Shown here in pieces: positions 1 to 64,000 of a stretch of 64,000 bases of DNA. Location of the stretch: NCBI GenBank assembly GCA_044233485.1, contig JBIIJY010000003.1:32481-96480 (forward strand), in the 5' to 3' direction. Source of the stretch: Minisyncoccia bacterium. GTDB taxonomy: Bacteria; Patescibacteriota; Minisyncoccia; Phycocordibacterales; UBA6065. A program made the position numbers and the translations under genes. How positions within the stretch are numbered: the first letter of the stretch is position 1; each line of letters starts with the position of its first letter. The notes below the pieces were generated by a model. The model saw only the letters and a program-made list of their open reading frames with translations. It made no database searches and was not told the origin of the DNA.

Positions 1-392
1 AGAATCCGGGGGTCAGTCTCATCGACCGATTTGCCTATGGTGAATGTGGTCGGGGACTTGCCACCAGGGAATTTTCCCAAGGTGAGCTCCACCGCTCTCC
101 AGCGCGCCTTTGAACCACCACGAGCGAGCAGAACCTCAGCCTCGACAACTGCACCACCACCTGCACCGGTAACGGTAAATGTGCACCTTCTCACCTCTTT
201 TGCCTCAGGTCGCATTATGATAACCCAATCGAAACGACCTTCGTGGCTATCTCGCCTGGAAAGCCACAATGGAGGATCATACGAACAAACTCCCGTAAGC
301 AACACAGTTGCTTTTTCGTTGCAAATTCCGATGACACCACCGACCAGATGAAGAATATACATATCTGTCCGGTGCATAATACGTCCTGCCAT
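1..392 (-). CDS. hypothetical protein, N-terminal part only (ORF runs off the left edge)
   Basis: Absent from the ORF track because it has no stop inside the window. ATG at 392-390 is preceded by AGAGAGGAAAT, and the frame stays open to position 1 (about 130 codons: MAGRIMHRTDMYILHLVGGVIGICNEKATV...GKSVDETDPRI). No family recognised. The competing plus-strand ORFs 31..351 and 243..497 look like low-complexity shadows. Confidence 0.4.
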   Translation of the reverse strand, partial: MAGRIMHRTDMYILHLVGGVIGICNEKATVLLTGVCSYDPPLWLSRRDSHEGRFDWVIIMRPEAKEVRRCTFTVTGAGGGAVVEAEVLLARGGSKARWRAVELTLGKFPGGKSPTTFTIGKSVDETDPRI

Positions 393-440
393 ATTTCCTC
401 TCTAGGTATCTCACTACTTAATGTACATGAGAGCTGCCTC

Positions 441-487
441 ATAACAGCGCCCTCCATACAATGGTTTTACATTGAGGGCGCTGTTAT
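441..487. repeat. perfect 14-bp inverted repeat (ATAACAGCGCCCTC / GAGGGCGCTGTTAT) with a 19-nt spacer
   Basis: Read directly: arms at 441-454 and 474-487. The GC-rich stem sits in AT-rich intergenic DNA, 50-95 nt upstream of the ATG at 392 (minus strand). No U-tract follows on either strand. Confidence 0.8.
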
Positions 488-539
488 GAACTTCTAAGGG
501 AAACTTAATCATATTTACTCTCTCCTTTCAAGTAAATTA

Positions 540-566
540 AAAAACTCCCTTTCGGGAGCTTTTTAA
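540..566 (-). terminator. putative intrinsic terminator downstream of eno
   Basis: Minus-strand reading is AAAAAGCUCCC-GAAA-GGGAGUUUUU followed by a U-rich tail, 10 nt after the eno stop. The GC stem is short (5 bp) with A/U extensions. Confidence 0.55.
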
Positions 567-576
567 TTTTCATTTT

Positions 577-1920
<1,344 letters not shown>

Positions 1921-1939
1921 TCACAAAAAAAATACCTTT

Positions 1940-1978
1940 GAGTCAAAAAACACCCTCTTTGGGGGTGCTTTTTGACTC
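1940..1978 (-). terminator. intrinsic terminator after the MIP channel gene (symmetric, could act in both directions)
   Basis: GAGTCAAAAAACACCC-loop-GGGTGCTTTTTGACTC: a GC core (CACCC/GGGTG) flanked by complementary A6/T5 tracts, 17 nt downstream of the stop at 1995. Confidence 0.7.
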
Positions 1979-1994
1979 ATCATTTAAGAGCAAT

Positions 1995-2738
1995 TTAGAT
2001 ACTAATTTTCTCCTGACCTGACTCTTCAACCGCGAGAAGTCGATAGAGATTTGCGCCGATAACCGCACCGATGATCGGACCAACGATATACGCGAGTGAA
2101 AGTGATCCTGGAAAACCGAGTCCGAGTGCTACTGCGGGATTGAGTAGTCCTCGTGTTGCTAGTGTAGCAGCATCAAATGAACCAAGAAGGACAGCTACAA
2201 GTGAACCCAAGAAGAGCGAGACCGCTACCACTGCACCTTTGACTTGCTCTGAGACTTTACCAAACATGACCGCACTAACACCGAACGCAAATATAGCTGT
2301 TCCTGCAGTCTCGGCGAGAAGTTTAATAAACTCTCGACTTCCTACAAAAACCGCACCTTTAAAAAGACCAAGTCCACTGACCGCCCCTGTAAGCTGATTT
2401 GCCTGTGGCACATCGAACAATGGATGGTAACTTGCGATTACCTTTACCGCTACAAATGCGACGATTCCTCCGAGAATCTGAGCGATGATATAGAAACCAG
2501 CATCCTTAGCTGAGATCTTCTTTAGAGTCAGAGCCGCAATAGTGATCGCTGGGTTTACATGAGCACCTGAAACATGACCAACAGTATAGACAATAAAGCC
2601 GAGTACAAGCGCCACGACTCCAGTGGCGAGAAGCGCTCCACCCTGATTAATGACCGCTCCATAGGCAGAAACTAGAATGACTACCGCCGTAAGTAACGCT
2701 GCACCCAAGAACTCGACAATATATTTTGAATACTTCAT
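1995..2738 (-). CDS. MIP-family channel (aquaporin / glycerol facilitator)
   Basis: 247 aa and polytopic. Both NPA boxes are present (HVNPAITIA and LLNPAVALG). Confidence 0.9.
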   Translation of the reverse strand: MKYSKYIVEFLGAALLTAVVILVSAYGAVINQGGALLATGVVALVLGFIVYTVGHVSGAHVNPAITIAALTLKKISAKDAGFYIIAQILGGIVAFVAVKVIASYHPLFDVPQANQLTGAVSGLGLFKGAVFVGSREFIKLLAETAGTAIFAFGVSAVMFGKVSEQVKGAVVAVSLFLGSLVAVLLGSFDAATLATRGLLNPAVALGLGFPGSLSLAYIVGPIIGAVIGANLYRLLAVEESGQEKISI

Positions 2739-2826
2739 TTTTTTAAATTTATATCTCTATTGTACCCCACGCCTCGCTTAATTGTGAATCTAGACTCTTG
2801 GTAAAAGCGGGTTACAATTACCGCAT

Positions 2827-4359
2827 ATGAAACAAACACCTATTTCACCTGTAGTTCTCGTCATTCTTGACGGATGGGGACATCGAGATGACGCCACTCA
2901 CAACGCCATTAAACAGTCAAAAACCCCAGTATTTGACTCACTGTGGCAGAAGTATCCGCACACGCTGTTAAAAGCCTCTGGTCTCGCAGTCGGACTTCCT
3001 GAAGGACAAATGGGAAATAGTGAGATCGGGCATACTACAATCGGCGCCGGCGCAGTCCTCGACACAGATCTTGTGCGTATTAAAAAGTCTATTGATAGTG
3101 GTGAATTTTATATAAACCCCGCTCTTGTAGCTGTGTTTGACCATGTTAAGAAATACAACTCCACTCTCCACGTTCAAGGTCTGGTCGGCACCGGTGGAGT
3201 TCACGCACACAGCGACCACCTGATCGCCATTCTTGAAGCCGCAAAACGAAATGGGGTTGCCAAAGTAGCCCTCCACCTCTTCACGGACGGACGAGATACG
3301 GCACCACAGAGTGCGGGTGCATTCTTGAAAGAAATTGAGTCAGCGATCGAGCGCATCGGTGTAGGCTTTATCGCATCAATGTCTGGACGATACTTTGCCA
3401 TGGACCGTGATCGTAACTACGATCGCATCGCCAAAACAGAAGAAGCTCTCTTTGAGTGCAAAGGCAATGTCTGTACCATCTCTCCCAGTGCTTTTGTCGA
3501 AAACCTCTATAAAGAAGGCAAGATAGATGAACTCCTTGAGCCCATGGTGTGTGCAAATCCATTTGGCACTGGTTGCAAGATCGAAAAAAATGACGCTGTA
3601 TTCTTCTTTAATTTCCGAGCCGACCGGGCGCGCCAGCTCTCAGAGAAAATTCTTGAGAAGACTGGGCCGATGAATCTTGGTTTTGGTACGTTGACTGAGT
3701 ACTGTAAAGATTATGTATGCCATGTCGCCTTTCCGCCACTTGAAATCAAGGCCACTCTGGCAAAACAAATTTCTGAAGCCGGACTCACCCAGGCACATAT
3801 CGCCGAGACAGAGAAATTTCCTCATGCCACCTACTTCTTGAATGGCGGTGTCGAGAAACCTTACCCAGGTGAAAAGCATATTCTCCTCCATTCACATAAA
3901 GGCGCGCATCAGGAAGAGATTTTTACGCATGATATGAAGCCTGAGATGCAGGCAGTGGAGATAGCGGAGAAAGCGGTCGAGGAGGTTAACGCTGGAGCGA
4001 ACTTTATCTTCATCAATATCGCGAACGCAGATATGGTTGGCCATACGGCAAATGTCCCAGCGATTATCACCTCAGTCGAAACTGCCGACCGAGCTCTCGG
4101 GATGATCACTGACGCAGTGCGAGCACGTGGAGGTATTTGTATCATTACCGCTGACCACGGTAATGCAGAAGTAAACATAGACCCAGAGACCGGAAAGAAG
4201 CACACCTCGCACACCACAAACCCAGTCCCTGCAATCGTAACTCGCGAAGGAATCACACTGAAGGAAAATAAAGGACTTGCGGATATTGCACCAACCGTAC
4301 TTACACTTCTCGGTGTTACTCAACCAAAGGAAATGACCGGTGAGTCAATCATCAATTAA
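2827..4359 (+). CDS. gpmI: 2,3-bisphosphoglycerate-independent phosphoglycerate mutase
   Basis: 510 aa. Contains VVLVILDGWGHRDD, MGNSEIGHTTIGAG and ITADHGNAE, the motifs of iPGM. Confidence 0.96.
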   Translation: MKQTPISPVVLVILDGWGHRDDATHNAIKQSKTPVFDSLWQKYPHTLLKASGLAVGLPEGQMGNSEIGHTTIGAGAVLDTDLVRIKKSIDSGEFYINPALVAVFDHVKKYNSTLHVQGLVGTGGVHAHSDHLIAILEAAKRNGVAKVALHLFTDGRDTAPQSAGAFLKEIESAIERIGVGFIASMSGRYFAMDRDRNYDRIAKTEEALFECKGNVCTISPSAFVENLYKEGKIDELLEPMVCANPFGTGCKIEKNDAVFFFNFRADRARQLSEKILEKTGPMNLGFGTLTEYCKDYVCHVAFPPLEIKATLAKQISEAGLTQAHIAETEKFPHATYFLNGGVEKPYPGEKHILLHSHKGAHQEEIFTHDMKPEMQAVEIAEKAVEEVNAGANFIFINIANADMVGHTANVPAIITSVETADRALGMITDAVRARGGICIITADHGNAEVNIDPETGKKHTSHTTNPVPAIVTREGITLKENKGLADIAPTVLTLLGVTQPKEMTGESIIN

Positions 4360-4661
4360 CTCTCAAGAAGGACGATACGTTTTTCAAAACCACCGCGATC
4401 CACAACTCGCTTCTTCCGGACGAGCTCAACTTCTTCATGGGTATAACCAAAGGCTTTGATTAAAGTCTGCATCACCTCGAGCACATCAGCGCATTCGGTT
4501 ATTGTCTGGTCGGCAATCAGCTCTTCGACTTCTTCACGAAGTTTTGCACAAATAAGCCCCCTAAGCTCACTCTCACTTGCTATGCGAGTTAAAGCTTTTT
4601 CGCCTTTTGCAGCGATAATCTCTGGTATCTTGTCACGAACGAGCTTGTTGTAGATAGTCAT
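4356..4661 (-). CDS. MazG-like nucleoside triphosphate pyrophosphohydrolase (small, about 100 aa type)
   Basis: 101 aa. The YNKLVRDKIPEII start and the acidic helix EEVEEL...ECADVLEV are typical of the short MazG/PRA-PH-like family. Its stop overlaps the gpmI stop in a convergent TTAA. Confidence 0.7.
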   Translation of the reverse strand: MTIYNKLVRDKIPEIIAAKGEKALTRIASESELRGLICAKLREEVEELIADQTITECADVLEVMQTLIKAFGYTHEEVELVRKKRVVDRGGFEKRIVLLES

Positions 4662-4692
4662 ATCCTATCAGTATACCAAGTCTCTAGTGAGA

Positions 4693-7140
4693 CTAGGCTC
4701 CGTGACACTTCTTGTATTTTTTGCCACTTCCGCATGAACACGGATCATTACGACCAGGAGTGCGAGCGCCTCCCGTGACTCCTCCACTGCCGGCGGTAAT
4801 TTTTTCTGCCTGCTTCTGTGTTTCAGACTGCATCTGCACCACACGTCCTTCAACACGGAGAATCATCTCTACGATCTGACCTTCGATCGACTGAGTCAGT
4901 TGCTTAAATAGCTGCAAGCCTTCTTTTTTAAACTCCACAAGAGGATCTCGCTGTCCAAAGGCGCGAAGATTGACTGAGTTGCGCAAATGATCCATTGACT
5001 CGAGATGCTCCACCCAATACATATCGATTGTCTGAAGCATGATAACTCGAAGCGCTTCTGTGAATACACCGAGACCGAGCTCGGTGCGCTTTGTGGCAAC
5101 TTTTTCTTTGAACTCTGGAGCGAGCTTGTCTTCTATTTGTTTAAAACGAGCGAGGATAGCTTCATCAGTTCCACAGAGAAGAGTCTTTCGCCAAGAATAA
5201 ATCGCCTCACGCTGAGTATTCATCACGTCATCAAACTCAAGCACCCATTTTCGTGAATCGAAATGGAAACCTTCTATTTTTTTCTGTGCCGATTCGAGTG
5301 TTCGGGTGATTAGTTTATTCTCAATTGGCTGATCCTCAGCAATACCGAAACGCCCCATCATCGTTTTCAGTGAATCTTTAGCAAAGATACGCATCAAGTC
5401 ATCTTCAAGTGACACGAAGAACTGTGTCTCGCCAGGGTCACCTTGTCGGCCCGAACGCCCACGAAGCTGATTATCAATACGTCGCGCTTCATGACGCTCA
5501 GTACCAATCACAAAGAGACCACCAATTTTTTTAATCTCTTCCGTTGTCTCCGGCGTTGTTGGTGTGCCACCAAGTTTAATATCAACGCCTCGACCTGCCA
5601 TGTTTGTTGCAATCGTCACCCCACCCTTCTTACCCGCTTGCGCTACAATCTCACCTTCGCGTTCGTGATTTTTTGCATTAAGAACCTGATGTGGAATACC
5701 TTCTCGGGTCAAATATGCTGAGAGTAGTTCGTTTTTCTCAATCGAGACTGTACCGATCAGTACCGGTTGTCCTTTCGCGTGTAGTTCTTTTACTCGAGCA
5801 GCTAGAGCCTGGAATTTACCTTTTTCTGTTTGGAAAATGAGGTCGTTGTGATCAACTCGAGCGATTGAACGATGTGTTGGAATCTGAACTACATGTAATC
5901 CGTACACTTTGAAAAATTCTTCCGAAGATGTCTCGGCAGTTCCCGTCATTCCTGACAATTTTTCATATTGTCGGAAATAATTTTGATAAGTGATCGTAGC
6001 GTACGTACGAGATTCTTTCTGCACCGCCACACCTTCTTTAGCCTCCACCGCCTGATGTAAACCTTCTGACCAACGACGACCCGGTTGAAGTCGACCAGTG
6101 AACTCGTCGACAATAACCACCTCACCGTCTTTTACCACATACTGTTTATCACGCACGTACAAAGCTTCAGCCTTAACCGCTGTCTCAAGGTGATGGACAT
6201 ACCGCACACCTTTATCGGTATATAAGTCACCTACACCAAGCATTTTTTCTGCTTTTGTAATACCAGCATCAGTCATGGCTATCGAGTGGAATTTCTCATC
6301 GACAGTAAAATCAGTATCACGGACAAGACCTTTAGCGATTCGGGCAAACGTACGATAGAGCTCATCTGAATCCTGTGTAGGAGCAGAGATGATGAGTGGG
6401 GTTCGCGCCTCATCGATAAGGATCGAGTCCATCTCATCAACAATTGCAAAATACGGATCACGCTGACGGAGATTCTCTTTTTTATATTCCAAATTGTCGC
6501 GCAAATAATCAAAACCAAACTCACTGTTGGTACCATAGGTAATATCCGCTTCATAAGCCTCTCGTCGTGTACAAGGGCGCAAAAACTCATAACGCACCTT
6601 AAAGGAACCAGACTCATCACGAAGAGCATCTACCTCGGTGTGTGTAGGATCGTATTTAAATGATGATTCATGATTGATGACCGCACTCGAGAGACCAAGA
6701 TACTCGTAGATTTGCCCCATCCAAACCGCATCACGGCGAGCGAGATAGTCATTAACCGTAACAATGTGCACCCCCTTACCCATAAGAGCATTCGCAAACG
6801 CGGGAAGTGTTGCCACGAGGGTCTTACCCTCACCTGTTCTCATCTCGGCAATGCCTTTTTTGTGCATCACATACCCGCCAACAAGTTGTACATCGAAATG
6901 TCGCTGATTAAGTGTCCGCTTTGAAGCTTCGCGCACTAGGGCAAATGCAAGTGCAAGGCTAACTTCACTCATCCCTTTCGAGCGGACGAGCTCTTTAAGC
7001 TCAAGCGTTTTTGCCTGAAGCACCTCTCGTGTGAGACCAGCAAGTTCCGCTTCGAGTTTATTGACCTCAAGAGCAAAGCGTTCCCCCGCTTTCAACATAC
7101 GCTTTGACTCACCACCAAACAATGTTGTAAGAAACTTCAT
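4693..7140 (-). CDS. secA: preprotein translocase ATPase SecA
   Basis: 815 aa. Contains the MRTGEGKTL Walker A and the DEMDSILIDEARTPLIIS DEAD-like box, plus the C-terminal zinc finger CSCGSGKKYKKCHG. Confidence 0.97.
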   Translation of the reverse strand: MKFLTTLFGGESKRMLKAGERFALEVNKLEAELAGLTREVLQAKTLELKELVRSKGMSEVSLALAFALVREASKRTLNQRHFDVQLVGGYVMHKKGIAEMRTGEGKTLVATLPAFANALMGKGVHIVTVNDYLARRDAVWMGQIYEYLGLSSAVINHESSFKYDPTHTEVDALRDESGSFKVRYEFLRPCTRREAYEADITYGTNSEFGFDYLRDNLEYKKENLRQRDPYFAIVDEMDSILIDEARTPLIISAPTQDSDELYRTFARIAKGLVRDTDFTVDEKFHSIAMTDAGITKAEKMLGVGDLYTDKGVRYVHHLETAVKAEALYVRDKQYVVKDGEVVIVDEFTGRLQPGRRWSEGLHQAVEAKEGVAVQKESRTYATITYQNYFRQYEKLSGMTGTAETSSEEFFKVYGLHVVQIPTHRSIARVDHNDLIFQTEKGKFQALAARVKELHAKGQPVLIGTVSIEKNELLSAYLTREGIPHQVLNAKNHEREGEIVAQAGKKGGVTIATNMAGRGVDIKLGGTPTTPETTEEIKKIGGLFVIGTERHEARRIDNQLRGRSGRQGDPGETQFFVSLEDDLMRIFAKDSLKTMMGRFGIAEDQPIENKLITRTLESAQKKIEGFHFDSRKWVLEFDDVMNTQREAIYSWRKTLLCGTDEAILARFKQIEDKLAPEFKEKVATKRTELGLGVFTEALRVIMLQTIDMYWVEHLESMDHLRNSVNLRAFGQRDPLVEFKKEGLQLFKQLTQSIEGQIVEMILRVEGRVVQMQSETQKQAEKITAGSGGVTGGARTPGRNDPCSCGSGKKYKKCHGA

Positions 7141-7205
7141 AGTTTACTATTCTATCATTTCCAGCACTAAACTAAAACCAAACTCTATTGCTTAATTTTT
7201 TCAAA

Positions 7206-8222
7206 TTATCGGTATTTCTCTACTTCTGGTAACAGAGTGATTCCCGTCTTTGCATACACACACTCTTTGACATACTGCTCGAGCTTTTTAATTTCCTGAG
7301 CCGAAGACAATGGCTTCAGAGTGAGCACTAACGGCTGCTTCTCGTAGAGGCCAGCATTGCCTTGTATGTATCCTTTTAGCCCACAGACGACATCAAGAAT
7401 CCATGCGCAGGAGACTTTTACCAAGCCCTCTCGATATGGGTAGACTGGCATACCCGGATAGAGCATAGTAAGTCTCTTGGCTTCTTCCTGAGTAAGGATA
7501 GGGTTTTTGAAATATGAACCTGCAGTTCCGACTTCTTGCAAGTCTGGGAACTTTGCACGTCGAATCTCACCTATCACCTCGCGAACAGTTTCCGGAGTCG
7601 GCTTGGATCCTCCAGAAAAGCGTTTGGCCACGTCTGCATACGAGATGCACACTGAAGGGTTTTTCATGAGCTTGAAGTACACATATGTAATGCACCATGT
7701 CCTGCCCTCGACAGATTTAAAGTAGCTATCTCGATAGTCGAACTTACACTGAGTATGTGTGAATCTAGCCTTAGTAGCACTATACAGTTGCACTGCTTCA
7801 ACTGAGTCTATGTACACCCCGACCTCAATCCCGTATGCCCCGATATTTTGAATCGGAGACGCCCCGACAGTGCCCGGAATGAATGAGAGATTCTCAAGTC
7901 CATACCAACGATTCTTAAGCGCATAAGCAACAAACTCATCCCAATCTTCTCCCGCACCGACCCGGACAAGGACAGAGCTCTCTGTCTCTTCTTCAACACT
8001 AATACCTCGTATTTCATTTTTAATCACACAACCCTGGTAAGAATCATTTACAAACAGAGTATTTGAACCTCCCCCGAGAACCATCCGAGGAGTACCTTTT
8101 GGAAGAGATTCTATCACCGCCAGAAGTGCCTCAGGTGAATCAACAGAATACAGGAACTCGAGAGTTCCTGTATTCTTAAATGTAGTGACGTTGGCTATTG
8201 GAACACCCCGCTCACACTTCAT
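7206..8222 (-). CDS. murB: UDP-N-acetylenolpyruvoylglucosamine reductase
   Basis: 338 aa. FAD-binding PCMH-type N-terminus (TFKNTG...VLGGGSNTLF) and a MurB C-terminal domain pattern (GSYFKNP...AWILD). Confidence 0.9.
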   Translation of the reverse strand: MKCERGVPIANVTTFKNTGTLEFLYSVDSPEALLAVIESLPKGTPRMVLGGGSNTLFVNDSYQGCVIKNEIRGISVEEETESSVLVRVGAGEDWDEFVAYALKNRWYGLENLSFIPGTVGASPIQNIGAYGIEVGVYIDSVEAVQLYSATKARFTHTQCKFDYRDSYFKSVEGRTWCITYVYFKLMKNPSVCISYADVAKRFSGGSKPTPETVREVIGEIRRAKFPDLQEVGTAGSYFKNPILTQEEAKRLTMLYPGMPVYPYREGLVKVSCAWILDVVCGLKGYIQGNAGLYEKQPLVLTLKPLSSAQEIKKLEQYVKECVYAKTGITLLPEVEKYR

Positions 8223-8225
8223 TAT

Positions 8226-10169
8226 TTATTTCTTAGGAGTCGTACTAGCTCGCGCCTGTATCTCTTCAAGATTCTTCTTGAACTGTTCAATATTTGGAGC
8301 GAGTTCGTAGGCTTGTTTTGCTGCCGCAACTGCCTGCTTCATGTCACCTATCCCCTCGAATGCCTGCGAAAGGAGCATCAGCATGAGCGGTTTTCGAGGC
8401 TGAAGTTCATTTGCCTCCAACATGAGTTTCAAACCGGCTTCCGGTTTGCCGACATTCATATAGTACATTCCGGCAAAGAGGTGGTAGCGACCATCGGCTC
8501 CGTTTCGTTCAATAATCAGCGGGATCTGTGTTTCCGTGATCGTCATAAAGCTCTGAGCGATAGAACTTGTCGGACCAAAGACTTGCACGACATTCCCCAC
8601 TCGAGTTGAAATCTGTTCAAATGCCTCTGAACTACCGAAAGTGTTCGCGTCGAAGACCGCCTGCCAATCTTTAATTGCTTCACTATACATAACCGGCACA
8701 TATTTGAGACACTGTTCACGATATGCTTGTTGTGCGCACTCTTGTGGGATTGTCATTTTGTTGAGCGCAGTAATAATCTGCGCACTAGCAGTTGCTGGTT
8801 TTATTACCGTAAACCAAAGCGAGACACACAGAAGTACTACCACCGGCACCGCCGCAAGCACTGCCAAATCTGAATCAAACTCACCACTCTCCTGTCTTGC
8901 CTCTGACTTGAATGAGACATAGCCAAGCAGAATGAAGAAGAGCATGTAACTTGTGATGTTATCGAAGACGGCAAGGTTATGTACCGCGTAAGTAACGAAG
9001 AGCGCGAGGATAACTCCCTTCTCTGCCACCGTCCATGCTGGTGTGCGCCAAATGAGCACAAACGCTGATCCGTATATCGCGAGATACAAAAGCAGTGCGC
9101 CAATACCACCAAAAACGAGCCAGTCGAGATAAATATTATGGGTTCGATCAAAGTATGGCTCATGACTTGCCATTCGAGGATCGAAATACTTATTAAAGGC
9201 GTAAATGAAGTTCTCCTGACCCCAGCCGAGTATTGGACGCTCGGTCCAAGCCTTATACGCCATCGGCCACACATAGGCACGAGCCTGAGTCGAAGTGTCG
9301 AAGAAGTTTACAAGATTGGCATAACGACCAAGGATCGGATGATTACGCACCATTGGAACATCTTTCACAAGCCAGAGGGTTCCTGCCAAAAAGATACTCG
9401 TTGTGATGATTGCCACCGCAACTTTACGTAAGACAGGGTGATCGACGGCTTTCCAAATATAGAAGAACGCCGCACTAAGCGCTCCCACAACAAGCGCTAT
9501 CAATGTTCCTCGAGTACCGGTGTAAAAGAGTGCAATGAGGTTGAGCAAAATGACTCCGGCATACGTAACTCGCCAAGCCACATTTGGATAATCCTTAATA
9601 AAAAGATAGGCGGCAATCAATACATGCATCGCCGAATAAATCGCAAGGTAAATAGAGTTTCCAAATGTCGCGTCAACACGAGTGCCACTTTGATGAATCT
9701 GCGCGAGCCCCAAGACCTGGGTGATCGCATAGATACTTGTAATCACACTGACAAACACTGATGTACGGAAAAACCATTTCCAGAGTGGTGCTTCTTTGAA
9801 CACTGACGAGACAACAAAGAAAAGGGCCGTGACATGGAGAATTGTTACGTAACCATCCATACGCTCAAAGTTTGACCAAAAACTCCGGTATGGATTCTCA
9901 CCAAAAAGGTTCGCAATTCCCAAGATACAGGCAAACCCCAAGACTGACCACGTGAGCATTGTAAACTTTGGTCGAAACTCCTTTGTACTTATAGCGAGAA
10001 TTGCCCACGCCGCGAAAGCCACCTCAACTAGTGTTCTAAATAAAAAGTTTTTCCCAGTGATGAAAGGGAAAAACTGTGAGTCAAAACGCACGAGCGGTAC
10101 AAGAGCAAGCAAATATACCGAGGCGAGGATAATCCAAATCAGTGTTTTTTTGAGATTCATACTCATCAC
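8226..10169 (-). CDS. O-antigen ligase/polymerase-like (Wzy_C) membrane protein with C-terminal TPR region
   Basis: 647 aa with about 12 predicted TM segments. Contains a YTGTRGTLIAL loop typical of the Wzy_C/O-antigen ligase family. The periplasmic C-terminus has TPR-like repeats (NVGKPEAGLKLMLEANELQP..., GDMKQAVAAAKQAYELAPN). Confidence 0.7.
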   Translation of the reverse strand: MMSMNLKKTLIWIILASVYLLALVPLVRFDSQFFPFITGKNFLFRTLVEVAFAAWAILAISTKEFRPKFTMLTWSVLGFACILGIANLFGENPYRSFWSNFERMDGYVTILHVTALFFVVSSVFKEAPLWKWFFRTSVFVSVITSIYAITQVLGLAQIHQSGTRVDATFGNSIYLAIYSAMHVLIAAYLFIKDYPNVAWRVTYAGVILLNLIALFYTGTRGTLIALVVGALSAAFFYIWKAVDHPVLRKVAVAIITTSIFLAGTLWLVKDVPMVRNHPILGRYANLVNFFDTSTQARAYVWPMAYKAWTERPILGWGQENFIYAFNKYFDPRMASHEPYFDRTHNIYLDWLVFGGIGALLLYLAIYGSAFVLIWRTPAWTVAEKGVILALFVTYAVHNLAVFDNITSYMLFFILLGYVSFKSEARQESGEFDSDLAVLAAVPVVVLLCVSLWFTVIKPATASAQIITALNKMTIPQECAQQAYREQCLKYVPVMYSEAIKDWQAVFDANTFGSSEAFEQISTRVGNVVQVFGPTSSIAQSFMTITETQIPLIIERNGADGRYHLFAGMYYMNVGKPEAGLKLMLEANELQPRKPLMLMLLSQAFEGIGDMKQAVAAAKQAYELAPNIEQFKKNLEEIQARASTTPKK

Positions 10170-10234
10170 TATAGCACTTTTTTGCCTCAGACTCGATTTT
10201 GAAATATGCGTATTTTGTGGTACTTTTTAATCAC

Positions 10235-11476
10235 ATGAAGCAGCATATTGTCACTGCCCTCCGCTGGTCTGAAAAGTACACACGAACTGATATGGTCTAC
10301 CTTGCGCACGGCAATTTTTGGCTCGTTGCAAACCGTTTTCTGGCTGCTCTTGGCGGCGTAGCTTTCACCTACCTTTTTGCAAACCTTCTCACCCCAGAAG
10401 AGTTTGGTCGGTACAAGTATATAATTTCACTTGCTGGGTTTTTTGGCGCCCTCTCGCTTTCCGGTATCGGTGGCGGGATTACTCTAGCTGTCACTCAAGG
10501 CAAGCAAAACATTGTCCCAAAACTTGTCCGTATCGCTGGATACTATAGTCTTCCAGCTAGTATCGGCGCCCTCCTTGGTTCAATATATTACTTCACTCGA
10601 GCGAACACAGAACTCGGAAGTGGCCTCCTTCTTATTGCCCTCACAAATTCATTCGCGAGTTTTGGTTTTTATAAAAATATTCTTCTTGGTAAAAAAGACT
10701 TCAAGCTCGCATCACTACTTAACATCCCACGGACTTACATTCCCCTTGCCATCCTGATCACCACCCTCCTTCTAACTAAAAACGTCCTTCTGCTTCTTGT
10801 TGTTTATTTTCTTTCAAACTTTATCTTGAGCTATCTCGTCTATCGAAACACCATTTCTCGATACCAGATCGTAGATAATCCTGAAGGATCGGAATTTTAT
10901 ACTTCTTATGGTAAACACATGAGTATTATCGGTGGCGTTTCGCAACTCATTGGTAGTCTTGACCAAATCATCCTGTGGCATTTTGCTGGACCTCTCCAGC
11001 TAGCAACCTACGCCTTCGCCCTTGCCCCAATCCGTGAGATTCGCAACTTTTCAGATAATATCTTCCCTGTCATTCTCCCCAAGTATGCGGAAAAGACGGT
11101 TGCTGAGATGAAACGAAGTGCTCGTCTGCGCATCACCCAACTCACGCTCGCTTCTGCGGTAGTCGCTTTTGCTTACATCGCCGCTGCACCGTTCTTATTT
11201 AAAATATTCTTTCCACAATATCTCAATGCTGTCTTTATGAGTCAGCTCTTGGCAGCAACCCTTGTACTGCAAGGGCGAAATATTGTTGAGACTATGCTCT
11301 ATGCACAAGGAGATACACAGGTGCGCTACAAGACTACTCTCATTCCACAGTTTCTAAAACTCATCCTTTGGCTCATCCTGATCCCTGCCTACGGACTACT
11401 TGGTGCTATTATCTCACTTGTCATTACTGACATCGTTTCTACTATCGCTCTTTGGTGGGGATACAAGAGACTCTAG
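10235..11476 (+). CDS. polysaccharide/oligosaccharide flippase (MOP superfamily, Wzx-like)
   Basis: Polytopic protein of about 413 aa from the first ATG; the track ORF starts at TTG 10199. The pattern LAHGNFWLVANRFLAALGGV..LLTPEEFGRY is typical of polysaccharide biosynthesis (PST) flippases. Confidence 0.75.
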   Translation: MKQHIVTALRWSEKYTRTDMVYLAHGNFWLVANRFLAALGGVAFTYLFANLLTPEEFGRYKYIISLAGFFGALSLSGIGGGITLAVTQGKQNIVPKLVRIAGYYSLPASIGALLGSIYYFTRANTELGSGLLLIALTNSFASFGFYKNILLGKKDFKLASLLNIPRTYIPLAILITTLLLTKNVLLLLVVYFLSNFILSYLVYRNTISRYQIVDNPEGSEFYTSYGKHMSIIGGVSQLIGSLDQIILWHFAGPLQLATYAFALAPIREIRNFSDNIFPVILPKYAEKTVAEMKRSARLRITQLTLASAVVAFAYIAAAPFLFKIFFPQYLNAVFMSQLLAATLVLQGRNIVETMLYAQGDTQVRYKTTLIPQFLKLILWLILIPAYGLLGAIISLVITDIVSTIALWWGYKRL

Positions 11477-12225
11477 CCTCGACGAAAAACTTTCGTGAGT
11501 AATTTCTTCATCATGTGGAGAAACTTTGGTGGAAATTTACCAAGTAGCGGCACGACCATTCGCCAGCGTGTCGCATAGTAGAGATACATATATGGATGCA
11601 CGAGCGGAAGAAACTCATCGAAGCCGGCCTGGCGAGCTTGATTTAACTTTTCGTATTGAGCAAGTTTTTTCTCATCAACAAAGAAACAAATGTTCTGAGC
11701 GTAGAAAAATGAAACTCGTGAATCATTCCAAATCTTTCGACGCAGACAATCGACCGGTACATACCCGTGAGCTTTAAAGAGTTTTGTCCAATATTCTGGC
11801 CACTGCTCATTGATATGTCGTGAGCCACCCTGAAGTGGGATTGCTGCTGAGAATAGAACCACTGACCCAAGAGATACCAGTGACGCGACGAAATCAGTGG
11901 CGCTTGCTGCTTTTAAATGCTCAGCTACCTCAAGTGAGACAACCAAATCAAAACGTTCTTTCAAACTGATCTTTGTATCGATATCATGTGACAAAAAATC
12001 TTCTTGTGGAATCACAAGGAGTTTTGGAGTGACCCAGTCGCCATCAATACCTCGGATTTTTGAAACACCATGCTGTTTGAATTGTTTGAGCCAGAGACCA
12101 GTCCCACATCCAACATCAACCACTGACTGCACCTTGAGATAGCTGAGTACGAGCGGCACAACCACTCCAGCAGAGATGTAATTTAGATCCTTCATTTCTT
12201 CATAAAAATATTCTGAGTATGACAT
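11473..12225 (-). CDS. class I SAM-dependent methyltransferase
   Basis: 250 aa with the motif I sequence VVDVGCGTGLW and a downstream acidic loop. Confidence 0.8.
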   Translation of the reverse strand: MSYSEYFYEEMKDLNYISAGVVVPLVLSYLKVQSVVDVGCGTGLWLKQFKQHGVSKIRGIDGDWVTPKLLVIPQEDFLSHDIDTKISLKERFDLVVSLEVAEHLKAASATDFVASLVSLGSVVLFSAAIPLQGGSRHINEQWPEYWTKLFKAHGYVPVDCLRRKIWNDSRVSFFYAQNICFFVDEKKLAQYEKLNQARQAGFDEFLPLVHPYMYLYYATRWRMVVPLLGKFPPKFLHMMKKLLTKVFRRG

Positions 12226-12304
12226 GTGTGAATGGATTATATTTGTCTGAGTATGCCACGGCTCACTAATTTATAAAAGAAGGCTTTTTTGCTATGATAG
12301 CCAG

Positions 12305-13183
12305 ATGATACTCAAACTTCTTGTTCGTGCCGGGGCAATCATCACCGACCTCTCTTTTATCCTCTCCCCTGAATACATTGCCCCTCAACGAAAGTCCTTA
12401 CTTGCCACCTATCTAAGACTTCGACTTAAAGTTTTTCTTAATGGTTTTTTCCGACTCAAAGAAGAACATTTTCTCGGGTACAAAGTCACCTTCACTAATT
12501 ATTCACTTTTCTTTGAGGAGTTCCGACAGATTTTTATTCGCCAGTCGTACTACTTTGTATCAGACACTGACTCACCAGTCATTGTTGATGGTGGAGGAAA
12601 TATGGGCGTGTCAGTTCTCTATTTTAAGTATCGCTATCCAAAAGCACGGATTACAGTCTTTGAACCAACACCGTTCATTCGAGAAATTTTGACAAACAAC
12701 ATCAAGGCCAACAATCTCAGTGACGTCACTGTTCGAGAGGAGGCACTCTCAGGCAGCGTCGGCACAGCCGAGATATATAATCGCGGGATTGGTGCTTGTG
12801 GAAATACTCTTGATACAAACCTCTTGCGTACAGAAGATAAAAAGACTACCACCTCTTACACGATACACACCACCATTCTTTCAACAATACTTGCTTCGAC
12901 TTCAAAAATTGATTTCTGTAAATTGGATATTGAAGGAAGTGAGGGTGAAGTCATCAATGACCTAGCAAAACACGGCACGCTCTCAAAGATCATGGCCCTC
13001 TCACTTGAATATCACTACTACCCACTCCAGGAGACAAATAATCTTCCAAAGCTTCTTTCAAATCTTGAGTCAGCTGGATTCAAGCATCAGTTTTTTCTTG
13101 ATGAACTACTACCTGACACTTCAGTACAACTCCCCCTTAACGGAAGTTACTATACCCTTATCAAAGCAGTTCGGAGGAACTAA
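12305..13183 (+). CDS. FkbM-family methyltransferase
   Basis: 292 aa. Contains VIVDGGGNMGVSVLYF, a FEP motif and CKLDIEGSEGEV, the FkbM signature. Confidence 0.8.
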   Translation: MILKLLVRAGAIITDLSFILSPEYIAPQRKSLLATYLRLRLKVFLNGFFRLKEEHFLGYKVTFTNYSLFFEEFRQIFIRQSYYFVSDTDSPVIVDGGGNMGVSVLYFKYRYPKARITVFEPTPFIREILTNNIKANNLSDVTVREEALSGSVGTAEIYNRGIGACGNTLDTNLLRTEDKKTTTSYTIHTTILSTILASTSKIDFCKLDIEGSEGEVINDLAKHGTLSKIMALSLEYHYYPLQETNNLPKLLSNLESAGFKHQFFLDELLPDTSVQLPLNGSYYTLIKAVRRN

Positions 13184-14199
13184 TCCTGATGAGAGTTTGG
13201 TGAAATGGCTCTGGCGATAAGCTCTGCAGCCAGTTTGTTGCCCGCCTCATTCCAATGTCCGTCCTTCTTCCAATAAAGTTGTTCACCTCGATCGAAATGT
13301 GCTTTGAAATCTGGATATAGATCAATGACCTGCACGGCTGGGAAAGCTTGAAGATACTTTTTAAGCTCATTATTGTAGGTAGTCTGACCCGCTACTAATT
13401 CAGCTTTCGATGGCACAAGAACTATAGTAAGACTGGCGTTAGTAGTAGTCGCTAGTCCAATAAAACCATAGATATTCTTAAAATTATTTTTGTATTGCGC
13501 TTCGGTATATCCAGTTGTCGAAGTGGCGACTGGAGCCTGCCGAGAGAATACATTTCGAATACTATTCTTGCTCATATTATAAAGACCAGAATGAGCAGTC
13601 ATAAAGCGTTTAAATCGTGCCAACGGTGTTGCCGTAGCGACACCTTGATAGATAGGTACTCGATAGCCGTCAATCACAGTATAGTGCGGAAAAGCGAGAT
13701 CATCATCAACATCGTTTGCCCCTAAATACGAAACTATAATTCGATTTGGCTTCTTCTCGAGTCGACCAATTATTTCCCGCGCTTTGAGTAGCTCCTGTTT
13801 AGTTCCATATCCATCCACCCCACACTTCAATACTCGAGTGCCGATTTTTTTCTCAAGCAGTGTTCCCCATTTATCATCAAAATCAGAAAACCCCCAGGCA
13901 AAACTGTCTCCAGTCACGTAAATCGACTCTTCATTAGAATAGGACATATCAAAACAGCCGAGTTCATTTGACCAGACAGAAAATGACCCGTCAGTAAAGA
14001 CATGCGACGTCGTGGCTTGAGAAAAGCCAATATCAAACCCTCGCTCATCTGAAGCAACATAATATGGGCGAGGCTGCGCGAGAAACGGGACAAAAACCTT
14101 TAGAGGTGTAAGCCAGAGGATGAGCTCTAGTACGATAAGCATCGTTAAAGCACTCACCACCATCAGAAGACCGTTACGTAGACAATCTTTAATCTGCAT
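13180..14199 (-). CDS. membrane-anchored SGNH/GDSL-type hydrolase
   Basis: Block I VTGDSFAWGF and block V DGHWNEAGNKLAAE (DxxH), with an N-terminal TM segment. The track ORF extends to 14319, but that part overlaps the carbamoyltransferase gene. ATG 14199 (MQIKDCL...) or ATG 14163 is the more plausible start. Confidence 0.7.
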   Translation of the reverse strand: MQIKDCLRNGLLMVVSALTMLIVLELILWLTPLKVFVPFLAQPRPYYVASDERGFDIGFSQATTSHVFTDGSFSVWSNELGCFDMSYSNEESIYVTGDSFAWGFSDFDDKWGTLLEKKIGTRVLKCGVDGYGTKQELLKAREIIGRLEKKPNRIIVSYLGANDVDDDLAFPHYTVIDGYRVPIYQGVATATPLARFKRFMTAHSGLYNMSKNSIRNVFSRQAPVATSTTGYTEAQYKNNFKNIYGFIGLATTTNASLTIVLVPSKAELVAGQTTYNNELKKYLQAFPAVQVIDLYPDFKAHFDRGEQLYWKKDGHWNEAGNKLAAELIARAISPNSHQD

Positions 14200-16069
14200 C
14201 GTTACATTGTAACTCGAAAATTTCTCGCGGGTATAGCGGCTGCTCCCTTTTATTAAAGAGATAATTGCCGATAACCAGATAATCCATTTCTGTTGCCATG
14301 AAGCAACGATACGCATCACTTGGAGTACACACTATAGGTTCATTTCGGACATTGAAGCTTGTGTTAATCACTAGGCCGTACCCTGTTTTACTTTTGAACG
14401 CACTAATGAGATTCCAATATCGAGGATTAATTGTTTTATCCACTGTCTGTACTCGGGCAGAATAATCAAGGTGAGTTACCGATGGAATGTCTGATCTTGA
14501 GACATACAGGCGCTCCATGAACGGTAGTGACTGTGGTGCTCGCGGCTTGCGGCGACTCTCGACCACCTCAGTAGTAACAAGCATATACGGCATATCACCT
14601 GTATGAGTAAAATATTCACCTGCATCTTCACGTAAGACTGACGGTGCGAATGGACGAAACCCCTCCCGATACTTAATTGAAAGATTAAGTTTTTTCTGCA
14701 TCAAAGGACTACGTGGGTCTCCAAGGATGCTTCGATTACCAAGTGCACGCGGCCCCCACTCCATACGACCCTGCATCCAGCCCACCACATTACCTTGGGA
14801 GAGGAGGTCTGCAACCCGATCATAGAGGTCCGTATCGAAGTCAATGTATTTTGCCTTTGCACCATATTTTCGAATCATTTTTTCTGTATCTACTCGATCG
14901 TACTCTGGCCCGAGCAGTGAGCCGTTCATCGCATCTGGAGTGACGACTGGCCGTGATGAACCAGTGAGAAGATAGTAACCGACAAGAGCAGCACCAAGCG
15001 CTCCGCCAGCATCTCCGGCAGCTGGCTGAATCCACACTCGCTTAAAGATTCCAGCTTCTACGAGACGAGCATTCGAGACACAGTTCAAGGCAACACCTCC
15101 AGCAAGAACAACTGAATCTAGTTTGGTAATTTTTTGAGCAGTCTTTGCAAGCCGAATTACACACTCATTGGTCACCTCCTGAATAGCCTGTGCAAGGGCA
15201 ATATAGCGAGAGTCTAGTGCAGACTCTGGTGTACGAGGCCCGAAACCGAAAAGCTGTTCGAACCGGGCATCGTTAACCGTTCGTAATTCTTTCGTAAACA
15301 AGAAATACTCCATGGCTAGGGTAATTGAACCATCATCGTGGCAGTTCACAATGTGTTCTTCGATTAACTTCTTATACCGAATCACCTCTGCATCTTGACG
15401 ATCAGCATACGGTGCCAGTCCCATGAGTTTGTACTCACCGCTATTTATCTTGAAACCACAGTAATAAGTGAACGCTGAGTAAAGAAGACCAAGCGAGTCT
15501 GGGAAATGCATCTCACGATGTATTGATATCGTTCCACCGTCCCCCTCTCCGATAGTGGTTGTTGCCCACTCGCCGACACCGTCTATCGTCAAAATAGCCG
15601 CTCGCTCAAACGGTGAAGGATAAAAAGCACTTGCCGCATGCGAGAGATGGTGCTCAGAAAAGAGTAACTTCGGTTTCTTTGTGAATTTTCCTCCGTGAAT
15701 TTCTTCTAGTTTTTTCCAAATGTTTCTCTTAGCGAACAACTTCTCTTTTACCCACACCGGCATAGCAGTTACAAAACTCTTCAAGCCGTGCGGTGCGTTC
15801 TCATGGAAGATCTGTAGGATTCGTTCGAATTTCAAGAAAGGCTTGTCATAAAAAACAATCGCATCAATATCTTCCAGTGTGAGTGAATACTCCTCGAGAG
15901 CATACCGAATAGCCGACTCAGGAAAGCGATCATCGTGCTTTTTTCGCGTAAACCGTTCTTCGTGCGCTGCGGCTACGATATTCCCATCAATGACAAGAGC
16001 GGCGGCACTATCATGATAGTACGCTGATATACCGAGCACTCGTGTTTTCTGATCGGTACGGATAGCCAT
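14189..16069 (-). CDS. carbamoyltransferase (NodU/CmcH family)
   Basis: 626 aa. Contains VLGISAYYHDSAAALV, the SEHHLSHAASAF motif and a C-terminal carbamoyltransferase domain (NTSFNVRNEPIV). Confidence 0.93.
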   Translation of the reverse strand: MAIRTDQKTRVLGISAYYHDSAAALVIDGNIVAAAHEERFTRKKHDDRFPESAIRYALEEYSLTLEDIDAIVFYDKPFLKFERILQIFHENAPHGLKSFVTAMPVWVKEKLFAKRNIWKKLEEIHGGKFTKKPKLLFSEHHLSHAASAFYPSPFERAAILTIDGVGEWATTTIGEGDGGTISIHREMHFPDSLGLLYSAFTYYCGFKINSGEYKLMGLAPYADRQDAEVIRYKKLIEEHIVNCHDDGSITLAMEYFLFTKELRTVNDARFEQLFGFGPRTPESALDSRYIALAQAIQEVTNECVIRLAKTAQKITKLDSVVLAGGVALNCVSNARLVEAGIFKRVWIQPAAGDAGGALGAALVGYYLLTGSSRPVVTPDAMNGSLLGPEYDRVDTEKMIRKYGAKAKYIDFDTDLYDRVADLLSQGNVVGWMQGRMEWGPRALGNRSILGDPRSPLMQKKLNLSIKYREGFRPFAPSVLREDAGEYFTHTGDMPYMLVTTEVVESRRKPRAPQSLPFMERLYVSRSDIPSVTHLDYSARVQTVDKTINPRYWNLISAFKSKTGYGLVINTSFNVRNEPIVCTPSDAYRCFMATEMDYLVIGNYLFNKREQPLYPREIFELQCNDAD

Positions 16070-16072
16070 TTT

Positions 16073-16222
16073 TTAAAATAATGTATAGATAAATGGACCA
16101 AGAGCAGAACCACCACCAAAGACAATTAATGCTCCTATGAGGAGTAAAACAATCAACGCTGGCGCCAACCAAAACTTCTTTCGTGTTTTTAAGAAACCCC
16201 AGATATCTTTAAGAAATTCCAT
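16073..16222 (-). CDS. DUF5989-family small membrane protein (49 aa), not in the supplied ORF track
   Basis: My own translation: MEFLKDIWGFLKTRKKFWLAPALIVLLLIGALIVFGGGSALGPFIYTLF. A basic N-terminus, one TM segment and the ...PFIYTLF end match the small protein that habitually sits between SxtJ-like and carbamoyltransferase genes. Its stop lies 3 nt before the carbamoyltransferase ATG. Confidence 0.8.
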   Translation of the reverse strand: MEFLKDIWGFLKTRKKFWLAPALIVLLLIGALIVFGGGSALGPFIYTLF

Positions 16223-16240
16223 ACGTATATATTACTGTTG

Positions 16241-16600
16241 CTAATACACTTGCTCAATATCGCCGAGCGTATACGTGTGTGTTCTGTTTACAAAATTCGA
16301 CTCTTTCTCCTTCTCTCGAAGAGAAGTGTGAGTGATTCTCCGAACTAGCCCAATTGGCACAACCACGAGGTAGAAAATTATTGAAAACAAGATCTTCGGC
16401 TGAATATAAGAAAGTCCGCGCACGACCTGAAACCAGACCCAGGCGATCGGATAAAGACCATTCACCCAAACAAGCTGTAAGATGACGACTATGAATGCCG
16501 CACCAAATGCCCATCTCACACCAAACAAACCAAAAAGAATAAGAATAGCTGTCAAAACCAGTCCTGTATCTGAAATCCATTTACTAGTAATCGTATTCAT
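16241..16600 (-). CDS. SxtJ-family membrane protein
   Basis: 119 aa with 3 TM segments. The ...KILFSIIFYLVVVPIGLVRRI... pattern and the position upstream of DUF5989 and the carbamoyltransferase both fit. Confidence 0.7.
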   Translation of the reverse strand: MNTITSKWISDTGLVLTAILILFGLFGVRWAFGAAFIVVILQLVWVNGLYPIAWVWFQVVRGLSYIQPKILFSIIFYLVVVPIGLVRRITHTSLREKEKESNFVNRTHTYTLGDIEQVY

Positions 16601-16659
16601 GGCAGAGAGGCTCTATACAGAAAGAATATCATATACTAGATATTGATAATACTACATTC

Positions 16660-17760
16660 ATGTTGTACAGACGCATTTTACGTAAATTGCACGGCGGTGT
16701 CGTGACGCCTTACCCCGTTGGGAAGAAACGTGCTCTTCTTTCATATACTACATTTCCATTTATCTGCACTGAATCTGAACTTACTGGCCATAGTAATCGC
16801 TGGGAAGCTCGCTGTATCGCTAGACTTCTTAATGAGCAAGGATTTGCCGTAGATGTCGTCGACTTTGAGGATAACTCATTTATACCCCGACATAACTACT
16901 CACTGTGCATTGATAATGGACATCAGCTCGAGCGACTTTCAAAATACCTCCCCTCCGACTGCACGACCGTATTTCACGCAACTACTTCACATTGGTTATT
17001 TCAAAATCAAGCAGAGTACACACGACTACTTGCCCTTGCAAGACGAAAAGGTTTTATCTTGGCTCCACGACGCACACTTCCATTTTCAAAAAATGCTGAG
17101 CTTGCTGAACATATCACCCTCACTGGCAATGAAACAACAGCAGAGACCTACGCTCATGTAAAAAAGAAGATTACCCGAATCCCTGTTTCTACCACCCATG
17201 AATTTGATGTATTCGAAAGAGATTATCTGGCTGCTCGCAAGAATTTCGTCTGGATTGGGGGCTCGGGTAGTGTCCACAAGGGACTCGACCTAGTCATTGA
17301 GGCTTTTACTGGTCGAGATGGCTCTCACTTAGATATTTTTGGAAAAATTGATCCTGATTTCTTTGAAGCTTATCGAGATATTCTTACTTCTCAAAAGACC
17401 ATAACCTATCACGGTTTTGTTGATCCTGGCTCAGAGGAATTTAAAACAGCCGTGTCAAACTCAGCGAGTATTATTTTCCCATCATGCTCAGAATCTACTT
17501 CGACGGCAGTAGTCACTGCTATGCACGCAGGATTGATCCCGCTGGTGTCTCGAGAGGCCGGCATTGAAGTCTCTGATTTCGGGATTGAACTAGCAAATGC
17601 CACTGTCGAAATAATTAAGCAGGCGGTCGAGACAATTGAACAGACCCCTCCTGAGAAACTCAAGTCCAAATCACTCCGTGCACGTGATTATGTGCGAAAC
17701 CATCATTCTCGCGAAAATTTCGAGAAAGCCTATCGTGATTTCTTACTATCAATACTCTAA
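16660..17760 (+). CDS. glycosyltransferase, GT-B fold (family 1/4-like)
   Basis: 366 aa. Contains FVWIGGSGSVHKGLDLVIEAF and the C-terminal PSCSESTSTAVVTAMHAGLIPLVS segment (a degenerate EX7E region). Confidence 0.7.
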   Translation: MLYRRILRKLHGGVVTPYPVGKKRALLSYTTFPFICTESELTGHSNRWEARCIARLLNEQGFAVDVVDFEDNSFIPRHNYSLCIDNGHQLERLSKYLPSDCTTVFHATTSHWLFQNQAEYTRLLALARRKGFILAPRRTLPFSKNAELAEHITLTGNETTAETYAHVKKKITRIPVSTTHEFDVFERDYLAARKNFVWIGGSGSVHKGLDLVIEAFTGRDGSHLDIFGKIDPDFFEAYRDILTSQKTITYHGFVDPGSEEFKTAVSNSASIIFPSCSESTSTAVVTAMHAGLIPLVSREAGIEVSDFGIELANATVEIIKQAVETIEQTPPEKLKSKSLRARDYVRNHHSRENFEKAYRDFLLSIL

Positions 17761-17765
17761 TTCAC

Positions 17766-18626
17766 ATGAATACAAACCCTCTTATCTCCGTCGTCATTCC
17801 CACTTTCAACGAATCAGAGCGTGTCGTACGAGCGGTACAATCAATGCAAGAACAGACCTACAAAAATCTTGAGATCTTGGTCATCGATGATTGGAGTACC
17901 GACAACACTCGTGAAGTCGTCCAGGCACTCGCCGCCACTGACCCGCGAGTACACTACATTCAGCTTCCAGAAAAACCAGCGCAACGAAAAAACTGGCGGG
18001 GGTACGATATTAACGCTGGTTTTTCAGCACGAAACTATGGATTTAAGATCGCCAAAGGTGAATGGATCTCCACTCAGGATGCCGATGATGCCTCGCTTGC
18101 AAACCGGATCGAGCTACAGTACCGACTCGCGACACAACATAAAGCCACCCTCGTTACGATACAGTGGCAACAACTAACCACTGATCGTCTCGGAAAAATA
18201 TTCGACTATACAGCGTATCTTAAAGATAACCCGAGTGGAGTACCTTTCTACAAGCCAGAAGAGCTTGCTCGTATCGCTCACGAAGCAAAGGGCGTATTAA
18301 TGATTGAACCGATTCATCGTTTTATTCCTTTCCCTATCAAATGGTTTCCACCAACACGCACACTCTTTTATCGAAAGACGGATCCGTACCCAGGCGCAGA
18401 CAACTGTATGTTCTTCCATAAAAAAGTCCGCGATGATGGCGTATATTTCCGACACCGCAATGAACGCACCTGGGGGTCTCCATCTGGACGAGGTAGTGGC
18501 CGAGACTTCGTCTATCGGGTAGCAGCTCTCTACAAGAACAGCTGGTCATTTAAAATCCCTCTCTATCTGTGGGATGTGAAGCTTTCGAATTCTGAGTATG
18601 AGTCACTTAACCACTACATACGCTAA
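17766..18626 (+). CDS. glycosyltransferase family 2
   Basis: ISVVIPTFNESERVVRAVQSMQEQTYKNLEILVIDDWSTDNT and a QDADD (DxD) motif. Confidence 0.85.
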   Translation: MNTNPLISVVIPTFNESERVVRAVQSMQEQTYKNLEILVIDDWSTDNTREVVQALAATDPRVHYIQLPEKPAQRKNWRGYDINAGFSARNYGFKIAKGEWISTQDADDASLANRIELQYRLATQHKATLVTIQWQQLTTDRLGKIFDYTAYLKDNPSGVPFYKPEELARIAHEAKGVLMIEPIHRFIPFPIKWFPPTRTLFYRKTDPYPGADNCMFFHKKVRDDGVYFRHRNERTWGSPSGRGSGRDFVYRVAALYKNSWSFKIPLYLWDVKLSNSEYESLNHYIR

Positions 18627-19544
18627 ATGAAATTTTCGATTGTTACACCTTCATACAATATGGAACGCTGGATTGGAAAAACAATCGAGAGTGTGGTCAG
18701 TCAATCTGGCGATTTCGAAATCGAATATATCATTGTAGATGGAAAATCAACAGATAAGACAGGTGCTATTGTCCGCTCATATCAAGAAAAGATTGCTTCT
18801 GGTACATTCCCAATCGCCTGCACGAAAGTCACACTGCACCTCATCGAAGAGAAAGATTCTGGCATGTATGCAGCAATAAACCGAGGCTTCTCACGTGCCA
18901 CTGGGGATGTTTACGCCTGGATCAACGCTGATGACTACTATGCACCCGGAGCGTTTACTATCATGAGTCAATGTTTCGCCACCTACCCTCGCTTCCAATG
19001 GATAAAAGGCATCACCGGAACCGCTACTGAGGACTCTCTTGAAGAAACTCCTGGTATCGCGAAGATATATCATCGTCAGTTACTCAAAGCTGGCGTCTAT
19101 GGACGCGAAAGCTACTATGTTGAACAGGATAGTGTCTTTTGGCGAAGTTCACTTTGGAAACAAGCCGGACCTTTGCAGGAAAAGTATCGCGTCGCCTCAG
19201 ATTATTGCCTCTGGATTCAATTTGCGGGTCATACACCACTCATTACTGTCGACGCTCCAATAAGTTTCTTTCGTAAGCGAGACGGGCAACTAAGTCGAGA
19301 TGTGAATCGATATCGAAACGAACAAATTTCTGTTCGTCCAAGACGGCCACTTATCGCCTGGCTCGCACGATTCTTTTTCAGCCCGCAATCAAGACTCTCT
19401 AGCACACTACCTTTTCTCAGTCCTATTTTTCGATTCATCTATTCGATCGCTGTACTTTCTCACCATCCCTATTACTATATACAGTATAGCCCGACCACAC
19501 TTGTACTGAAACGGGCATATTCATACACCATCACACCACAATGA
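18627..19544 (+). CDS. glycosyltransferase family 2
   Basis: FSIVTPSYNMERWIGKTIESVVSQ...IIVDGKSTDKT and an INADD motif. The start abuts the upstream stop. Confidence 0.85.
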   Translation: MKFSIVTPSYNMERWIGKTIESVVSQSGDFEIEYIIVDGKSTDKTGAIVRSYQEKIASGTFPIACTKVTLHLIEEKDSGMYAAINRGFSRATGDVYAWINADDYYAPGAFTIMSQCFATYPRFQWIKGITGTATEDSLEETPGIAKIYHRQLLKAGVYGRESYYVEQDSVFWRSSLWKQAGPLQEKYRVASDYCLWIQFAGHTPLITVDAPISFFRKRDGQLSRDVNRYRNEQISVRPRRPLIAWLARFFFSPQSRLSSTLPFLSPIFRFIYSIAVLSHHPYYYIQYSPTTLVLKRAYSYTITPQ

Positions 19545-20266
19545 TCACACTTCTACGCACACTCCTAGCCCGCTTTGGTTTCCGTATCCAGCGTGATCAT
19601 TCCATTTACGCTCACACGATCCCTCGTCTACACATACAAACAATTTTTGATATTGGTGCAAATAGCGGACATTTTTCAAAAGAAATGCGTCAGCGTTTCC
19701 CGGAAGCCGCCATCCATGCCTTCGAGCCACTTCCTGACTGTATTGAAACACTCACCAAAGAATTCAAGGACGATCAGAAATTTATTCTGCACCGATGTGC
19801 CTTAGGAAGCTCACGTACCGAAACAGAAATCCAAGTCAGTTCATTTCACCCGAGTTCTTCACTGCTTCCCATGTCTTCGACCCATAAGAACTTATATCCA
19901 AAAAGCGCTTCATCAAAACCCCTCACAATCCCTGTACGAACACTCGATGAAGAAGTCCCGATAGGTGCACGAACTGGTGGCATACTTGCAAAAATTGACG
20001 TGCAAGGTTTTGAAAGTGAAGTTTTGGCTGGTGGTAGTGAGACATTTAAGGCCGTTTCAGTGATCTATATTGAAAACTCTTTCATTGAACTCTATCAAGG
20101 TCAAAAACTCTTTAGCGAAATAACCACGCAACTACTTTCTATGGGTTTTGCTTATTTCGGACATACGCATCGACATTACAATGAAAAGACACACGAACCA
20201 CTTTACGAAGATTCAGTCTATATTCGAAAGGAGTTACTTACCGAGAACGAGAAAGAATCTCAGTAA
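19541..20266 (+). CDS. FkbM-family methyltransferase
   Basis: IFDIGANSGHFS, FEP and KIDVQGFESEVL motifs. ATGA start/stop overlap with the upstream gene. Confidence 0.8.
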   Translation: MITLLRTLLARFGFRIQRDHSIYAHTIPRLHIQTIFDIGANSGHFSKEMRQRFPEAAIHAFEPLPDCIETLTKEFKDDQKFILHRCALGSSRTETEIQVSSFHPSSSLLPMSSTHKNLYPKSASSKPLTIPVRTLDEEVPIGARTGGILAKIDVQGFESEVLAGGSETFKAVSVIYIENSFIELYQGQKLFSEITTQLLSMGFAYFGHTHRHYNEKTHEPLYEDSVYIRKELLTENEKESQ

Positions 20267-21296
20267 AGAAATTCTTGAGATCGTGAATACGATTTCGTGA
20301 GTCTTGCAATTCCACCGCTCGAGCACGCGCTTCTTTTGAAAATTTCAAACGGAGCTCTTTGTTGTCGACAAGTCGCACAAGCGCTTCCCGAAGGGCTTGT
20401 GGGTTTTGGGCTGGAACGAGTAACCCATTTTCTCCTTCAACGATATACGTCTCCATTGCCTCTGTACGAGTAGCAACCACTGGACACCCAGACGAAAGAG
20501 CCTCAAATGCCGCTGAACAACCCATTGCGTCATTATTACCACCGGAGACATTAAGCGGAATGATGACAAGCATTGCCCGGGCATACAGAGAGACCAACTC
20601 CTGTGCTGAATGTTGCCCCACTGTCACGAATTCCGGAAGCGGACGAAGCTTGGCGACGCGTGACTCTCGAGTGACCAAATGGAGCTTATATCCGAGCCCT
20701 TTCATTGCTTCAATGAGTGTCTTCCAGTCACGATCTGGATCAGCTCCGACGGCAAGAATAGTCTCACCACGATCCTCTGTACCTGGTTTAAAAAAGTTGA
20801 TATCACCAAAATATGGGATAAAACGAATTTGGTCTTTCATTTGCGGAAATCTCTCTTTGAGTCGAAGCTCTTCTTTTTTACTTATCGTCACTATCCCATC
20901 TGCTCGGCTGACAATAAAACGAAAGAGTTTTTGTCTGAAAGTTGACTCATCACCAAGAAGTCCCATGATGCTGAAGTCATGCATTATCCAAACTGGCTTT
21001 TTGAATGGCCAGAGTGCGTGGACAAACTGCGTGCCAAACGAAACAGAAGTAAAGACAATATCAGCTTGCAGTATTTTTCTAAACTGGAGCAGGTGCATAC
21101 AATAGATTGGAACATACTTTCGTATCAGACGAGCGATTTTAGGAGAAAAGTCTTGCTCCACCTCGAGGTAGGTCGCATCAATTCCATTACGAATAAAATC
21201 CGTCATGCCCCAGAAGCCATTACCATGATCCTTACCACTCATTACTTTCTCAAGCAAGCCGACACGAGCGCCGTTAAACAAATATACTATTTTCAT
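20238..21296 (-). CDS. glycosyltransferase family 1 (GT4-like)
   Basis: 352 aa. C-terminal GT-B domain with ...AMGCSAAFEALSSGCPVVATRTEAMETYI... Confidence 0.8.
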   Translation of the reverse strand: MKIVYLFNGARVGLLEKVMSGKDHGNGFWGMTDFIRNGIDATYLEVEQDFSPKIARLIRKYVPIYCMHLLQFRKILQADIVFTSVSFGTQFVHALWPFKKPVWIMHDFSIMGLLGDESTFRQKLFRFIVSRADGIVTISKKEELRLKERFPQMKDQIRFIPYFGDINFFKPGTEDRGETILAVGADPDRDWKTLIEAMKGLGYKLHLVTRESRVAKLRPLPEFVTVGQHSAQELVSLYARAMLVIIPLNVSGGNNDAMGCSAAFEALSSGCPVVATRTEAMETYIVEGENGLLVPAQNPQALREALVRLVDNKELRLKFSKEARARAVELQDSRNRIHDLKNFFTEILSRSR

Positions 21297-22126
21297 TTCT
21301 CTGCCTGAATTAATTTATGACGCAATGTCGGAGCAAGCTCTGGAGAAAGTGCCACATAATTCATGTAGGTGAAGCGCTCATGTGAAGGGTCATAGGTAAA
21401 CGGCATAAGATCTTGTGAGCGTAATTTAAAAACCTCGTATCCGTACGACGAAAGCAGATCAGTAAAGTCTTTCAGAAAGACTTTTGCATACACTGACTCT
21501 TGAGCAAGTTCAAACTGTATACAGTCAATGCGTTTTTCCTCAAGAAGGCCTTTGGCTCCTCGCAAGACGAATAGGTCGTGCCCTTCTGTATCTATCTTTA
21601 GAAAATCGATATGCGTAATAGCGTGTTCAGCACAGTACGCATCAAGGGTTGTTACCGGGATAATGACAGAGGCAGTTGTCTCTGTGCGAGGATGCGTATA
21701 AAAAGAATTCAATACTGAGCGAGCTTTTATTTGGAAGGTTTTTTTCTCAACCACCTCACCTACCGCCGACTCAGTACAGATAATGTTTGTGAAGTTGTGC
21801 GTCTGCACAAGCTGTTTGAGTTTTTTAAAACTTGCCGCATCCGGTTCAAACGCATGAATCATGCAGTGAGCCGGTGCAGACATACGTGAAAGTTTTGTGA
21901 AGAGACCAGTATTTGCACCAACATCAATAATTGTCCGGGCGTTGAGAGCAAGAATTTTAAGAATACGATGTTCTCCATTCTTCCCCTGATCTGGCAATGA
22001 TTCACCATTATAGAAACCTTCATACTTACGACAAAAGCGATACAATTTTGCACTGTAGTACGGTCTATCGTAGTTGAAGAAAATTTTCTTGCCGATCCGA
22101 GTGAGATACTTAACGATGCGATTCAT
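21293..22126 (-). CDS. FkbM-family methyltransferase
   Basis: IIDVGANTGLF, FEP and LKIDTEGHDLFVL motifs. The first ATG is at 22126; the track ORF begins at GTG 22153. Confidence 0.8.
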   Translation of the reverse strand: MNRIVKYLTRIGKKIFFNYDRPYYSAKLYRFCRKYEGFYNGESLPDQGKNGEHRILKILALNARTIIDVGANTGLFTKLSRMSAPAHCMIHAFEPDAASFKKLKQLVQTHNFTNIICTESAVGEVVEKKTFQIKARSVLNSFYTHPRTETTASVIIPVTTLDAYCAEHAITHIDFLKIDTEGHDLFVLRGAKGLLEEKRIDCIQFELAQESVYAKVFLKDFTDLLSSYGYEVFKLRSQDLMPFTYDPSHERFTYMNYVALSPELAPTLRHKLIQAEK

Positions 22127-23888
22127 ATATCTTTTGATTATTAACAATAACACGATATAGACTCACTAATGCGAAAGCAAAATTACTATATTTCCGTACG
22201 AGGACTGATCGTTTTGGAATATGCACTGGCAAGAGTCTTTTTTCTGCATAATATGCGAGGGCTTGATCGAGATCTGAGTTGAGCTGTTTAGAGCTCTCAA
22301 AAAATACATGCATACCAATACCGAAACCACTCTTATTTCGATAGACAAGCTCTGTCGGTAAGTACGCACTGAGACATTTCTTCAGAAACGCCTTAAGTAC
22401 ACCACCTTCTAGTTTACAATCCTCAATAACCGAACTATTAGCAACGATGTCGCTATCAAGCAGCGGAACACGCCCCTCGATAGAGTTGTATGAAGTCGCA
22501 AAATCCGTCTTTCGCAGAAGATCATCCTCTAGATAGACTTCTGCGTCATAGTCGACCGGACGTTTAATATTCGCTAAAATCTTTTTTGCCTGCTTCCAAC
22601 CACGGAGCGTAATACGGTCACGCGCTGGCGACATAGTGATCAAATAAAAACTAATCGGCTGTCCCATCAGCTTGAATAATTTTTTGAAGTAATGATTCTT
22701 TGCTTTAAATGGTGGCAGTATGAAAAAGAGATAGTCCCACATCGAGCAATGCACATCGTGTCGTACGTTCCCGAGAGCGGCGAGCTCTTTACTCCGCTCA
22801 TATCCATAAAATAACTCGTCACCACCCTCACCAGAGAGAACGACTTTTACTTTCTCAGCCGCTTTTTTTGAAACAAAGTATGTCGGAAATATTGAATTAT
22901 CATAGCTCGGTTCGTCGAGCTTACTCATCACGGTCTCGTAGACTTCATCAAATTCTTTTTCTGCAAAACTATACACGTTGGACTTGAGAGTCAACTTTTC
23001 ACTGATCGCGTTGAAATACTTATGGTCTTCTGTCTTGTAATCTACCTTAATACTAAATGTCTCGAGATTGTACCCGCGATGATGAAGTACCGAGGCGATG
23101 AGAGATGAATCTGTACCTCCAGAGAAGAACACACCCACCGGGACATCTGCCAGAGTATGATCGACAATGCGATCCTCAATGAGTTTTTGATAGTCGAGAG
23201 CGGTGGTCACCGTAGCTGAACGCGGTGTGTATTTCTGAACTGAGAGTATCTTTTTTGAGTGCAAATCAAACTCGAGAACTGACGATCGTGGAAGTTTGTG
23301 TATTTCAGAATAAAGTGTCCGCGGCGAGACAGTGTACCCGAAAACTGAATAGACCCCCAAAGACTCCTGATCAAGAGTCAGCGGCAATCCATGAATAGCT
23401 CTCAGCGCTACTACCCCCTTCACTTCAGAGGCAAAAAGGAGTTGATCGTTCTCATAGGAGTAGATAAGTGGCTTGATTCCAGCATGATCTCGTGCCAAAA
23501 AAAGTTTAGCCTTTGTCGTGTCGTACAATGCCAAAGCAAACATTCCCCTGAGACGTGGAACGATATCAATCCCCCAGCGTAAATATCCCGCCACAATAAC
23601 TTCAGTATCAGAAGTAGTAACAAACGTGTAGTGCGACTCAAGCTCTTTTCGCAAGTCCTTGAAATTAAAAATTTCACCATTGAAAAGGAGATGTACTTTT
23701 TTCTCCGGATCACTAAATGGCTGATCTGCCCGACTAGCCGTATCGAGAATCGACAATCGATGATGTCCGAGTGTACAGTGATCATCTTGAAAAAATTTAC
23801 TCGCATCGGGACCTCGATAGGCAAAAGTCTTCGAAGCTTTTTCGAATTGAGAGAGTAGCGTACCGTTTGAGCCAATTATTCCACACAT
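22110..23888 (-). CDS. asparagine synthase (glutamine-hydrolysing)-like amidotransferase
   Basis: MCGIIG N-terminal nucleophile start at ATG 23888; the track ORF adds 16 unlikely residues. Contains the GATase-2 domain and the SGGTDSS PP-loop. Confidence 0.9.
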   Translation of the reverse strand: MCGIIGSNGTLLSQFEKASKTFAYRGPDASKFFQDDHCTLGHHRLSILDTASRADQPFSDPEKKVHLLFNGEIFNFKDLRKELESHYTFVTTSDTEVIVAGYLRWGIDIVPRLRGMFALALYDTTKAKLFLARDHAGIKPLIYSYENDQLLFASEVKGVVALRAIHGLPLTLDQESLGVYSVFGYTVSPRTLYSEIHKLPRSSVLEFDLHSKKILSVQKYTPRSATVTTALDYQKLIEDRIVDHTLADVPVGVFFSGGTDSSLIASVLHHRGYNLETFSIKVDYKTEDHKYFNAISEKLTLKSNVYSFAEKEFDEVYETVMSKLDEPSYDNSIFPTYFVSKKAAEKVKVVLSGEGGDELFYGYERSKELAALGNVRHDVHCSMWDYLFFILPPFKAKNHYFKKLFKLMGQPISFYLITMSPARDRITLRGWKQAKKILANIKRPVDYDAEVYLEDDLLRKTDFATSYNSIEGRVPLLDSDIVANSSVIEDCKLEGGVLKAFLKKCLSAYLPTELVYRNKSGFGIGMHVFFESSKQLNSDLDQALAYYAEKRLLPVHIPKRSVLVRKYSNFAFALVSLYRVIVNNQKIYESHR

Positions 23889-24976
23889 ATTTCTGTTCGT
23901 ATAAAATCTAGTATACGGCCTGCACGGGAATCCCACGAGTATTGACGAACTGCTCTTTTTGCGTTGACAGCTTTCGCCTGTGCGCCCGGATACTCTGCTA
24001 AGACGAGTTTAAGTGCACGTGCTAAATCCTCAGAATCACCCGCCTTAAAGAAAGTACACATTGATTCATCAAGCACTTCTCGAAGTGAGGGCAGATCAGA
24101 AGCGACAAGGGGCACACCACTGGCCATATACTCAAACATTTTTATCGGTGAAGTATATTTTTCAGACTCGATGGAGCCAGGGTTATTAGGCAAAAGAACA
24201 ACAGAAGCCCGCAGTAGGCGCGCAGGAATCTGAGTCTTTGGAATATGACCTTCGAAAAAGACATTATTCAATCCGAGTTCTTGTTGTTTTTTTCGATACA
24301 CCAGAAGATCATCTGCTGTACCGCCGACAAACATAAATTTCAAATGCGGGCAGAGCGCCGCTGCACTAAGGACTGTATCAACACCTTTCCATGAATAGAG
24401 ATGTCCACTATAGAGAACCGTTCCGTTTTCTACCCCTACATGCGAAGCAGCTTCAAACTCGTTTAGGTCTACACCGTTGGGTGCCACTAATACTTTCTTT
24501 CCAGGGAACATTGAAGCCGTTCCGCGAGAATTAGCAATTACACCGCTGACTTTGCATAGCAAAAACTCAAACAGTCTTACTTTTGTTGTTGGGTAATTAT
24601 GGGCATCATAGAGAGCCTTGAACCCTCGAAGCGAGAAGATGAAAATAATGAGCGGATCTCGCGAATAAATGAGAGCCTCACGTGGCACCTTCATACAAGT
24701 AAGTCGGAGGACAAACTGTAGTTTATTACACAAGAATCTGACTAGCTCACCGCAAGACTTTGGAGTCGCGTCCCACACCGCCACTTTCTTATGTACAAAA
24801 CGAGCGGCAAGCCCGTAGTACTCTTTAATATCTGCTTGAATGGGATTATTAAGCCCCATACTGACCAAGGTGACCTCGGCACCAGCATCAGCAAAAGCTT
24901 GGCACATGCGTACCACTTGAAAGCCATGGGCTTTTTCAGTCGGTATTCTTCCTGAGACAATTGAATAAATTTTCAT
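23876..24976 (-). CDS. glycosyltransferase family 1
   Basis: 366 aa with an EX7E-type region ESEKYTSPIKMFEYMASGVPLVASD. Confidence 0.85.
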   Translation of the reverse strand: MKIYSIVSGRIPTEKAHGFQVVRMCQAFADAGAEVTLVSMGLNNPIQADIKEYYGLAARFVHKKVAVWDATPKSCGELVRFLCNKLQFVLRLTCMKVPREALIYSRDPLIIFIFSLRGFKALYDAHNYPTTKVRLFEFLLCKVSGVIANSRGTASMFPGKKVLVAPNGVDLNEFEAASHVGVENGTVLYSGHLYSWKGVDTVLSAAALCPHLKFMFVGGTADDLLVYRKKQQELGLNNVFFEGHIPKTQIPARLLRASVVLLPNNPGSIESEKYTSPIKMFEYMASGVPLVASDLPSLREVLDESMCTFFKAGDSEDLARALKLVLAEYPGAQAKAVNAKRAVRQYSWDSRAGRILDFIRTEICVE

Positions 24977-25599
24977 CTTGTATGTGTATCGATATCAAGA
25001 ACGAAAAAGTGATGGTACTGATTTTCAAAAGGAACATAGTCGCGCACAAGGGTGCCGTATTTCGTGAGAATATCTCGAAGGCGGGCAGGGCTATATCCTT
25101 TCTTACCCAACTCCCAGTAATGTTGCCCATTAAAGACATGCTTGCGAGGAAATGGGAACTTAAAAGCAAGTCGCATGAGTGGTAGAAATGGTATTTTGCA
25201 CAAGAAAAGAAACGGTGGACCAAAATGCGGTACACTGATCACCACTCGCTTCCGTGCCACTCGAGCCATCTCCTGTATTGCGACTTCAAATTTTTCAAAT
25301 GGAATATGCTCAAGTACTTCGAAGGCGCAGACGACATCAAAACTAGCATCGGGTAGCTTGATAGCACACACATCACCTACGATATCTGGATGCAAATCCT
25401 CTGCATAATCAAAAGACGTATACGAGATCTTTGAATTTGTTCGTAGATAGGAGCCGATAACCGCGTCCCCTACTCCGACTTCAAGCACAGATCCAGGCTT
25501 TGACTCAAACAGTTCCTTTAACTGAAAATAGTAACTCGCAAAACGAGCTGGATTTGAATAACGGAGAAATTCATAGTGAGTATGATCTACTTGTTGCAT
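24973..25599 (-). CDS. class I SAM-dependent methyltransferase
   Basis: 208 aa. Contains VLEVGVGDAVIG (motif I) and DVVCAFEVLEHI (Methyltransf_11-like). Confidence 0.8.
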   Translation of the reverse strand: MQQVDHTHYEFLRYSNPARFASYYFQLKELFESKPGSVLEVGVGDAVIGSYLRTNSKISYTSFDYAEDLHPDIVGDVCAIKLPDASFDVVCAFEVLEHIPFEKFEVAIQEMARVARKRVVISVPHFGPPFLFLCKIPFLPLMRLAFKFPFPRKHVFNGQHYWELGKKGYSPARLRDILTKYGTLVRDYVPFENQYHHFFVLDIDTHTR

Positions 25600-25603
25600 A
25601 GAA

Positions 25604-26641
25604 TTAAAAGGTATCGACCAGTGATCGGATTAATTTTGAAAGCGAGTGTTTTGTCTCGACATATGTTCGATTGCTCGAGGCCACACGCTCATACTCAACA
25701 TCACTGAGATTACAAGCACGAGCGAGTAGAGTGGCGATATCTGACTCTTTTCCTCCAGAGCAGTACCAGTCACCAAGTATATCTTTAAATGCTTCATTCG
25801 TGCTCACCACAAGGCATCCCCGGGCACACGCCTCAAGTATTGCCTTATCCATACTCCCTGTATTACTCATATTAATAAACACCTTAGCCTGAGCAAGGAT
25901 CTCCGGAACAGTATCATGCGAACACGCGCCATGGAAAAGAATCTGGCTCTTCTGACTCTCCGTAAGCGCGTCTCGAGCCTTTTCTACTTCGAGCTTATAC
26001 TCACGATCAAGAGCGGTGATCGGACTGCCGAAAATAGTAAGCGGGTGCCCACCAAGCCTTGCCACCTTCTGTGCATACGCGCTCACAATGAGCCCAATCT
26101 GTTTTGTGGGAGAGAATCGAGAAATACTCACCACACCTCTGCGTCCTTGAGCAGAAGCAAAGGCAAACTTTCCGTCAACATCAATCCCATGACCAGTGAT
26201 AATTAGTTTTTTTGTCTCGAGTCGGAAACTTTCCTTCGAGGCGCTATAGATAGTATGAGCGAGTGCAGTGGCGATTCGTAACTTCCAATCAACATGCTTA
26301 TGGGTATACCAGAGTGTAATCTTCTTCCGCCCAAGGAAGAATAGCGGCCACCCAAGAATGACATAGATCGGATTCATGTGTACAAATACCGTGTCATATT
26401 CGTTTCGCAGTTTCCACAGATGTCGATACAGCAAGGACAGACGCCGAAACTGAGACGATCCTTTTTCCTTTTCAAGTGAGTAGACGATCGATGCTAAGTC
26501 AGAGGGCACTGTTCCTTTGAAAAGCGAGAGTATGTTCGTTTGCGTTTGGCCAGCAAACTCACGCAACCACTCGACGAAAAAACCGAGCACTTGATCTTGT
26601 ATATCGACAGCCTGAGTGATGATAAGTACTCGTTTGGTCAT
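25604..26641 (-). CDS. glycosyltransferase, GT-B fold (family 1-like)
   Basis: 345 aa. N-terminal KRVLIITQ start and a C-terminal ...GSMDKAILEACARGCLVVST... segment. Confidence 0.7.
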   Translation of the reverse strand: MTKRVLIITQAVDIQDQVLGFFVEWLREFAGQTQTNILSLFKGTVPSDLASIVYSLEKEKGSSQFRRLSLLYRHLWKLRNEYDTVFVHMNPIYVILGWPLFFLGRKKITLWYTHKHVDWKLRIATALAHTIYSASKESFRLETKKLIITGHGIDVDGKFAFASAQGRRGVVSISRFSPTKQIGLIVSAYAQKVARLGGHPLTIFGSPITALDREYKLEVEKARDALTESQKSQILFHGACSHDTVPEILAQAKVFINMSNTGSMDKAILEACARGCLVVSTNEAFKDILGDWYCSGGKESDIATLLARACNLSDVEYERVASSNRTYVETKHSLSKLIRSLVDTF

Positions 26642-26647
26642 TGATGA

Positions 26648-27682
26648 TTATGAAAGTAACTCTTGTATCTTACTCACAAATTCCTCCTCACGATAGTCTG
26701 CAATGCGCAACTTTGGATAACTCTCTGCAAGTTCACGAGCCACCCCAACGTCAGCCGCTACAATGCGACCACCACTCGCTGCCGCTTCAGCAAGTACGAG
26801 ACCGTACCCTTCATAGAGCGATGCGTGCACCAGAATAGCATGTCTCATGTATGTCCAAATATCCTCTGGCGCAAGCCTCGTCTCAAACTCCACACAACCC
26901 GGTAATTCATGATTGGCACGCTGGCGCAACTGAGGCTCGAGCGAACCTTGGCCAATAAAGATAAGTTTAAATTTCACTCCTTTTTCTTGTAGCTTGCGAG
27001 CAACTTTAAGCGTGAAGAACAGGTTTTTTTCTTTCTCGAGTCTTCCTACAGAAATAAGTACACAATCTGTGCCAAGAAAACGTTCTTGAAAATTAAAAGT
27101 ATCTTTTGTACCCCGTATCCCCTCTCTATCAAAGGCAATCGGCTCGACTCGGATTATCTCTGGTGCGAGGTGATAGTGAGCTACAAGATTTTCTTTGACA
27201 CGATTTAAGACTACCCGGACTCGGTCTACACGCTTAAACACCCACGAAGCGAGCACACAACGAATACGGTTGAGTACTGAGTGTTTCTTGAAGTACGGTG
27301 AAAATGGATCCGTATGTAGCTGTACTTCAAAGTTAATGTGCGGAAATCTCATTTTTAGGAAAGCCCCGACAATACCGCACTCAAAAGGATCTTGTGTTGA
27401 AATGGTGATTTGCTCAAAAGAAGAATTCTCGATACAGGTACGCGCCGCTCGATAGGCGTCAAGGAGATACAGGAGCTTATTGTATGACCTTGTAGGAATA
27501 AGTGTAGCCTGCGTCGAAATAGTCTGAACCTGAAAGGCATCTGAGCGCCCGGTGAAGACAATCATATCGAAACGCCCGTACTGACGTGCGTAACCCTCGT
27601 GTCGAACACGAACTGGGCTTGCCTGTTCAAAAAGCTTTCTATCAGTACCGATAATTATTCGATGTTCATTCATGGCGAGCAT
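26648..27682 (-). CDS. glycosyltransferase family 1
   Basis: 344 aa with the EX7E motif region ASLYEGYGLVLAEAAASGGRIVAADVG. Confidence 0.8.
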   Translation of the reverse strand: MLAMNEHRIIIGTDRKLFEQASPVRVRHEGYARQYGRFDMIVFTGRSDAFQVQTISTQATLIPTRSYNKLLYLLDAYRAARTCIENSSFEQITISTQDPFECGIVGAFLKMRFPHINFEVQLHTDPFSPYFKKHSVLNRIRCVLASWVFKRVDRVRVVLNRVKENLVAHYHLAPEIIRVEPIAFDREGIRGTKDTFNFQERFLGTDCVLISVGRLEKEKNLFFTLKVARKLQEKGVKFKLIFIGQGSLEPQLRQRANHELPGCVEFETRLAPEDIWTYMRHAILVHASLYEGYGLVLAEAAASGGRIVAADVGVARELAESYPKLRIADYREEEFVSKIQELLS

Positions 27683-28805
27683 TTAGGCGAGAATAGAGGC
27701 GCACATGATCACGCGCACACTCCTCCCAGGTGTAATGAAAAGAGATACTCTTGCATGCGGCCACACACTCTTCATACGGAAGTGCGTCTTCTAGGTGAAC
27801 GATTTTTTCAGTGAGTGAGTGTGCTTGGTGTGGATCGATTGTCAGAATATCAGGAATTTCGTACGGTAGAAAATTTTCTTTTGTTATCAAAAATGGAATT
27901 CCGAGAGCAATACACTCATTGATTTGATTAGGAGAAACGTCAGTCCAGCTCGGTACTACCACATAGCGAGCATGAATGACTCGCTTAAGGATGAGTTCTC
28001 GTCGCTGTGAAGGAAACACTTTTACACGATCACCTATTTCATACTCTTCAATCAGTCGGAGGATCTCTTGTTTCCGAGGGCCGTCGCCAATCAAAACAAG
28101 GTCAGCAGTTGTACCAGATGCTGCATACGCCTGCAAGAGCGTCTCAATATTTTTCATCACAATGAATCGACCCCAAAACACAATCTCCTGCTTTCCTTCC
28201 TGGGGTGCCCAGATGAGTTTCTCTGGATTATCGTACCCAGGATTTACAATCACTTCTCGTATTTGCCCCTTCTGTCCGGGATATACCGTTGCATAGAGAT
28301 CTTTTTGTTGTCTCGAGTTGAAAACAACCCCTCGCGCCCCAGCTATCACCCAAGACGTACAAGCCCCGAGAAACGGAAACATCTTGTTTTTCTTTTGAGA
28401 GTAAAATTCATTAAGCGTGCAAGGTGTGTATCCTGCATCGAGGTACCGCTCCCAGGTATATGACCCACCGATACGGACAACATACGGGATCCGACGCATC
28501 ATCGAAACTACTCGTACTGGAATTCCCGCACTCAACACATCAAAACTATAAAGACACTCTGCATTTTTTGCTACCTGGAATAATTTCCACAAGTAATGGA
28601 GATGATTCAATACACGAAACCGTCGGACGACGCGCACTACCGTAAATGGATACTCAACATCAAACTCATACGCACTTTTGTGTGAATAGGTCAGCACGGT
28701 GACAGTATGACCTTGCTTGGTTAGCGAGTGTGCGAGTTCTTTCGTATAGGTCGCCGGACCACCCGCCTCTGGCTCGAATATTCCTGTTGCGAGGACTATG
28801 TTCAT
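27666..28805 (-). CDS. glycosyltransferase family 1-like
   Basis: 379 aa. MNIVLATGIFEPEAGGPATY N-terminus and a C-terminal ...PSWTDVSPNQINECIALGIPFLITKEN segment. Confidence 0.75.
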   Translation of the reverse strand: MNIVLATGIFEPEAGGPATYTKELAHSLTKQGHTVTVLTYSHKSAYEFDVEYPFTVVRVVRRFRVLNHLHYLWKLFQVAKNAECLYSFDVLSAGIPVRVVSMMRRIPYVVRIGGSYTWERYLDAGYTPCTLNEFYSQKKNKMFPFLGACTSWVIAGARGVVFNSRQQKDLYATVYPGQKGQIREVIVNPGYDNPEKLIWAPQEGKQEIVFWGRFIVMKNIETLLQAYAASGTTADLVLIGDGPRKQEILRLIEEYEIGDRVKVFPSQRRELILKRVIHARYVVVPSWTDVSPNQINECIALGIPFLITKENFLPYEIPDILTIDPHQAHSLTEKIVHLEDALPYEECVAACKSISFHYTWEECARDHVRLYSRLNARHE

Positions 28806-28809
28806 ACTT

Positions 28810-29976
28810 CTATCCTAGCAAAATATCTCTCATTTGAAGAGCGATCTGCTCCCAATCGAAACAAGACCGGATGAGGCTCACCGCCCGCGCTCGTAGTGAG
28901 GCGTCTGCCTTAAGAGCACGATTAATACCAGCCGCAATGGATTGACTATCTCCCACCTGCACTAGAAATCCTGTTTCATTATCTCTAAGGAAGTCTGGAA
29001 TCCCACCGACGGGTGTACCGACCACAGGAATTCCACATGCCATCGCCTCCAGAAACGAATTCCCCAAGCCTTCAGAGCGTGAGGCGCGCACAAAACAGTC
29101 CGCCGCTCGAATATGCAGTGGCAATTCTCGAAACGGAACATGTCCTGCAAAATAAATCCGTGAGCTCAATTTATATAACTCAGCAATCCCCACTAACGCT
29201 TCATGATCCGGACCACTTCCACACATTAAAAAGACCACATCATCTGGCAAGTCCTTAAACGCCATAATCATCTCTTTGCACCCATTTTTTTCAACCAACC
29301 GCCCTGTAGTGACCACAATCCGAGCAGTCGTCGGGATACGATAACGCGCGCAGATCTGCTCTTTCGCATCACTTGCTGTAATCGACTCATTAAATAGTGT
29401 GAGATCGACGCCGTTTGGGATGACTACTACCTTTTGCGCACCCATCTCTGTTGCAAACTGCGCGAGAGAATGTGAAATGACCTGTACACTCTTTGCACGA
29501 GCGAAGAGCATCTTGAATGCAAACCACAGTGGTTTCATCCGAGAACGAATATGTGCATGAGTATCTCCTTCTTGGAGCGTAAGTATATAGGGAATTTTCG
29601 TAACCAAGTGGAGTTTGAGAGCAGCGAGTGAATTATATGAGGCCATCATCGCCCATAAAAGATCGTAGGTATTAGTACGACAGAGTCTGTATCCTTTCCA
29701 AAAACCGAGCACAGGAAAGAGAAGTTTTGTCAGTTCAAGATGCCATGGAAGAATATTATTTTCTCCGACAGTGGCACCCCACCCGATCCGATACACATTG
29801 ACCGCACCGACTCGCTCAAAGCGTGGAGATCGCGAATCAAGTCGGAGAGTGATCATATCAAAATCCACCTCAGGCATTCGCTTAGTCAATTCATCGAGTG
29901 CCACTTCTGCACCACCTACAAAGCGCGGGAGATAGACAGTCGAAAATATCAAAATGCGTTTTCGTGAAGCATTCAT
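28810..29976 (-). CDS. glycosyltransferase family 1
   Basis: 388 aa. Contains RSEGLGNSFLEAMACGIPVVGTPVGGIPDFL (EX7E). Confidence 0.88.
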   Translation of the reverse strand: MNASRKRILIFSTVYLPRFVGGAEVALDELTKRMPEVDFDMITLRLDSRSPRFERVGAVNVYRIGWGATVGENNILPWHLELTKLLFPVLGFWKGYRLCRTNTYDLLWAMMASYNSLAALKLHLVTKIPYILTLQEGDTHAHIRSRMKPLWFAFKMLFARAKSVQVISHSLAQFATEMGAQKVVVIPNGVDLTLFNESITASDAKEQICARYRIPTTARIVVTTGRLVEKNGCKEMIMAFKDLPDDVVFLMCGSGPDHEALVGIAELYKLSSRIYFAGHVPFRELPLHIRAADCFVRASRSEGLGNSFLEAMACGIPVVGTPVGGIPDFLRDNETGFLVQVGDSQSIAAGINRALKADASLRARAVSLIRSCFDWEQIALQMRDILLG

Positions 29977-29977
29977 A

Positions 29978-31798
29978 CTATTCTTCTATATCGAGTAACT
30001 TTTTCATTTCTTCGAAGCTCAATGTAAACACATCTTTCTCTGGTGCTTGCTTTGGAGATACCGGGGCTGGTGGAATACTAGACACTGGTTTTGCCGCTTG
30101 AGTTTCGACTTGTACAATTTTTTCTTTAACTACTACCGGAGTTGGTGACTTGGTCACTTCAGCAACAGGCTTCGGCTCATCTTTTTGATTCTTGATTGTC
30201 GATAAGAGCGAGCGTAATCCTTCTAGATCCTTCTTCTGCTCTGCGACTGGTTTCTCAAACGGCTTATTTTTTGTATCAGACTTAAGTGCATTGAGGGATA
30301 TTTGAGCAGGTCGCTCAGGTTGTATTTGTGGTGCAGGCGCGACTTTCTCTCGGAGTGGTTGCGGTGTGGGTTTAGACTCTACGAGCGGAGCGACTGAGGT
30401 CTTTACTACCGAAACTGCCGGTGACTGCTTTGGAGGCTGCACGGGAGTGCTCGCACCTGGCGCACTTGGACGAGATTGAGGATTTCTATTCTCAGAGCCT
30501 TTTTTGGGTTCGTCAATTGATTGCTTGCGTACATAATCCTCAGCATCCTCTCGTGGAGCGGTAAATTGTAATCGTGAGTTTTCAATCGCCTGATTTTTAA
30601 AACTCACTGACGGCTCCTGAATCGGTGGAAGTGAGCGGGCAGAAAAAGGCTGTGAGCCAATTCCGTCAATCATGAGACGTAAATACATCTGATACGAACC
30701 CAGATTGACGATATCCTCGGCAGTAAACTGTGGAGCAAATTCTTTTTCAAAGATCTCAGCGTCAATTGGGCCAATACGGAAAATAATCATCGAACCCACG
30801 TTACCAAACACCGCTGCTCGCACCTCCTCTTCCATTTGTTCCACATACTGATGAGCAATCGTGAGATTCAATTTATATTTTCGCGCCTCAGAGAGGATGT
30901 TGGCAAAAGACTCGTTCGCAAAAGACTGAAACTCATCCACAAATAGATAGAAGTTCGGCAAGGCCTTGAGTACTTTTTCTGGCGCGTCGGCTCGTGACAT
31001 CGCTGCCAAATAAATCTTGGTAATGAGCATTGAGCCAAGCAAGTTAGTATTTGTCTCCCCCACTCGACCTTTCGAGAGGTTGATGATCATAATCTTCCCT
31101 TCATCCATGATCTTTCGAATATCGAAGCTTGATTTTGGCTGACCGATAATATTTCGAATGACCGGATTCGAGATAAACTGACCGATCTTATTTTGAATCG
31201 CGGCTCCAGCCTCTTGCATGTACCGCTCTCCATACTTTTCAAACTCATTCACCCAAAAAGCTTTAACCGCAGGATCCTTAACATTATCAACAACTGTTTT
31301 TCGATAGGCCTTGTCTGCCAAAATACGATTCACCCCGATCATGGTCGAACCAGGATTTTCCAAAAGTGCCAACAGGATATTACTCAAAATATACTCCATT
31401 CGAGCCGACCAGGCATCGACCCAAATCTTTTTGAAGACCGACATGAGTCCGTTCACTACCAAAAATCGCTTGTCTGGCCCTGGGTCTTCGAGGACGTTAA
31501 ATGAAATCGGGTGCTCGAGATCAAACGGCGCAAAATATAAAACATCCTTGATTCGATGCTCGGGAATATAGTTGAGGAGTTTCTCGGCAGTTCCCCCGTG
31601 CGGATCGAGAAAGGCCATCCCATTTCCGTTCTGTATATCCTGAACCGCCATATTTTCAAGGAGGGTCGACTTCCCCATACCGGTCTTACCGATGACATAG
31701 ACATGGCGAGTTCTGTCCTTGGCCTTAATTCCAAACTTTACGAGCCGATTTCGAGAGTCGGTCTCACCAAAATAGGTTATTTTGTCATCCGGATTCAT
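29978..31798 (-). CDS. VirD4/TraD-like P-loop ATPase (type IV coupling-protein-like) with a long disordered Pro/Lys/Gln-rich tail
   Basis: 606 aa. Walker A VIGKTGMGKST and Walker B FYLFVDEFQS, followed by KYKLNLTIAHQY. The last 170 or so residues are low complexity and end in the acidic LLDIEE. No TM segment seen. Confidence 0.75.
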   Translation of the reverse strand: MNPDDKITYFGETDSRNRLVKFGIKAKDRTRHVYVIGKTGMGKSTLLENMAVQDIQNGNGMAFLDPHGGTAEKLLNYIPEHRIKDVLYFAPFDLEHPISFNVLEDPGPDKRFLVVNGLMSVFKKIWVDAWSARMEYILSNILLALLENPGSTMIGVNRILADKAYRKTVVDNVKDPAVKAFWVNEFEKYGERYMQEAGAAIQNKIGQFISNPVIRNIIGQPKSSFDIRKIMDEGKIMIINLSKGRVGETNTNLLGSMLITKIYLAAMSRADAPEKVLKALPNFYLFVDEFQSFANESFANILSEARKYKLNLTIAHQYVEQMEEEVRAAVFGNVGSMIIFRIGPIDAEIFEKEFAPQFTAEDIVNLGSYQMYLRLMIDGIGSQPFSARSLPPIQEPSVSFKNQAIENSRLQFTAPREDAEDYVRKQSIDEPKKGSENRNPQSRPSAPGASTPVQPPKQSPAVSVVKTSVAPLVESKPTPQPLREKVAPAPQIQPERPAQISLNALKSDTKNKPFEKPVAEQKKDLEGLRSLLSTIKNQKDEPKPVAEVTKSPTPVVVKEKIVQVETQAAKPVSSIPPAPVSPKQAPEKDVFTLSFEEMKKLLDIEE

Positions 31799-31911
31799 GT
31801 GTTTAAAAGTATATCATGCACTGAAGAATCGTCGTCGCCCTGTGGGTATTTATAGACTTGATATGCCCAGTGTGTTATAGTAGGTGTCTACAGACAATAA
31901 TATTACCTACG

Positions 31912-32430
31912 TTGAGCTACCCATCTATTCGAATCAATCACCAAATCAAAGCACGCGAACTTCGCGTCATTACTGATGCTGGTGATAATCTAGGAGTCAT
32001 TTCTCTCGAAGCCGCCCTTACAAAAGCACATGAGCTCGGCATGGATCTGATCGAGATCTCTCCGAGTGCTACCCCACCCGTCGCCAAGATAATGGATTTT
32101 GGAAAGTATCAGTATCTTGAAGATAAAAAGGCTAAAGCGGCAAAGTCACGGGCAACCACTGTCGAACTGAAGACTCTTCAAGTAAAAATCGGTACTGGGG
32201 ACCACGACCTCTCACTTAAGGCCAAGAAAGCCAGTGAATGGCTCAAAGAAGGTCACCGAATCAAGCTCGACCTCTATCTTCAAGGACGCGCAAAGGGCTT
32301 TGATGAAAAATTCCTTAAAGAACGTCTCGAGCGACTTCTTATCCTTATTTCTGAAGAATTCAAGATCGCCGATCCAGCGAAGCGTGGACCAAAAGGACTC
32401 ACTATGATCATTGAACGAGCAAAGAAGTAA
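31912..32430 (+). CDS. infC: translation initiation factor IF-3 (non-AUG start)
   Basis: RINHQIKARELRVI..., LGMDLIEISPSATPPVAKIMDFGKYQY and the C-terminal domain. The frame has no in-frame ATG before the conserved core. Candidate starts are TTG 31912, ATT 31927 and ATA 31897/31900; the track uses TTG 31858. Confidence 0.9.
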   Translation: MSYPSIRINHQIKARELRVITDAGDNLGVISLEAALTKAHELGMDLIEISPSATPPVAKIMDFGKYQYLEDKKAKAAKSRATTVELKTLQVKIGTGDHDLSLKAKKASEWLKEGHRIKLDLYLQGRAKGFDEKFLKERLERLLILISEEFKIADPAKRGPKGLTMIIERAKK

Positions 32431-32436
32431 CACTAC

Positions 32437-32465
32437 TTGCTGGTCATAGTTTTTTGTGCTAATAT
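32437..32465 (+). promoter_or_regulatory. candidate sigma70-type promoter for rpmI-rplT
   Basis: TTGCTG, a 17-nt spacer, then TAATAT with a TGC extended -10. It ends 21 nt before the rpmI ATG, in the infC-rpmI gap. Confidence 0.4.
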
Positions 32466-32486
32466 AACCCACATTCACTTACGCGT

Positions 32487-32672
32487 ATGAAAACCACCAA
32501 GGCATATTCAAAACGACTCAAAGTAACCAAAAACGGCAAGATCGTTTCTCGAGTTGCGGGTCAAAACCACTTTAATGCAAAGGAGTCACGACGAAGTCAG
32601 CACGCAAAGAAGCGTACAACGACTTTCGGTATGACAAACAAGCAGATTGCTCGTTTCCTTCCAAACGCATAA
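32487..32672 (+). CDS. rpmI: 50S ribosomal protein L35
   Basis: 61 aa and very basic (MKTTKAYSKRLKVTKNGKI...), in the conserved infC-rpmI-rplT order. Confidence 0.93.
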   Translation: MKTTKAYSKRLKVTKNGKIVSRVAGQNHFNAKESRRSQHAKKRTTTFGMTNKQIARFLPNA

Positions 32673-32697
32673 TCTTTATTTAGTTTAATCAACCACC

Positions 32698-33042
32698 ATG
32701 GCACGAGTAAAAAACGCAGTAAACGCACTCAAAACACGACGAAACGTCCTCGCTCAGGCGAAAGGATTCCGTTTCTCACGTTCAAAGAAAGAAAAGGCAG
32801 CATACGAAGCTCTCGCTCACGCTGGAAACTATGCTCGACGACACCGACGAGAGAAGAAAGGTGAGTTCCGAGCACTTTGGAACGTTCGTCTCAATGGAGC
32901 CCTTCACCCACTCGGGATGTCATACTCAAAGTTTATTGGCGCCCTCAAGAAAGCTCAGGTAGAGCTCGACCGAAAGGTACTCTCACAGATTGCTGCAGAA
33001 TCACCAAACGTCTTCGCTTCAATCGTTTCAAAAGTAAAATAA
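32698..33042 (+). CDS. rplT: 50S ribosomal protein L20
   Basis: 114 aa. Contains MARVKNAVNALKTRRNVLAQAKGFRFSRS and RRHRREKKGEFRALWNVRLNGA. Confidence 0.96.
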   Translation: MARVKNAVNALKTRRNVLAQAKGFRFSRSKKEKAAYEALAHAGNYARRHRREKKGEFRALWNVRLNGALHPLGMSYSKFIGALKKAQVELDRKVLSQIAAESPNVFASIVSKVK

Positions 33043-33078
33043 AACAAAAAACACCCTTCACCGGGTGTTTTTTGTTTT
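33041..33078. terminator. bidirectional intrinsic terminator between rplT (+) and the beta-CASP RNase gene (-)
   Basis: AAAACAAAAAACACCC-TTCACC-GGGTGTTTTTTGTTTT: a GC core with complementary A/T tracts on both sides. Confidence 0.8.
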
Positions 33079-34456
33079 AGAACTCCAACCTATACTCTAC
33101 ATCTTTCTCCGGAAACGAAGCCAGAACCCCAAGCTCATCACGAAGTCTCTGACAGAGAAACATTCCCGCTTTCGCCTCACCCATTGCGACAAAGACATGC
33201 TTAAGCGTAGATGCGGTATGCGAGACAAATTCAACGAGACCGTCTGAGTCTTTATGAGCCGAGAAGCCCCCAACGGTCTCAATGTGTGCGTGAACATGTA
33301 TTTCTTCACCGCCAATGCGAACTTTTTTTGCACCCTCCTGAAGCTCTCTTCCCAGTGACCCTGGCATCTGATACCCGACAAAGAGAATTGTCGACTTTGG
33401 GTCTTCGAGATAATTTCGTTCATGGGAGATCACTCGCCCGCCAGCAGACATCCCTGAGCCAGCAAGAATAATTTTCGGATTCTTCACACGACTGATAGCT
33501 TCAGAGTCTCGACGATCGATTGAAAATTCAAGCTTCGGGAATGAAAAGACATCGTCTCCCGCGCGAATCTGCGCCTGCACTGCGTCATTATAGAGGGCAC
33601 TATGACGCCGATACACTTCTGTCACCTTCTGTGCCAATGGAGAGTCCAAAAACACCGGAACGCTGGGTATCTCCTTGTTTTCCACCATCTCATTGAGCTC
33701 ATAGAGCATCACCTGAGTTCGCTCGATCGAGAACGTCGGAATCACGAGTGCTCCACCCCGAGCCACACTCGAGGCAACAATTTTACGAAACTCCTTATCC
33801 CGCACTTCATGAGAGCCGTGATTTCGATCACCATACACGCTTTCCATGACAAGATAGGTAATGTTTTGGAGTGCTTCAGTATCACGAAGTAGCGGCGAAG
33901 GGCTATTGCCCAAGTCACCAGTAAAGACCATTTTTTTACCCTGATAGGTAATTTCAAGCATGGCCGACCCGAGAATATGCCCTGCATCCAGAAGTCGTGC
34001 CCGCATCCCTTGAGCGAGCTCAAACACCTCATGATATTCATATGTCCGAGTCCAGAGTGCCATCGCTTGTGCGATATCAGTTTCTTCGTAGAGCATCGGC
34101 GTCTGATGATCTTTGGATTCTTTGCGCATGAGCCCGAGCGCATCAGCAAACATTATCGGTGCGATCTCTTTTGTCTGCGGTGTCGAGATAATCGCTCCTC
34201 GGAAACCATCACGCACGAGCTTTGGAATTCGTCCGATATGATCCATGTGTGCATGCGTGATGATGAGCAGATCGATACTCTTCGGATCGTATGAAAAGTC
34301 GGTGTGATTTGCGTCTTGTGCATATTTTGAACCCTGCTGTAATCCACAATCAACCAAAAATGAAATCCCTTCCCCTCTCACGAGAAAGTTTGCTCCAGTG
34401 ACTGAGCCGGCACCTCCAGGACACGAGAGAGTGAGCGTGTGAGTTGCGGTGCTCAT
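33077..34456 (-). CDS. MBL-fold metallo-hydrolase with beta-CASP domain (RNA-processing nuclease, CPSF/RNase J-like)
   Basis: 459 aa. Contains the HAHMDHIGRIP (HxHxDH) motif, the beta-CASP region and a C-terminal FSAHKDSDGL motif. Confidence 0.85.
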   Translation of the reverse strand: MSTATHTLTLSCPGGAGSVTGANFLVRGEGISFLVDCGLQQGSKYAQDANHTDFSYDPKSIDLLIITHAHMDHIGRIPKLVRDGFRGAIISTPQTKEIAPIMFADALGLMRKESKDHQTPMLYEETDIAQAMALWTRTYEYHEVFELAQGMRARLLDAGHILGSAMLEITYQGKKMVFTGDLGNSPSPLLRDTEALQNITYLVMESVYGDRNHGSHEVRDKEFRKIVASSVARGGALVIPTFSIERTQVMLYELNEMVENKEIPSVPVFLDSPLAQKVTEVYRRHSALYNDAVQAQIRAGDDVFSFPKLEFSIDRRDSEAISRVKNPKIILAGSGMSAGGRVISHERNYLEDPKSTILFVGYQMPGSLGRELQEGAKKVRIGGEEIHVHAHIETVGGFSAHKDSDGLVEFVSHTASTLKHVFVAMGEAKAGMFLCQRLRDELGVLASFPEKDVEYRLEF

Positions 34457-34461
34457 GGGTA

Positions 34462-34854
34462 CTACTCGTTAAAATTTTTACGCTCTTCGCTATACACAAA
34501 ATAGGTACCGAGCACATCTACCGCCAAATCTTTTACTGAATCAAATGGGAAATTTCCAAGAAAGTTGAATGTTTGACCGGTAAGCAGTTCATAGACTTCC
34601 CACAGTCCACCAATGATGAGAACGTTCATAATCATGAACGGTAATCGTGAGATAACGATCTTTTTTTCTCGAGCAGTAAGGTGTTCATAGAGCCAGAGCG
34701 AAAAAGCTCCGACCGTTACTCCCCCAAGCATATGCATTGGTATATCAAACCACCACAAAGTGAAATAGAGATGCTCGATGGTAGCAAATACATGAACCCC
34801 GAACGTGAACACAAAAAAAGAAACGAAAGCCAGGAAGTAGTGGTTCTTCATCAT
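34462..34854 (-). CDS. small polytopic membrane protein (weak VanZ-like pattern)
   Basis: 130 aa with 4 hydrophobic segments. FDIPMHMLGG and WEVYELLTG...DSVKDLAVDVLG resemble the DKxxH / ExxQ...D...G spacing of VanZ-like proteins. The assignment is tentative. Confidence 0.6.
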   Translation of the reverse strand: MMKNHYFLAFVSFFVFTFGVHVFATIEHLYFTLWWFDIPMHMLGGVTVGAFSLWLYEHLTAREKKIVISRLPFMIMNVLIIGGLWEVYELLTGQTFNFLGNFPFDSVKDLAVDVLGTYFVYSEERKNFNE

Positions 34855-34918
34855 ATATCTCTATTGTAGCAGATACTCTTTTGTATTCTTGAGAGCATGT
34901 TTATACCCTCTCTCAATT

Positions 34919-34947
34919 GAAAAACTCTGCACAAGGCAGAGTTTTTC
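34919..34947 (-). terminator. intrinsic terminator (palindromic, A5/T5-flanked)
   Basis: GAAAAACTCTGC-ACAA-GGCAGAGTTTTTC. On the minus strand it directly follows the structured RNA and precedes the ATG at 34854 by about 64 nt. Confidence 0.7.
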
Positions 34948-34950
34948 AAT

Positions 34951-35090
34951 AGGAGTTCGGAGTAAAACCCTAGCAAAAGCTAGGTGGGTCCCCTCACTGT
35001 TACCGCCAAGGCGGAGCAGAATGTGAAGGATCAAGCCTTCGTTGGAGTCCCAAAATTTTAGGTATAGAGTTTTTACTCCGAAACCCCTCC
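34951..35090 (-). ncRNA. candidate structured RNA of unknown class (cis-regulatory leader or small RNA)
   Basis: Folded by hand. A 12-bp closing helix (34956-34967 with 35071-35082) is extended by GGAG/CUCC. A second helix pairs 34985-34993 with 35044-35052. There are three local hairpins: 34969-34984, 35003-35014 and 35026-35040. The minus strand is favoured because a C-A mismatch becomes a G-U pair and one loop becomes a CUUG tetraloop. Confidence 0.45.
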
Positions 35091-35094
35091 TTTT

Positions 35095-35121
35095 ATTGTA
35101 CTCTTTTTATACAGATTGCAA
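35095..35121 (-). promoter_or_regulatory. candidate promoter for the structured RNA
   Basis: Minus strand reads TTGCAA (35121-35116), a 15-nt spacer, then TACAAT (35100-35095). This places a start near 35088-35090, exactly at the 5' end of the closing helix. The spacer is short, so confidence is low. Confidence 0.3.
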
Positions 35122-35126
35122 GTAAC

Positions 35127-35396
35127 CTAGAGCCCTATCTTGTAATCAGTGAGGGCGAACGCAACAAAACCGATGAGCGCTAAAGTGATCATCAGATTAA
35201 AGATAAAAACTAGATATTTAGAGAGGTTTTTTTCTTTTGTTCGCAGAAAAATATAGACGATCAGCGGTAAAAACACTAATAGAAACAGCGGACTTATCCA
35301 GAAGATTAGAAATAAAGGATGCTCTCCGGCATACAGACCGAAAATTACTGAGAATAGTACTAGCGCCAATTGCAAAATCAATATCTTGTTGCCCAT
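35127..35396 (-). CDS. small membrane protein, hypothetical
   Basis: 89 aa with three hydrophobic segments. The ATG directly abuts the stop of the upstream 1027-aa gene (35397), suggesting coupled translation. Confidence 0.6.
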   Translation of the reverse strand: MGNKILILQLALVLFSVIFGLYAGEHPLFLIFWISPLFLLVFLPLIVYIFLRTKEKNLSKYLVFIFNLMITLALIGFVAFALTDYKIGL

Positions 35397-38300
35397 CTAA
35401 TTTAAGTTAGTTAATAACTGCTGTATATATCGTATCAATAAATCTCGTTCACTGTCACCCAGATGGCGCTTACTCAACCTTGATCTTTTTATCTCGCGCG
35501 CGAACCCTTGAATTTCTTTTCTAATATTCTTTGTTTTCTTATTCTTTTGAAGTTTCTTTTGTATCTCACCAATCTCTTTGAGCAGTTCTTTTTTGACCCG
35601 AGGTGGCACCTCAAGAGCCAGTACATACCCTCGAATGAGCTCTAGATACTGGAGAGGTGTTAAGGTTTTACTTGTATCAATTTGGGTGTCTACCCGCCCA
35701 TCACTATCTACATCAAGCTCCAAACGAGTTGATGTGCCCGTATAGAGTACTCGACCCGAGAGAGCGGTTGATACCGGTAAGTCCTCAACAGTCTGCATTG
35801 AAGACTCCACTCCATCTGCAGACACGTGCGAGATGATTGTTGTGAAAGTGCCACTGCCCGTACCTTTCAAGCGAGCTTGCACATTACTACCCGCGACGAA
35901 CCCGGCATACTTCGCCTCACCAAACTCAAAATAGTACGAGTTCGGGATTTCTGTGGTAGTGGCATTTGTTATGCGCCCCTGTGCATCGACAAGCTCAAGT
36001 GAGACCGGTGAATGAATTGAGATTTGCGAGAAAGACAGACCCGGATAGGTGCTTGAGGCCTGACTGATGTGGGCTATAGTTTCTGTACTTGACCCCACAA
36101 TAATACTCTCAAGTAATGTCTGTACTGGCTTAGTACTCAAAATACTGGCATGTGCTCGATTTTTATTTTGAGTATTGTGCCCATACAAATCAAAGTAGAA
36201 TGCCTCAGTGGTTGATTTCATTTCTGTCGCACTTACTACCGGCACAGTCCCGTCACCAGCCAAGGTTAATGTCGGTCGTGTATCTAGTGTACCGTCGTTG
36301 TCGATATAGCTAAACCGTGCCAGTGTCGGAACACCGGTCCCGGCAACCACGAAGGTACGTATATGTTCTGGTAACTGATAGTTATCAAACGTACTATGGA
36401 ACGCCTCTGCGTCAGAGTAGTACTGACTATCAAGCTTCACGGGCATAAGGAGCGAATTATACGAAGGCCGATTTGGGTCGAGACTGGCAAGTAAGAAGGA
36501 CTTTTGATCTTGAAAATTTAGCACTCCTCGGCCATAGGGCGAGAGGTTAATCCCTGAAAACGTCCGACCTCCCTGCTCAAAGGAGATAGTGCTTGTTGAG
36601 ATGTGCTCATAGTATTTTTCGGTTGGTAGAAGATAATATGGAGCTGGTATGTCGCGGCCAAGCTTTTTGGCACTTGCCTTATTTTGAAAAATACCAAAGA
36701 ATATTGATTGCTCGTACCCAAACATTAGGGCTGCTATTGTTTGCGGCGCACCAAGATGTGGTGTGGCGACAAACACCACCTTATCAATTGAACGCAGTAG
36801 ATCCTTGTCTTCCTCATCCGTAGAGTCCTCTAAAGTCTTAATAAACTCTTTTACTACCAGACCTCCATTACTATGAACCAGTATCGTCACTTTACCATTT
36901 TGAGCAGCCTCCTTAAGTCGTCTAAACTGAACCCTGAGACTTTCGCTTGTATTGCCCATTGGATCATCTGCCAGGTACTCACCCCGCACTATCTGTCGAG
37001 GTGAATAGCGCCAATCATAGACAAATATTCCAGCATTTCTATTCGTACGTGACGCAAATTCCTGTAACCACTCCTCAAATTGTCCGTAGACTTCAAAAGC
37101 TGATATCGGCTTTACCAAATCTCTCGCATATATTCCAGAAGTTACCGGGTTGCGAGTTGTTGAACTGAAGTGCAACTCCCTTCCATCAGCATTTGCGTTT
37201 GGCTCCCATAGTCGATCTTCACCGCCACGAGACTCTTGTCGATAAAGTCGACTCCCTTGAAAACCTGGTATGAACAAAACACCTGAGCAACATGCCGTCT
37301 CACTTTCTTGCACAGGAACTTCAGTAAGCCACGGACGGAACGAGACGAGATCAGTTACTTCATTACCCAGCCCCTCAGGATTACTCGCATGGTACGGCCC
37401 AGTCGCATCTCCCCAGAACACATTTGTCGCGATCACTTCATTTTCTGTGTTATTAAGAATCCCGACATTGTTATTGCGAACTGATGAATTCTCTATACGC
37501 AATATATCCGAAGATACACTTTGTGCCTGAACTTCAAATAGCGAACGCAACTGCTCCCAAAATCCTAGAATCACCGGCCCCGTATAGGCGCGTTCAATAC
37601 CATTTCCATTAGCTCGAATGTCAGAAAACTCTATTTGAACATTCCCCTCGAGGGTCCAGATACCGGTCCTGAAACCTTCTATTGTTGTTGAGGCCAGCGT
37701 TGTTGTACTGTGATCGCTCCATACCCCCTGACCTCTACCCATACCGAGCAAGGTGACATTATCGAGCCTCAGGCCAGAACTTCGAGCGTATACGGCCGCA
37801 ACATTACGAGGTTGAGTAAACAAAACACGGGCGTCAACGAGCTCAACATCCTTCGCCCGTATAAGCGACAAAGGATTGGCATCTATCCCGACTAACCCCT
37901 CTATGCGTATTTTCTTTTTCGTATCCGATAGATATACACCAGAATAGCTGTCACGAACATGTATATCTGTGAGCACGGCACTTTCCCGAGTATTAAGTAG
38001 TCCCACTCCACCAAAATCTTCGATTAATACATGCTCAATCTTTGGCACTGTCCTATTCACCCAAACTCCACCTTCACTTCTACGCAGATGCGTGTAAATA
38101 AGCTCTATCTCACCCGCCCCAGTAGTCTCTATGTTCCAAAATGGGTAGTTTGTTTCGGTACCTGATTCAAGATCTTGAATTGAAGTGAGTTGCACGAGCT
38201 CAGTCGGTGTTCCGCGAGCTACGAATCTACCCGACACTTCCAGGTAGCCATCATCAGAAAAATACACCGTCACCCCAGGATCAACACTGAGTATCACCCC

Positions 38301-38480
38301 GGCAGGAATTTCTACAAAACCACTTACCAGGTACGGACCTTGCTCTTTGGTAAGTACCTTGTCCGTCACCAGTACCGGATCAAGCTCGGTAAGGGCATAT
38401 ATATTGTTCGGGAGTAGCAGAGCGCAGAAGAGACTGAAGATCAGAGTTACAGAATACACAACGTATTCATGTGATTTCAC
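35397..38480 (-). CDS. secreted/anchored multidomain protein: N-terminal parallel beta-helix region plus LCAT/PGAP1-like alpha/beta-hydrolase (lipase/acyltransferase) domain
   Basis: 1027 aa with a GTG start and an N-terminal signal/anchor (VTLIFSLFCALLLPNNIYA). Beta-helix-like repeats span about residues 50-390. The hydrolase part follows: VLFIPGFQGSRLY, YDWRYSP, the nucleophile elbow TILVHSNGGLVV and VVFVATPHLGAP. The C-terminus is a Lys-rich helical tail. Confidence 0.75.
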   Translation of the reverse strand: MKSHEYVVYSVTLIFSLFCALLLPNNIYALTELDPVLVTDKVLTKEQGPYLVSGFVEIPAGVILSVDPGVTVYFSDDGYLEVSGRFVARGTPTELVQLTSIQDLESGTETNYPFWNIETTGAGEIELIYTHLRRSEGGVWVNRTVPKIEHVLIEDFGGVGLLNTRESAVLTDIHVRDSYSGVYLSDTKKKIRIEGLVGIDANPLSLIRAKDVELVDARVLFTQPRNVAAVYARSSGLRLDNVTLLGMGRGQGVWSDHSTTTLASTTIEGFRTGIWTLEGNVQIEFSDIRANGNGIERAYTGPVILGFWEQLRSLFEVQAQSVSSDILRIENSSVRNNNVGILNNTENEVIATNVFWGDATGPYHASNPEGLGNEVTDLVSFRPWLTEVPVQESETACCSGVLFIPGFQGSRLYRQESRGGEDRLWEPNANADGRELHFSSTTRNPVTSGIYARDLVKPISAFEVYGQFEEWLQEFASRTNRNAGIFVYDWRYSPRQIVRGEYLADDPMGNTSESLRVQFRRLKEAAQNGKVTILVHSNGGLVVKEFIKTLEDSTDEEDKDLLRSIDKVVFVATPHLGAPQTIAALMFGYEQSIFFGIFQNKASAKKLGRDIPAPYYLLPTEKYYEHISTSTISFEQGGRTFSGINLSPYGRGVLNFQDQKSFLLASLDPNRPSYNSLLMPVKLDSQYYSDAEAFHSTFDNYQLPEHIRTFVVAGTGVPTLARFSYIDNDGTLDTRPTLTLAGDGTVPVVSATEMKSTTEAFYFDLYGHNTQNKNRAHASILSTKPVQTLLESIIVGSSTETIAHISQASSTYPGLSFSQISIHSPVSLELVDAQGRITNATTTEIPNSYYFEFGEAKYAGFVAGSNVQARLKGTGSGTFTTIISHVSADGVESSMQTVEDLPVSTALSGRVLYTGTSTRLELDVDSDGRVDTQIDTSKTLTPLQYLELIRGYVLALEVPPRVKKELLKEIGEIQKKLQKNKKTKNIRKEIQGFAREIKRSRLSKRHLGDSERDLLIRYIQQLLTNLN

Positions 38481-38577
38481 TCAATTTTATTTTATTGATA
38501 TACCGAAACTGTACCTCGTTTTTCTTTCTCTGTAATAGAGCTCTGTGGATAACTCGACTGTAGTGGGACTTTCCAGC

Positions 38578-38609
38578 AAACAAAAAACCCCTTGCGGGGT
38601 TTTTTGTTT
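38578..38609 (-). terminator. intrinsic terminator after the surface-protein gene
   Basis: Minus strand reads AAACAAAAAACCCC-GCAA-GGGGUUUUUUGUUU, 36 nt after the stop at 38645. Confidence 0.8.
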
Positions 38610-38644
38610 ACAAAGCGTATTAGGCTTTGAACTCGAGATCAGAA

Positions 38645-40459
38645 TTACGGATTCTGAACTGAAGTTCTCCAGTCTGTCTTACCAGACATGAAGTTTGATG
38701 TTGAGATTGTCGCTCCGTCGTCTGCTGACCATCGGATAGCGTCAATACCAATTGCTGTACCAGCGATTGGGTTTCCAGCAGCATCCTTACCTGGGAGTTC
38801 GAACACAAGATCACTAATAGTCATTGTGTTGTTTTCCTGGAGTCGGAAACTGTTAGAACCTACACCTGTTGTAACTACACCTGATGAAGGAATCGCAAAA
38901 CCTGATGACGAAGCGGTGAAGAATGTAACTTCTGAACCAGCGTTGTTATAGGTCTTGAATGCGAATGCTCGACTAGCTGAAGTTGAAGCCTGTGAACCGA
39001 ATGTAAGGTCTCCACCCTTAGCTGTAATCTGAACAGAGAACGAAGCCTTGATCGTAGATGTACTTAGAGTTGAACCACTGTTGTTAGATCCTGAAGTTGA
39101 AATTGTTCGACTGTTGAGGACGATAACTGGACCAGTGTTTCGAACATACATGTTTTCACCTGTAGCTGAACCTGTCTTTGTAGCAACTGAGTCACCACGT
39201 GAGTTTTCAGCTGTAACATCAGCAGCAACGAGTGTTCCCTTGAATACTGTTGCTGAAGTTCCTGCGTTTCGAACGTCTACTGCGACTGTATAAGTCTTTG
39301 TAGAGTCCTTTGCAACTACTACACTGTCGATGTTTGTGAAGTTAGCTTCGTATGAGTTTACAGCGTCAAATACTGGTGTAATTGACTCGATAACTGTTGA
39401 ACCATCCATGAGGTAGACGTTACTGAATGTTGCTGAACCTGAAGTTGTTGCGATCTTGATTGTAAGATCTGTAACATCAACTGAATCTTTCTCAGCTCGG
39501 AGGTCGAATGAGAAGAGAGTGACTTTGTCAGCCTCGTTCTCAAGTGAACCTGAAGTTGCAACCACGTCTGTAGACTTGATTGTACTTGAGTTTGTAGAAA
39601 GTGTAAGTCGAGATGAGTCAACCTGATCAGCATCCACATTCATACTTCTTGAAAGAGCTGAGTTTGGAGCGAATTGATCGATCGCAGCACCATCTACACC
39701 TCGAATTCCGTCAGTTCCAATTGTGATTGTGTAGTCTGATGAGAGATCAGTTGAGTCAATTGAAGAGAATACATCGGCTGCGATGTAAAGATTCTTCTTT
39801 GTGTTCTTTCCGATTACATAACTAAAGTTTGAGATAGTTACGTAATAGTTTGAACCATCCTTAACAACTGTTGATGAGTTGAGGTCAACTTCAGCGACTG
39901 TGTTCATTGAATCATCAAGAACATACAATCGATCGTAGATCTTGTTATAGATCTTTGTTGAGTTTCCAAGATCGAGCTTTACTCGCTGAACATTGATGTC
40001 TGAGTTTTTAGCCTCAAGTCGTGCTGCATAGACAACAACTTTCTTGTCTCCTTCGTAGATTGTTGTAGGAACATTCTGTGAAGTAAGAGCCATAGAAAGA
40101 GTTCCTTCTACACCTGTGTTACCCGCAACTGGAGTGTATCCAGATGGAGTAGATGGAGTAGAAACAACTGATGTTCCGTTAGCTTTAGCTCGAGTGATTG
40201 GACCAAAGAATCCAGCTGCTGGTGTAATACCATTTGCCTGCTGGAAAGCGATGACCGCAGCTCGAGTAAGAGGACCAAAATATGCAGTTGGAGCTGAGAT
40301 TTTGAGGAACCCCTTTGAAATAAGGAAGGACTGGAGAGCTGAAACTTCAGCACCTCGTGATCCTACGGTAAGGTTTGTGTTGAATGTCATTGTCTGAGCT
40401 GAAGCAGAAACTGCTACAACAAAGGCAAATGATGCCAACGCGATTGCTAATTTTTTCAT
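38645..40459 (-). CDS. secreted cell-surface protein with N-terminal peptidoglycan-binding (PG_binding_1) domain and a long Ser/Thr/Asn/Val-rich beta-rich region
   Basis: 604 aa. Signal peptide MKKLAIALASFAFVVAVSASAQT. The PG-binding repeat is SRGAEVSALQSFLISKGF...FGPLTRAAVIAFQQANGI. The remainder is low complexity and beta-strand-like. A strong terminator lies downstream and 630 bp of non-coding DNA upstream. Confidence 0.8.
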   Translation of the reverse strand: MKKLAIALASFAFVVAVSASAQTMTFNTNLTVGSRGAEVSALQSFLISKGFLKISAPTAYFGPLTRAAVIAFQQANGITPAAGFFGPITRAKANGTSVVSTPSTPSGYTPVAGNTGVEGTLSMALTSQNVPTTIYEGDKKVVVYAARLEAKNSDINVQRVKLDLGNSTKIYNKIYDRLYVLDDSMNTVAEVDLNSSTVVKDGSNYYVTISNFSYVIGKNTKKNLYIAADVFSSIDSTDLSSDYTITIGTDGIRGVDGAAIDQFAPNSALSRSMNVDADQVDSSRLTLSTNSSTIKSTDVVATSGSLENEADKVTLFSFDLRAEKDSVDVTDLTIKIATTSGSATFSNVYLMDGSTVIESITPVFDAVNSYEANFTNIDSVVVAKDSTKTYTVAVDVRNAGTSATVFKGTLVAADVTAENSRGDSVATKTGSATGENMYVRNTGPVIVLNSRTISTSGSNNSGSTLSTSTIKASFSVQITAKGGDLTFGSQASTSASRAFAFKTYNNAGSEVTFFTASSSGFAIPSSGVVTTGVGSNSFRLQENNTMTISDLVFELPGKDAAGNPIAGTAIGIDAIRWSADDGATISTSNFMSGKTDWRTSVQNP

Positions 40460-40901
40460 ATATGAATCAATTAATTAAGTACTTTCTCTTCTTAACAAGT
40501 AAGTCTTATAAGTTTGCGAAGATACTCATACGGTTTTGAAGTCCGGATTATTTCGTGTCGAACGAAAGTGTTCCGTCTTCTACGAACTCTTTTGACGGAG
40601 TCCGTTCTACTAATTTCGATTGTGTTTCTATACGAGATAGAATTCGACACACGCACGAAAGTTAGCATACATATCTAACTGTCTTTTCAGAATTTCTGTC
40701 GATGTCTGAATAAGGAATATCGGGAGTGTGCCACAACGTTTTATACTGCCTAATTGAGTTGTAAACGTTCTGGTTTGTATGAAGTAGTGATACGACATAC
40801 GAGCAAGGATAAGCACCCTTGCTTGCGTACAGTATATCGAACCTACATACAAAAATCACGTCGGTGTGGATAGTAAAGCGTAAATATCGATAAAATCGTT
40901 A

Positions 40902-40964
40902 TTTTTAGGCCTTTTTTACCCATCTCACCAACGTATACTAGTATAGCACATTTTGGCCTAAAAA
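40902..40964. repeat. 10-bp perfect inverted repeat (TTTTTAGGCC / GGCCTAAAAA) flanking a 12-bp palindrome TATACTAGTATA
   Basis: Read directly: arms at 40902-40911 and 40955-40964, palindrome at 40934-40945. On the minus strand the palindrome reads TGC-TATACT, an extended -10-like element. Confidence 0.7.
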
Positions 40965-41093
40965 GCTATATTTTGCCTACATAGCCTAGCCAGAGAGCCA
41001 GGGCACAGAACGAGTGAAAAATAGCTCAAGAAACACACTTTAAAACTCGAGTTTTTCACTACAAAACTTCATCGACTCTTTAAAAGGCTACTC

Positions 41094-41882
41094 TTAACTA
41101 GTAAGTGAATATTTTGACCAGCGACGCTCCCCGGTACGGACCACCACCCCCTCTTCAACGAGTGTATTGAGCTCTCGCTGAATCGTCTTTTCAGATACAT
41201 CGGCGATCACGTGCGAGAAATCTTTTATCGTCAAATTTGGTCTTGTTTTTAAGATAGTAACAATCGTATTTCTTCGCGCAGTATTCTTAGTTTGAAGTGA
41301 AGGCAATGATCTGGTATTTGACACCACAGGAACACTGTCGGGCACATCACTCTCTATAACTGTCCCGGCATTTTTAGGAGGCACTTCAACCGATCGAGAC
41401 CCTTTATCTATACCGCCCACCTCAGAGAGCTCTTTAGGAGAATGTCTTTTATGTGTAACTACATGTCCTTTATAGTACTGCTCTTCAAAACCAGTCTCAA
41501 ACTCACCTTTTGTGTCGAATCGAAGCTCTGCAATAAGGTCGGCTTTATTGGCACCCGAAATCTGAACGAATGTTTTCAGGTAGCGAATCTCATCACGGAC
41601 AATAAGGTACTGACCCTCATTTAAGTACCCAGAGTTTCGAGTGAGTTGTAGATAAAATTCAATCTCAGAGAGAAGGCCATGAATCGAAGCCTGCACACCG
41701 AATACATTCTTACCCTGATCAAGGCAGACACTCTCGGCAAGCTTAGTAACCAGGAGGGTCGAGGTTGGTAGAAATGCGCCATTCATGAACTTATTCATAA
41801 TCAGTAAAAAGACATTAGCGATTTTTGCTGTCTTTTTTTGTATAAATTCACTCTTGTCTTTTATTTTGTCGCTATGATTCAT
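41094..41882 (-). CDS. putative transcriptional regulator: N-terminal four-helix-bundle-like domain, disordered linker, C-terminal DeoR-type winged HTH
   Basis: The C-terminus RRNTIVTILKTRPNLTIKDFSHVIADVSEKTIQRELNTLVEEGVVVRTGERRWSKYSL is a typical wHTH. The N-terminal ...ASIHGLLSEIEFYLQLTRNSGYLNEGQYLIVRDEIRYLKTF resembles four-helix-bundle (IVS-like) proteins. First ATG is at 41882; the track starts at TTG 41909. Confidence 0.7.
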   Translation of the reverse strand: MNHSDKIKDKSEFIQKKTAKIANVFLLIMNKFMNGAFLPTSTLLVTKLAESVCLDQGKNVFGVQASIHGLLSEIEFYLQLTRNSGYLNEGQYLIVRDEIRYLKTFVQISGANKADLIAELRFDTKGEFETGFEEQYYKGHVVTHKRHSPKELSEVGGIDKGSRSVEVPPKNAGTVIESDVPDSVPVVSNTRSLPSLQTKNTARRNTIVTILKTRPNLTIKDFSHVIADVSEKTIQRELNTLVEEGVVVRTGERRWSKYSLTS

Positions 41883-41982
41883 GCTTATATATAAGACACG
41901 ATATTGCAAAATGTATTACTTATAAAAGACTTATTTTGCTGATACCTATCTCGGTTGGTGCTTAGTATATAAGACAATTGCA
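41882..41982. repeat. imperfect direct repeat TGCTTA(n)TATATAAGACA(n)ATTGCA, two copies
   Basis: Copy A is at 41882-41908 and abuts the regulator ATG. Copy B is at 41959-41982. Both lie in the divergent regulator/ftsK intergenic region. Confidence 0.5.
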
Positions 41983-42104
41983 GTGATTCAACTGTTTCAA
42001 AGCTTGGAGCCGTGTTGTATTACTCTGTCCCTGACAAACCTCCAGCTCGCCTTCTCAAAACTTGCTCGACAACTTATTCACAGTTGGGTTTACATGCTAA
42101 AATA

Positions 42105-44399
42105 ATGAGCATAATGGCGACCAAACCAAAAGACATTTCATCAAAGCAGTCTCTCGAGCTCGACGATCTTTCACTTGAAACAATCGACGGCGAGCCCCTC
42201 TTCGAAACGGCGGATAGTAGTCGTAGTAAAAAGACTCGCCGGAGTAAGTCAAAGAAGGAGGACTCTGGCCTTTCTGATCAGACTATTCAAATTCTCTATG
42301 CGATCGGCTTCTTTGTGTTTGGAATCTTTTTTTCTGCCTCAGCGATCAACAAAGCTGGAGTATTTGGCGAGATGGTTTTTAGTGGAGTGAGCAAAGCTTT
42401 GGGTTATGGCTATTACCTCCTCCCAATCCTTCTCATCGCTCTCGGTCTCGCCTTCCTTGCTGATTTCAAACGACGCTTCGATATGTGGCGCGGCATCGGC
42501 TCTGTATTGTTTTTCCTTTCATGTCTGGGACTGATGCAGACAATCGAAGAAGGAGCTGGTGGAGTGCTCGGAACTTTGGTTGCCCTTCCGCTTCTCCGAT
42601 CGATCGATACCTACATGACAGTGATTATTTTGGTGGCACTCATCCCTGTATCACTCGTCATTACTTTTGATGTAGAAGTAATCACCCGAGTCCGTGAATG
42701 GCTACTTGCACTCAGTGCTCGACTACTCTCACTCTTCAAGCGAGCACCACGGGATCAAGAGGTAAAAATCTCTTCTGATTATGAAGAAGCATCAGTCGAG
42801 GAGGATGAGGAGCCCATACCAGTACCCGAAGAAGATGAAGAGGTCGCCCCTGTGCTTGCCCCTGCAACTCTTCCCGACCCTGTTCCTGACCTGAAGGCAA
42901 ATTCGATTGTGTTTAAATTCTCAGACAAAGAGTATAAAGCCCCTCCGCTTTCACTCCTTGAAAAGGATAAGGGTAAAGCTGGGGTCGGTGACATTAAGGC
43001 CAATGCCAATATCATCAAGCGCACACTTGGAAACTTCGGCATTGATGTGGAGATGGATGAAATTACTATTGGTCCTTCTGTAACACGTTTCGCCCTCAAA
43101 CCAGCTGAAGGAGTGAAGCTCTCAAAGATCGTTGCCCTTGGCAATGACTTGTCGCTTGCGCTTGCCGCTCACCCACTACGTATCGAAGCGCCAATCCCTG
43201 GAAAATCCCTCGTTGGTATCGAGATACCTAATCACACCAAAACAACTGTCGGTCTCGGAAGTGTCTTGGCTACTGAGGAGTTTAAGAATTCCGACAAAGC
43301 GCTCTATGTCGCACTCGGTAAGACTATTTCAGGCAAGCCTCTCTACTCGAATATCGCTAAAATGCCCCATTCGCTTGTCGCTGGTACTACCGGCTCGGGT
43401 AAATCGGTCATGATACACGCGATCATCAACTCTCTCTTGTACCGAAATGGTCCAGATGCCCTAAAATTCATCATGGTGGATCCAAAACGTGTTGAGTTGA
43501 CGCTCTACAACAATATTCCTCATCTCCTCACCCCGGTCATTACAGAGCCAAAAAAGGCTATCTTGGCGCTCAAGTGGGCAACTAAAGAAATGGAACGTCG
43601 TTATGAGATTCTTCAGGAACATAAAGTTCGAGATATCGACTCATACCACAAAAATGTCGTTCACCCACGACGCGAAGGAGGACTTGAAGTCGATCCGATG
43701 CCCTACATCGTGGTCATCATGGATGAAATTGCCGACCTTATGCAGACATATCCTCGTGAACTTGAATCAGGTATCGTCCGTCTCGCTCAGATGAGTCGTG
43801 CGGTCGGTATACACCTCATCCTCGCCACCCAACGCCCTTCAGTAAATGTCATTACTGGTCTCATCAAAGCAAACATTCCTACCCGCCTCGCCCTCAAGGT
43901 TGCTTCACAGGTCGATTCTCGAACTATTATCGACACCGTCGGTGCGGAAACGCTGCTCGGATATGGTGACATGCTCTACGTCTCGAGTGACAACTCAAAA
44001 CCAACCCGAGTTCAATCTCCATTCATTTCTGAAGTAGAGGTAAAGAAAGTGGTTGACTATTTGATCTCAAACTACCGCGACGAGCTTTCTGATGAAATCA
44101 ACCTCACCGGAACAACCCCCGCAGAGAAAGATCCGATTTTTGACTCAATGAATTCTTCTGGTGGAAATGACTTTGGCGACGATGATGATGACGATATGTA
44201 TGAGGATGCAAAAGCAGCCGTTCTCGAAGCTGGTAAAGCCTCTACATCGTATATACAACGTAAACTTCGTGTGGGATACTCTCGAGCAGCTCGCCTGGTC
44301 GACCTTCTTGAGAAGCGCGGAGTTATCGGCCCCGCTGATGGCGCAAAGCCACGACAGGTAATTTCTGATGGCGCAGGAGCTGCAAACGAACAAAACTAA
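42105..44399 (+). CDS. ftsK: DNA translocase FtsK/SpoIIIE
   Basis: N-terminal TM segments, an acidic/Pro-rich linker, the motor domain (VAGTTGSGKSV Walker A, VVIMDEIADL Walker B) and the C-terminal gamma wHTH (TSYIQRKLRVGYSRAARLVDLLEKRGVIGP). ATG starts are at 42105 or 42114; the track starts at an upstream alternative codon, 42012. Confidence 0.93.
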   Translation: MSIMATKPKDISSKQSLELDDLSLETIDGEPLFETADSSRSKKTRRSKSKKEDSGLSDQTIQILYAIGFFVFGIFFSASAINKAGVFGEMVFSGVSKALGYGYYLLPILLIALGLAFLADFKRRFDMWRGIGSVLFFLSCLGLMQTIEEGAGGVLGTLVALPLLRSIDTYMTVIILVALIPVSLVITFDVEVITRVREWLLALSARLLSLFKRAPRDQEVKISSDYEEASVEEDEEPIPVPEEDEEVAPVLAPATLPDPVPDLKANSIVFKFSDKEYKAPPLSLLEKDKGKAGVGDIKANANIIKRTLGNFGIDVEMDEITIGPSVTRFALKPAEGVKLSKIVALGNDLSLALAAHPLRIEAPIPGKSLVGIEIPNHTKTTVGLGSVLATEEFKNSDKALYVALGKTISGKPLYSNIAKMPHSLVAGTTGSGKSVMIHAIINSLLYRNGPDALKFIMVDPKRVELTLYNNIPHLLTPVITEPKKAILALKWATKEMERRYEILQEHKVRDIDSYHKNVVHPRREGGLEVDPMPYIVVIMDEIADLMQTYPRELESGIVRLAQMSRAVGIHLILATQRPSVNVITGLIKANIPTRLALKVASQVDSRTIIDTVGAETLLGYGDMLYVSSDNSKPTRVQSPFISEVEVKKVVDYLISNYRDELSDEINLTGTTPAEKDPIFDSMNSSGGNDFGDDDDDDMYEDAKAAVLEAGKASTSYIQRKLRVGYSRAARLVDLLEKRGVIGPADGAKPRQVISDGAGAANEQN

Positions 44400-44752
44400 T
44401 GACTGAACGAGCACGCACACGACATACACTACGATCGGTACTTCTCGGATTACTGCTTCTTTTTATTGCCGGCTATTCCCTCTTTGAGTTCCGACAAGTA
44501 CTCGCGAGTCCACAGATCACCATCATCTCTCCTCGAACCGCAAAGATTGCCAACGCCACCACCACTCGCATCCTCGGCGAAACAAAAAATGTCTCTTCGA
44601 TTACCTTGAATGAACGTACGATTTACGTTGACAGAAATGGAAATTTCAGTGAAGAGGTAGTTCTCGCTTCTGGATATAATATACTTTCATTTGAAGCACG
44701 AGATCGTTTCGGTAAAAAAATTACTAAAAAAGTAGAACTTATCCGCGAATAA
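44399..44752 (+). CDS. membrane-anchored hypothetical protein (single TM plus small beta-rich domain)
   Basis: 117 aa. The ATG overlaps the ftsK stop (TAATG). A TM anchor LRSVLLGLLLLFIAGY is followed by an Ig-like-looking segment. No family recognised. Confidence 0.6.
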   Translation: MTERARTRHTLRSVLLGLLLLFIAGYSLFEFRQVLASPQITIISPRTAKIANATTTRILGETKNVSSITLNERTIYVDRNGNFSEEVVLASGYNILSFEARDRFGKKITKKVELIRE

Positions 44753-44763
44753 TTTAGTCATCT

Positions 44764-45828
44764 ATGGCAAAAACAAAAAAGAAAGTCGAAGTACCTCTCG
44801 AAGAACACACTCCGGAGGTTGCTACCCCGACGCCAGCTGTCACTCGACCAAACATTGATTCGATTAAAGACACCTTGAATTCAATCAAGGCAAAGTTTGG
44901 TGAAGAATCAATCATGAAGCTTGGCGAAACACCAAAAGTCGACATCAATGTCATTCCAACAGGCTCACTTGGACTTGATGCAGCACTTGGTGTTGGCGGC
45001 CTTCCCCGCGGTCGAATCATCGAGATTTTTGGCCCAGAATCATCGGGTAAAACCACTCTCGCCCTCTCAGTGATCGCTGAAGCACAAAAGACTGGTGGTA
45101 TTTGTGCATTTATCGATGCTGAGCACGCCCTCGACCCAGAATATGCTAAGCGACTCGGTGTACTCCTTGATGAGCTTCTCATCTCACAACCAGACACTGG
45201 TGAACAAGCCCTTGAAATTACCGAAAGTCTTGTCCGTTCTGGAAAAATAGATGTTATTGTCATTGACTCTGTCGCCGCTCTCACCCCAAAAGATGAAATC
45301 GAGGGTGATATGGGTGCTCACCACGTAGGTAAACAAGCACGCCTCATGGCTCAAGCCCTTCGAAAACTGACGGCAATTACTGCCAAGTCAAAGACGATGA
45401 TTATTTTCATCAATCAGATCCGTATGCAGATCGGCGTGATGTTTGGTAACCCAGAGACTACCCCAGGAGGAAAGGCTTTGAAATTCTACACCTCAGTTCG
45501 TCTTGATATTCGACGAATCGCCCAGATCAAAAAAGGTGAAGAAGTAATGGGCGGACGAGTCCGAGTCAAGGTGGTGAAAAACAAAGTGGCCGCTCCATTC
45601 AAGCAGACAGAATTCGACTTAATGTATAACGAAGGTATTTCAAAGGAGGGTGAATTGATCGCCCTTGGAGAAAGTTTTGGAATCATGACAAAGTCTGGAA
45701 CCTCGTATGACTATGAAGGGGTGAAGCTCGGTCGAGGATATGACGCAACTCGACAGTTTCTACGCGAGAATAAAACCGTCGCAGACGAAATCCTCAGTAA
45801 GATACGTGCAAAACTTCGCGAAATATAA
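44764..45828 (+). CDS. recA: recombinase RecA
   Basis: 354 aa. Contains [19 protein letters not shown] (Walker A), [20 protein letters not shown] and the L2 loop [22 protein letters not shown]. Confidence 0.98.
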
Positions 45829-45850
45829 ATTTCGTTTTATACTCTAGAAC

Positions 45851-46027
45851 ATGAAAACTATGTACTGGATTGTCTTCATTATTGCCGGATTACTCTTCTA
45901 CGTATTTCCCTATCTTAAGAAGTACAATGAGGTTATCTTCACCATACCAAGTATCTCACTGACTGTCGGCGGGATTCTCATTGGTGTAGGGCTCATCGGA
46001 CTCATCCTTCGAAGGAACGAGTACTAA
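45851..46027 (+). CDS. small two-TM membrane protein (58 aa), not in the supplied ORF track
   Basis: My own translation: MKTMYWIVFIIAGLLFYVFPYLKKYNEVIFTIPSISLTVGGILIGVGLIGLILRRNEY. It starts 22 nt after recA and is followed by a strong terminator. Coding status is unproven. Confidence 0.45.
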   Translation: MKTMYWIVFIIAGLLFYVFPYLKKYNEVIFTIPSISLTVGGILIGVGLIGLILRRNEY

Positions 46028-46043
46028 TCTCTTCTGTACCCAT

Positions 46044-46079
46044 ACAAAAACACCCTCGAAAATTCGAGGGTGTTTTTGT
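46044..46079. terminator. bidirectional intrinsic terminator between the recA unit (+) and efp (-)
   Basis: ACAAAAACACCCTCG-AAAATT-CGAGGGTGTTTTTGT: an 8-10 bp GC-rich stem with complementary A/T tracts. Confidence 0.8.
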
Positions 46080-46094
46080 ATCTTGATTCTTAGA

Positions 46095-46661
46095 CTAGGC
46101 TCGTTCGACGTATTCTCCTGACTCAGTGTTGATTCGGATAATCTCCCCTTCATTGATGAAGAGTGGAACCTGAACCTCAGCTCCTGACTCGAGTTTTACC
46201 ATTTTTGAACCACCTGAAACAGTATTACCCTTTACCGCCGGCGCCGCTTCAACAACCTTCAATTCAACCTTGACCGGAAGCACGACCCCGAGCATGCGCT
46301 CACCAAACATAAGCATGATGACAATCTCATTTGGCTTAAGAAACTTTCGCCCATCACCTACCTGATCTTCGGTGAGAGTTACTCGCTTACTAGGGTTTTC
46401 TGGCTCTGAAAAGACGTACTGACCGCGATTGGCATAGATAAATTTCATATCTCGCTTTTCGATCTCAGCCTCAGGAACTTTATCTGACTGATGGAATGTG
46501 TGCTCACGAACTTTTCCAGTACCGAGGTTTTTTAGCTTAGCTACATTTTGTGGCTTTCGCTGCTGCATTCGAAAGATATGACTCGAAACAACTTCGTATG
46601 GCTCACCATCGAGGACAATATATTTTCGTTCGGTAACTTCGTTGTATTCAAGGAGTGACAT
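46095..46661 (-). CDS. efp: elongation factor P
   Basis: 188 aa. Contains LDGEPYEVV, the three-domain EF-P pattern and C-terminal VPLFINEGEIIRINTESGEYVERA. The tip loop reads FRMQQRKPQ instead of KPGKG. Confidence 0.93.
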   Translation of the reverse strand: MSLLEYNEVTERKYIVLDGEPYEVVSSHIFRMQQRKPQNVAKLKNLGTGKVREHTFHQSDKVPEAEIEKRDMKFIYANRGQYVFSEPENPSKRVTLTEDQVGDGRKFLKPNEIVIMLMFGERMLGVVLPVKVELKVVEAAPAVKGNTVSGGSKMVKLESGAEVQVPLFINEGEIIRINTESGEYVERA

Positions 46662-46689
46662 AGGCGCAGAGGATTACAGAGACTAGTAA

Positions 46690-46893
46690 TTATCGAGAAA
46701 CGAATGGAAGAAGTCCCATGTATCGAGCAAGCTTTACTGCATTAGCGAGTTTTCGCTGATTAAGTGATGAAAGGTTTGTTCGCTTTCGAGACTGAATACG
46801 TGCGTGTGGATTCAAGAACTTCTTAAGAATAGCGACATCTTTGTAGTCGATATGCTCAATTTTGTTTTCATTAAAGAAATCTGATTTTTTCAT
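46690..46893 (-). CDS. rpsR: 30S ribosomal protein S18
   Basis: 67 aa. Contains IDYKDVAILKKFLNPHARIQSRKRTNLSSLNQRKLANAVKLARYMGLLPF. Confidence 0.93.
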   Translation of the reverse strand: MKKSDFFNENKIEHIDYKDVAILKKFLNPHARIQSRKRTNLSSLNQRKLANAVKLARYMGLLPFVSR

Positions 46894-46923
46894 AGGTGAT
46901 TGTTATGGTTGTTAATTATTGAA

Positions 46924-47376
46924 CTAGAATGGAATGTCTTCTGGATTAATCTCTTCTTCAGGATATTCGAGTGGTGCTCCTGACTCTGCTGGAGCGGCTG
47001 CTTTTGATGCGGCTGGTGTTGATTTCTCTGAAGCTGCACCTGAGGAAGTCCCTCGAGGTCCAAACTGGACTGCATCAGCCACGATTTCAGTACGATACTT
47101 CTTCTGACCATCCTGAGCATCCCAACTTCGTGTCTGCATTCGTCCTTCTACGAAAACCGTACTCCCTTTCTTCAAATACTGACCAACAAGCTCTGCTACT
47201 TTTCCGAAGACTACCACATTGTGATAATCAGCTGATTCCTGTTTTGCCCCACTCTTATCTTTCCAGACACGATTGGTTGCAACTGAGAATGAAGCGACAG
47301 TGATACCTGATGGAAGTGACTTCACTTCTGGATCCCGAGTCAGGTTTCCGTACACAAGAGCTTTGTTGATATACAT
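46924..47376 (-). CDS. ssb: single-stranded DNA-binding protein
   Basis: 150 aa. OB fold (NKALVYGNLTRDPEVK...WHNVVVFGK-like YHNVVVFGK), a Gly/Ala/Ser-rich linker and an acidic tip ending DIPF. Confidence 0.95.
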   Translation of the reverse strand: MYINKALVYGNLTRDPEVKSLPSGITVASFSVATNRVWKDKSGAKQESADYHNVVVFGKVAELVGQYLKKGSTVFVEGRMQTRSWDAQDGQKKYRTEIVADAVQFGPRGTSSGAASEKSTPAASKAAAPAESGAPLEYPEEEINPEDIPF

Positions 47377-47416
47377 AGTTTTTATTGATTAAGACTTATT
47401 CCAGAGTATACCCTAT

Positions 47417-47935
47417 CTATTCAAGAGCGAGTTTACTGATTGATTTATCAAGGTCCGCCTCATCTTTTGCTTCATCAACCTTTGCCTTTACTGCCTGATC
47501 TACTCCTTTTACATCACCGACCACCTTTGTTTCAAGCTCGTCGTCTTTCTTCAAAAGGTGAGCAAGTTTTTCTGTCGCGAGAGTATTCTCACGTACTGTC
47601 TCGATAAGGAGATAGCGGAGGATATGATCTGTTTCATCAAGAAACTTTTTGAGTGGCGCAACCTTTGCTGGTGAGAGCTCAAATTTTACCCATCCAAAGA
47701 AACTTGTAGTAAATTTTCCTCGTACTCCACCTGTCTGCTTTGCCATCATGTATGCAAGCGTTGTTTCAACTGGCGCTGCTTCACTGATGATACTTGCTTC
47801 TGCTTTGGTAAGGTACTTCTTAAGGTTCTCGACTTCGATTTCAACCTGCTCAGGTGAGATGGTTGGTACAAAGTGATATCCTACTTCATATACTTTTACT
47901 GACTCTGTTTTTTCAACTGTTTTCTTTTTTAACAT
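47417..47935 (-). CDS. rpsF: 30S ribosomal protein S6 (with N- and C-terminal extensions)
   Basis: The core VYEVGYHFVPTISPEQVE...GWVKFEL...ILRYLLIE fits S6, and the order rpsF-ssb-rpsR is conserved. At 172 aa it is longer than typical. Confidence 0.85.
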   Translation of the reverse strand: MLKKKTVEKTESVKVYEVGYHFVPTISPEQVEIEVENLKKYLTKAEASIISEAAPVETTLAYMMAKQTGGVRGKFTTSFFGWVKFELSPAKVAPLKKFLDETDHILRYLLIETVRENTLATEKLAHLLKKDDELETKVVGDVKGVDQAVKAKVDEAKDEADLDKSISKLALE

Positions 47936-47997
47936 GTAACAACATTAACACACAGTTTCAACACTAGCAACCTTTGACAATCGTAAAAAATATTATC

Positions 47998-48807
47998 TTA
48001 TACTGACCACAGCTCTTTGGTATTTTGGAGGAGCTGGCTCGCCGTTTCTTCAAGAGAAAGCCCCCATGCGTTTGCCACCTCAGAAGCTATTTCCCTCACA
48101 TAGTCTGGCTCATTACGTGCCCCTCGATGTGGCACCGGAGCAACAAAGGGTGAATCCGTCTCGATCAGGAGACGATCATGTGGAACAGCTGCTACCAGCT
48201 CTGTGTATTGCTTTGCAAATGTCACAACTCCAGTCACAGAAATATATGACCCTCGTGCACAAAATTCTTTCATTTCAGATAGAGTCCCCGCGAAAAAATG
48301 CGCTTGTGTTTTAACTTCAGGAAACTCACTCAGTACTGCGAGAGTGTCCTCATACGCATTCCCGGTAGTATTCCCGTTTCGCATATGGAGCATCACCGGT
48401 TTCTGAATCGATCGAGCAAGAGTTAATTGCTCTCGAAACGCTTTCTGTTGGCGCGCGAGTGACTCCGAGTCTTCTTTTGGATGATAGAGATAGTCGAATC
48501 CACATTCACCAATACCGATTACTTTTGAACTCTCTGCGAGTTTTGCAAACTCTTCATATGCAAACTCTTCACCGACAACATTTTCTTGTCCACGGACGAA
48601 GCTATTGGTATAAATCGGATGGAGACCAATAATAGCCCATACTGATTCATATTGCTCTGCGAGCGCCACCGCCTGACGTGAAGTTGCCAGTGTCGTACCA
48701 ACCACAAACATCCCCACCCCAGAGCGCTGTGCACGGGCAATGACCTCTTCTCGATCTTGATCAAAATCCTCAAACTGAATATGGCAATGAGAATCTATGT
48801 ATTTCAT
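47998..48807 (-). CDS. tatD: TatD-family metal-dependent hydrolase (DNase)
   Basis: MKYIDSHCHIQF start at ATG 48807; the track ORF continues to 48903, inside metG. Contains GECGFDY, ...HMRN... and ETDSPFVAP motifs. Confidence 0.88.
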   Translation of the reverse strand: MKYIDSHCHIQFEDFDQDREEVIARAQRSGVGMFVVGTTLATSRQAVALAEQYESVWAIIGLHPIYTNSFVRGQENVVGEEFAYEEFAKLAESSKVIGIGECGFDYLYHPKEDSESLARQQKAFREQLTLARSIQKPVMLHMRNGNTTGNAYEDTLAVLSEFPEVKTQAHFFAGTLSEMKEFCARGSYISVTGVVTFAKQYTELVAAVPHDRLLIETDSPFVAPVPHRGARNEPDYVREIASEVANAWGLSLEETASQLLQNTKELWSV

Positions 48808-48814
48808 GAGTTGC

Positions 48815-50248
48815 TTATTGTATACGAGGAAAGAGTATCGGCTTTGTCTGCGCGGTAAATGACTCAACGAGTTTTTTATGAGTCTCAGGAAGAAGTGGCT
48901 CAAGGAGTGCGGTGATTTCGGCTAGGGTGTGAAGGTACGCTACAATGTCAGCAGATGCTCCCTCTGGGTCTGTTTTGATCCGTTTAAATGGCTCGGTGGT
49001 CTGAATAGCTTTATCTGTCTGCCCGATAAGCTCAAACACACAGTCGAATGCTCGCTTCACTTCAAATCGCTCGAGAGCCTCACTAAACTGGGGATACCGC
49101 TTTGAGACTTCTGCAAATGAGGGAACTGCTGGTATTGCCACCGTATAAGAAAGTGCCATCGCGAAGAGACGACTAGCCAAATTACCAAGACCGTTTACAA
49201 GTCCTGTCGTGTACGCACGATGGAACAGATCAAGTGTGCACGGACTATCTTCAAAAGTTGAGAGTTCCCGCAGCAAGTAATATCTGACAGCATCTGTGCC
49301 GTATTTTTTCACAAGATCTATCGGATCAATCGCATTGCCAAGACTCTTACTCATCTTGACCCCACCTTCGGCGGTCACGAAACCATCGACCACAATATGC
49401 CTTGAAAGTGGCAACCCCACCGAAAGGAGCATCGCTTGCCACATCGATGACTGCTGACGTAGATTATCTTTTCCACAATACTGAACCATCGGTGACCATT
49501 TCTCAAAACGATTCAGGTCATCCGGCCAACCGATTGCGTCAATATAGCTCGTCAACGCATCAAACCAGACATACATCACATGATCTTTATCATCTGGTAC
49601 ACTCACTCCCCAAGGCATTTTTGACTTCAAGCGTGAAATAGAAAAATCTTGGAGACCACGTTTAGTAAACTCGATAATTTCTTTTTGTCGCTCAGACGGT
49701 ATGACAAAATCGGGTGTCTTCTGATAATACTCAAGGAGTGGTTCTGCGAATCGAGAATATCTAAAGAAATAGTTCTCTTCCGATATGAGCTCGAGTTCCC
49801 GATCCTGATGCAGAGGACATTTACCATTGACGAGCTCGCTTTCAGTACGTTCAAGCTCACAACCGACACAGTACTTAGTTGTATAGTTTTTCTTATAGAT
49901 ATCCCCTTGTGCCATAGAGCGACGCCAAAACTCTTGCGCAACGAGCCGATGGCGCGGGTCAGTTGTCCGACAAAACGAAGTATATGAAATTCCAAGTAGT
50001 GCGTGGACTTCTTTAAACTTCTCCGCATATTCATCAACGTACTTCTGCACGTCGAGCCCTAGTTCGCGCGCTTTAGTATAGACTTTCGTCCCATGTTCAT
50101 CGGTGCCGGTATTGAAAAATACCTCAAAACCCTGAAGACGTTTGAATCGCGCAATACTATCAGCCCGGACGAATTCAAGAGCGTGGCCAACATGAGCTTG
50201 AGCGTTTACATAGGGAAGAGTAGTTGTAATGTAGAAAGTCTTTTTCAC
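48815..50248 (-). CDS. metG: methionine--tRNA ligase
   Basis: 477 aa with a GTG start. HIGH-type AHVGHALEF, CxxC knuckle region (KYCVGCE...GKCPLH) and KMSKSLGN. Confidence 0.95.
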   Translation of the reverse strand: MKKTFYITTTLPYVNAQAHVGHALEFVRADSIARFKRLQGFEVFFNTGTDEHGTKVYTKARELGLDVQKYVDEYAEKFKEVHALLGISYTSFCRTTDPRHRLVAQEFWRRSMAQGDIYKKNYTTKYCVGCELERTESELVNGKCPLHQDRELELISEENYFFRYSRFAEPLLEYYQKTPDFVIPSERQKEIIEFTKRGLQDFSISRLKSKMPWGVSVPDDKDHVMYVWFDALTSYIDAIGWPDDLNRFEKWSPMVQYCGKDNLRQQSSMWQAMLLSVGLPLSRHIVVDGFVTAEGGVKMSKSLGNAIDPIDLVKKYGTDAVRYYLLRELSTFEDSPCTLDLFHRAYTTGLVNGLGNLASRLFAMALSYTVAIPAVPSFAEVSKRYPQFSEALERFEVKRAFDCVFELIGQTDKAIQTTEPFKRIKTDPEGASADIVAYLHTLAEITALLEPLLPETHKKLVESFTAQTKPILFPRIQ

Positions 50249-50275
50249 TTCTGTACGCTAACACAAAAGAATCGC

Positions 50276-51349
50276 CTACGCATCTTTCATTTTCTTCTTC
50301 TCTGACAAGTCATCGAGGAATTCAACGAGTACCGTTGAGAGTGGAATGGCGAGCAACATACCAATGAAGCCAGCGAGTTTTGCGCCAATTACGAGAGCCA
50401 AAATCACCACAACCGGTGAGAGTCCAGTAACCTTCTTCATCACGAGCGGATAGAAGAGATTACTCTCAAACTGATGTAGTACCATATAAAAACCCAAGAC
50501 GAGTAATCCTGAAGTTGTATTGCCATCGCCGAAAGCGGCCATTGTACCTGGAATAGCAGCGATCACCGGACCGAAAACAGGAATCAGTTCACAAACCCCA
50601 GCAAAGATTGCAAACAACAGAGCTCCTTCAACTTTAAAGATTGTCAGCACGACGTAGATCAGCACTCCCATAACTCCAGCCAAGACAAGCTGTCCTTGCA
50701 TCCACTGCCCTATCTTTCGACTTGAACGCTCCCAGAGGCTCACCACATAGTCCTCATAGTCTGCCGTCGTGACAATTCGTAGAAAACGAGCAACACCGTT
50801 TTGCTGTGCCGCCAAGTAAAAAGAAAGTACGGCAATAAGACCAAACCCTAGCACACCACCGAATAATCTCGAGAAGACAGCCAGTGCCCCTCCACTTCCA
50901 AGTCCGATTAAGTATTCATCGATTTGAAAAAAGAGATCCTGGATCGAGAACTTATCCCCAAAAAGACTCTCTGTGCTCGCTGGATCAAAGATAGTATCTT
51001 TTGCCGGATTCCAGAGCTCGAGATTGTCGATATAGGTCGGCGCAGTTGCCAAAAATGTTGAGGTGTCGGTAAGAAGTCGTGGAAGGAAATAATACGTGAG
51101 ACTCACTGCCAGACTAGCGATTACGCCGTACACCGCGATCACCGCAAACACTCTATTGAGAGAGATCCCAAAGAGCCGCGGCTTCATGAACAATTCGATA
51201 AATGGGTTCATGGCACTGGCGATGACAATAGAAGTCAAAACGACAATGACAATATCTCTCATCCAAAACATCAGAGCTGCCAATGCTATGAAAATGAGCG
51301 TCTTGGCAATCGAACCGGATGAGATTTGTATCGTAATAGTATTCTTCAT
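50276..51349 (-). CDS. AI-2E family transporter (PerM/UPF0118)
   Basis: 357 aa and polytopic. Contains ...ELIPVFGPVIAAIPG... and the C-terminal GMLLAIPL pattern typical of the family. Confidence 0.85.
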   Translation of the reverse strand: MKNTITIQISSGSIAKTLIFIALAALMFWMRDIVIVVLTSIVIASAMNPFIELFMKPRLFGISLNRVFAVIAVYGVIASLAVSLTYYFLPRLLTDTSTFLATAPTYIDNLELWNPAKDTIFDPASTESLFGDKFSIQDLFFQIDEYLIGLGSGGALAVFSRLFGGVLGFGLIAVLSFYLAAQQNGVARFLRIVTTADYEDYVVSLWERSSRKIGQWMQGQLVLAGVMGVLIYVVLTIFKVEGALLFAIFAGVCELIPVFGPVIAAIPGTMAAFGDGNTTSGLLVLGFYMVLHQFESNLFYPLVMKKVTGLSPVVVILALVIGAKLAGFIGMLLAIPLSTVLVEFLDDLSEKKKMKDA

Positions 51350-51400
51350 GCCTCTCTATCATACTATGAGAGACTTGAATATAGTACGCTCTGTGGAGAA

Positions 51401-52783
51401 TTAACTGAGTTTTTCTCGTAGATACTCCGAGAGTTTCTCGAGCGAAACTCGTTCTTGGACTCCTGTGTCTCGAAAACGAACCGTGACTCCTTCATTTTTC
51501 TCAATAGTATCAAAGTCAACCGTCACACAAAATGGTGTACCGATTTCATCCTGACGACGATAGCGCTTTCCAATACTTCCCGCTTCATCATAGAGCACCG
51601 CGCCAAACTCTTTCTTAAGCGTACTAAAAACTTCTCGGGCTTTTGAAACCAGTTCTGGCTTGTTCTTTAGAAGTGGAAATACTGCCACTTTAACTGGAGC
51701 GACGCGTGGAGAGAATGCGAGGTAGACACGTGGCTCACCTTCTACCACATCCTCACGATAGGCATCAGAAAATACAGCAAGTAGCAGACGACCAAGACCA
51801 AATGTTGGTTCGATGCAGTGTGGGAAGAAACGCTCCTTCGACTCTTCGTCAAAATACGTCAATGATGTACCAGAAGCCTCTGTGTGATTCTTCAAATCGT
51901 AATCCGTACGGTATGCGCAACCAAGAAGCTCTTTTTGGCCAAATGGAAAATCAAACTCATGATCGACACTGTGTTTTGAATAGTGCGCACGATCGGCTTC
52001 AGGAATTTCTACTTGATGTATCTTGCTTGAGGTTAAACCGAGATCTTGTTCCAAGAAAGCTCGCTGCTCCTGTAGAAAACCGTCAAAAACTGGCCGCCAA
52101 TTTTCTGGACGAACAAAGTATTCGATCTCCATTTGCTCAAGTTCTCGCACTCGGAAAATAAAATCTCGTGGAGCGATCTCGTTACGGAAGGCTTTTCCAA
52201 TCTGAGCCATACCAAAAGGCAACTTAGGGTGAAATGAATCGAGAACGTTTTTAAAGTTAACAAACATACCACCAGCCGTTTCTGGTCGTAGATACGTAAC
52301 CGACTCAGCATCAGCGACTGGCCCCACGTGAGTTGAGAGCATCATCTGGAAACGACGCACTTCTCCAAGTGGGTTGCCATCCGGACTTAAAATCTTTTTC
52401 TCTTTAATTACCGCATTCATACCTTCAAGCGTCATTCCTTTCACGTCGACACCCGCCTCTTCAAGAAGGTTATCAGCTCGAAATCGCTTTCCAGTCTTTT
52501 TATCTTCCACAAGCGGGTCAGTAAACGTGTCCACGTGACCACTCGCCTTCCAGACATTTTGATTCATCAAAATAGACGCGTCCATTCCATATACATCCTC
52601 TCGGTCGAGCACAAAACGCTTCCACCAGAGATTTTCAATATTTTTCTTGAGGGCGACACCGAGAGGTGCGTAGTCCCACGTACCAGCAAGACCACCATAG
52701 ATCTCCGAACCCTGGTAAATGAAGCCACGACGCTTCGCCAGAGAGATTAATTTTTCCATCCGATTATCCTGTGATGTATTCAT
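51401..52783 (-). CDS. glyQS: glycine--tRNA ligase (alpha2 homodimeric type)
   Basis: 460 aa. Contains KRRGFIYQGSEIYGGLAGTWDYAPLGV, class II motifs (FRNEIAPR, GLGRLLLA) and a C-terminal anticodon-binding domain. Confidence 0.95.
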   Translation of the reverse strand: MNTSQDNRMEKLISLAKRRGFIYQGSEIYGGLAGTWDYAPLGVALKKNIENLWWKRFVLDREDVYGMDASILMNQNVWKASGHVDTFTDPLVEDKKTGKRFRADNLLEEAGVDVKGMTLEGMNAVIKEKKILSPDGNPLGEVRRFQMMLSTHVGPVADAESVTYLRPETAGGMFVNFKNVLDSFHPKLPFGMAQIGKAFRNEIAPRDFIFRVRELEQMEIEYFVRPENWRPVFDGFLQEQRAFLEQDLGLTSSKIHQVEIPEADRAHYSKHSVDHEFDFPFGQKELLGCAYRTDYDLKNHTEASGTSLTYFDEESKERFFPHCIEPTFGLGRLLLAVFSDAYREDVVEGEPRVYLAFSPRVAPVKVAVFPLLKNKPELVSKAREVFSTLKKEFGAVLYDEAGSIGKRYRRQDEIGTPFCVTVDFDTIEKNEGVTVRFRDTGVQERVSLEKLSEYLREKLS

Positions 52784-52787
52784 AGTA

Positions 52788-54704
52788 TTACTGTTTTACA
52801 ACCTCATCCCCCGCACGATACCCAGGATCGGTTGTAATACGTGTAGTAAGATTAACTTTTTTGTCGCTCAATGCAACCTGTGTGCGATGATCCACTCCTT
52901 TGAGTTCGATTTGAGTCACCAGATCCGGAACCTGCCCCACCTGATTCACACTCGCCTTAAGCCCGACCTGGAAAGATACCGTCCGAGCTGGCTTACCAAA
53001 CCCTACCCCTGGTTCAAGGGTGCCAATATTCCAGATCACTTCACCTGTACGCTCATTGAATGTCAGTGGTTCATTTTCAGGCAGTCGAAGATCCTTCCAC
53101 TTTACATACGTCGGTAAAATTCCACGAACCACCACATCGTCAGACTGATTTCGAGTATTCGTCACTGTCCAGACGACAGTATACGTTGTCTCTTTATCTG
53201 CCTGAGGTGGAATTACACCACTCTGTACAAATGGGGTAGTTGCTCGAGTCGCTCGTGAAGCGAGAGCCAGTTCTGAGACAAGCTGAACACGTCGTGAGAC
53301 TACCGAATTGAGTGCCACTGGAGCTCCTGATTCATCAGAGCGATTCCCCCGAACACTGATCTCAATAACGAAGGGTTGATAGATTGAATCTGCCAAATCA
53401 CGCGGCACAGTGACATTGAAGTTTAGCTGACCTTGGTCTTGAGGGTTGATAGTGACAAACTCGGGCACACTTCGATTGTTCCATGTAATGACCCCTCGAG
53501 TTGAGTCGTAGTAACCATTTGAATCGGCAACGACTTGACGCTTATCGAGTCCCGGACCAGAGATTCGTAACTCGACCACCGCATCAGCGATTCGAGTCTC
53601 TGAAGTGCTCTGCCAGTTGATCACTCCTCGAATCGTCTCACCACGACGTGCAGAATAATCACTTGAGCTTTCGTCACCATTCAAAGCGAGACTGACATCG
53701 AGAAACGGACGGTCGATCTCTTGCGTATCTTTTCGCACAGCGAGCAATGCCCCTATTTCTTTTTGATCACGCGCAGAGGCCGTACCGACAGAGAATCCAA
53801 ACGTTCGCACATCAGCGTCTTGTCCGATCACTACCCCACGCAGTTTAATTGTCTTTTTTGAACCAGGGGCAAGGGTACCGATTTCCCAGACATCTGAACC
53901 ATATGTCGGGAGCGGATTAGCCGAGGTGAATTTAAATCCAAAAGGATACTCTATCTGCAAAAGCAGACCCGGGAGTGGTTGATTAGTATTTGATTCTACG
54001 GTGACCGTGATTTCCTGCTCTTGCCCTGAATTCACCCGCTCAAGAATATCCGCACTCACCGTCAGCGGCACTGTTCCGATCGAGATTGGATACTGATACG
54101 ACTTCTCAAAAATTGCATTAGAGCCTGGCACTCGATACTCAAGCGTGAATCGAATTGTCAGCGTAGAGTTCTGTGCACCAAAGATGCGCGCCTGAATGTT
54201 CTTGCGAACTTCTTTTTGCGCCAGGACAGTTCCGATATCAATTTTCTCTCGAGCCAATTCAGCATTGCTTGAATCAGCTTTTTTGGTGCCATTAGGAAAA
54301 TCTACTCTCATACTTGAAAAGATGAGAGCTGAATTATTCTTATTCTGGACACTGATATCGAATGAAGAGATGTCACCCGCCCCGACAGCTTTCGGACCAA
54401 TTACATTAATGATTATATTGTCGACCGAGACGAAATTTTTATCTTGATAGATCTTGTAACCGAAATAGCCAACCGAGAGAATACAGGCAATGAGAGCAAA
54501 GTAAAACAGCGCTTTGAGAAAATGATGCTTGGGAGCATGATCGTAGGGAGAATCTTCTTTCGGGAGCGGAGACTCGTCCCATGCATTAATAACCAATGGC
54601 TCGTCGAGGTGAACCTGACGTTTTGAATCGCGCTTTATCTGATGCTCAGGTGAATGAATTCGTCCATCAAGCATATCAAGTCGACTTGGTTTCTTTTCTT
54701 CCAT
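52788..54704 (-). CDS. membrane-anchored hypothetical protein with several beta-sandwich-like modules
   Basis: 638 aa. A charged N-terminus is followed by one TM segment (FLKALFYFALIACILSVGYFGY). The long extracytoplasmic region is made of repeated beta-rich units of roughly 100 aa. No family recognised with confidence. Confidence 0.7.
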   Translation of the reverse strand: MEEKKPSRLDMLDGRIHSPEHQIKRDSKRQVHLDEPLVINAWDESPLPKEDSPYDHAPKHHFLKALFYFALIACILSVGYFGYKIYQDKNFVSVDNIIINVIGPKAVGAGDISSFDISVQNKNNSALIFSSMRVDFPNGTKKADSSNAELAREKIDIGTVLAQKEVRKNIQARIFGAQNSTLTIRFTLEYRVPGSNAIFEKSYQYPISIGTVPLTVSADILERVNSGQEQEITVTVESNTNQPLPGLLLQIEYPFGFKFTSANPLPTYGSDVWEIGTLAPGSKKTIKLRGVVIGQDADVRTFGFSVGTASARDQKEIGALLAVRKDTQEIDRPFLDVSLALNGDESSSDYSARRGETIRGVINWQSTSETRIADAVVELRISGPGLDKRQVVADSNGYYDSTRGVITWNNRSVPEFVTINPQDQGQLNFNVTVPRDLADSIYQPFVIEISVRGNRSDESGAPVALNSVVSRRVQLVSELALASRATRATTPFVQSGVIPPQADKETTYTVVWTVTNTRNQSDDVVVRGILPTYVKWKDLRLPENEPLTFNERTGEVIWNIGTLEPGVGFGKPARTVSFQVGLKASVNQVGQVPDLVTQIELKGVDHRTQVALSDKKVNLTTRITTDPGYRAGDEVVKQ

Positions 54705-54709
54705 AGGTA

Positions 54710-55246
54710 TTAGTATACTATCGCGAGTTCCTGCAATCTACGAGTAAGATGCTCTGTATAACGCACCTTAACCTCTGGCGTTTCGGCCAGAAGGTCTTTA
54801 AGTGAATGTGACTGATACTGTTCCATAAAGCCAAGCAAGGACAGTACGCGGAGCGTGAGGGCTCGATCGACGAAGCTACTCGACTCAGGAGAACAGAGAG
54901 CGCTCGCTGCTGAGAACTCATCAAAAATCTCTCGGAGTTTTTCTTCACGTACAATCAATTTTGTAATTGCCAGCGTCGCCAGTGAATACGGAACGCGCAA
55001 CCCACTCTCTGGCGCGACTCGTTCTATCCCGGTCAGACGCCAGGTATTCTTCCCTTTTACAAGTGAGAGGGAGAGTTTTACCCCAGAGACAAGGTGCATT
55101 CTATTTTTTGAAGCGAGTTTGCGAATTCCACTCGCCACGACATAAATCACACCAAAACGATCTGTTAAAAAGCAGAGTTCTTTATCAGCTTCTCCGCGAG
55201 AGAATTCTCGGAGAAGAAAGGCGTGAGTTGTGTAGATTGTATACAC
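54710..55246 (-). CDS. recO: DNA repair protein RecO (short form)
   Basis: 178 aa with a GTG start. The N-terminal OB-fold pattern AFLLREFSRGEADKELCFLTDRFGVIYVVASGIRK..S.. fits RecO_N. No Cys-rich zinc-finger segment is present. Confidence 0.65.
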   Translation of the reverse strand: MYTIYTTHAFLLREFSRGEADKELCFLTDRFGVIYVVASGIRKLASKNRMHLVSGVKLSLSLVKGKNTWRLTGIERVAPESGLRVPYSLATLAITKLIVREEKLREIFDEFSAASALCSPESSSFVDRALTLRVLSLLGFMEQYQSHSLKDLLAETPEVKVRYTEHLTRRLQELAIVY

Positions 55247-55255
55247 TGCAAAATC

Positions 55256-58200
55256 TTAACGACCAAACTTCAATTCACTTTCTTCTAGATTCTCCATTTT
55301 GCCTTCCTCTACCTCGAGAGCGGTTACGAGTGTCACCTTCTGAATTTGTTGACGTATCTCGGTCGCTTGAAGCAATGTGTGCACTTCTGCTGGCACTACT
55401 GCTTTCAGTGTCACCTGATCTCGAATCGAGAAATTATTTTCTTTACGAGCATCTTGTACCAGACGGATGAACTCTCGCACAACCCCTTTTGCTTTAAGTT
55501 CTGGTGTCAATTTTGTTTCAAGTGCATACTCGGTGCCTTCATGTATTTCTTCAACATTGAGTTCAGCCTTGAGAATGTCTTTAAACTCTTGCGTGTACTC
55601 ACCAAATACCCCTTTCGGAATTGTGAATGATTCGAGCGGCTGACGAACATTGACTCCTGCCTGCTGACGGAGCTTGAGAGCATTGGTAATCACCTCGCGT
55701 AGAGACTTCATACCATCAAGGAGTGCCTGATCGTGGCTTGTGACACTATCCCACTCTTCAAGATGAATACTTTCAGAACCTCGGCCAATCTCGAAAGCGA
55801 GTGTCTCGGCAAAGAACGGCGCATACGGTGCGAGTAATTTGGCGATTGCATGTAGTACAAAGCGAGTCGTCTCTAGCGCTTCTCGACGATCTTCTACATC
55901 GTCACTCTTGAACCGCTCGCGACTGCGACGCGTGTACCAGGTAGAGACATCATCAACAAGCGTTGTCAGTTCTCGAACACCAACATCAAGAGTATACGAC
56001 TCAAGAGCATGTGTGATAGCTGCATGCGCTCCGCGAAGGCGTTCAATCATCCAGCGGTCGAGAATATGTGTTGTGTGAGCCTGTGCACTGATAGTCTCAT
56101 CAGCATAGAGCTTATAGAGAGTTAAGACATTTTCCAGACGATTTAAAACTTTGTTCTGGACTTCGGCTACTGATTTTTCAGAGAAATGTAGATCTTCCGC
56201 TGAAACAACCGGTGAACCAAGGAGGACAAGTCGCAGAGCGTCCATACTGTATGCTCGAATGACCTCGAGCGGGTCTGGATAGTTTTTGAGACTCTTGGAC
56301 ATTTTCTTACCATCTTCTGCCAACACAAGACCGTTCACAATCACGTTCTTAAATGGACTTCGTCCAAAGAGTGCTGTACCGAGCACAAGCAGAGCATAGA
56401 ACCAACCACGAGTCTGATCGAGTCCTTCAGCAATAAAGTCCGCCGGAAATCCCTTTCCTTGAGCTGGATCAAAAGCCATCGTCGGTGTTCCAGTAAAACA
56501 AGCCTCGCCGTACGGCATTGAACCAGATTCAAACCAACAATCAAAGACATCTGGCACTCGAGTCATCAACTTTCCTTTTGAATCAAGTATTTCAAGACCA
56601 TCGATATACGGTCGGTGAAAATCGATTTCGTATGAGGGGTTACGCGGAAGTTTTACACTGAGCACTTCTCGAACTTCAGCGTTACCAAATGGCGCAACGA
56701 GCTCATCAGTAACATGTCCGAGAAAATGACTTTGCAATACTCGTAGAGGTGTACCATGAGCAATAATCAAAACATTTTTGCCAAAAAACTTTTCTGAAAT
56801 ATCTTCTACAGCTGCAACCATACGAGCGCGCACTGCAGTCAGATTTTCCATATCAGGAAGCGTGTAGGTAAAGGCTTGCTTACGATGTGGAAACTGTGCG
56901 TGGAATTCTTCCCAGTTTTTCCCATGAAGGGCGCGAGCACCGAGTTCACCAAGTCGTGGATCAACAACGATATGTGCATCAGAAAGCCCGAGGACATCTT
57001 GCACCTCTTTAAATGTCTCCTGTGTGCGCACGAATGGAGACACCGCCACCACATCTATATGTTTACCTTTGAGTTTTTGAGCACTCAAGCGCACCTGGGC
57101 TACCCCTTCAGGAGTGAGGTGATCTGGCGCATTTGGATCAGTACTGACTTTATTCTGAAGATTACTTTCGGCTTGCCCGTGACGCATCAGATACAGCGTG
57201 TTGCGGACTTTTGAATGTGCCACAATATCTTCAACTGTACTGAGAACTTTTACTTCAGTACCATCTTCACTTTTCCATACCGGTAGTGGCGCCCCCCAGT
57301 ATCGAGTACGTGAGATTGCCCAATCGCGAGCACCCTGGAGCCACTTTCCAAAACGCCCTTCCCCCACATGAGAAGGCACCCAGCGTACATCTTTATTAGC
57401 AGCTACGAGCTCGTCTTTGAAAGATGTTACTTTCACAAACCAACTTGAGGCAGCGTAGTTTAGAAGCGGAGTCTCACAGCGCCAACAATGCGGATATGAG
57501 TGAACGAGTTTTTCCTTTGCGAAAAGCGCACCGTGCATATGAAGCCACTTGATGACTTCTACGTCTGTTTTCTGATGAGGATCCTTTTCCCCTGCATCAC
57601 CCTTCGGCTTTACATACAACCCGACGAAATCACGAACCTCGGGCTTGAAACGCCCGTCGACGCCGACATGCTGAATAAATGGCAGAGAGTGTTTTACACC
57701 GAGCTGATAGTCGTCTTCGCCATACCCAGGAGCGATGTGAACTACCCCGGTACCATCGTCAGTTGTAACGAAGTCTGCGGCATAGATTTTCCAGCCATTC
57801 TCGCGATTCTTGAGATTAGAATCCTGGGCGTAGTAATCGAAAACCGGCGCATATTTCTTACCAGTAAGAGCTAAACCCTTATACGTCTTTAGAATTTTGA
57901 AATCTTTCTTAAATAGCGTCTCGACGCGAGCTTGAGCAACAATATACTTTTCAGAACTACCAACTAACTCAACCTCTGCATAATCTATTTCAGAATTGAC
58001 CGCAAGAGCGACGTTACCAGGAAGTGTCCAAGGTGTGGTCGTCCAAGCAATGATAAAAGTCTGTGGTTCGTCGACCAGCGCAAATTTTACATACACTGAG
58101 ATATCAGTGATATCTTTGTACCCCTGATTCACCTCGAAGTTTGAAAGCGTTGTTCCACAACGTGGACACAAATGCATACTCTTGAATCCTTCATAGACTA

Positions 58201-58711
58201 ACCCCTTATCAAACAATGTTTTAAAGACCCACCAGACGGATTTGGTGTACTCAATGTCCATTGTCCGATAGTCATTCTCCATGTCTACAAAACGCCCAAA
58301 TCGCGGCACTTGCTCACGCCAAACTCCAGCGTATCGAAGCACTACCTCTCGAGCAGTTTCATTGAACTTCTGAATTCCAAACTGCTCAATGTCTTTTTTA
58401 CTCTTGAGTCCAAGCTCTTTCTCAACAAGGTTCTCTATCGGAAGCCCATGACAATCCCATCCCCATCGTCGAGGTACACGAAACCCACACATCGTCTTGT
58501 ACCGAGGAATGACATCTTTGATTGAGCCCGCCAAAATATGTCCATAATGAGGAGTACCTGAAGCAAAGGGTGGACCATCGAAGAAAATAAATTCTCCACG
58601 TGGAGCGTTTTTCTCCAAAGTCTTTTCGAAAATTCGATGCTGCTTCCAATGGGCGAGAGTTTTTTCTTCTCGTCGCGCCGTTTCGCTCATGTGTGGATTT
58701 GTATGTGACAT
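55256..58711 (-). CDS. ileS: isoleucine--tRNA ligase (type 2) carrying an inserted histidine-phosphatase domain
   Basis: 1151 aa. HIGH-type PHYGHIL, the CP1 editing region (TTTPWTLPGNVA), WAISRTRYWGAPLPVW, DCWFESGSMPYG and KMSKSLKN. Residues around 503-686 carry the RHG / SPFVRTQET / AHG motifs of the histidine phosphatase superfamily. Confidence 0.96.
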   Translation of the reverse strand: MSHTNPHMSETARREEKTLAHWKQHRIFEKTLEKNAPRGEFIFFDGPPFASGTPHYGHILAGSIKDVIPRYKTMCGFRVPRRWGWDCHGLPIENLVEKELGLKSKKDIEQFGIQKFNETAREVVLRYAGVWREQVPRFGRFVDMENDYRTMDIEYTKSVWWVFKTLFDKGLVYEGFKSMHLCPRCGTTLSNFEVNQGYKDITDISVYVKFALVDEPQTFIIAWTTTPWTLPGNVALAVNSEIDYAEVELVGSSEKYIVAQARVETLFKKDFKILKTYKGLALTGKKYAPVFDYYAQDSNLKNRENGWKIYAADFVTTDDGTGVVHIAPGYGEDDYQLGVKHSLPFIQHVGVDGRFKPEVRDFVGLYVKPKGDAGEKDPHQKTDVEVIKWLHMHGALFAKEKLVHSYPHCWRCETPLLNYAASSWFVKVTSFKDELVAANKDVRWVPSHVGEGRFGKWLQGARDWAISRTRYWGAPLPVWKSEDGTEVKVLSTVEDIVAHSKVRNTLYLMRHGQAESNLQNKVSTDPNAPDHLTPEGVAQVRLSAQKLKGKHIDVVAVSPFVRTQETFKEVQDVLGLSDAHIVVDPRLGELGARALHGKNWEEFHAQFPHRKQAFTYTLPDMENLTAVRARMVAAVEDISEKFFGKNVLIIAHGTPLRVLQSHFLGHVTDELVAPFGNAEVREVLSVKLPRNPSYEIDFHRPYIDGLEILDSKGKLMTRVPDVFDCWFESGSMPYGEACFTGTPTMAFDPAQGKGFPADFIAEGLDQTRGWFYALLVLGTALFGRSPFKNVIVNGLVLAEDGKKMSKSLKNYPDPLEVIRAYSMDALRLVLLGSPVVSAEDLHFSEKSVAEVQNKVLNRLENVLTLYKLYADETISAQAHTTHILDRWMIERLRGAHAAITHALESYTLDVGVRELTTLVDDVSTWYTRRSRERFKSDDVEDRREALETTRFVLHAIAKLLAPYAPFFAETLAFEIGRGSESIHLEEWDSVTSHDQALLDGMKSLREVITNALKLRQQAGVNVRQPLESFTIPKGVFGEYTQEFKDILKAELNVEEIHEGTEYALETKLTPELKAKGVVREFIRLVQDARKENNFSIRDQVTLKAVVPAEVHTLLQATEIRQQIQKVTLVTALEVEEGKMENLEESELKFGR

Positions 58712-58757
58712 AAAATAAATAAAAGAATAAGCCAGACGCGAGTGAGTCTGGCTTATC
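58712..58757 (-). terminator. intrinsic terminator immediately upstream of the ileS start codon (attenuator terminator, segments 3:4)
   Basis: Minus strand: GAUAAGCCAGAC (58757-58746), loop UCACUCGC, GUCUGGCUUAU (58737-58727), then UUCUUUUAUUUAUUUU running straight into the ileS ATG at 58711. Confidence 0.75.
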
Positions 58758-58769
58758 TTTTGAGGAATT

Positions 58770-58836
58770 AAGTCAAACTCACGAGGTACTACCCGTTACT
58801 AATTGCAATAGAAATTCGTGTACCTCGGTTTGACTT
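58770..58836 (-). promoter_or_regulatory. 17-bp leader hairpin (segments 1:2) of the ileS leader
   Basis: AAGUCAAAC+CGAGGUAC (58836-58820) pairs perfectly with GUACCUCG (58789-58782) and GUUUGACUU (58778-58770), with a 3-nt UGA bulge and a 30-nt loop. Confidence 0.6.
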
Positions 58837-58839
58837 CAT
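58789..58839 (-). CDS. candidate 16-aa leader peptide MKSNRGTRISIAISNG (three Ile codons)
   Basis: ATG at 58839-58837 and TAG at 58791-58789. Ile codons (all ATT) are at positions 9, 11 and 13, inside the loop of hairpin 1:2. The stop codon abuts segment 2. Translation is unproven. Confidence 0.4.
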   Translation of the reverse strand: MKSNRGTRISIAISNG

Positions 58840-58846
58840 GTGATGT

Positions 58847-58875
58847 ATAGTAATACGTCTCGGGTCTCTTTTCAA
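58847..58875 (-). promoter_or_regulatory. candidate promoter for the ileS leader
   Basis: TTGAAA (58875-58870), a 17-nt spacer, then TACTAT (58852-58847). The predicted start at about 58839-58840 is at or next to the leader-peptide ATG. Confidence 0.35.
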
Positions 58876-58876
58876 G

Positions 58877-60520
58877 CTACTTAAGTGTAGCGGTCCTACC
58901 AAGTACTGAACACTTACTCGTCATCAGCGCCCCGAAGCCTAGATACTCAGTCGCATAGTGGAGTCGCCCCTTGTAATTTGGGAGTGTCTTTTTATCAGCA
59001 GAAAATTCACTATCACCTTTCGATGCTGTGCTTGTGGCTGTGCATGAGGCAACAACATTCTTTTTCTCAATCTGTATTGAGTCAAAATAGAGGCGCGTGG
59101 TTGCTGCCGTGTCCCACTCTCCCGCCTTAAGACCAGTTCGTAGTGTCGTAATCTCTTCACTGCGGTTCTTCAGACGAGCTGGTATGGTACTAGTCGACTG
59201 ACCGACCACTTTAATGAACTCTTTGGTATCGAGATAGTATGCATTGAGTGAATTATCTAATGCTTTTTGAATACGAACTGTCCGAGCAGTATTTTCAGCT
59301 TCAGTTGGAATGATACGATCTGAAACTGCCAACAGTGGATTAACTGAAGCTACGCGGGCATACGCAAAATCAAGAATCGACAGACCGACAAAGGTGCTCG
59401 TCGGATGATCTGCGTCGGCTAGGACTTTTTCACCAAGCTCAATGAGATTTCGTGGGCCAGCGATAGCACCTTTGTAATTTTTCTTTGCCTGAAGATCGAT
59501 TGACTGAATGACGGCGAGTCGTACCGCATTGCCCACTTTACTGTATGAGCAACCTGTCAGAGCCACGTCGCAATAAAAACGAGCTCTCCCTTTCTGACCA
59601 ACGACTGCATTTATGTAGGCTCCATACTTACTGACAAGTGCCACCTGAGCTGGCGTTACCGTAGTACTCTCTTGAGTGATCTCACGCACAACCCTCTCCT
59701 CATCAGCTGTAAGATCCGGCAAACCCTTGAAGAGCTCATACACGTTCTCGGCCAATGGAACATTTGGCGAGGTCGTCGCTTTTATTCCTGAATCAGTAAT
59801 CGTGACTGTCGGAGTAGTTGATGCGAGTAATGTAGGTGAACGTCGTGGAGTGGTCGTCGGTAGTGGTACATTTAGAATCGGTTGCTCGAATTCACTCAAA
59901 TCAATTGGTTGCATGCTCTGGTATTTGTTCCAGGCAAATACTCCAGCAGTAACAAGAATACACACGACGATTACGATATACATCCACAAAGGATTCTTTG
60001 GTGGGTGTTGTGGAAGGGCTGCCTGTGAAGCTTCATTGGCCTTCAAGACATCTTTATTCACAATACGTGGACCGATAGTCGGTTCCGTGCTTGGCCCTGC
60101 TGGCTGAACTTTTGCAAATGGAGTTTGAAAAGCTGTCGGTTGTTTAACGGCTTCTTGCAAAGTAGTTCTAAAGGCACTGGCATTAAACTGACTCGCTGAT
60201 GCACCACCAAATCGTGCCTGGGTAGAATTAGCAACTTGAGTTTGGGGCATCTGCATAGCAGGAGATGCCACCTGTTTTGGTTGGGTGGTATTCCCTGATG
60301 TTTGAGCCTGAGGGGATACGACCGGTGAAGACGCTGGACTTGTCACTGGAGCGACTGGCTTGGCCGGCACCACTGGTGCAGGACCAACGAGTGGCTTGAG
60401 TGCCTCTTGAATATCTCCTTCTTGCCATCCAACCGCCTTAAGAGCAGTGTATATTTCTGTCTCAGCAATGCCGAGTGCGCGTTCTTGTGCAATATACGCT
60501 TTAAGTTCTGGAGTGATCAT
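58877..60520 (-). CDS. hypothetical bitopic membrane protein (small cytoplasmic N-domain, Pro/Ala/Gln-rich linker, one TM, large external domain)
   Basis: 547 aa. MITPELKAYIAQERALGIAETEIYTALKAVGWQEGDIQEAL is followed by a low-complexity stretch, then the TM segment LWMYIVIVVCILVTAGVFAW, then about 340 aa with no recognised family. Confidence 0.7.
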   Translation of the reverse strand: MITPELKAYIAQERALGIAETEIYTALKAVGWQEGDIQEALKPLVGPAPVVPAKPVAPVTSPASSPVVSPQAQTSGNTTQPKQVASPAMQMPQTQVANSTQARFGGASASQFNASAFRTTLQEAVKQPTAFQTPFAKVQPAGPSTEPTIGPRIVNKDVLKANEASQAALPQHPPKNPLWMYIVIVVCILVTAGVFAWNKYQSMQPIDLSEFEQPILNVPLPTTTPRRSPTLLASTTPTVTITDSGIKATTSPNVPLAENVYELFKGLPDLTADEERVVREITQESTTVTPAQVALVSKYGAYINAVVGQKGRARFYCDVALTGCSYSKVGNAVRLAVIQSIDLQAKKNYKGAIAGPRNLIELGEKVLADADHPTSTFVGLSILDFAYARVASVNPLLAVSDRIIPTEAENTARTVRIQKALDNSLNAYYLDTKEFIKVVGQSTSTIPARLKNRSEEITTLRTGLKAGEWDTAATTRLYFDSIQIEKKNVVASCTATSTASKGDSEFSADKKTLPNYKGRLHYATEYLGFGALMTSKCSVLGRTATLK

Positions 60521-60572
60521 ATTCTTCTATGGTATCACTCTCTCTAGAAAGCCGACTCGGATTTATCCCCAC

Positions 60573-62270
60573 CTACATTTGTTTAGGAACTTGAATACCT
60601 AACAAGTTGAGACCATGAGTCAGTACCTGTGCGACCGCTTGGGTGAGACGAAGTCTGTATCCAGTCACTTCTCCGGCTTCAAGGATTTTGTTTTGGGCAT
60701 AGAAAGCATTGAACTCTCGGGCAAGCTCGATCAAATACCCCGCGATAGTATGCGGTGAAAATTCTTCATACGCTCGCCGCGTAATCTGCGGATACGTTGC
60801 GATCAGACGTTCAAGATTGCCGATTTCAAGAGGAGGAACGACAGCTTCCGTTCCAGTAGCTTTTGCTAAAACCGACCGTGCTCGAACAACACTGTATTGA
60901 ATATACGGACCAGAGTCACCTTCAAACGCTATCGCCTTTTCTTCATCATAAATAATATCCGACCCTGGACTCGAGCGAAGGATGGTGTACTTGATTGCTC
61001 CGATACCAACTTTTTCACTCACCTCTTTTCGTGTCTGCTCGTCGTACGCACGCTCTGCTATTTTCTCATGAACCAACGCCTGCGCATCTTCGATCATTGA
61101 TTCTCCAGTGATGACATTGCCCGTTCGTGACGACATTTTACCTGAAGCGAAACGCATCATTCCGTGACCGATATGTTTAGTACGCTGCGCGATTTTAGAA
61201 TCTATCTCCGAGAGCGCCGAAAGGACTACCTTAAAATATTCGTTTTGCTCACTCGCTGTAATGATGATCGATTGCTCAAGCTCTGGATGTCGACGAAACT
61301 TCTCAGTGTTCAAACCAATCTCTTTTGCCTCATAGGTTGGGAGCCCAGTTGAGTTGATAAACACACGTGTGTGAAGACCATTCTTTTCACCTTTATACAC
61401 CACCGCCCCATCACTTTTTTCAAACACTCCAGTAGCAACATGAGCGAGGACAATTTCTTTTCCCGGAAATGAAATTTCACTCTCAAAAATATATTCATTA
61501 AAAACAGTTCCTACTTTTTTGTAGATTTCCTCGAAGTGCTCTAAACTCCATCGCTTTCCAGTCTCGTAAATCTGTACGAGGTCTGCATCACTTTTCTCAA
61601 AGAGTTTTTTGTTTATTGAATCAATCTCGGCTTTTATCTCCGGAGACTGTTCATACTGAGCGGTTCCGTAGACGTACATCTTTCCAAGAAATCCGGTTCG
61701 GACGATAACCGGGTCGCTTTCTTGAGGTAGCTCTTGTTGATGCTTGGTAATTGCCCATACGGCTTTAGCAATATGTAACCCAATATCACTCGGGTAACAC
61801 ATTCGAATCATTTCTGCTCCAGCATTTTCAATGATACGAGAAATTGATTCGCCGAGAGCATTATTCATGAGGTGGCCGATATGGAGAGGCTTGAAGGCAT
61901 TTGGATCAGTGTATTCAACTAAAACTTTTTTACCTGCCAGAATATCCAATGAGCCAAAATGTTCAGTCGTATTCAAAACAACGTCAGTATAAAAACGAGG
62001 TACGAGAAAAAGATTAATGAATCCTGGACCAGCAATCTCAATCTTACTAATAAGATCCGCTGAATTGGTCTGAAGTTCAGTGACTATCTGCTCTGCTAAC
62101 TCTCGTGGATTTTTCTTAAGTTCCTTAGCGTGGACGAGGGCGACGTTGGTGGCAAACTCGCCATGAGTTTCAATGACTGAACGCTCGATTGAAAAAGCTT
62201 TCGGGGATTCGATTCCGAGCGACCGAAGCGTCTGACTGATTCGTTTAATAAGCGTCGACTGTATATCCAT
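60573..62270 (-). CDS. argS: arginine--tRNA ligase
   Basis: 565 aa. Contains the Arg_tRNA_synt_N region, HIGH-type PLHIGHLMN and the DALR anticodon-binding domain, and ends in the characteristic terminal M. Confidence 0.96.
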   Translation of the reverse strand: MDIQSTLIKRISQTLRSLGIESPKAFSIERSVIETHGEFATNVALVHAKELKKNPRELAEQIVTELQTNSADLISKIEIAGPGFINLFLVPRFYTDVVLNTTEHFGSLDILAGKKVLVEYTDPNAFKPLHIGHLMNNALGESISRIIENAGAEMIRMCYPSDIGLHIAKAVWAITKHQQELPQESDPVIVRTGFLGKMYVYGTAQYEQSPEIKAEIDSINKKLFEKSDADLVQIYETGKRWSLEHFEEIYKKVGTVFNEYIFESEISFPGKEIVLAHVATGVFEKSDGAVVYKGEKNGLHTRVFINSTGLPTYEAKEIGLNTEKFRRHPELEQSIIITASEQNEYFKVVLSALSEIDSKIAQRTKHIGHGMMRFASGKMSSRTGNVITGESMIEDAQALVHEKIAERAYDEQTRKEVSEKVGIGAIKYTILRSSPGSDIIYDEEKAIAFEGDSGPYIQYSVVRARSVLAKATGTEAVVPPLEIGNLERLIATYPQITRRAYEEFSPHTIAGYLIELAREFNAFYAQNKILEAGEVTGYRLRLTQAVAQVLTHGLNLLGIQVPKQM

Positions 62271-62310
62271 TTACTCTACTTTAGAGTGAAAGGCTGTTTT
62301 TTACAAGAAT

Positions 62311-62335
62311 GGCCCGGTCACTTCGTGACCGGGCC
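62311..62335 (-). terminator. GC-rich hairpin between tmk and argS (possible terminator or processing/regulatory hairpin)
   Basis: GGCCCGGTCAC-TTC-GTGACCGGGCC: an 11-bp perfect stem, 26 nt after the tmk stop and 41 nt before the argS ATG. The downstream tract AUUCUUGU is only weakly U-rich. Confidence 0.45.
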
Positions 62336-62360
62336 ACCTGAGAAAACTTCACTCAACACC

Positions 62361-63053
62361 TTACGAAACTGCCAGCACCTGTTCCATCACCCGTGCATGA
62401 ATCTCCTCACGGGGCAGAATCTCACCCTGCGGCGCGCAGTCGATAATCCGGAAATACGGATAGTGCCCGGCAAGCAAGGTATACATGTCCGCCACCCTTT
62501 GTTGATACGGTCTGTTGGCTTCATTGCAATCAAGGGCACCCGTGGCATTCTCACCGAGATACCCTCGAGCTTCTTTCTTGGCAACAAGTGCCTGACCTAT
62601 CGCCGAAGGCACCTTGAGGTAAATCACCATGTCTGGACGTGGTATACCGAGGGTGTCGTGCTCAAGCGTCTCGAGAAAACGAGCGAACTCAAGCGCTTTT
62701 GCCTGTTCAGAAAATTTCGCCATTTGATAGGCGATATTGCTTTGGGTGTATCGATTCGAAATCACCACCCCCTGACCAAGCGCTGTGATGATGCGCTCTC
62801 TCGCCGCCACACGATCAATCGTATAGAGCGGAAAGGCGAGTTCTGGATGTATAGTGCTCCAGTCGCCAAACTCACCTCTGAGTGCCCGTCCTATGAGGGC
62901 ACCCATTGGTGTGTCGTATTGAGGAAAATCAAGCGCTGTGACTTGATTTTCAAGTTTTTCGAGAGCAGTTTTGAGGAGGGCTGCCTGTGTGCCTTTCCCT
63001 GCCCCATCTCCACCCTCGATGACAATGAGCTTACCTTTAAGTGCAGTGTTCAT
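62361..63053 (-). CDS. tmk: dTMP (thymidylate) kinase
   Basis: GKLIVIEGGDGAGKGTQAALL P-loop and a DRY-like NRYTQSNIAYQ region. First ATG is at 63053; the track starts at TTG 63095, overlapping glyA. Confidence 0.88.
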   Translation of the reverse strand: MNTALKGKLIVIEGGDGAGKGTQAALLKTALEKLENQVTALDFPQYDTPMGALIGRALRGEFGDWSTIHPELAFPLYTIDRVAARERIITALGQGVVISNRYTQSNIAYQMAKFSEQAKALEFARFLETLEHDTLGIPRPDMVIYLKVPSAIGQALVAKKEARGYLGENATGALDCNEANRPYQQRVADMYTLLAGHYPYFRIIDCAPQGEILPREEIHARVMEQVLAVS

Positions 63054-63078
63054 AGGTTTCAAGTAGAAGTTTACAGAG

Positions 63079-64000
63079 TTATACTCTTTCTGCAATCAGC
63101 TTTCGTAAGACACTATCAATACTCTTTGCGATCTTTCTAAAATCTTTTTCTTTCTTTCCATTAGTTGTCTCAGCGGCGGATCCGAGCCGAATACCAGACG
63201 GGTCGACGGGTGTGCGCGTATCGAACGGAATAGTATTTTTGTTAACAATAATCCGCTCTTTTTCAAGAGCATCACTTGCCGCTTTACCTCCTATCCCTTT
63301 ACCATTCATCCACGTGTCAACTAAAACGAGATGAGAGTCTGTACCCCCAGAGACAATTCTCCAACCAAGTACAGATAGCTCGTCTGCCATCGCCTTCGCA
63401 TTTTTGACCACCTGAGTAGCATACTTCTTAAACGCTGGACTAGCGGCTTCTTTGAGGGCTACAGCGACTGCCGCAACCTGATTATCATGTGGACCGCCTT
63501 GTAATCCAGGAAAGACTGCTTTATCGATTTTTTTACCAAGCTCTCGTGCATCTATTTTACTAAAGATCAAAGCACTTCGAGGACCGCGAAGAGTCTTGTG
63601 TGTTGTCGTAGTTACCACATCTGCGTATTCAAATGGACTTGCATACACTCCGCCTGCAACAAGCCCTGCCAGATGAGACATGTCTACCATTAGGATCGCT
63701 CCAGTTTTATCAGCTATCTCACGAAACTTCTTCCAATCAACCATTCGAGGATAGGCAGTATATCCAGCTACGATTATTGCCGGCTTCTCTCTACAAGCCA
63801 GCTCTTTGACCGCTTCGTAGTTTAAAGTCTCAGTCTGAGGATCAACTCCATAGGGCACTTGTACCCACGCTTTACCAGTAAGAGAGACCTTGAAACCGTG
63901 TGTAAGGTGTCCACCCTGATCGAGCGACATGCCCATAATCTTACTGCCGAGCGGCACAAGACCAGTGTACACAGCCAGGTTTGCAGGAGATCCAGAAAGA
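63079..64000 (-). CDS. glyA: serine hydroxymethyltransferase, C-terminal part (gene continues beyond the right edge)
   Basis: ...SGSPANLAVYTGLV..., GGHLTHG and the PLP site TTTTHKTLRGPR. The frame stays open upstream of the track start (GTG 63972) to position 64000. Confidence 0.93.
   Translation of the reverse strand, partial: LSGSPANLAVYTGLVPLGSKIMGMSLDQGGHLTHGFKVSLTGKAWVQVPYGVDPQTETLNYEAVKELACREKPAIIVAGYTAYPRMVDWKKFREIADKTGAILMVDMSHLAGLVAGGVYASPFEYADVVTTTTHKTLRGPRSALIFSKIDARELGKKIDKAVFPGLQGGPHDNQVAAVAVALKEAASPAFKKYATQVVKNAKAMADELSVLGWRIVSGGTDSHLVLVDTWMNGKGIGGKAASDALEKERIIVNKNTIPFDTRTPVDPSGIRLGSAAETTNGKKEKDFRKIAKSIDSVLRKLIAERV

What the first reader, a model, noticed from the sequence alone, without database searches (positions are those of the whole stretch)
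35127..38480. Secreted beta-helix / LCAT-like alpha/beta-hydrolase fusion with a coupled small membrane protein: possible host-lipid acquisition module
Seen in sequence. The 1027-aa protein has a signal/anchor and about 340 aa of parallel beta-helix-like repeats. These are followed by a domain with the LCAT/PGAP1-type lipase signature: FIPGFQGSRLY, YDWRYSP, VHSNGG nucleophile elbow and ATPHLGAP. Its stop abuts the ATG of an 89-aa three-TM protein. The pair sits directly downstream of the PG-binding surface protein gene. Established knowledge: LCAT-like enzymes are phospholipases/acyltransferases, and CPR/Patescibacteria generally lack de novo fatty-acid and phospholipid synthesis, so they are thought to depend on host lipids. 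Inference: a surface-exposed adhesin-like beta-helix fused to a phospholipase/acyltransferase is a plausible device for attacking or harvesting host membranes. I do not recognise this exact architecture.
Basis: partly seen in the sequence, partly recalled or inferred. Interest (0 to 1): 0.55.

Follow-up and report, generated by a model that had tools for sequence, protein, structure and literature searches.

The report
Secreted LCAT-like lipase of CPR bacteria
An ultrasmall (CPR) bacterium, of a group that is not thought to make its own lipids, encodes an exported enzyme that joins a sugar-binding-type beta-helix to a phospholipase A2/LCAT-type lipase, with a tiny membrane protein gene attached; this belongs to a large, unstudied, apparently CPR-only family and is a concrete, testable candidate for taking lipids from other cells.

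Summary

The architecture is not unique. The hydrolase, beta-sandwich and four-helix-bundle core has over 2,500 cluster representatives at E<=1e-30, and about a third of sampled members carry the beta-helix. Every named source is CPR/Patescibacteria.

A tightly coupled small multi-TM gene follows 22 of 72 homologues, against 2 of 161 control ORFs. In the window's clade it follows 21 of 30. These small proteins fall into unrelated sequence groups, and the window's 89-aa protein is an orphan.

The upstream PG-binding gene is syntenic in many loci but is separated from the lipase gene by a terminator hairpin.

Enzyme class and export are well supported. Host-lipid harvesting is still an inference, and the function of the small partner is unknown.

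The parts
35397..38480 (-). Gene for the 1027-aa exported multidomain LCAT/LPLA2-like hydrolase (GTG start; alternative GTG at 38459 gives the 1020-aa JGI call)
   Evidence: ORF list. 100% identical to P0001 on a 681-kb JGI contig. Pfam LCAT and Beta_helix both above cut-off. AF2 model with pLDDT 85.
38394..38480 (-). N-terminal signal peptide or signal anchor (aa 1-29: MKSHEY, then hydrophobic VVYSVTLIFSLFCALLLP, then NNIYA|LTE)
   Evidence: Kyte-Doolittle hydrophobic segment at aa 4-31. Modelled as a lone helix at aa 4-22. 157 of 191 M-starting family members have a hydrophobic N-terminus. The cleavage site is inferred by eye; SignalP was not available.
37311..38378 (-). Right-handed parallel beta-helix (aa ~35-390), pectin-lyase/NosD (CASH) type, with low-confidence inserts at aa 107-154 and 295-323
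36081..37289 (-). LCAT/LPLA2-fold alpha/beta-hydrolase domain (aa ~398-800)
36870..36872 (-). Codon of Ser537, the predicted nucleophile in HSNGG (nucleophile elbow between strand 531-536 and helix 539-552)
   Evidence: Invariant in 46 and in 50 family sequences. Position checked. Secondary structure from the model.
36252..36254 (-). Codon of Asp743 (GDGTV motif), the predicted catalytic acid
   Evidence: G742, D743 and V746 are invariant in 50 sequences. Position checked.
36150..36152 (-). Codon of His777, the predicted catalytic base
   Evidence: Invariant in 50 sequences. It lies 34 residues after Asp743, in the canonical Ser-Asp-His order.
35676..36035 (-). Family-conserved beta-sandwich (aa 816-935) with HSPV, IPNSYY and DVDxDGxxD (Ca-binding-like) motifs
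   Evidence: Models. Near-invariant columns S824, P825, D832, G835, G877, D923. The profile aligns end to end in the top 150 representatives.
35403..35657 (-). C-terminal basic four-helix bundle (aa 942-1026; 21 K/R against 10 D/E)
35127..35396 (-). Abutting 89-aa gene for a predicted three-TM membrane protein (sequence orphan)
   Evidence: ORF and junction. TM-like segments. Called as a gene by JGI at 89 or 82 aa. The only database hit is itself. Not matched by the HMM of the 4-TM partner family, E=0.65. Best of six frames by codon score.
38582..38606 (-). Terminator-like hairpin with T-run between the PG-binding gene and the lipase gene
   Evidence: Read in the sequence. The consensus scan did not list it.
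34920..34946 (-). Terminator-like perfect 11-bp hairpin (AAAAACTCTGC-CTTGT-GCAGAGTTTTT) about 180 nt after the 89-aa gene; likely end of the two-gene unit
   Evidence: Read in the sequence. A second weaker hairpin at 34969-34984 was listed by the scan.
38645..40459 (-). Syntenic upstream gene for a 604-aa exported PG_binding_1 protein (context, separate transcription unit)
   Evidence: Pfam PG_binding_1 E=1.4e-10. A homologue lies upstream on the same strand in 24 of 67 related loci and in L001.

Best explanation
This is a two-gene unit of a Paceibacteria/Parcubacteria-type CPR bacterium.

Gene 1 encodes a Sec-exported, modular surface or extracellular enzyme with five parts:
- a signal peptide;
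- a pectin-lyase/NosD-type beta-helix, which most likely binds (or possibly cuts) a surface polysaccharide;
- an LPLA2/LCAT-fold serine hydrolase with the triad Ser537-Asp743-His777;
- a family-specific beta-sandwich;
- a basic four-helix bundle.

The most likely activity is phospholipase A-type deacylation of diacyl glycerolipids, possibly with acyl transfer as in LCAT and LPLA2. The substrate would be a membrane outside the cell's own cytoplasm, most plausibly the envelope of a host or neighbouring cell. The products would be free fatty acids and lysolipids, which an organism of this lineage is not expected to synthesise.

Gene 2 is translationally coupled and encodes a small polytopic membrane protein. 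It acts with the enzyme in an unknown way: self-protection, docking or product hand-over.

Shown here: fold, conserved triad, export-type N-terminus, lineage restriction, and recurrence of a small membrane partner in the window's clade.

Inferred: lipid substrate, foreign-membrane target, nutritional role and partner function.
For: Enzyme class:
- Pfam LCAT 54.3 bits against a cut-off of 21. All 50 sampled relatives hit LCAT.
- Foldseek to LPLA2: E=8.5e-12, TM 0.70. LCAT: E~1e-8.
- H536, S537, G539, G540, G742, D743, V746 and H777 are invariant.

Export:
- Hydrophobic N-terminus with an AxA-like site, shared by 157 of 191 relatives.

Targeting module:
- The N-terminal region varies from 0 to about 760 aa on a constant core.

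Lineage:
- All named sources are CPR.
- Of 80 genome loci, 62 carry CPR names, 18 are unnamed MAGs and none is non-CPR.

Partner gene:
- A coupled small protein with 3 or more TM segments follows 22 of 72 homologues, against 2 of 161 control ORFs, Fisher p=8e-11. In the window's clade it follows 21 of 30.
- The stop and start codons abut.

Biological need:
- Lysolipids are enriched in CPR cells and could arise by phospholipase A action (PMC7242380).
- A secreted phospholipase has been proposed for host-lipid use in Vampirococcus (PMC8080830).
Against: - There are no biochemical, localisation or expression data.
- No SignalP or TMHMM run was possible.
- Synteny with core genes (FtsK, an HTH protein, the PG-binding protein, rplJ) is stable. 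This looks more like a housekeeping envelope gene than an offensive module.
- About two thirds of family members have no small partner gene.
- The partners are not homologous to one another, and the window's partner is an orphan.
- Hosts of Paceibacteria-type CPR are largely unknown, and some may be free-living.
- The absence of fatty-acid synthesis was not tested for this genome; only 64 kb was seen.
- The co-occurrence statistic treats related loci as independent.
Confidence: 0.5

Rival explanations
1. Housekeeping remodelling of the cell's own envelope. The exported LCAT-like enzyme acts on the outer leaflet of the CPR cell's own membrane. It would either generate lysolipids, perhaps for curvature in ultrasmall cells, or re-acylate acceptors by transacylation. 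The small membrane protein would be its membrane partner.
For: Conserved gene order with core genes (FtsK, HTH, PG_binding_1 protein, the enzyme, then rplJ) across proteins only about 30% identical. The family is very large and appears vertically inherited in two clades. LCAT and LPLA2 are transacylases (established knowledge). Lysolipids are enriched in CPR and were proposed as a curvature adaptation (PMC7242380). The basic C-terminal bundle could sit on an anionic surface.
Against: The variable N-terminal modules of receptor-binding or tailspike type are easier to explain by diverse external targets than by a constant self substrate. Both genes have atypical codon usage compared with core genes. 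There is no direct evidence either way.
Confidence: 0.2
2. Antibacterial toxin with immunity. The enzyme is a Tle4-like membrane-destroying effector used mainly to kill or lyse other bacteria, and the small membrane protein is its cognate immunity factor.
Against: No T6SS or T7SS components were found among the window genes scanned; about ten ORFs of 110 aa or more were not scanned. Export appears to be Sec-dependent. Known phospholipase immunity proteins are soluble or lipoprotein binders, not 80-150-aa polytopic proteins (established knowledge). Two thirds of homologues, and one whole clade, lack a partner. The locus is in stable core synteny, not a variable island.
Confidence: 0.15
3. Non-lipid carbohydrate or cell-wall esterase. 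The beta-helix binds a polysaccharide and the alpha/beta-hydrolase removes acyl or acetyl groups from it (for example capsule, EPS, peptidoglycan or teichoic acid), acting together with the neighbouring PG-binding protein.
For: The beta-helix is closest to polysaccharide epimerases, lyases, glycosidases and tailspike depolymerases. A PG_binding_1 gene is a conserved neighbour. Weak hits to generic esterase families DUF676, DUF900 and DUF7379.
Against: The best matches, by a wide margin and over nearly the whole length of the target, are lipid enzymes: LPLA2, LCAT and Tle4, followed by bacterial lipases. LCAT is the top Pfam family in all 50 relatives. The beta-helix is present in only about a third of the family.
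Confidence: 0.1

Closest known systems
Lysosomal phospholipase A2 (PLA2G15/LPLA2) and LCAT (Pfam PF02450)
   Different: About 15-18% identity. No PDB hit by sequence, even with a profile. Bacterial (CPR) rather than eukaryotic. Embedded in a 1027-aa protein with a beta-helix, a beta-sandwich and a four-helix bundle. Coupled to a small membrane protein. Activity and acceptor specificity are unknown.
Tle4 (PA1510/TplE), type VI secretion phospholipase effector of Pseudomonas aeruginosa, with immunity protein Tli4 (PDB 4r1d)
   Different: There is no T6SS context among the genes scanned, and a Sec-type signal replaces T6SS delivery. The partner here is an 89-aa polytopic membrane protein, not a soluble periplasmic binder. 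The locus is in conserved core synteny.
Pectin-lyase-fold (CASH/NosD-type) beta-helix proteins: AlgG/AlgE4 epimerases, NosD, phage tailspike depolymerases, pneumococcal adhesin PfbA
   Different: No catalytic residues were examined. Two low-confidence inserts. Here it is fused to a lipase rather than being the enzyme itself.
Secreted phospholipase proposed for host-lipid use in the CPR predator Vampirococcus lugosii (Vamp_34_196; PMC8080830)
   Same: Same proposed logic: a CPR bacterium lacking phospholipid synthesis exports a phospholipase that both damages the host membrane and supplies lipids.
   Different: That proposal concerns a different gene in a different CPR lineage, and no homology to it was tested here. 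The present family is defined by an LCAT/LPLA2 fold with a conserved C-terminal module, and was found here in Paceibacteria-type genomes.

Membership tests
LCAT-like alpha/beta-hydrolases (Pfam PF02450; LCAT, LPLA2, PDAT) | Sequence match to the family HMM above the curated gathering score | tested here: met
   54.3 bits against 21, E=1.8e-14, aa 462-728. 50 of 50 sampled relatives also match.
LCAT-like alpha/beta-hydrolases (Pfam PF02450; LCAT, LPLA2, PDAT) | Alpha/beta-hydrolase core with the LPLA2/LCAT-type inserted subdomains | tested here: met
LCAT-like alpha/beta-hydrolases (Pfam PF02450; LCAT, LPLA2, PDAT) | Catalytic Ser-Asp-His triad in canonical order | tested here: met
   S537, D743 and H777 are invariant in 50 diverse sequences and lie after the expected strands.
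LCAT-like alpha/beta-hydrolases (Pfam PF02450; LCAT, LPLA2, PDAT) | Phospholipase A and/or acyltransferase activity on glycerophospholipids | not testable with these tools
   Needs an enzyme assay with wild type and S537A.
Right-handed parallel beta-helix (Pfam PF13229, pectin-lyase fold) | HMM match above the gathering score and beta-helix fold in the model | tested here: met
Right-handed parallel beta-helix (Pfam PF13229, pectin-lyase fold) | Carbohydrate binding or catalytic residues of lyases, hydrolases or epimerases | not tested
   No active-site comparison was made.
T6SS Tle4-Tli4 effector-immunity pairs | Tle4-like phospholipase fold | tested here: met
T6SS Tle4-Tli4 effector-immunity pairs | Genomic association with T6SS components (VgrG, Hcp, PAAR) and T6SS-dependent delivery | tested here: not met
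   None of the 37 window genes scanned with Pfam is a T6SS component. The protein has a Sec-type N-terminus. About ten window ORFs of 110 aa or more were not scanned.
T6SS Tle4-Tli4 effector-immunity pairs | Adjacent soluble or lipoprotein immunity protein that binds the effector | tested here: not met
   The adjacent product is an 89-aa three-TM protein with no family match. Whether it gives protection cannot be tested here.
Sec-exported (signal-peptide) proteins | N-terminal n-h-c region with a type I signal peptidase site | tested here: inconclusive
   Basic n-region, 17-18-aa hydrophobic core and IYA|L site seen by eye and by hydropathy. No dedicated predictor was available, so cleaved peptide and uncleaved anchor are not distinguished.

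The most novel reading that the evidence does not exclude
This family is the missing lipid-acquisition machinery of Paceibacteria-type CPR bacteria. A surface-held LCAT/LPLA2-like transacylase docks on a host glycan through exchangeable N-terminal modules. It strips acyl chains from host phospholipids and either releases fatty acids and lysolipids for uptake or transfers the acyl chain directly to CPR lysolipid acceptors. The coupled small polytopic protein would act as the membrane-side acceptor or hand-over device, or as a self-protection component. This would explain both how CPR membranes are built without fatty-acid synthesis and why they are rich in lysolipids.
Probability: 0.15. Interest if true: 0.85.

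Novelty: new variant of a known kind. Interest (0 to 1): 0.5.

Why it matters
How CPR/Patescibacteria obtain membrane lipids is an acknowledged gap. [quoted passage not shown] Lipidomics shows that CPR cells carry ordinary acyl lipids with an excess of lysolipids that could come from phospholipase A action (PMC7242380).

Here is a large, apparently CPR-restricted family of exported LPLA2/LCAT-fold enzymes. They carry exchangeable glycan-binding-type heads, a conserved C-terminal module and, in one clade, a coupled small membrane protein. All database entries seen for the family that carry a product name are 'hypothetical protein' or a generic domain or automatic label. The papers searched did not link LCAT-type enzymes to CPR.

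This does not prove lipid scavenging. It does give a defined protein, a catalytic serine to mutate and a partner gene, so the question becomes directly testable.

Tried and rejected
- Sequence searches against PDB, with the single protein and with a family profile, found no LCAT or LPLA2 hit. Only fold comparison showed the relationship.
- A homology search for the 89-aa protein returned only itself. An HMM of the 15-member 4-TM partner family does not recognise it (E=0.65). An apparent blastp link disappeared once composition correction was switched on.
- Idea tested: the small membrane protein replaces a missing C-terminal anchor, so the two would be complementary. Rejected. C-terminal TM tails occur in 10 of 201 relatives, and in the loci they co-occur with the partner gene in 4 of 4 cases.
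- Small partner proteins from other loci have no Pfam family. NCBIfam has nothing for either protein.
- Rfam and tRNA scans of the window found nothing. The promoter scan was below the shuffled expectation, and the terminator scan missed the clearest hairpins.
- Literature searches for LCAT together with CPR found nothing relevant. The search for 'FIMAH' returned only fimA/fimH papers.
- The PG-binding gene as part of the same operon was rejected because of the intervening terminator hairpin. Its synteny, however, is real.
Full report

Yes. The ORF list shows a 1027-aa ORF at 35397..38480 on the minus strand. It starts at a GTG; JGI's gene call starts seven codons later and gives 1020 aa (P0001, 100% identical). 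An 89-aa ORF lies at 35127..35396 on the minus strand.

The TAG stop of the first ORF is immediately followed by the ATG of the second.

Hydropathy gives one N-terminal hydrophobic segment in the large protein and three TM-like segments in the small one.

LCAT PF02450 scores E=1.8e-14, 54.3 bits against a cut-off of 21. Beta_helix PF13229 scores 30.1 bits against 25.9. The upstream 604-aa protein has PG_binding_1 at E=1.4e-10. NCBIfam has no model for either protein.

**2. Anatomy**

An AlphaFold2 model was built on 46 family sequences. Its mean pLDDT is 85 and its pTM is 0.67. It resolves five parts:
- an N-terminal helix (aa 4-22), the export signal;
- a right-handed beta-helix (aa ~35-390, with two low-confidence inserts);
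- an alpha/beta-hydrolase (aa ~398-800);
- a beta-sandwich (aa 816-935);
- a four-helix bundle (aa 942-1026).

A separate model of aa 800-1027 (pLDDT 87) gives the same C-terminal structure.

Sequence-only searches of the PDB find none of these, even with a family profile.

**3. Catalytic residues**

Two alignments were examined: one of 46 and one of 50 diverse relatives, at 22-33% identity to the window protein. The invariant columns include H536, S537, G539 and G540 (the nucleophile elbow), G742, D743 and V746, and H777.

These residues lie in the canonical Ser-Asp-His order of alpha/beta-hydrolases. Ser537 sits between strand 531-536 and helix 539-552 of the model.

I could not measure distances in the model, because the coordinates are not exposed.

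**4. How common is it, and where?**

The word-indexed search with the whole protein found only six close relatives. A profile of the hydrolase plus C-terminal part found 50 clusters.

The exhaustive profile search found 8,295 cluster representatives at E<=1e-3 and 2,514 at E<=1e-30. The best 150 all score E<1e-170. Nearly all of them align across the hydrolase, beta-sandwich and helical tail. Their N-terminal regions range from 0 to about 760 aa.

Of 50 sampled members, all hit LCAT, 16 hit Beta_helix and 8 hit FIMAH in the tail. The beta-helix/LCAT fusion is therefore a common form of a large family, not a one-off.

Every source that gives an organism name is CPR. Names seen are Pacebacteria, Kaiserbacteria, Moranbacteria, Parcubacteria and Zambryskibacteria.

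In the scan of one genome per GTDB species, 62 of 80 loci carry CPR names. These are Paceibacterota, Parcubacteria, Patescibacteria, Taylorbacteria, Nomurabacteria, Kaiserbacteria, Minisyncoccia, or a blanket 'Candidatus Saccharibacteria' label in one MAG series. The other 18 are unnamed MAGs, and none is named as non-CPR.

One caveat applies: that scan was seeded by a single short motif, so it samples close relatives only.

The window itself comes from a 681-kb JGI metagenome contig. Its gene content fits a small-genome bacterium, but it does not assign a taxon on its own. It includes enolase, iPGM, SecA, MurB, several aminoacyl-tRNA synthetases, ribosomal proteins and a large glycosyltransferase cluster. 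No tRNA gene or Rfam family lies in the window.

**5. Neighbourhood**

Two features recur around the homologues.

(a) A small, tightly coupled membrane protein downstream. I defined this as 60-170 aa, three or more TM-like segments, and a gap of -30 to +60 nt.
- It follows 22 of 72 homologues, against 2 of 161 other ORFs of 250 aa or more in the same loci. Fisher p=8e-11.
- The loci are related, so this overstates independence.
- Fifteen of these proteins form one family of 125-152-aa four-TM proteins (HMM E<1e-32). Five form a second group. The window's 89-aa protein and one other belong to neither.
- None has a Pfam family.
- The window's protein has no homologue in 5.8 billion clusters except itself.
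- In a neighbour-joining tree of the hydrolase cores, the partner genes are confined to one of two clades. That clade contains the window protein, and 21 of its 30 loci have a partner.

(b) A homologue of the 604-aa PG_binding_1 protein upstream on the same strand.
- It occurs in 24 of 67 loci, often preceded by a homologue of the window's 271-aa HTH protein and by FtsK.
- This dominates the other clade.
- The window and L001 (a Pacebacteria MAG) have both features.

In the window, a clean terminator-like hairpin (38582-38606) separates the PG-binding gene from the lipase gene. Another hairpin (34920-34946) follows the 89-aa gene by about 180 nt. By sequence, the transcription unit is therefore the two-gene pair.

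Both genes score lower on a codon-usage measure than core genes. The lipase gene scores 0.11 and the 89-aa ORF 0.017, against 0.31 +/- 0.09 for core genes. Each is clearly best in its annotated frame.

**6. What it most likely does**

Well supported: an exported serine hydrolase of the LCAT/LPLA2 fold.

The step to 'phospholipase A or acyltransferase acting on membrane lipids' rests on three things. The closest structures by a wide margin are all such enzymes. The match covers nearly the whole LPLA2 chain. A bacterial antibacterial phospholipase (Tle4) has the same fold.

The step to 'foreign or host membranes, for lipid supply' rests on three further arguments:
- the export signal;
- the exchangeable N-terminal heads of receptor-binding type on a constant catalytic core;
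- the lineage restriction, combined with published evidence about CPR lipids.

That published evidence says that CPR lack complete lipid synthesis yet have normal acyl lipids with excess lysolipids, which could arise by phospholipase A action (PMC7242380). It also says that no lipid uptake or breakdown mechanism has been identified (PMC11665869). A similar idea has been proposed for a different secreted phospholipase in Vampirococcus (PMC8080830).

I put this reading at about 0.5.

**7. Rivals**

- Own-envelope remodelling: lysolipid production or transacylation at the cell's own surface. The stable core synteny favours it; the variable heads argue against it. About 0.2.
- A Tle4-like toxin with the small protein as immunity. 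The fold and the fast-evolving adjacent gene favour it. Four things argue against it: no T6SS or T7SS component among the window genes scanned, the polytopic nature of the partner, its absence from two thirds of the family, and the non-island context. About 0.15.
- A non-lipid carbohydrate or cell-wall esterase guided by the beta-helix. The fold ranking argues against it. About 0.1.

The role of the small membrane protein is open. I tested whether it substitutes for a C-terminal anchor. It does not: C-terminal TM tails, found in 10 of 201 relatives, co-occur with it.

**8. Novelty and verdict**

The enzyme is a clear member of the LCAT-like superfamily, and the beta-helix is a standard module, so nothing here is categorically new. 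What is new in degree is the following combination:
- a very large, apparently CPR-restricted family;
- a conserved extra C-terminal module;
- swappable heads;
- in one clade, a coupled small membrane partner.

Every database entry seen for the family that carries a product name is either 'hypothetical protein' or a generic domain or automatic label. The literature I could search does not link LCAT-type enzymes to CPR.

Its structural interpretation is supported, its claim of an unrecognised architecture is softened, and its functional inference remains plausible but untested. Interest 0.5.

Noticed in passing
window 55256-58711 (-): The 1151-aa isoleucyl-tRNA synthetase carries an inserted domain of about 170 aa (aa ~505-675). 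The insert matches histidine phosphatases (Pfam His_Phos_1 E=1e-32; PDB phosphoglycerate mutase and phosphoserine phosphatase). IleRS structures align in two stretches on either side of it.
   Followed up: partly
family members P0005, P0056, P0119, P0154, P0172, P0188, P0189, P0200, P0208 (C-termini): About 5% of family members end in a TM helix with a basic tail (for example ...KFIFKVK). In most, this follows a short N-L-[SG]-A-S-[AV]-G-like motif, which looks like a C-terminal sorting or anchoring signal. The window protein lacks it.
   Followed up: no
L001 9255-9641; L003, L005, L007, L009, L011, L017, L023, L025, L047, L048, L049, L052, L061, L002 (gene directly after the LCAT-like gene): A coherent, unannotated family of 125-152-aa four-TM proteins. 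They have a Cys-containing first loop and a conserved D-R/F-D-R motif before the last TM. They are always translationally coupled to the LCAT-like gene and have no Pfam match.
   Followed up: partly
L002 1-1013 and 2306-5916: The contig of homologue P0003 carries a second LCAT/PGAP1-like paralogue (735 aa), followed by its own 113-aa two-TM gene. A complete pst phosphate-uptake operon with PhoU lies immediately upstream of P0003.
   Followed up: no
window 38645-44399 and related loci (L001, L004, L019, L027, L034, L035 and others): The gene order FtsK, HTH protein (271 aa), PG_binding_1 surface protein, LCAT-like enzyme is conserved across proteins only about 30% identical. In many loci ribosomal protein L10 follows within about 100-140 nt.
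   Followed up: partly
window 34947-35126 (-): An untranslated stretch of about 180 nt lies between the stop of the 89-aa gene and the terminator hairpin. It contains a second hairpin (34969-34984). No Rfam family matches it.
   Followed up: partly
window 8226-29976: A long surface-polysaccharide region. It includes a Wzy-type ligase or polymerase, a flippase-like protein, an SGNH/AlgX-like protein (13180-14319), FkbM- and other methyltransferases, an asparagine synthase homologue and at least six GT4 glycosyltransferases in a row (20238-29976).
   Followed up: no
window 29978-31798 (-): A 606-aa protein resembling VirD4, TraG or HerA-type coupling ATPases (DUF87, TrwB_AAD_bind, T4SS-DNA_transf). 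It has a long Pro/Lys/Ser-rich C-terminal tail and sits between the glycosyltransferase cluster and infC.
   Followed up: no
window 35127-38480 (-): Both genes of the pair have lower codon-usage scores (0.11 and 0.017) than the core genes of the window (0.31 +/- 0.09). This hints at low expression, unusual composition or a different history.
   Followed up: partly

What the first reader, a model, noticed from the sequence alone, without database searches (positions are those of the whole stretch)
56654..57205. Complete histidine-phosphatase (PGAM-like) domain inserted in the IleRS catalytic core
Seen in sequence. About 185 extra residues sit between the IleRS motifs WAISRTRYWGAPLPVW...EDIVAHSK and LPRNPSYEIDFHRPYID...VPDVFDCWFESGSMPYG. 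They carry every hallmark of the histidine phosphatase superfamily in the right order: LYLMRHGQAESN (RHG), VSPFVRTQETF, LGE..G...GKNWEEF and LIIAHGTPLRVL (second catalytic His). In type-2 IleRS as I know it, this interval is only a few dozen residues. The catalytic residues look intact, so this is not a decayed remnant. The housekeeping PGM in this window is the unrelated gpmI, so the insert is not the cell's dPGM. Its function is unknown. Purely speculative options are action on a phosphorylated tRNA end, on a nucleotide by-product of aminoacylation (Ap4A-type), or a regulatory phosphatase. I cannot tell from memory whether this architecture has been described.
Basis: partly seen in the sequence, partly recalled or inferred. 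Interest (0 to 1): 0.65.

Follow-up and report, generated by a model that had tools for sequence, protein, structure and literature searches.

The report
Phosphatase domain inside isoleucyl-tRNA synthetase
An essential protein-synthesis enzyme (isoleucyl-tRNA synthetase) of an ultra-small CPR/Patescibacteria bacterium has a complete, apparently active phosphatase inserted into its catalytic core; the arrangement is widespread in these bacteria and was not described in any paper I could search, and what the phosphatase acts on is unknown.

Summary
Confirmed. ORF 55256-58711(-) is a 1151-aa type-2 IleRS. Residues 497-696 are a complete histidine-phosphatase domain (Pfam His_Phos_1, E=1e-32). It replaces a ~9-residue linker between the WxISRxRxWG and DxWFESG motifs.

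It is not an assembly artefact. The identical gene occurs in three samples, and the fusion occurs in many Patescibacteria lineages.

New findings:
- Close stand-alone relatives (~190 aa) lie in conserved argS-HP-ileS operons: ileS downstream in 55 of 58 loci, argS upstream in 57 of 57. The partner IleRS is of two types only 37% identical.
- Other IleRS carry 2-3 copies, at three different sites.
- About 60 ValRS clusters carry 1-4 copies, often in the equivalent loop. That loop can instead hold a serine hydrolase.

The domain is therefore a dedicated accessory phosphatase of IleRS and ValRS. Its substrate is unknown. My leading guess, at low confidence, is a phosphorylated tRNA 3' end.

The architecture is present in sequence databases but is named only generically. 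Eight full-text literature searches found no description. I rate it a new variant of a known kind.

The parts
55256..58711 (-). ileS: 1151-aa type-2 isoleucyl-tRNA synthetase carrying the insert. Public gene callers start it at M8 (nt 58690), giving 1144 aa.
   Evidence: ORF. TIGR00392 scores 835 bits against a cut-off of 621. The best solved relatives are human, yeast, P. megaterium IleRS2 and T. thermophilus IleRS. The identical protein P0001 occurs in three samples.
57224..58711 (-). IleRS N-terminal part, aa 1-496. Contains HIGH (PHYGH 54-58, nt 58538-58552), the CP1 editing domain (WTTTPWTLP 223-231), zinc-site cysteines CPRC 182-185 and CWRC 409-412, and motif A (WAISRTRYWG 464-473).
56624..57223 (-). 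Inserted histidine-phosphatase (HP) domain, aa 497-696, PhoE-like.
57176..57184 (-). RHG motif (R510, H511, G512). H511 is the predicted phospho-accepting nucleophile.
   Evidence: Invariant in 120 homologues. Position.
57023..57040 (-). SPFVRT (558-563). R562 is the second phosphate-binding arginine.
   Evidence: S558 and R562 are invariant.
56939..56953 (-). LGELG (587-591). E589 is the predicted general acid.
   Evidence: E589 is invariant.
56747..56761 (-). AHGTP (651-655). H652 is the second catalytic histidine.
   Evidence: H652 is invariant.
55259..56623 (-). IleRS C-terminal part, aa 697-1151. Contains motif B (DCWFESG 724-730), KMSKS (803-807, nt 56291-56305), the anticodon-binding domain and a DUF5915 C-terminal domain.
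60573..62270 (-). argS (565 aa), upstream on the same strand. It belongs to the conserved argS-(HP)-ileS neighbourhood.
   Evidence: Pfam tRNA-synt_1d, DALR_1 and Arg_tRNA_synt_N. Synteny statistics.

Best explanation
The segment encodes a complete PhoE-like histidine phosphatase of the catalytically competent type. It is inserted as a separate domain into a surface loop of the catalytic (Rossmann-fold) domain of a type-2 IleRS. The loop lies in the small subdomain between WxISRxRxWG and DxWFESG, which is a Cys4 knuckle in many relatives.

The domain is not a passenger. In Patescibacteria this phosphatase subfamily is a dedicated partner of the branched-chain class Ia synthetases. It is encoded either as a ~190-aa gene wedged between argS and ileS, or inserted into IleRS or ValRS. 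The inserted forms have one to four copies at several sites.

Inferred chemistry, from the family rather than measured: a phosphomonoester binds to R510, R562 and H652. H511 attacks phosphorus to form a phospho-histidine intermediate. E589 protonates the leaving group, and water then releases phosphate.

Inferred role: the phosphatase removes a phosphate from something the synthetase handles. My leading candidate, at roughly 0.25-0.3, is a 2'/3'-phosphorylated or cyclic-phosphate-derived tRNA 3' end. In that case the phosphatase would heal the tRNA end before or during charging by a class I enzyme, which acylates the 2'-OH. The architecture and the functional coupling are shown. The substrate is a guess.
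For: Domain identity and an intact active site:
- Pfam E=1e-32.
- R510, H511, G512, R562, E589 and H652 are invariant in 120 homologues that are only 34-43% identical in the insert.

Selection:
- Against a 90%-identical homologue, dN in the insert is 0.051, the same as in the N-terminal IleRS part.
- dN/dS is about 0.02-0.04, with synonymous sites saturated.

Not an artefact:
- The identical gene lies on at least 6 contigs from 3 samples.
- All 120 best homologues carry PF00133 plus PF00300.
- About 74 of 80 species-representative loci have the domain inside an IleRS ORF of about 1100-1290 aa (shorter where the contig is cut off).

Functional coupling:
- Stand-alone relatives have ileS downstream on the same strand in 55 of 58 loci (median gap 16 nt).
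- They have argS upstream in 57 of 57 loci (median gap 7 nt).
- The partner IleRS is of two types, 25 loci each and only 37% identical to each other. Both pass TIGR00392.

Independent recurrences:
- Tandem copies occur in the same loop (P0289, P0311).
- Copies occur between motif B and KMSKS, and after KMSKS (P0319, P0334, P0354, P0363).
- About 60 of the 120 best ValRS relatives of P0362 carry PF00300, with up to 3-4 copies (P0264, P0448).

Hint towards a polyanionic partner such as tRNA:
- Stand-alone HPs are basic, +6.3 net charge per 100 aa. The neighbouring IleRS has +0.7 and ArgRS +2.4.
- Fused HP domains are about neutral.
Against: - No substrate evidence exists, and no member of His_Phos_1 that I know of acts on RNA ends.
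- The fold keeps the PhoE-type cap (182 of 200 residues align with PhoE, against 138 with SixA). That is typical of small-molecule phosphatases.
- A general tRNA-end healing enzyme would not obviously need to sit on IleRS and ValRS only.
- From Rossmann-fold topology (my inference), two of the insertion sites precede strands beta4 and beta5. They may therefore lie on the face opposite the catalytic cleft.
- I could not measure distances, because the model coordinates are not exposed.
- The synteny sample is phylogenetically related, so the counts are not independent observations.
- The charge contrast is modest against the background of other ORFs (+3.6, sd 3.6).
Confidence: 0.7

Rival explanations
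1. Small-molecule phosphatase linked to synthetase chemistry or defence. The domain hydrolyses a nucleotide-type by-product (AMP, pAp, PPi, Ap4A-derived species) or a phosphorylated inhibitor that targets IleRS or ValRS. In the second case it would protect the target locally.
For: - The fold is PhoE-like with a cap, and the nearest structures are small-molecule phosphatases: PhoE, PspA, GpgP, CobC and a riboflavin-pathway HFP.
- The same loop of CPR ValRS can instead hold a serine hydrolase (P0419, P0496).
- IleRS variants with GNAT domains exist (NF040702; P0359). Taken with the phosphatase, these chemistries resemble the acetyltransferase, serine-peptidase and phosphoramidase immunity enzymes against aminoacyl-nucleotide antibiotics (from my own knowledge).
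- Parcubacteria encode MccH-like phosphoramidases, one of which was active against microcin C (PMC7157772).
Against: - Known IleRS and ValRS inhibitors and aminoacyl-adenylate mimics carry no phosphomonoester (from my own knowledge).
- Histidine phosphatases are not known to cleave adenylate-type diesters or PPi.
- This reading gives no specific reason for restriction to Ile and Val.
- It does not explain the strong basic charge of the stand-alone form.
Confidence: 0.2
2. Protein phosphatase acting on the synthetase itself. The domain removes a phosphate from IleRS or ValRS, for example from a serine of the KMSKS loop. That would reverse inactivation by a HipA-like kinase toxin or by a regulatory kinase.
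For: - Several variant insertion sites flank the KMSKS loop: between motif B and KMSKS, and just after it (P0319, P0334, P0354, P0363).
- HipA and HipT kinases inactivate class I synthetases by phosphorylating their ATP-binding or KMSKS-region serines (from my own knowledge).
- A basic stand-alone HP could dock on a near-neutral or acidic synthetase.
Against: - The closest structures are small-molecule enzymes, and the cap is retained.
- There is no evidence for such kinases in these genomes.
- The multiple tandem copies are not explained.
Confidence: 0.12
3. Unrelated housekeeping phosphatase, such as a PhoE-, GpmB- or phosphoserine-phosphatase-type enzyme. It would be co-expressed with synthetase genes and would have become fused with no mechanistic link to aminoacylation.
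For: - The sequence is a generic PhoE-like phosphatase that falls below the cut-off of every NCBIfam equivalog.
- CPR genomes are streamlined and cluster translation genes. In this window metG, glyS, ileS and argS lie within about 14 kb.
Against: - In-frame insertion into the catalytic core of an essential enzyme is a costly way to achieve co-expression.
- It recurs at three or more sites, in two synthetases, in up to four copies.
- The stand-alone gene keeps its place next to ileS across two IleRS types that are only 37% identical.
Confidence: 0.12
4. Non-catalytic module: a pseudo-enzyme used only as a structural or tRNA-binding spacer.
For: The fused domains diverge faster than the IleRS core (34-43% identity against 51-56%).
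Against: - All five catalytic residues are invariant in 120 homologues.
- RHG or RHA is kept in every extra copy examined.
- dN/dS is about 0.04.
Confidence: 0.03
5. Assembly chimera or mis-join that places a phosphatase gene inside ileS.
For: None found. GC content is continuous across the junctions.
Against: - The identical ORF was assembled independently in three samples, including a 681-kb contig.
- A 90%-identical homologue has the same architecture and the same neighbours.
- Many diverged homologues share the same junctions.
Confidence: 0.01

Closest known systems
PhoE / broad-specificity histidine phosphatases (Geobacillus PhoE 1h2e; Hydrogenobacter PspA 4ij5), histidine phosphatase superfamily branch 1
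   Different: Only 23-26% identical, and below every NCBIfam equivalog cut-off. The known enzymes are free-standing. Here the domain is inserted in a synthetase or locked into an argS-HP-ileS operon, and its substrate is unknown.
Type-2 (eukaryote-like, mupirocin-resistant type) IleRS, e.g. Priestia megaterium IleRS2 8c8u, yeast 8wnd, T. thermophilus 1ile
   Same: Full IleRS domain set, HIGH and KMSKS motifs, CP1 editing domain, and the best sequence and structure matches.
   Different: The solved enzymes have about 9 residues where this protein has a 200-residue phosphatase domain. This protein also lacks the cysteines of the small knuckle, which some relatives keep.
IleRS with an inserted GNAT domain (NCBIfam NF040702 ileS_w_GNAT)
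   Same: A precedent for an unrelated enzyme domain inserted in-frame in IleRS and recognised by curators.
   Different: A different domain, at a different site. The profile gap maps to the CP1 region rather than the motif A-B loop (my reading of the coordinates). This protein scores 333 bits against a cut-off of 1999.
CP1 editing domain of IleRS, ValRS and LeuRS, and the HD phosphohydrolase domain of bacterial CCA-adding enzymes
   Same: These are functional analogies: a second hydrolytic active site built into an enzyme that handles tRNA. The HD domain of the E. coli CCA enzyme has phosphatase and 2',3'-cyclic phosphodiesterase activity that can repair tRNA ends (from my own knowledge).
   Different: Unrelated folds and chemistry. 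No evidence yet shows that the histidine-phosphatase domain touches tRNA.
Rv2228c-type bifunctional RNase H / acid phosphatase (NF005567)
   Same: It is the best-scoring NCBIfam model for the insert (70.9 bits). It is also an example of a CobC/PhoE-like domain fused to a nucleic-acid enzyme.
   Different: The score is far below the cut-off (326). That protein is an end-to-end fusion rather than an insertion, and its partner enzyme is different.

Membership tests
Histidine phosphatase superfamily, branch 1 (Pfam PF00300) | Profile match above the curated gathering score | tested here: met
   113.8 bits against a cut-off of 21.7, E=1e-32, aa 506-670, profile positions 1-165 of 194.
Histidine phosphatase superfamily, branch 1 (Pfam PF00300) | Catalytic core: RHG nucleophilic His, second Arg, acidic proton donor, second His | tested here: met
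   R510, H511, G512, R562, E589 and H652 are invariant in 120 homologues. N517 is conserved in more than 90%.
Histidine phosphatase superfamily, branch 1 (Pfam PF00300) | Alpha/beta/alpha phosphoglycerate-mutase-like fold | tested here: met
Histidine phosphatase superfamily, branch 1 (Pfam PF00300) | Phosphatase or mutase activity through a phospho-histidine intermediate | not testable with these tools
   Requires an enzyme assay.
Cofactor-dependent phosphoglycerate mutase (dPGM, TIGR01258) | Score above the family cut-off | tested here: not met
   38.5 bits against a cut-off of 81.7. All the PRK dPGM models are far below cut-off. The window also has gpmI.
SixA phosphohistidine phosphatase (TIGR00249) | Score above cut-off with a full-length match | tested here: not met
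CobC alpha-ribazole phosphatase (TIGR03162) and PspA phosphoserine phosphatase (NF045917) | Score above cut-off | tested here: not met
   64.9 against 162.9 for CobC, and 46 against 350 for PspA.
Isoleucine--tRNA ligase (TIGR00392 equivalog) | Score above the equivalog cut-off | tested here: met
   835.4 bits against 621.4, matched in two stretches on either side of the insert.
Isoleucine--tRNA ligase (TIGR00392 equivalog) | Class I signature motifs HIGH and KMSKS, CP1 editing domain, anticodon-binding domain | tested here: met
   PHYGH at 54-58, KMSKS at 803-807, WTTTPWTLP at 223-231. PF08264 at 885-1027. Foldseek TM 0.72-0.80 to IleRS2 8c9d.
Isoleucine--tRNA ligase (TIGR00392 equivalog) | Isoleucine-specific aminoacylation of tRNA-Ile | not testable with these tools
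   Requires an assay. No second ileS is found in the 64-kb window, but the whole genome was not examined.
Mupirocin-resistance IleRS MupA / MupB (NF000257 / NF000258) | Score above the exception-model cut-off | tested here: not met
   645 and 692 bits against a cut-off of 1900.
IleRS with GNAT domain (NF040702) | Score above cut-off, with a GNAT domain present | tested here: not met
   333 bits against 1999. No GNAT domain appears in the Pfam scan.

The most novel reading that the evidence does not exclude
Class Ia synthetases of Patescibacteria (IleRS and ValRS) have acquired a third catalytic activity alongside synthesis and editing. A histidine phosphatase, either built in or encoded in the same operon, would repair or unlock a phosphorylated partner. 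That partner could be a 2'/3'-phosphorylated or pyrophosphorylated tRNA CCA end, or a phosphorylated KMSKS loop. This would be a previously unknown quality-control or anti-toxin step in aminoacylation.
Probability: 0.3. Interest if true: 0.85.

Novelty: new variant of a known kind. Interest (0 to 1): 0.66.

Why it matters
Aminoacyl-tRNA synthetases are among the best-studied enzymes, and bacterial forms are thought to have a nearly fixed domain plan. Here a whole radiation of bacteria has wired a second, unrelated catalytic domain into the catalytic core of IleRS and ValRS, or keeps it in the same operon. The domain is preserved by strong selection.

That implies an unrecognised phosphorylated intermediate, damage product, toxin modification or inhibitor in tRNA charging. 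At minimum it defines a new, testable enzyme family with hundreds of members.

It also gives a practical Rosetta-stone annotation for about 450 protein clusters (grouped at 90% identity) of 'histidine phosphatase family protein' or 'PhoE' genes in CPR genomes. Finally, it marks the motif A-B loop of class Ia synthetases as a permissive site for inserting whole enzymes, which is useful for engineering.

Tried and rejected
- Assembly chimera: rejected.
- dPGM, SixA, CobC, PspA, MupA/MupB and ileS_w_GNAT membership: all below cut-off.
- Geometry of the phosphatase relative to the synthetic site, the editing site and the tRNA path: could not be measured. The predicted-structure tool returns no coordinates and no model file appears in /data. 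The topological argument about the insertion sites is inference only.
- AFDB search, to see how reference proteomes label the architecture: the library was not available.
- Direction of evolution (insertion of an operon gene, or fission of a fused gene): an NJ tree places a tight stand-alone clade among the more diverse fused domains. It has a single distant outgroup and a similarity-selected sample, so I treat the direction as unresolved.
- Literature: eight full-text searches combined IleRS, ValRS or aaRS with histidine phosphatase, PGAM, CPR, Patescibacteria or Parcubacteria terms. None described the fusion. Two papers were read for context only.
- T-box or other known riboswitch in the ileS leader: no Rfam match at gathering score, and none better than E=0.28.
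- ArgRS-phosphatase fusions: none seen among the 390 proteins held when I classified domain architectures. This was not an exhaustive search.
Full report
**Observation**

The window holds a 1151-aa ORF at 55256..58711 on the minus strand. It is a bona fide isoleucyl-tRNA synthetase. It scores 835 bits on NCBIfam TIGR00392 (cut-off 621). It has PHYGH at 54-58, KMSKS at 803-807 and the CP1 editing signature WTTTPWTLP at 223-231, plus an anticodon-binding domain. Its best solved relatives are type-2 IleRS from human, yeast, Priestia megaterium (IleRS2) and Thermus.

Pfam places a His_Phos_1 domain (PF00300, E=1e-32, 113.8 bits against a cut-off of 21.7) at residues 506-670, splitting tRNA-synt_1. 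Alignment with human IleRS shows that query residues 497-696 replace a linker of about nine residues. An insert-less CPR IleRS gives the same borders. GC content is continuous across the junctions.

**Is it real and functional?**

- The identical gene was assembled independently on at least six contigs from three samples, one of them a 681-kb contig.
- A 90%-identical homologue has the same architecture and the same neighbours.
- All 120 best database homologues, at 51-56% identity, carry both Pfam domains. They are labelled Taylorbacteria, Paceibacterota, Parcubacteria or Patescibacteria.
- In their alignment the insert is only 34-43% identical to the query. Even so, R510, H511, G512, R562, E589 and H652 are invariant and N517 is nearly so. 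This is the complete catalytic set of the superfamily.
- Against the 90% homologue, dN in the insert (0.051) equals that in the N-terminal IleRS part (0.051). dN/dS is about 0.02-0.04, with synonymous sites saturated.
- AlphaFold2 models the whole protein at pLDDT 90.9 and pTM 0.84, with the insert at 88-97.
- The insert falls below the cut-off of every named NCBIfam subfamily: dPGM, SixA, CobC, PspA and GpmB.
- The window has its own iPGM at 2827..4359 and no other paralogue of the insert.

**Distribution**

I scanned one genome per GTDB species with an alignment of the insert. Among the best 80 loci, about 74 have the domain inside an IleRS ORF of about 1100-1290 aa, or shorter where the contig is cut off. 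In most of these ORFs my simple motif patterns also found WxISR about 45 residues upstream, and DxWFxS downstream in about two thirds. The record titles name Paceibacterota, Taylorbacteria, Nomurabacteria, Zambryskibacteria, Colwellbacteria, Doudnabacteria and Parcubacteria. Many are binned MAGs labelled 'Saccharibacteria', a label I do not trust.

A full HMMER search of 1.84 billion representative proteins found 343 clusters at 50% identity with E of 1e-10 or better.

**Key new evidence 1: a conserved operon**

Three of the 80 loci carried stand-alone proteins instead. Two of them (L058, L070) are close relatives of the insert. In both, the ~190-aa phosphatase gene lies between argS and an insert-less ileS.

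A metagenome scan seeded with these two returned 80 loci:
- Where at least 1.5 kb of downstream sequence exists, 55 of 58 loci have ileS downstream on the same strand (median gap 16 nt).
- Where at least 1 kb of upstream sequence exists, 57 of 57 have argS upstream (median gap 7 nt).
- The partner IleRS is of two kinds, 25 loci each, only 37% identical to one another. Both pass TIGR00392.
- Two ArgRS types occur in different combinations with them.

The arrangement has therefore survived replacement or deep divergence of both neighbours. In the fused lineages argS is also upstream of ileS in 46 of 62 loci. In this window argS is at 60573..62270, with one unknown gene between it and ileS. A fusion in one lineage combined with tight adjacency in another is the classical Rosetta-stone signal of a functional link. 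One caveat applies: the loci are related to each other, so the counts are not independent events.

**Key new evidence 2: recurrence**

Among the representative hits are these variants:
- IleRS with two tandem phosphatase domains in the same loop (P0289, P0311).
- IleRS with copies between motif B and KMSKS, and after KMSKS (P0319, P0334, P0354, P0363).

Valyl-tRNA synthetases carry the domain too:
- P0362 is a complete 1079-aa ValRS with the domain between WCISRQ (429) and DTWFSS (661), the site equivalent to the one in IleRS.
- P0287 has it after motif B.
- P0264 has four copies.
- About 60 of the 120 best ValRS relatives of P0362 carry PF00300 (labelled Falkowbacteria, Komeilibacteria, Peregrinibacteria). 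Close relatives of about 870 aa lack it.
- P0448 is a 1750-aa ValRS with three copies.

Every copy examined keeps RHG or RHA. The same ValRS loop can instead hold a serine hydrolase, PF06821 (P0419, P0496). Curators already recognise an IleRS with an inserted GNAT domain (NF040702).

**Interpretation**

What is shown: a complete histidine phosphatase under purifying selection is physically or genetically coupled to IleRS and ValRS across Patescibacteria.

What is inferred from the family: hydrolysis of a phosphomonoester through a phospho-H511 intermediate.

What is unknown: the substrate.

Two observations bear weakly on the substrate. First, the stand-alone proteins are unusually basic, at +6.3 net charge per 100 aa. 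The adjacent IleRS has +0.7 and ArgRS +2.4, while the fused domains are about neutral. This fits a free protein that must bind a polyanion such as tRNA, or an acidic partner, on its own. Second, the retained PhoE-type cap favours a small or single-stranded ligand over a folded protein.

My ranking of substrate hypotheses:
- A phosphorylated tRNA 3' end: about 0.25-0.3.
- A nucleotide-type small molecule or inhibitor: about 0.2.
- The phosphorylated synthetase itself, for example at the KMSKS loop: about 0.12.
- An unrelated housekeeping phosphatase: about 0.12.

A pseudo-enzyme and an assembly artefact are effectively excluded.

**Comparison with what is known, and novelty**

As a phosphatase, the domain is a member of His_Phos_1 by profile, catalytic residues and predicted fold. 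It is not a member of any characterised subfamily. As a synthetase, the host is a type-2 IleRS.

Inserted or appended domains in synthetases are known: CP1 editing, GNAT, and the eukaryotic add-ons. The kind is therefore known. A histidine phosphatase inserted in the Rossmann fold, its operon-encoded counterpart, its multi-copy forms and its presence in ValRS were not described in any paper I could find in eight full-text searches.

The proteins are in public databases under generic names: 'class I tRNA ligase family protein', 'isoleucyl-tRNA synthetase', 'histidine phosphatase family protein' and 'PhoE'. I rate the finding a new variant of a known kind, with interest of about 0.66.

**Limits**

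- The AFDB library was unavailable.
- The direction of evolution is unresolved.
- Whole-genome co-occurrence tests could not be run.

Noticed in passing
window 58712-58876 (- strand), between the unknown ORF and the ileS start: Candidate structured 5' leader or attenuator of ileS. It has a promoter-like site (58875-58847), a long stem (AAGUCAAACCGAGGUAC...GUACCUCGUGAGUUUGACUU), and a 12-bp terminator-like hairpin (58757-58726) with a U-tract just before the start codon. MFE is -45.9 kcal/mol, z=-6.3. It is 95% identical to the leader in a genome whose ileS synonymous sites are saturated. There is no Rfam family match. It contains a stretch resembling the T-box motif (GGGUAGUACCUCG against GGGUGGUACCGCG, the consensus being from my memory), but with the CCA-pairing UGGN changed.
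   Followed up: partly
window 58877-60520 (- strand): A 547-aa ORF between argS and ileS has no Pfam or NCBIfam match. It has a Pro/Ala/Thr-rich region and a hydrophobic segment. It is conserved, at 546 aa and in the same position, in the 90%-related genome L161. It occupies the slot where other lineages have the stand-alone phosphatase.
   Followed up: no
window 48815-62270 (- strand): Cluster of four synthetase genes within about 14 kb: metG (48815-50248), glyS (dimeric GlyRS, 51401-52783), ileS (55256-58711) and argS (60573-62270). They are interspersed with an AI-2E transporter, a DUF11 surface-type protein and a short RecO-N-only protein of 178 aa (54710-55246).
   Followed up: partly
protein P0359: An IleRS-like protein of 1066 aa has an IS200-like Y1 transposase domain in-frame inside the editing domain (aa 340-461). 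The phosphatase sits at the usual site. A C-terminal GNAT domain replaces everything after motif B, so there is no KMSKS. It may be a decaying paralogue, a split gene or a repurposed scaffold.
   Followed up: partly
proteins P0419 and P0496: CPR ValRS carrying a serine hydrolase (PF06821; an alpha/beta-hydrolase PF00561 match too in P0419) in the same motif A-B loop that elsewhere holds the histidine phosphatase. The loop appears to be a general docking site for accessory hydrolases.
   Followed up: partly
proteins P0264 and P0448: ValRS with three to four histidine-phosphatase copies. P0448 is a full-length 1750-aa protein. P0264 also has one copy upstream of motif A. All copies keep RHG.
   Followed up: partly
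loci L081-L160; proteins P0121-P0240: The stand-alone argS-HP-ileS phosphatases are strongly basic, typically +12 to +24 net charge in about 190 aa. They share a WPEKF motif that the fused domains lack. JGI annotates two of them as 'isoleucyl-tRNA synthetase' (P0235, P0237).
   Followed up: partly
window 57224-57322 and 56522-56623 against L058 4572-7454: The small subdomain that hosts the insert has lost its four cysteines in this genome. Compare PVWKSEDG...LDSKGKLM here with PVWRCDKC...FECGCGG in the insert-less L058 IleRS. Some fused relatives (L014, L050, L074) keep CxxC...CxC. The phosphatase may substitute structurally for the zinc knuckle in part of the clade.
   Followed up: no

What the first reader, a model, noticed from the sequence alone, without database searches (positions are those of the whole stretch)
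58712..58876. Four-segment terminator/antiterminator leader with an Ile-rich 16-codon ORF directly upstream of ileS
Seen in sequence (minus strand). The 165-nt gap before ileS contains a good promoter match (TTGAAA-17-TACTAT) and a perfect 17-bp hairpin (segments 1:2). It ends in a strong intrinsic terminator (segments 3:4) whose U-tract runs into the ileS ATG, leaving no room for a separate ileS promoter. Segment 2 extended (GAGUUUGACUUA, 58780-58769) is nearly identical to segment 4 plus its flank. It can pair with segment 3 (UAAGCCAGACUC, 58755-58744) through 10 Watson-Crick pairs, 1 G-U and 1 mismatch, which is a classical antiterminator alternative. An ORF (MKSNRGTRISIAISNG) starts inside segment 1, places three ATT Ile codons in the hairpin loop and stops exactly where segment 2 begins. 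Inference: a ribosome stalled on the Ile codons would hold segment 1 open and leave segment 2 free to form 2:3, giving read-through and more IleRS. A ribosome reaching the stop would mask segment 2, so 3:4 terminates. This is the trp-operon and E. coli pheM-pheST logic applied to ileS. I know of no description of it for ileS, which elsewhere uses T-boxes.
Basis: partly seen in the sequence, partly recalled or inferred. Interest (0 to 1): 0.7.

Follow-up and report, generated by a model that had tools for sequence, protein, structure and literature searches.

The report
Candidate isoleucine-sensing attenuator before ileS
Directly in front of the isoleucyl-tRNA synthetase gene of an uncultured Patescibacteria bacterium sit a conserved promoter, a 16-codon mini-gene, two mutually exclusive hairpins and a terminator, which most likely form a classical ribosome-sensed on/off switch not yet described for this gene or phylum; the support is sequence evidence from only two species.

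Summary
On the minus strand there is a promoter TTGAAA-17-TACTAT and, 7 nt later, an ATG opening MKSNRGTRISIAISNG*. A 9+8-bp hairpin (1:2) encloses three ATT codons. A strong terminator (3:4) has a U-tract that runs into the ileS ATG. The alternative 2:3 helix has 13 bp plus 1 mismatch (chance p~0.005). No T-box or other Rfam family matches.

New evidence:
- The organism is a Paceibacteria-type Patescibacterium with no Shine-Dalgarno sequences. First genes, including ileS in most relatives, are leaderless (-10, about 6-8 nt, ATG). The mini-ORF occupies exactly that position.
- Only one other species carries the locus. Third codon positions are only 42-49% identical, yet the leader is 124/128 identical. 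It holds the longest perfect run (88 nt) in 12.8 kb. Both promoter hexamers are kept while the spacer diverged.
- Other strong terminators in the window that lie outside coding sequence sit downstream of gene ends.

Weak points:
- There is no covariation, and two 1:2 pairs are broken without compensation.
- There are only three non-adjacent Ile codons.
- The spacer and loop are also invariant, which the model does not require.

Verdict: a conserved cis-acting terminator leader is very likely (~0.75). Ile-codon ribosome sensing is plausible (~0.5) but unproven. It is a new member of a known kind.

The parts
58877..58879 (-). Stop codon (TAG) of the upstream orphan 547-aa ORF (58877-60520)
   Evidence: The ORF has homologues in only two protein clusters out of 5.8 billion proteins.
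58870..58875 (-). -35 hexamer TTGAAA of the leader promoter
   Evidence: It is identical in the second species, while 5 of the 17 spacer bases differ. TTGAAA also occurs at the -35 position of the ileS promoter in several relatives, such as L004, L005 and L020.
58847..58852 (-). -10 hexamer TACTAT
   Evidence: It is identical in the second species. It ends 7 nt before the mini-ORF ATG, the geometry of leaderless genes in this genome.
58789..58839 (-). 16-codon mini-ORF MKSNRGTRISIAISNG plus its TAG stop; the predicted transcript starts at or next to its ATG (leaderless)
   Evidence: The ORF stays open and in frame in the second species, where it reads MKSNLSTRISIAISNG and carries one synonymous GCA>GCC change.
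58801..58815 (-). Three ATT (Ile) codons (58815-13, 58809-07, 58803-01) inside the loop of hairpin 1
   Evidence: P(three or more ATT in 15 codons) = 0.01 and P(three or more Ile) = 0.07, using this window's codon usage.
58820..58836 (-). Segment 1 (AAGUCAAACCGAGGUAC), the 5' arm of hairpin 1
   Evidence: Its three base changes in the second species (CGAGG>CUGAG) are the only stem changes in the leader, and they are not compensated.
58769..58789 (-). Segment 2: the 3' arm of hairpin 1 (GUACCUCG, UGA bulge, GUUUGACUU). Its 3' part, 58782-58769, is the 5' strand of the antiterminator
   Evidence: It is invariant between the two species.
58742..58757 (-). Segment 3: the terminator 5' arm GAUAAGCCAGAC (58757-58746) plus the loop bases UCAC. 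Positions 58755-58742 form the 3' strand of the antiterminator
58726..58737 (-). Segment 4: the terminator 3' arm GUCUGGCUUAUU
   Evidence: All 12 pairs are invariant.
58712..58725 (-). U-rich tract of the terminator (CUUUUAUUUAUUUU), running into the ileS ATG
   Evidence: The length of the final T run varies among contigs (4, 6 or 7 T).
55256..58711 (-). ileS (IleRS, 1151 aa from ATG 58711, or 1144 aa from ATG 58690), the presumed regulated gene
   Evidence: Pfam; TIGR00392 ileS, 835 bits.

Best explanation
The 165-nt gap is the transcribed leader of ileS and acts as a ribosome-mediated (leader-peptide) transcription attenuator.

Transcription starts from TTGAAA-17-TACTAT at or next to the A of ATG 58839, so the leader RNA is leaderless. 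A 70S ribosome can load on its 5' AUG and translate the 16-codon ORF.

- With no ribosome, or after the ribosome has finished, segment 1 pairs with segment 2. Segment 3 is then free to pair with 4, and RNA polymerase terminates in the U-tract just before ileS.
- If the ribosome reaches the stop codon (58791-58789), it covers the start of segment 2. Helix 2:3 cannot nucleate, and 3:4 terminates.
- If charged tRNA-Ile is scarce, the ribosome stalls on the ATT codons in the loop and covers segment 1. Segment 2 then pairs with segment 3 as soon as 3 is made (13 bp, -12.4 kcal/mol), the terminator cannot form, and polymerase reads into ileS. More IleRS is made.

Shown:
- the sequence elements, their energies and the non-random 2:3 complementarity;
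- conservation of the promoter hexamers and of the whole leader in the only other species;
- the leaderless-start geometry;
- the absence of another recognisable ileS promoter.

Inferred:
- the transcription start point;
- translation of the mini-ORF;
- stalling on Ile codons;
- kinetic competition between 2:3 and 3:4;
- termination itself.
For: 1. Structure. The fold has z = -5.3. Hairpin 1 is -23.9, the terminator -17.6 to -20.5 and helix 2:3 -12.4 kcal/mol. The 2:3 complementarity has p = 0.005-0.006 against natural 30-mers and shuffles.

2. Ribosome masking. A mask placed as for a ribosome on Ile codon 1 or 2 makes the nascent RNA (up to 58741) fold into 2:3. A mask at the stop codon does not.

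3. Conservation. The second species (L081; IleRS 90% aa) is 77.7% identical in DNA over 12.8 kb, and third codon positions are 42-49% identical. The leader 58839-58712 is 124/128 identical and contains the longest perfect run of the alignment (88 nt, 58803-58716).

4. Promoter footprint. All 12 hexamer bases are identical, against 17 of the 24 spacer and -10-to-ATG bases.

5. Leaderless context.
- No gene in the window has a Shine-Dalgarno sequence.
- 15 of the 30 'promoter + 5-9 nt + ATG' sites in 64 kb open ORFs of 90 or more codons, most of them matching the window's gene starts.
- Chance short-ORF sites occur at about 1 per 10 kb of strand, which predicts about 0.02 in this gap.
- In 57 of 72 related genomes a -10-like hexamer ends 4-12 nt before the ileS ATG, most often 6 nt before it.

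6. Mini-ORF in the second species. It is kept open and in frame. The loop change is synonymous, and the clustered change reads as CC[+T]GAG[-G]TAC, which preserves the frame.

7. Terminator context. The other strong terminators in the window that lie outside coding sequence sit between convergent genes or just after a gene end. This is the only one found within 15 nt upstream of a co-directional start codon.

8. No T-box or other Rfam family matches.
Against: - Only three Ile codons, and they are not adjacent. Ser is equally frequent in the peptide. P(three or more Ile) = 0.07.
- No covariation. 26 of 29 pairs never vary, and two pairs of the inner 1:2 stem are broken in the second species without compensation. 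Hairpin 1 goes from -23.9 to -16.8 kcal/mol.
- The 13-nt spacer and most of the terminator loop are also invariant, which the classical model does not require.
- Only two species carry the element. None of about 135 other ileS loci has it or an Ile-rich mini-ORF.
- With segment 1 masked, the full-length RNA still prefers 3:4 thermodynamically, so read-through would depend on kinetics.
- A weak -10-like TACAAA lies 7 nt before ATG 58690, and both substitutions there fall in that 7-nt gap. Some independent ileS transcription therefore cannot be excluded.
- There are no transcript or translation data.
Confidence: 0.5

Rival explanations
1. The leader is a conserved cis-acting terminator leader of ileS, but the sensor is not Ile-codon stalling. 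One possibility is that a trans factor switches 1:2/3:4 against 2:3. Candidates are IleRS itself, uncharged tRNA-Ile bound in a non-T-box way, another protein or a small molecule. The other possibility is that the terminator is simply a constitutive, partly leaky dampener or insulator against read-through from the newly inserted upstream orphan gene.
For: - Every base of the spacer (58770-58758) and of the terminator loop is invariant, although unconstrained intergenic bases nearby changed at about 29% and third codon positions at about 50%.
- There is no covariation, and the changes in segment 1 are uncompensated.
- Ile enrichment is statistically weak.
- The orphan ORF lies between argS and ileS only in this genus. 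In several relatives argS directly precedes ileS.
Against: - No known RNA family, T-box included, matches.
- The 2:3 alternative (p~0.005), the ATG at the exact leaderless position and the stop codon abutting segment 2 would all be coincidences.
- A pure insulator needs neither a promoter downstream of the orphan gene nor hairpin 1.
- The apical loop, which looks like an anticodon loop (UUGCAAU), changes to UUGCCAU in the second species, so it is not a conserved tRNA mimic.
Confidence: 0.25
2. The promoter, mini-ORF, hairpins and terminator form an independent small gene: a roughly 120-nt sRNA, or an mRNA for a 16-aa peptide. It merely lies next to ileS. ileS is transcribed on its own from a weak promoter after the terminator, as a leaderless mRNA starting at ATG 58690 (TACAAA-7 nt-ATG).
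For: - The unit has its own promoter and terminator and is conserved like a structural RNA.
- Gene callers and alignments with relatives favour ATG 58690.
- TACAAA and the ATG are conserved, while both substitutions fall in the 7 nt between them, the same pattern as at the upstream promoter.
- ileS is leaderless in most relatives.
Against: - TACAAA lacks the final T, which is present in every -10 hexamer scored next to a gene start in this window and in the relatives (the scans themselves required A at position 2 and T at position 6).
- It has no TG extension at the right distance and no -35.
- The distance to any upstream element varies with the 4, 6 or 7-T polymorphism.
- Both substitutions are also synonymous in the frame that starts at ATG 58711.
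- The leader promoter has exactly the sequence and geometry of the relatives' ileS promoters, so it is most simply the ileS promoter.
- No second copy and no Rfam relative of the RNA exists.
Confidence: 0.15
3. The arrangement is a chance product with no function: an ordinary terminator of the upstream gene, plus a fortuitous hairpin and a fortuitous ORF.
For: The promoter match alone is not above chance. Short ORFs and hairpins are common in AT-rich spacers.
Against: - The leader is 124/128 identical and holds an 88-nt perfect run, against 42-49% identity at third codon positions.
- The fold has z = -5.3.
- The 2:3 complementarity has p~0.005.
- The promoter hexamers are conserved while the spacer diverged.
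Confidence: 0.03

Closest known systems
E. coli pheM-pheST attenuator (leader-peptide attenuation of an aminoacyl-tRNA synthetase operon; from established knowledge, and cited as the gamma-proteobacterial example in PMC1262725)
   Same: A short ORF carrying codons for the cognate amino acid. An intrinsic terminator directly before a synthetase gene. Mutually exclusive 1:2, 2:3 and 3:4 helices. The same logic: low charged tRNA gives read-through and more synthetase.
   Different: - pheM has five Phe codons in 14; here there are three non-adjacent Ile codons in 16.
- pheM is translated from a Shine-Dalgarno site. Here the ORF would be leaderless, in a genome without Shine-Dalgarno sequences.
- The regulatory codons lie in the loop between segments 1 and 2 rather than inside segment 1.
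- The regulated gene is ileS.
- There is no experimental support here.
trp operon attenuator (trpL) of E. coli
   Same: Four-segment design. The stop codon is placed so that a terminating ribosome masks segment 2. The terminator is more stable than the antiterminator, so control is kinetic.
   Different: trpL controls a biosynthetic operon and has tandem regulatory codons inside segment 1. Its helices are supported by covariation and genetics, and none of that is available here.
Predicted leader-peptide attenuators upstream of leuS and trpS2 in Streptomyces (PMC1262725)
   Same: Computationally predicted classical attenuators in front of synthetase genes, outside the proteobacteria.
   Different: They occur in a different phylum and control different synthetases. 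That same survey found only T-boxes, not attenuators, in front of ileS.
T-box riboswitches upstream of ileS (Firmicutes; translational variants in Actinobacteria, PMC1262725)
   Same: The same gene is regulated, with the same physiological logic (sensing tRNA-Ile charging). In Firmicutes the switch is also between a terminator and an antiterminator.
   Different: The T-box sensor is uncharged tRNA bound to the specifier loop and the UGGN bulge. Here there is no RF00230 match even at E<=10, no 7-nt bulge and no Stem I features.
Leaderless polycysteine short ORFs of mycobacteria ('Cys ribulon', bioRxiv 10.1101/834739)
   Same: A leaderless 5'-AUG short ORF that acts as an amino-acid sensor through ribosome stalling and controls the downstream genes of the same transcript.
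   Different: There the stalled ribosome opens a structure that sequesters the downstream ribosome-binding site, so control is translational. Here the output element is an intrinsic terminator, and the genome has no Shine-Dalgarno sites. The mycobacterial ORFs have runs of Cys codons; here there are three spaced Ile codons.

Membership tests
Ribosome-mediated (leader-peptide) transcription attenuator | A promoter-proximal short ORF with a credible translation start | tested here: met
   The ATG lies 7 nt after the -10. That geometry opens ORFs of 90 or more codons at 15 of 30 sites in this window and precedes ileS in most relatives. The ATG and the reading frame are kept in the second species. 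Translation itself was not observed.
Ribosome-mediated (leader-peptide) transcription attenuator | Enrichment of codons for the amino acid related to the regulated gene | tested here: inconclusive
   Three ATT codons among 16, not adjacent. P(three or more Ile of 15) = 0.07 and P(three or more ATT) = 0.01. Ser is also present three times.
Ribosome-mediated (leader-peptide) transcription attenuator | An intrinsic terminator (3:4) between the short ORF and the regulated gene | tested here: met
   A 12-bp stem of -17.6 kcal/mol (-20.5 extended) followed by a U-rich tract that ends at the ileS ATG.
Ribosome-mediated (leader-peptide) transcription attenuator | An antiterminator (2:3) mutually exclusive with both 1:2 and 3:4 | tested here: met
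   13 bp plus 1 mismatch, -12.4 kcal/mol, sharing 58782-58770 with 1:2 and 58755-58746 with 3:4. Chance p~0.005.
Ribosome-mediated (leader-peptide) transcription attenuator | ORF position such that a ribosome stalled at the regulatory codons frees segment 2, while a ribosome at the stop codon masks it | tested here: met
   Constrained folds with about 30-nt masks. The footprint size is an assumption.
Ribosome-mediated (leader-peptide) transcription attenuator | Helices maintained in relatives, ideally through compensatory changes | tested here: inconclusive
   Only two species. 26 of 29 pairs are invariant, none shows a compensatory change, and 2 are broken. Overall conservation is very strong.
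Ribosome-mediated (leader-peptide) transcription attenuator | Premature termination, relieved by starvation for the amino acid | not testable with these tools
   Needs Term-seq, in vitro transcription-translation or reporters.
T-box riboswitch (RF00230) | A match to the T-box covariance model | tested here: not met
   No hit at E<=10 in 58000-59500. No family reaches its gathering score anywhere in the window. No hit at E<=1 in the second species.
T-box riboswitch (RF00230) | An antiterminator with a 7-nt bulge carrying UGGN, and a Stem I specifier loop | tested here: not met
   Helix 2:3 has only a 1x1 A-C mismatch. The T-box-like 13-mer GGGUAGUACCUCG (58794-58782) has UAGU instead of UGGN, and no downstream CCC strand exists to close helix A1 (read; the consensus is from memory).
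Leaderless sensory short ORFs (mycobacterial type) | A stalled ribosome unmasks a sequestered ribosome-binding site of the downstream gene | tested here: not met
   No Shine-Dalgarno sequence precedes ileS or any other gene here. The output structure is a terminator.
Independent small RNA gene | Its own promoter and terminator, with the downstream gene transcribed separately | tested here: inconclusive
   The promoter and terminator are present. Downstream there is only the weak -10-like TACAAA-7-ATG(58690), which lacks the final T.

The most novel reading that the evidence does not exclude
The whole 128-nt leader, including the spacer and loop bases that a leader-peptide attenuator does not need, is conserved because it is a new kind of cis-regulatory RNA. 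In this reading it is recognised by a trans factor, for example IleRS itself or uncharged tRNA-Ile bound in a non-T-box way. The mini-ORF would be secondary or would provide a second input. That would be a synthetase control element unrelated to T-boxes, found in the Candidate Phyla Radiation.
Probability: 0.15. Interest if true: 0.75.

Novelty: new member of a known kind. Interest (0 to 1): 0.45.

Why it matters
Almost nothing is known about gene regulation in Patescibacteria (the Candidate Phyla Radiation). These bacteria have tiny genomes, cannot make amino acids and live off hosts.

A working leader-peptide attenuator here would show several things:
- They monitor tRNA-Ile charging and adjust IleRS.
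- Transcription and translation are coupled in them.
- A leaderless 5'-AUG mini-ORF can drive a terminator/antiterminator switch in an organism that has no Shine-Dalgarno sequences.

It would also be the first leader-peptide attenuator reported for ileS, which is otherwise known to be controlled by T-boxes. The element is small and self-contained, so it can be tested directly in vitro or in a heterologous reporter.

Tried and rejected
- **T-box.** There is no Rfam hit. A T-box-like 13-mer (GGGUAGUACCUCG) was noticed, but it lacks UGGN and the rest of the antiterminator. It was judged coincidental.
- **Rfam noise.** Low-scoring hits (OrzO-P, Betaproteobacteria toxic sRNA, ncr952; E = 1.7-9, far below their gathering scores) were dismissed as terminator-driven noise.
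- **Repeat or mobile element.** blastn and nhmmer found no second copy in the window or in 87 loci. A covariance model of the leader found nothing significant in 135 loci.
- **Homologous or analogous leaders in relatives.** Mini-ORFs with clustered Ile codons are not enriched upstream of ileS in 74 loci. A screen for terminators within 45 nt of ileS that lack a nearby -10 returned only this genus plus six unrelated-looking cases.
- **More close relatives.** None turned up in the GTDB species genomes, in the 5.8-billion-protein search with full-length IleRS, with the orphan ORF or with the N-terminal 160 aa, or in the JGI metagenome scan. Only one extra species was found.
- **Origin by duplication of the ileS start region.** The local alignment score is not above shuffles (p = 0.31).
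- **tRNA anticodon-loop mimic at the tip of hairpin 1.** The 7-nt loop changes from UUGCAAU to UUGCCAU between the species.
- **Function of the upstream orphan ORF.** It has no Pfam, PHROG, PADLOC or NCBIfam match.
Full report
**1. What is in the sequence**

Read on the minus strand, the order of elements is as follows.
- The upstream 547-aa ORF ends at TAG 58879-58877.
- Two bases later comes TTGAAA (58875-58870), then a 17-nt spacer, then TACTAT (58852-58847).
- Seven bases after that, ATG 58839 opens a 16-codon ORF, MKSNRGTRISIAISNG, which stops at TAG 58791-58789.
- AAGUCAAACCGAGGUAC (58836-58820) pairs with GUACCUCG-uga-GUUUGACUU (58789-58770). This is 9 + 8 bp with a 3-nt bulge, not a perfect stem. 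The 30-nt loop contains the three ATT codons.
- After a 12-nt spacer comes a 12-bp terminator stem (58757-58746 with 58737-58726) and a U-rich tract (58725-58712) that ends at the first ileS ATG (58711).

The 191-nt region folds at -50.5 kcal/mol, against -31.9 +/- 3.5 for dinucleotide shuffles (z = -5.3). The pattern scanner finds both the promoter and the terminator. Promoter-like matches of this quality are no more frequent than in shuffles, so the promoter match proves nothing on its own.

**2. The alternative helix**

Segment 2 can pair with segment 3 over 13 bp with one A-C mismatch. The strands are GUGAGUUUGaCUUA (58782-58769) and UAAGcCAGACUCAC (58755-58742).

Energies:

| Element | kcal/mol |
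|---|---|
| Hairpin 1 (1:2) | -23.9 |
| Helix 2:3, as a hairpin | -12.4 |
| Terminator (3:4) | -17.6 (-20.5 extended) |

Only 0.5% of natural 30-mers from the window, and 0.6% of shuffles of the segment-2 region, pair with segment 3 as well as this.

I then masked about 30 nt at a time to imitate a ribosome.
- With the mask at the first or second Ile codon, the nascent RNA up to 58741 folds into 2:3.
- With the mask at the stop codon, 2:3 does not form.
- In the full-length RNA, 3:4 is thermodynamically preferred even when segment 1 is masked. Read-through would therefore be kinetically controlled, as in the trp attenuator (that comparison is from established knowledge).

**3. No known RNA family**

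Rfam gives only noise at E<=10 around the leader. Nothing reaches a gathering score in the whole window, and nothing appears at E<=1 in the second species. There is no T-box.

**4. The organism and its expression signals**

The IleRS relatives are all Patescibacteria, with names such as Paceibacteria, Parcubacteria, Taylorbacteria and Vogelbacteria. The best species representative is only 68% identical over the N-terminal 300 aa.

No gene in the window is preceded by a Shine-Dalgarno sequence. Many first genes instead have a TAnnnT -10, often with a TGn extension, 6-9 nt before the ATG. Of the 30 'promoter + 5-9 nt + ATG' sites on both strands of the 64 kb, 15 open ORFs of 90 or more codons, most of them matching the window's gene starts. 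The mini-ORF site has one of the best promoter scores among the 13 short cases, and most of the others with weaker -10s lie inside coding sequence. Chance predicts about 0.02 such sites in a 165-nt gap.

In 57 of 72 related genomes a -10-like hexamer ends 4-12 nt before the ileS ATG, most often 6 nt before it. It is frequently preceded by TTGAAA and by the upstream gene's terminator. In this clade, then, ileS is normally a leaderless mRNA.

In the window the same promoter geometry is present, but its ATG opens the mini-ORF. The hairpins and terminator then separate it from ileS. This makes translation of the mini-ORF credible, and it makes the leader promoter the most economical candidate for the ileS promoter.

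**5. Comparative evidence**

The locus exists in only one other species.
- L081 (also L085-L087) has IleRS at 90% aa identity and the orphan ORF at 79%.
- The next IleRS relatives are at about 55%.
- The metagenome scan and the search for N-terminal fragments added nothing closer.

Over 12.8 kb the two species are 77.7% identical in DNA. Third codon positions are only 42-49% identical.

Against that background:
- The leader 58839-58712 is 124/128 identical.
- It contains the longest perfect run of the alignment (88 nt, 58803-58716).
- It gives the only run of three consecutive 60-nt windows at 97% identity or more.

The promoter shows a footprint-like pattern. Both hexamers are identical, 5 of the 17 spacer bases differ, and 2 of the 7 bases between the -10 and the ATG differ.

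Changes inside the leader:
- CGAGG>CUGAG in segment 1. This breaks two pairs of the inner 1:2 stem and turns one into G-U. It is not compensated. Hairpin 1 goes from -23.9 to -16.8 kcal/mol.
- GCA>GCC in the loop, which is synonymous in the mini-ORF.
- The ORF stays open and in frame (MKSNLSTRISIAISNG). The clustered change can be read as a +1/-1 indel pair that restores the frame. That is a hint of coding constraint, not proof.
- The length of the final T run varies: 4, 6 or 7 T.

No compensatory change exists anywhere. The helices are therefore supported by conservation and energetics only.

The spacer and most of the terminator loop are invariant too. A simple attenuator does not require that. 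Neighbouring unconstrained bases changed at about 29%.

**6. Context**

Strong intrinsic terminators are rare in the window. The others that lie outside coding sequence sit between convergent genes (around 550, 33050 and 46060) or just after a gene end (around 38590). The ileS one is the only one found within 15 nt upstream of a co-directional start codon.

Downstream of it I find no credible promoter.
- The best candidate is TACAAA, 7 nt before the second ATG (58690).
- It lacks the final T that is present in every -10 hexamer scored next to a gene start in this window and clade (the scans themselves required that T).
- It has no -35, and the T-run polymorphism changes the distance to anything upstream.

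Public gene calls do start ileS at 58690. The TIGR00392 model aligns from residue 9. The two substitutions between 58711 and 58690 are synonymous in frame, and they also lie in the 7-nt gap after TACAAA. The true start, and a weak independent promoter, therefore remain open.

**7. Interpretation**

I consider it very likely (about 0.75) that this is the cis-acting leader of ileS and that its terminator conditionally limits transcription into ileS.

This is the best single explanation (about 0.5). It accounts for:
- the ATG at the leaderless position;
- the stop codon abutting segment 2;
- the Ile codons between segments 1 and 2;
- the non-random 2:3 helix;
- the physiological logic, which is the same as for pheST and for T-box-controlled synthetases.

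Its weak points are the modest Ile signal (P = 0.07 for Ile, 0.01 for ATT), the absence of covariation and the unexplained invariance of the spacer and loop.

The rivals are:
- the same leader with another sensor, or a constitutive dampener of read-through from the newly inserted orphan gene (0.25);
- an independent small gene next to a separately transcribed leaderless ileS (0.15);
- chance (0.03).

**8. Comparison with what is known**

- Leader-peptide attenuators of synthetase genes are known for E. coli pheST and have been predicted for Streptomyces leuS and trpS2. In the same survey ileS had only T-boxes (PMC1262725).
- My full-text searches found no leader-peptide attenuator for ileS.
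- Leaderless sensory short ORFs are established in mycobacteria, but they act by unmasking a ribosome-binding site rather than through a terminator (bioRxiv 10.1101/834739).

If it is real, the element is a new member of the leader-peptide attenuator kind. It would be in a new phylum, control a new gene and have a leaderless leader ORF. It is of moderate interest and directly testable.

Noticed in passing
window 55256-58711 (-), IleRS residues about 506-670: The IleRS carries a complete histidine-phosphatase (His_Phos_1, PF00300) domain inserted in the catalytic core. It lies between WAISR...PLPVW and the DCWFESG region. It has an intact RHG motif (residues 510-512) and a second His in an AHG motif at residues 651-653. 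All 120 best homologues (Paceibacteria and relatives) have the same insertion. A full-text search found no paper that describes it.
   Followed up: partly
window 58877-60520 (-): The 547-aa ORF between argS and ileS is an orphan. It has only two protein clusters in 5.8 billion proteins (this species and L081, 79% identity) and no Pfam, PHROG, PADLOC or NCBIfam match. In several relatives argS directly precedes ileS, so the ORF and the leader are novelties of this genus. The ORF has its own leaderless-type promoter (TGATACCAT-8 nt-ATG).
   Followed up: partly
whole window; for example ATGs at 2827 (+) and at 62270, 28805, 34854 and 7140 (-): The genome has essentially no Shine-Dalgarno sequences. 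First genes have a TAnnnT -10 (often TGn-extended) 6-9 nt before the ATG, so they are leaderless. Internal genes have A/C/U-rich upstream contexts such as CACAC-ATG. Half of all 'promoter + 5-9 nt + ATG' sites open ORFs of 90 or more codons.
   Followed up: yes
L004, L005, L020, L035, L047, L060 and others, 6-8 nt before the ileS ATG: Across Paceibacteria, ileS is preceded by a conserved extended -10 (aaaaTGCTAgtAT) 6 nt before the ATG. It often follows TTGAAA and the upstream gene's terminator. This is a clade-wide leaderless ileS promoter.
   Followed up: partly
L008 2855-2998 and L016 2829-2992: Two distant relatives have a strong promoter (TTGACG-17-TATTCT or TAGAGT) right after argS. It is followed by a hairpin and a terminator, and then by a separate -10 plus the ileS ATG. 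This may be a small RNA gene or another kind of leader. There is no Rfam match and no Ile-rich ORF.
   Followed up: partly
window 54688-54748, 52825-52883 and 51336-51382 (compared with L081): These are further perfect-identity tracts of 61, 59 and 47 nt between the two species, despite near-saturated third codon positions. They lie at the recO/DUF11 junction, at the 3' end of the DUF11 gene, and in the spacer before the AI-2E transporter gene. They are probably promoters or other regulatory elements.
   Followed up: no
window 1-64000: No tRNA, tmRNA, rRNA or any Rfam family is detected at gathering score in 64 kb (Rfam and ARAGORN).
   Followed up: yes
L097 about 1200-1343: In this metagenome contig ileS is preceded by a canonical T-box sequence (GGGTGGTACCGCGGGAGG) and a terminator. 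The contrast shows what a real ileS T-box looks like in the same scan.
   Followed up: no
window 58712-58716; L081, L086, L087: The T run just before ATG 58711 is length-polymorphic (4, 6 or 7 T) among contigs. This could be real variation or homopolymer assembly error.
   Followed up: no
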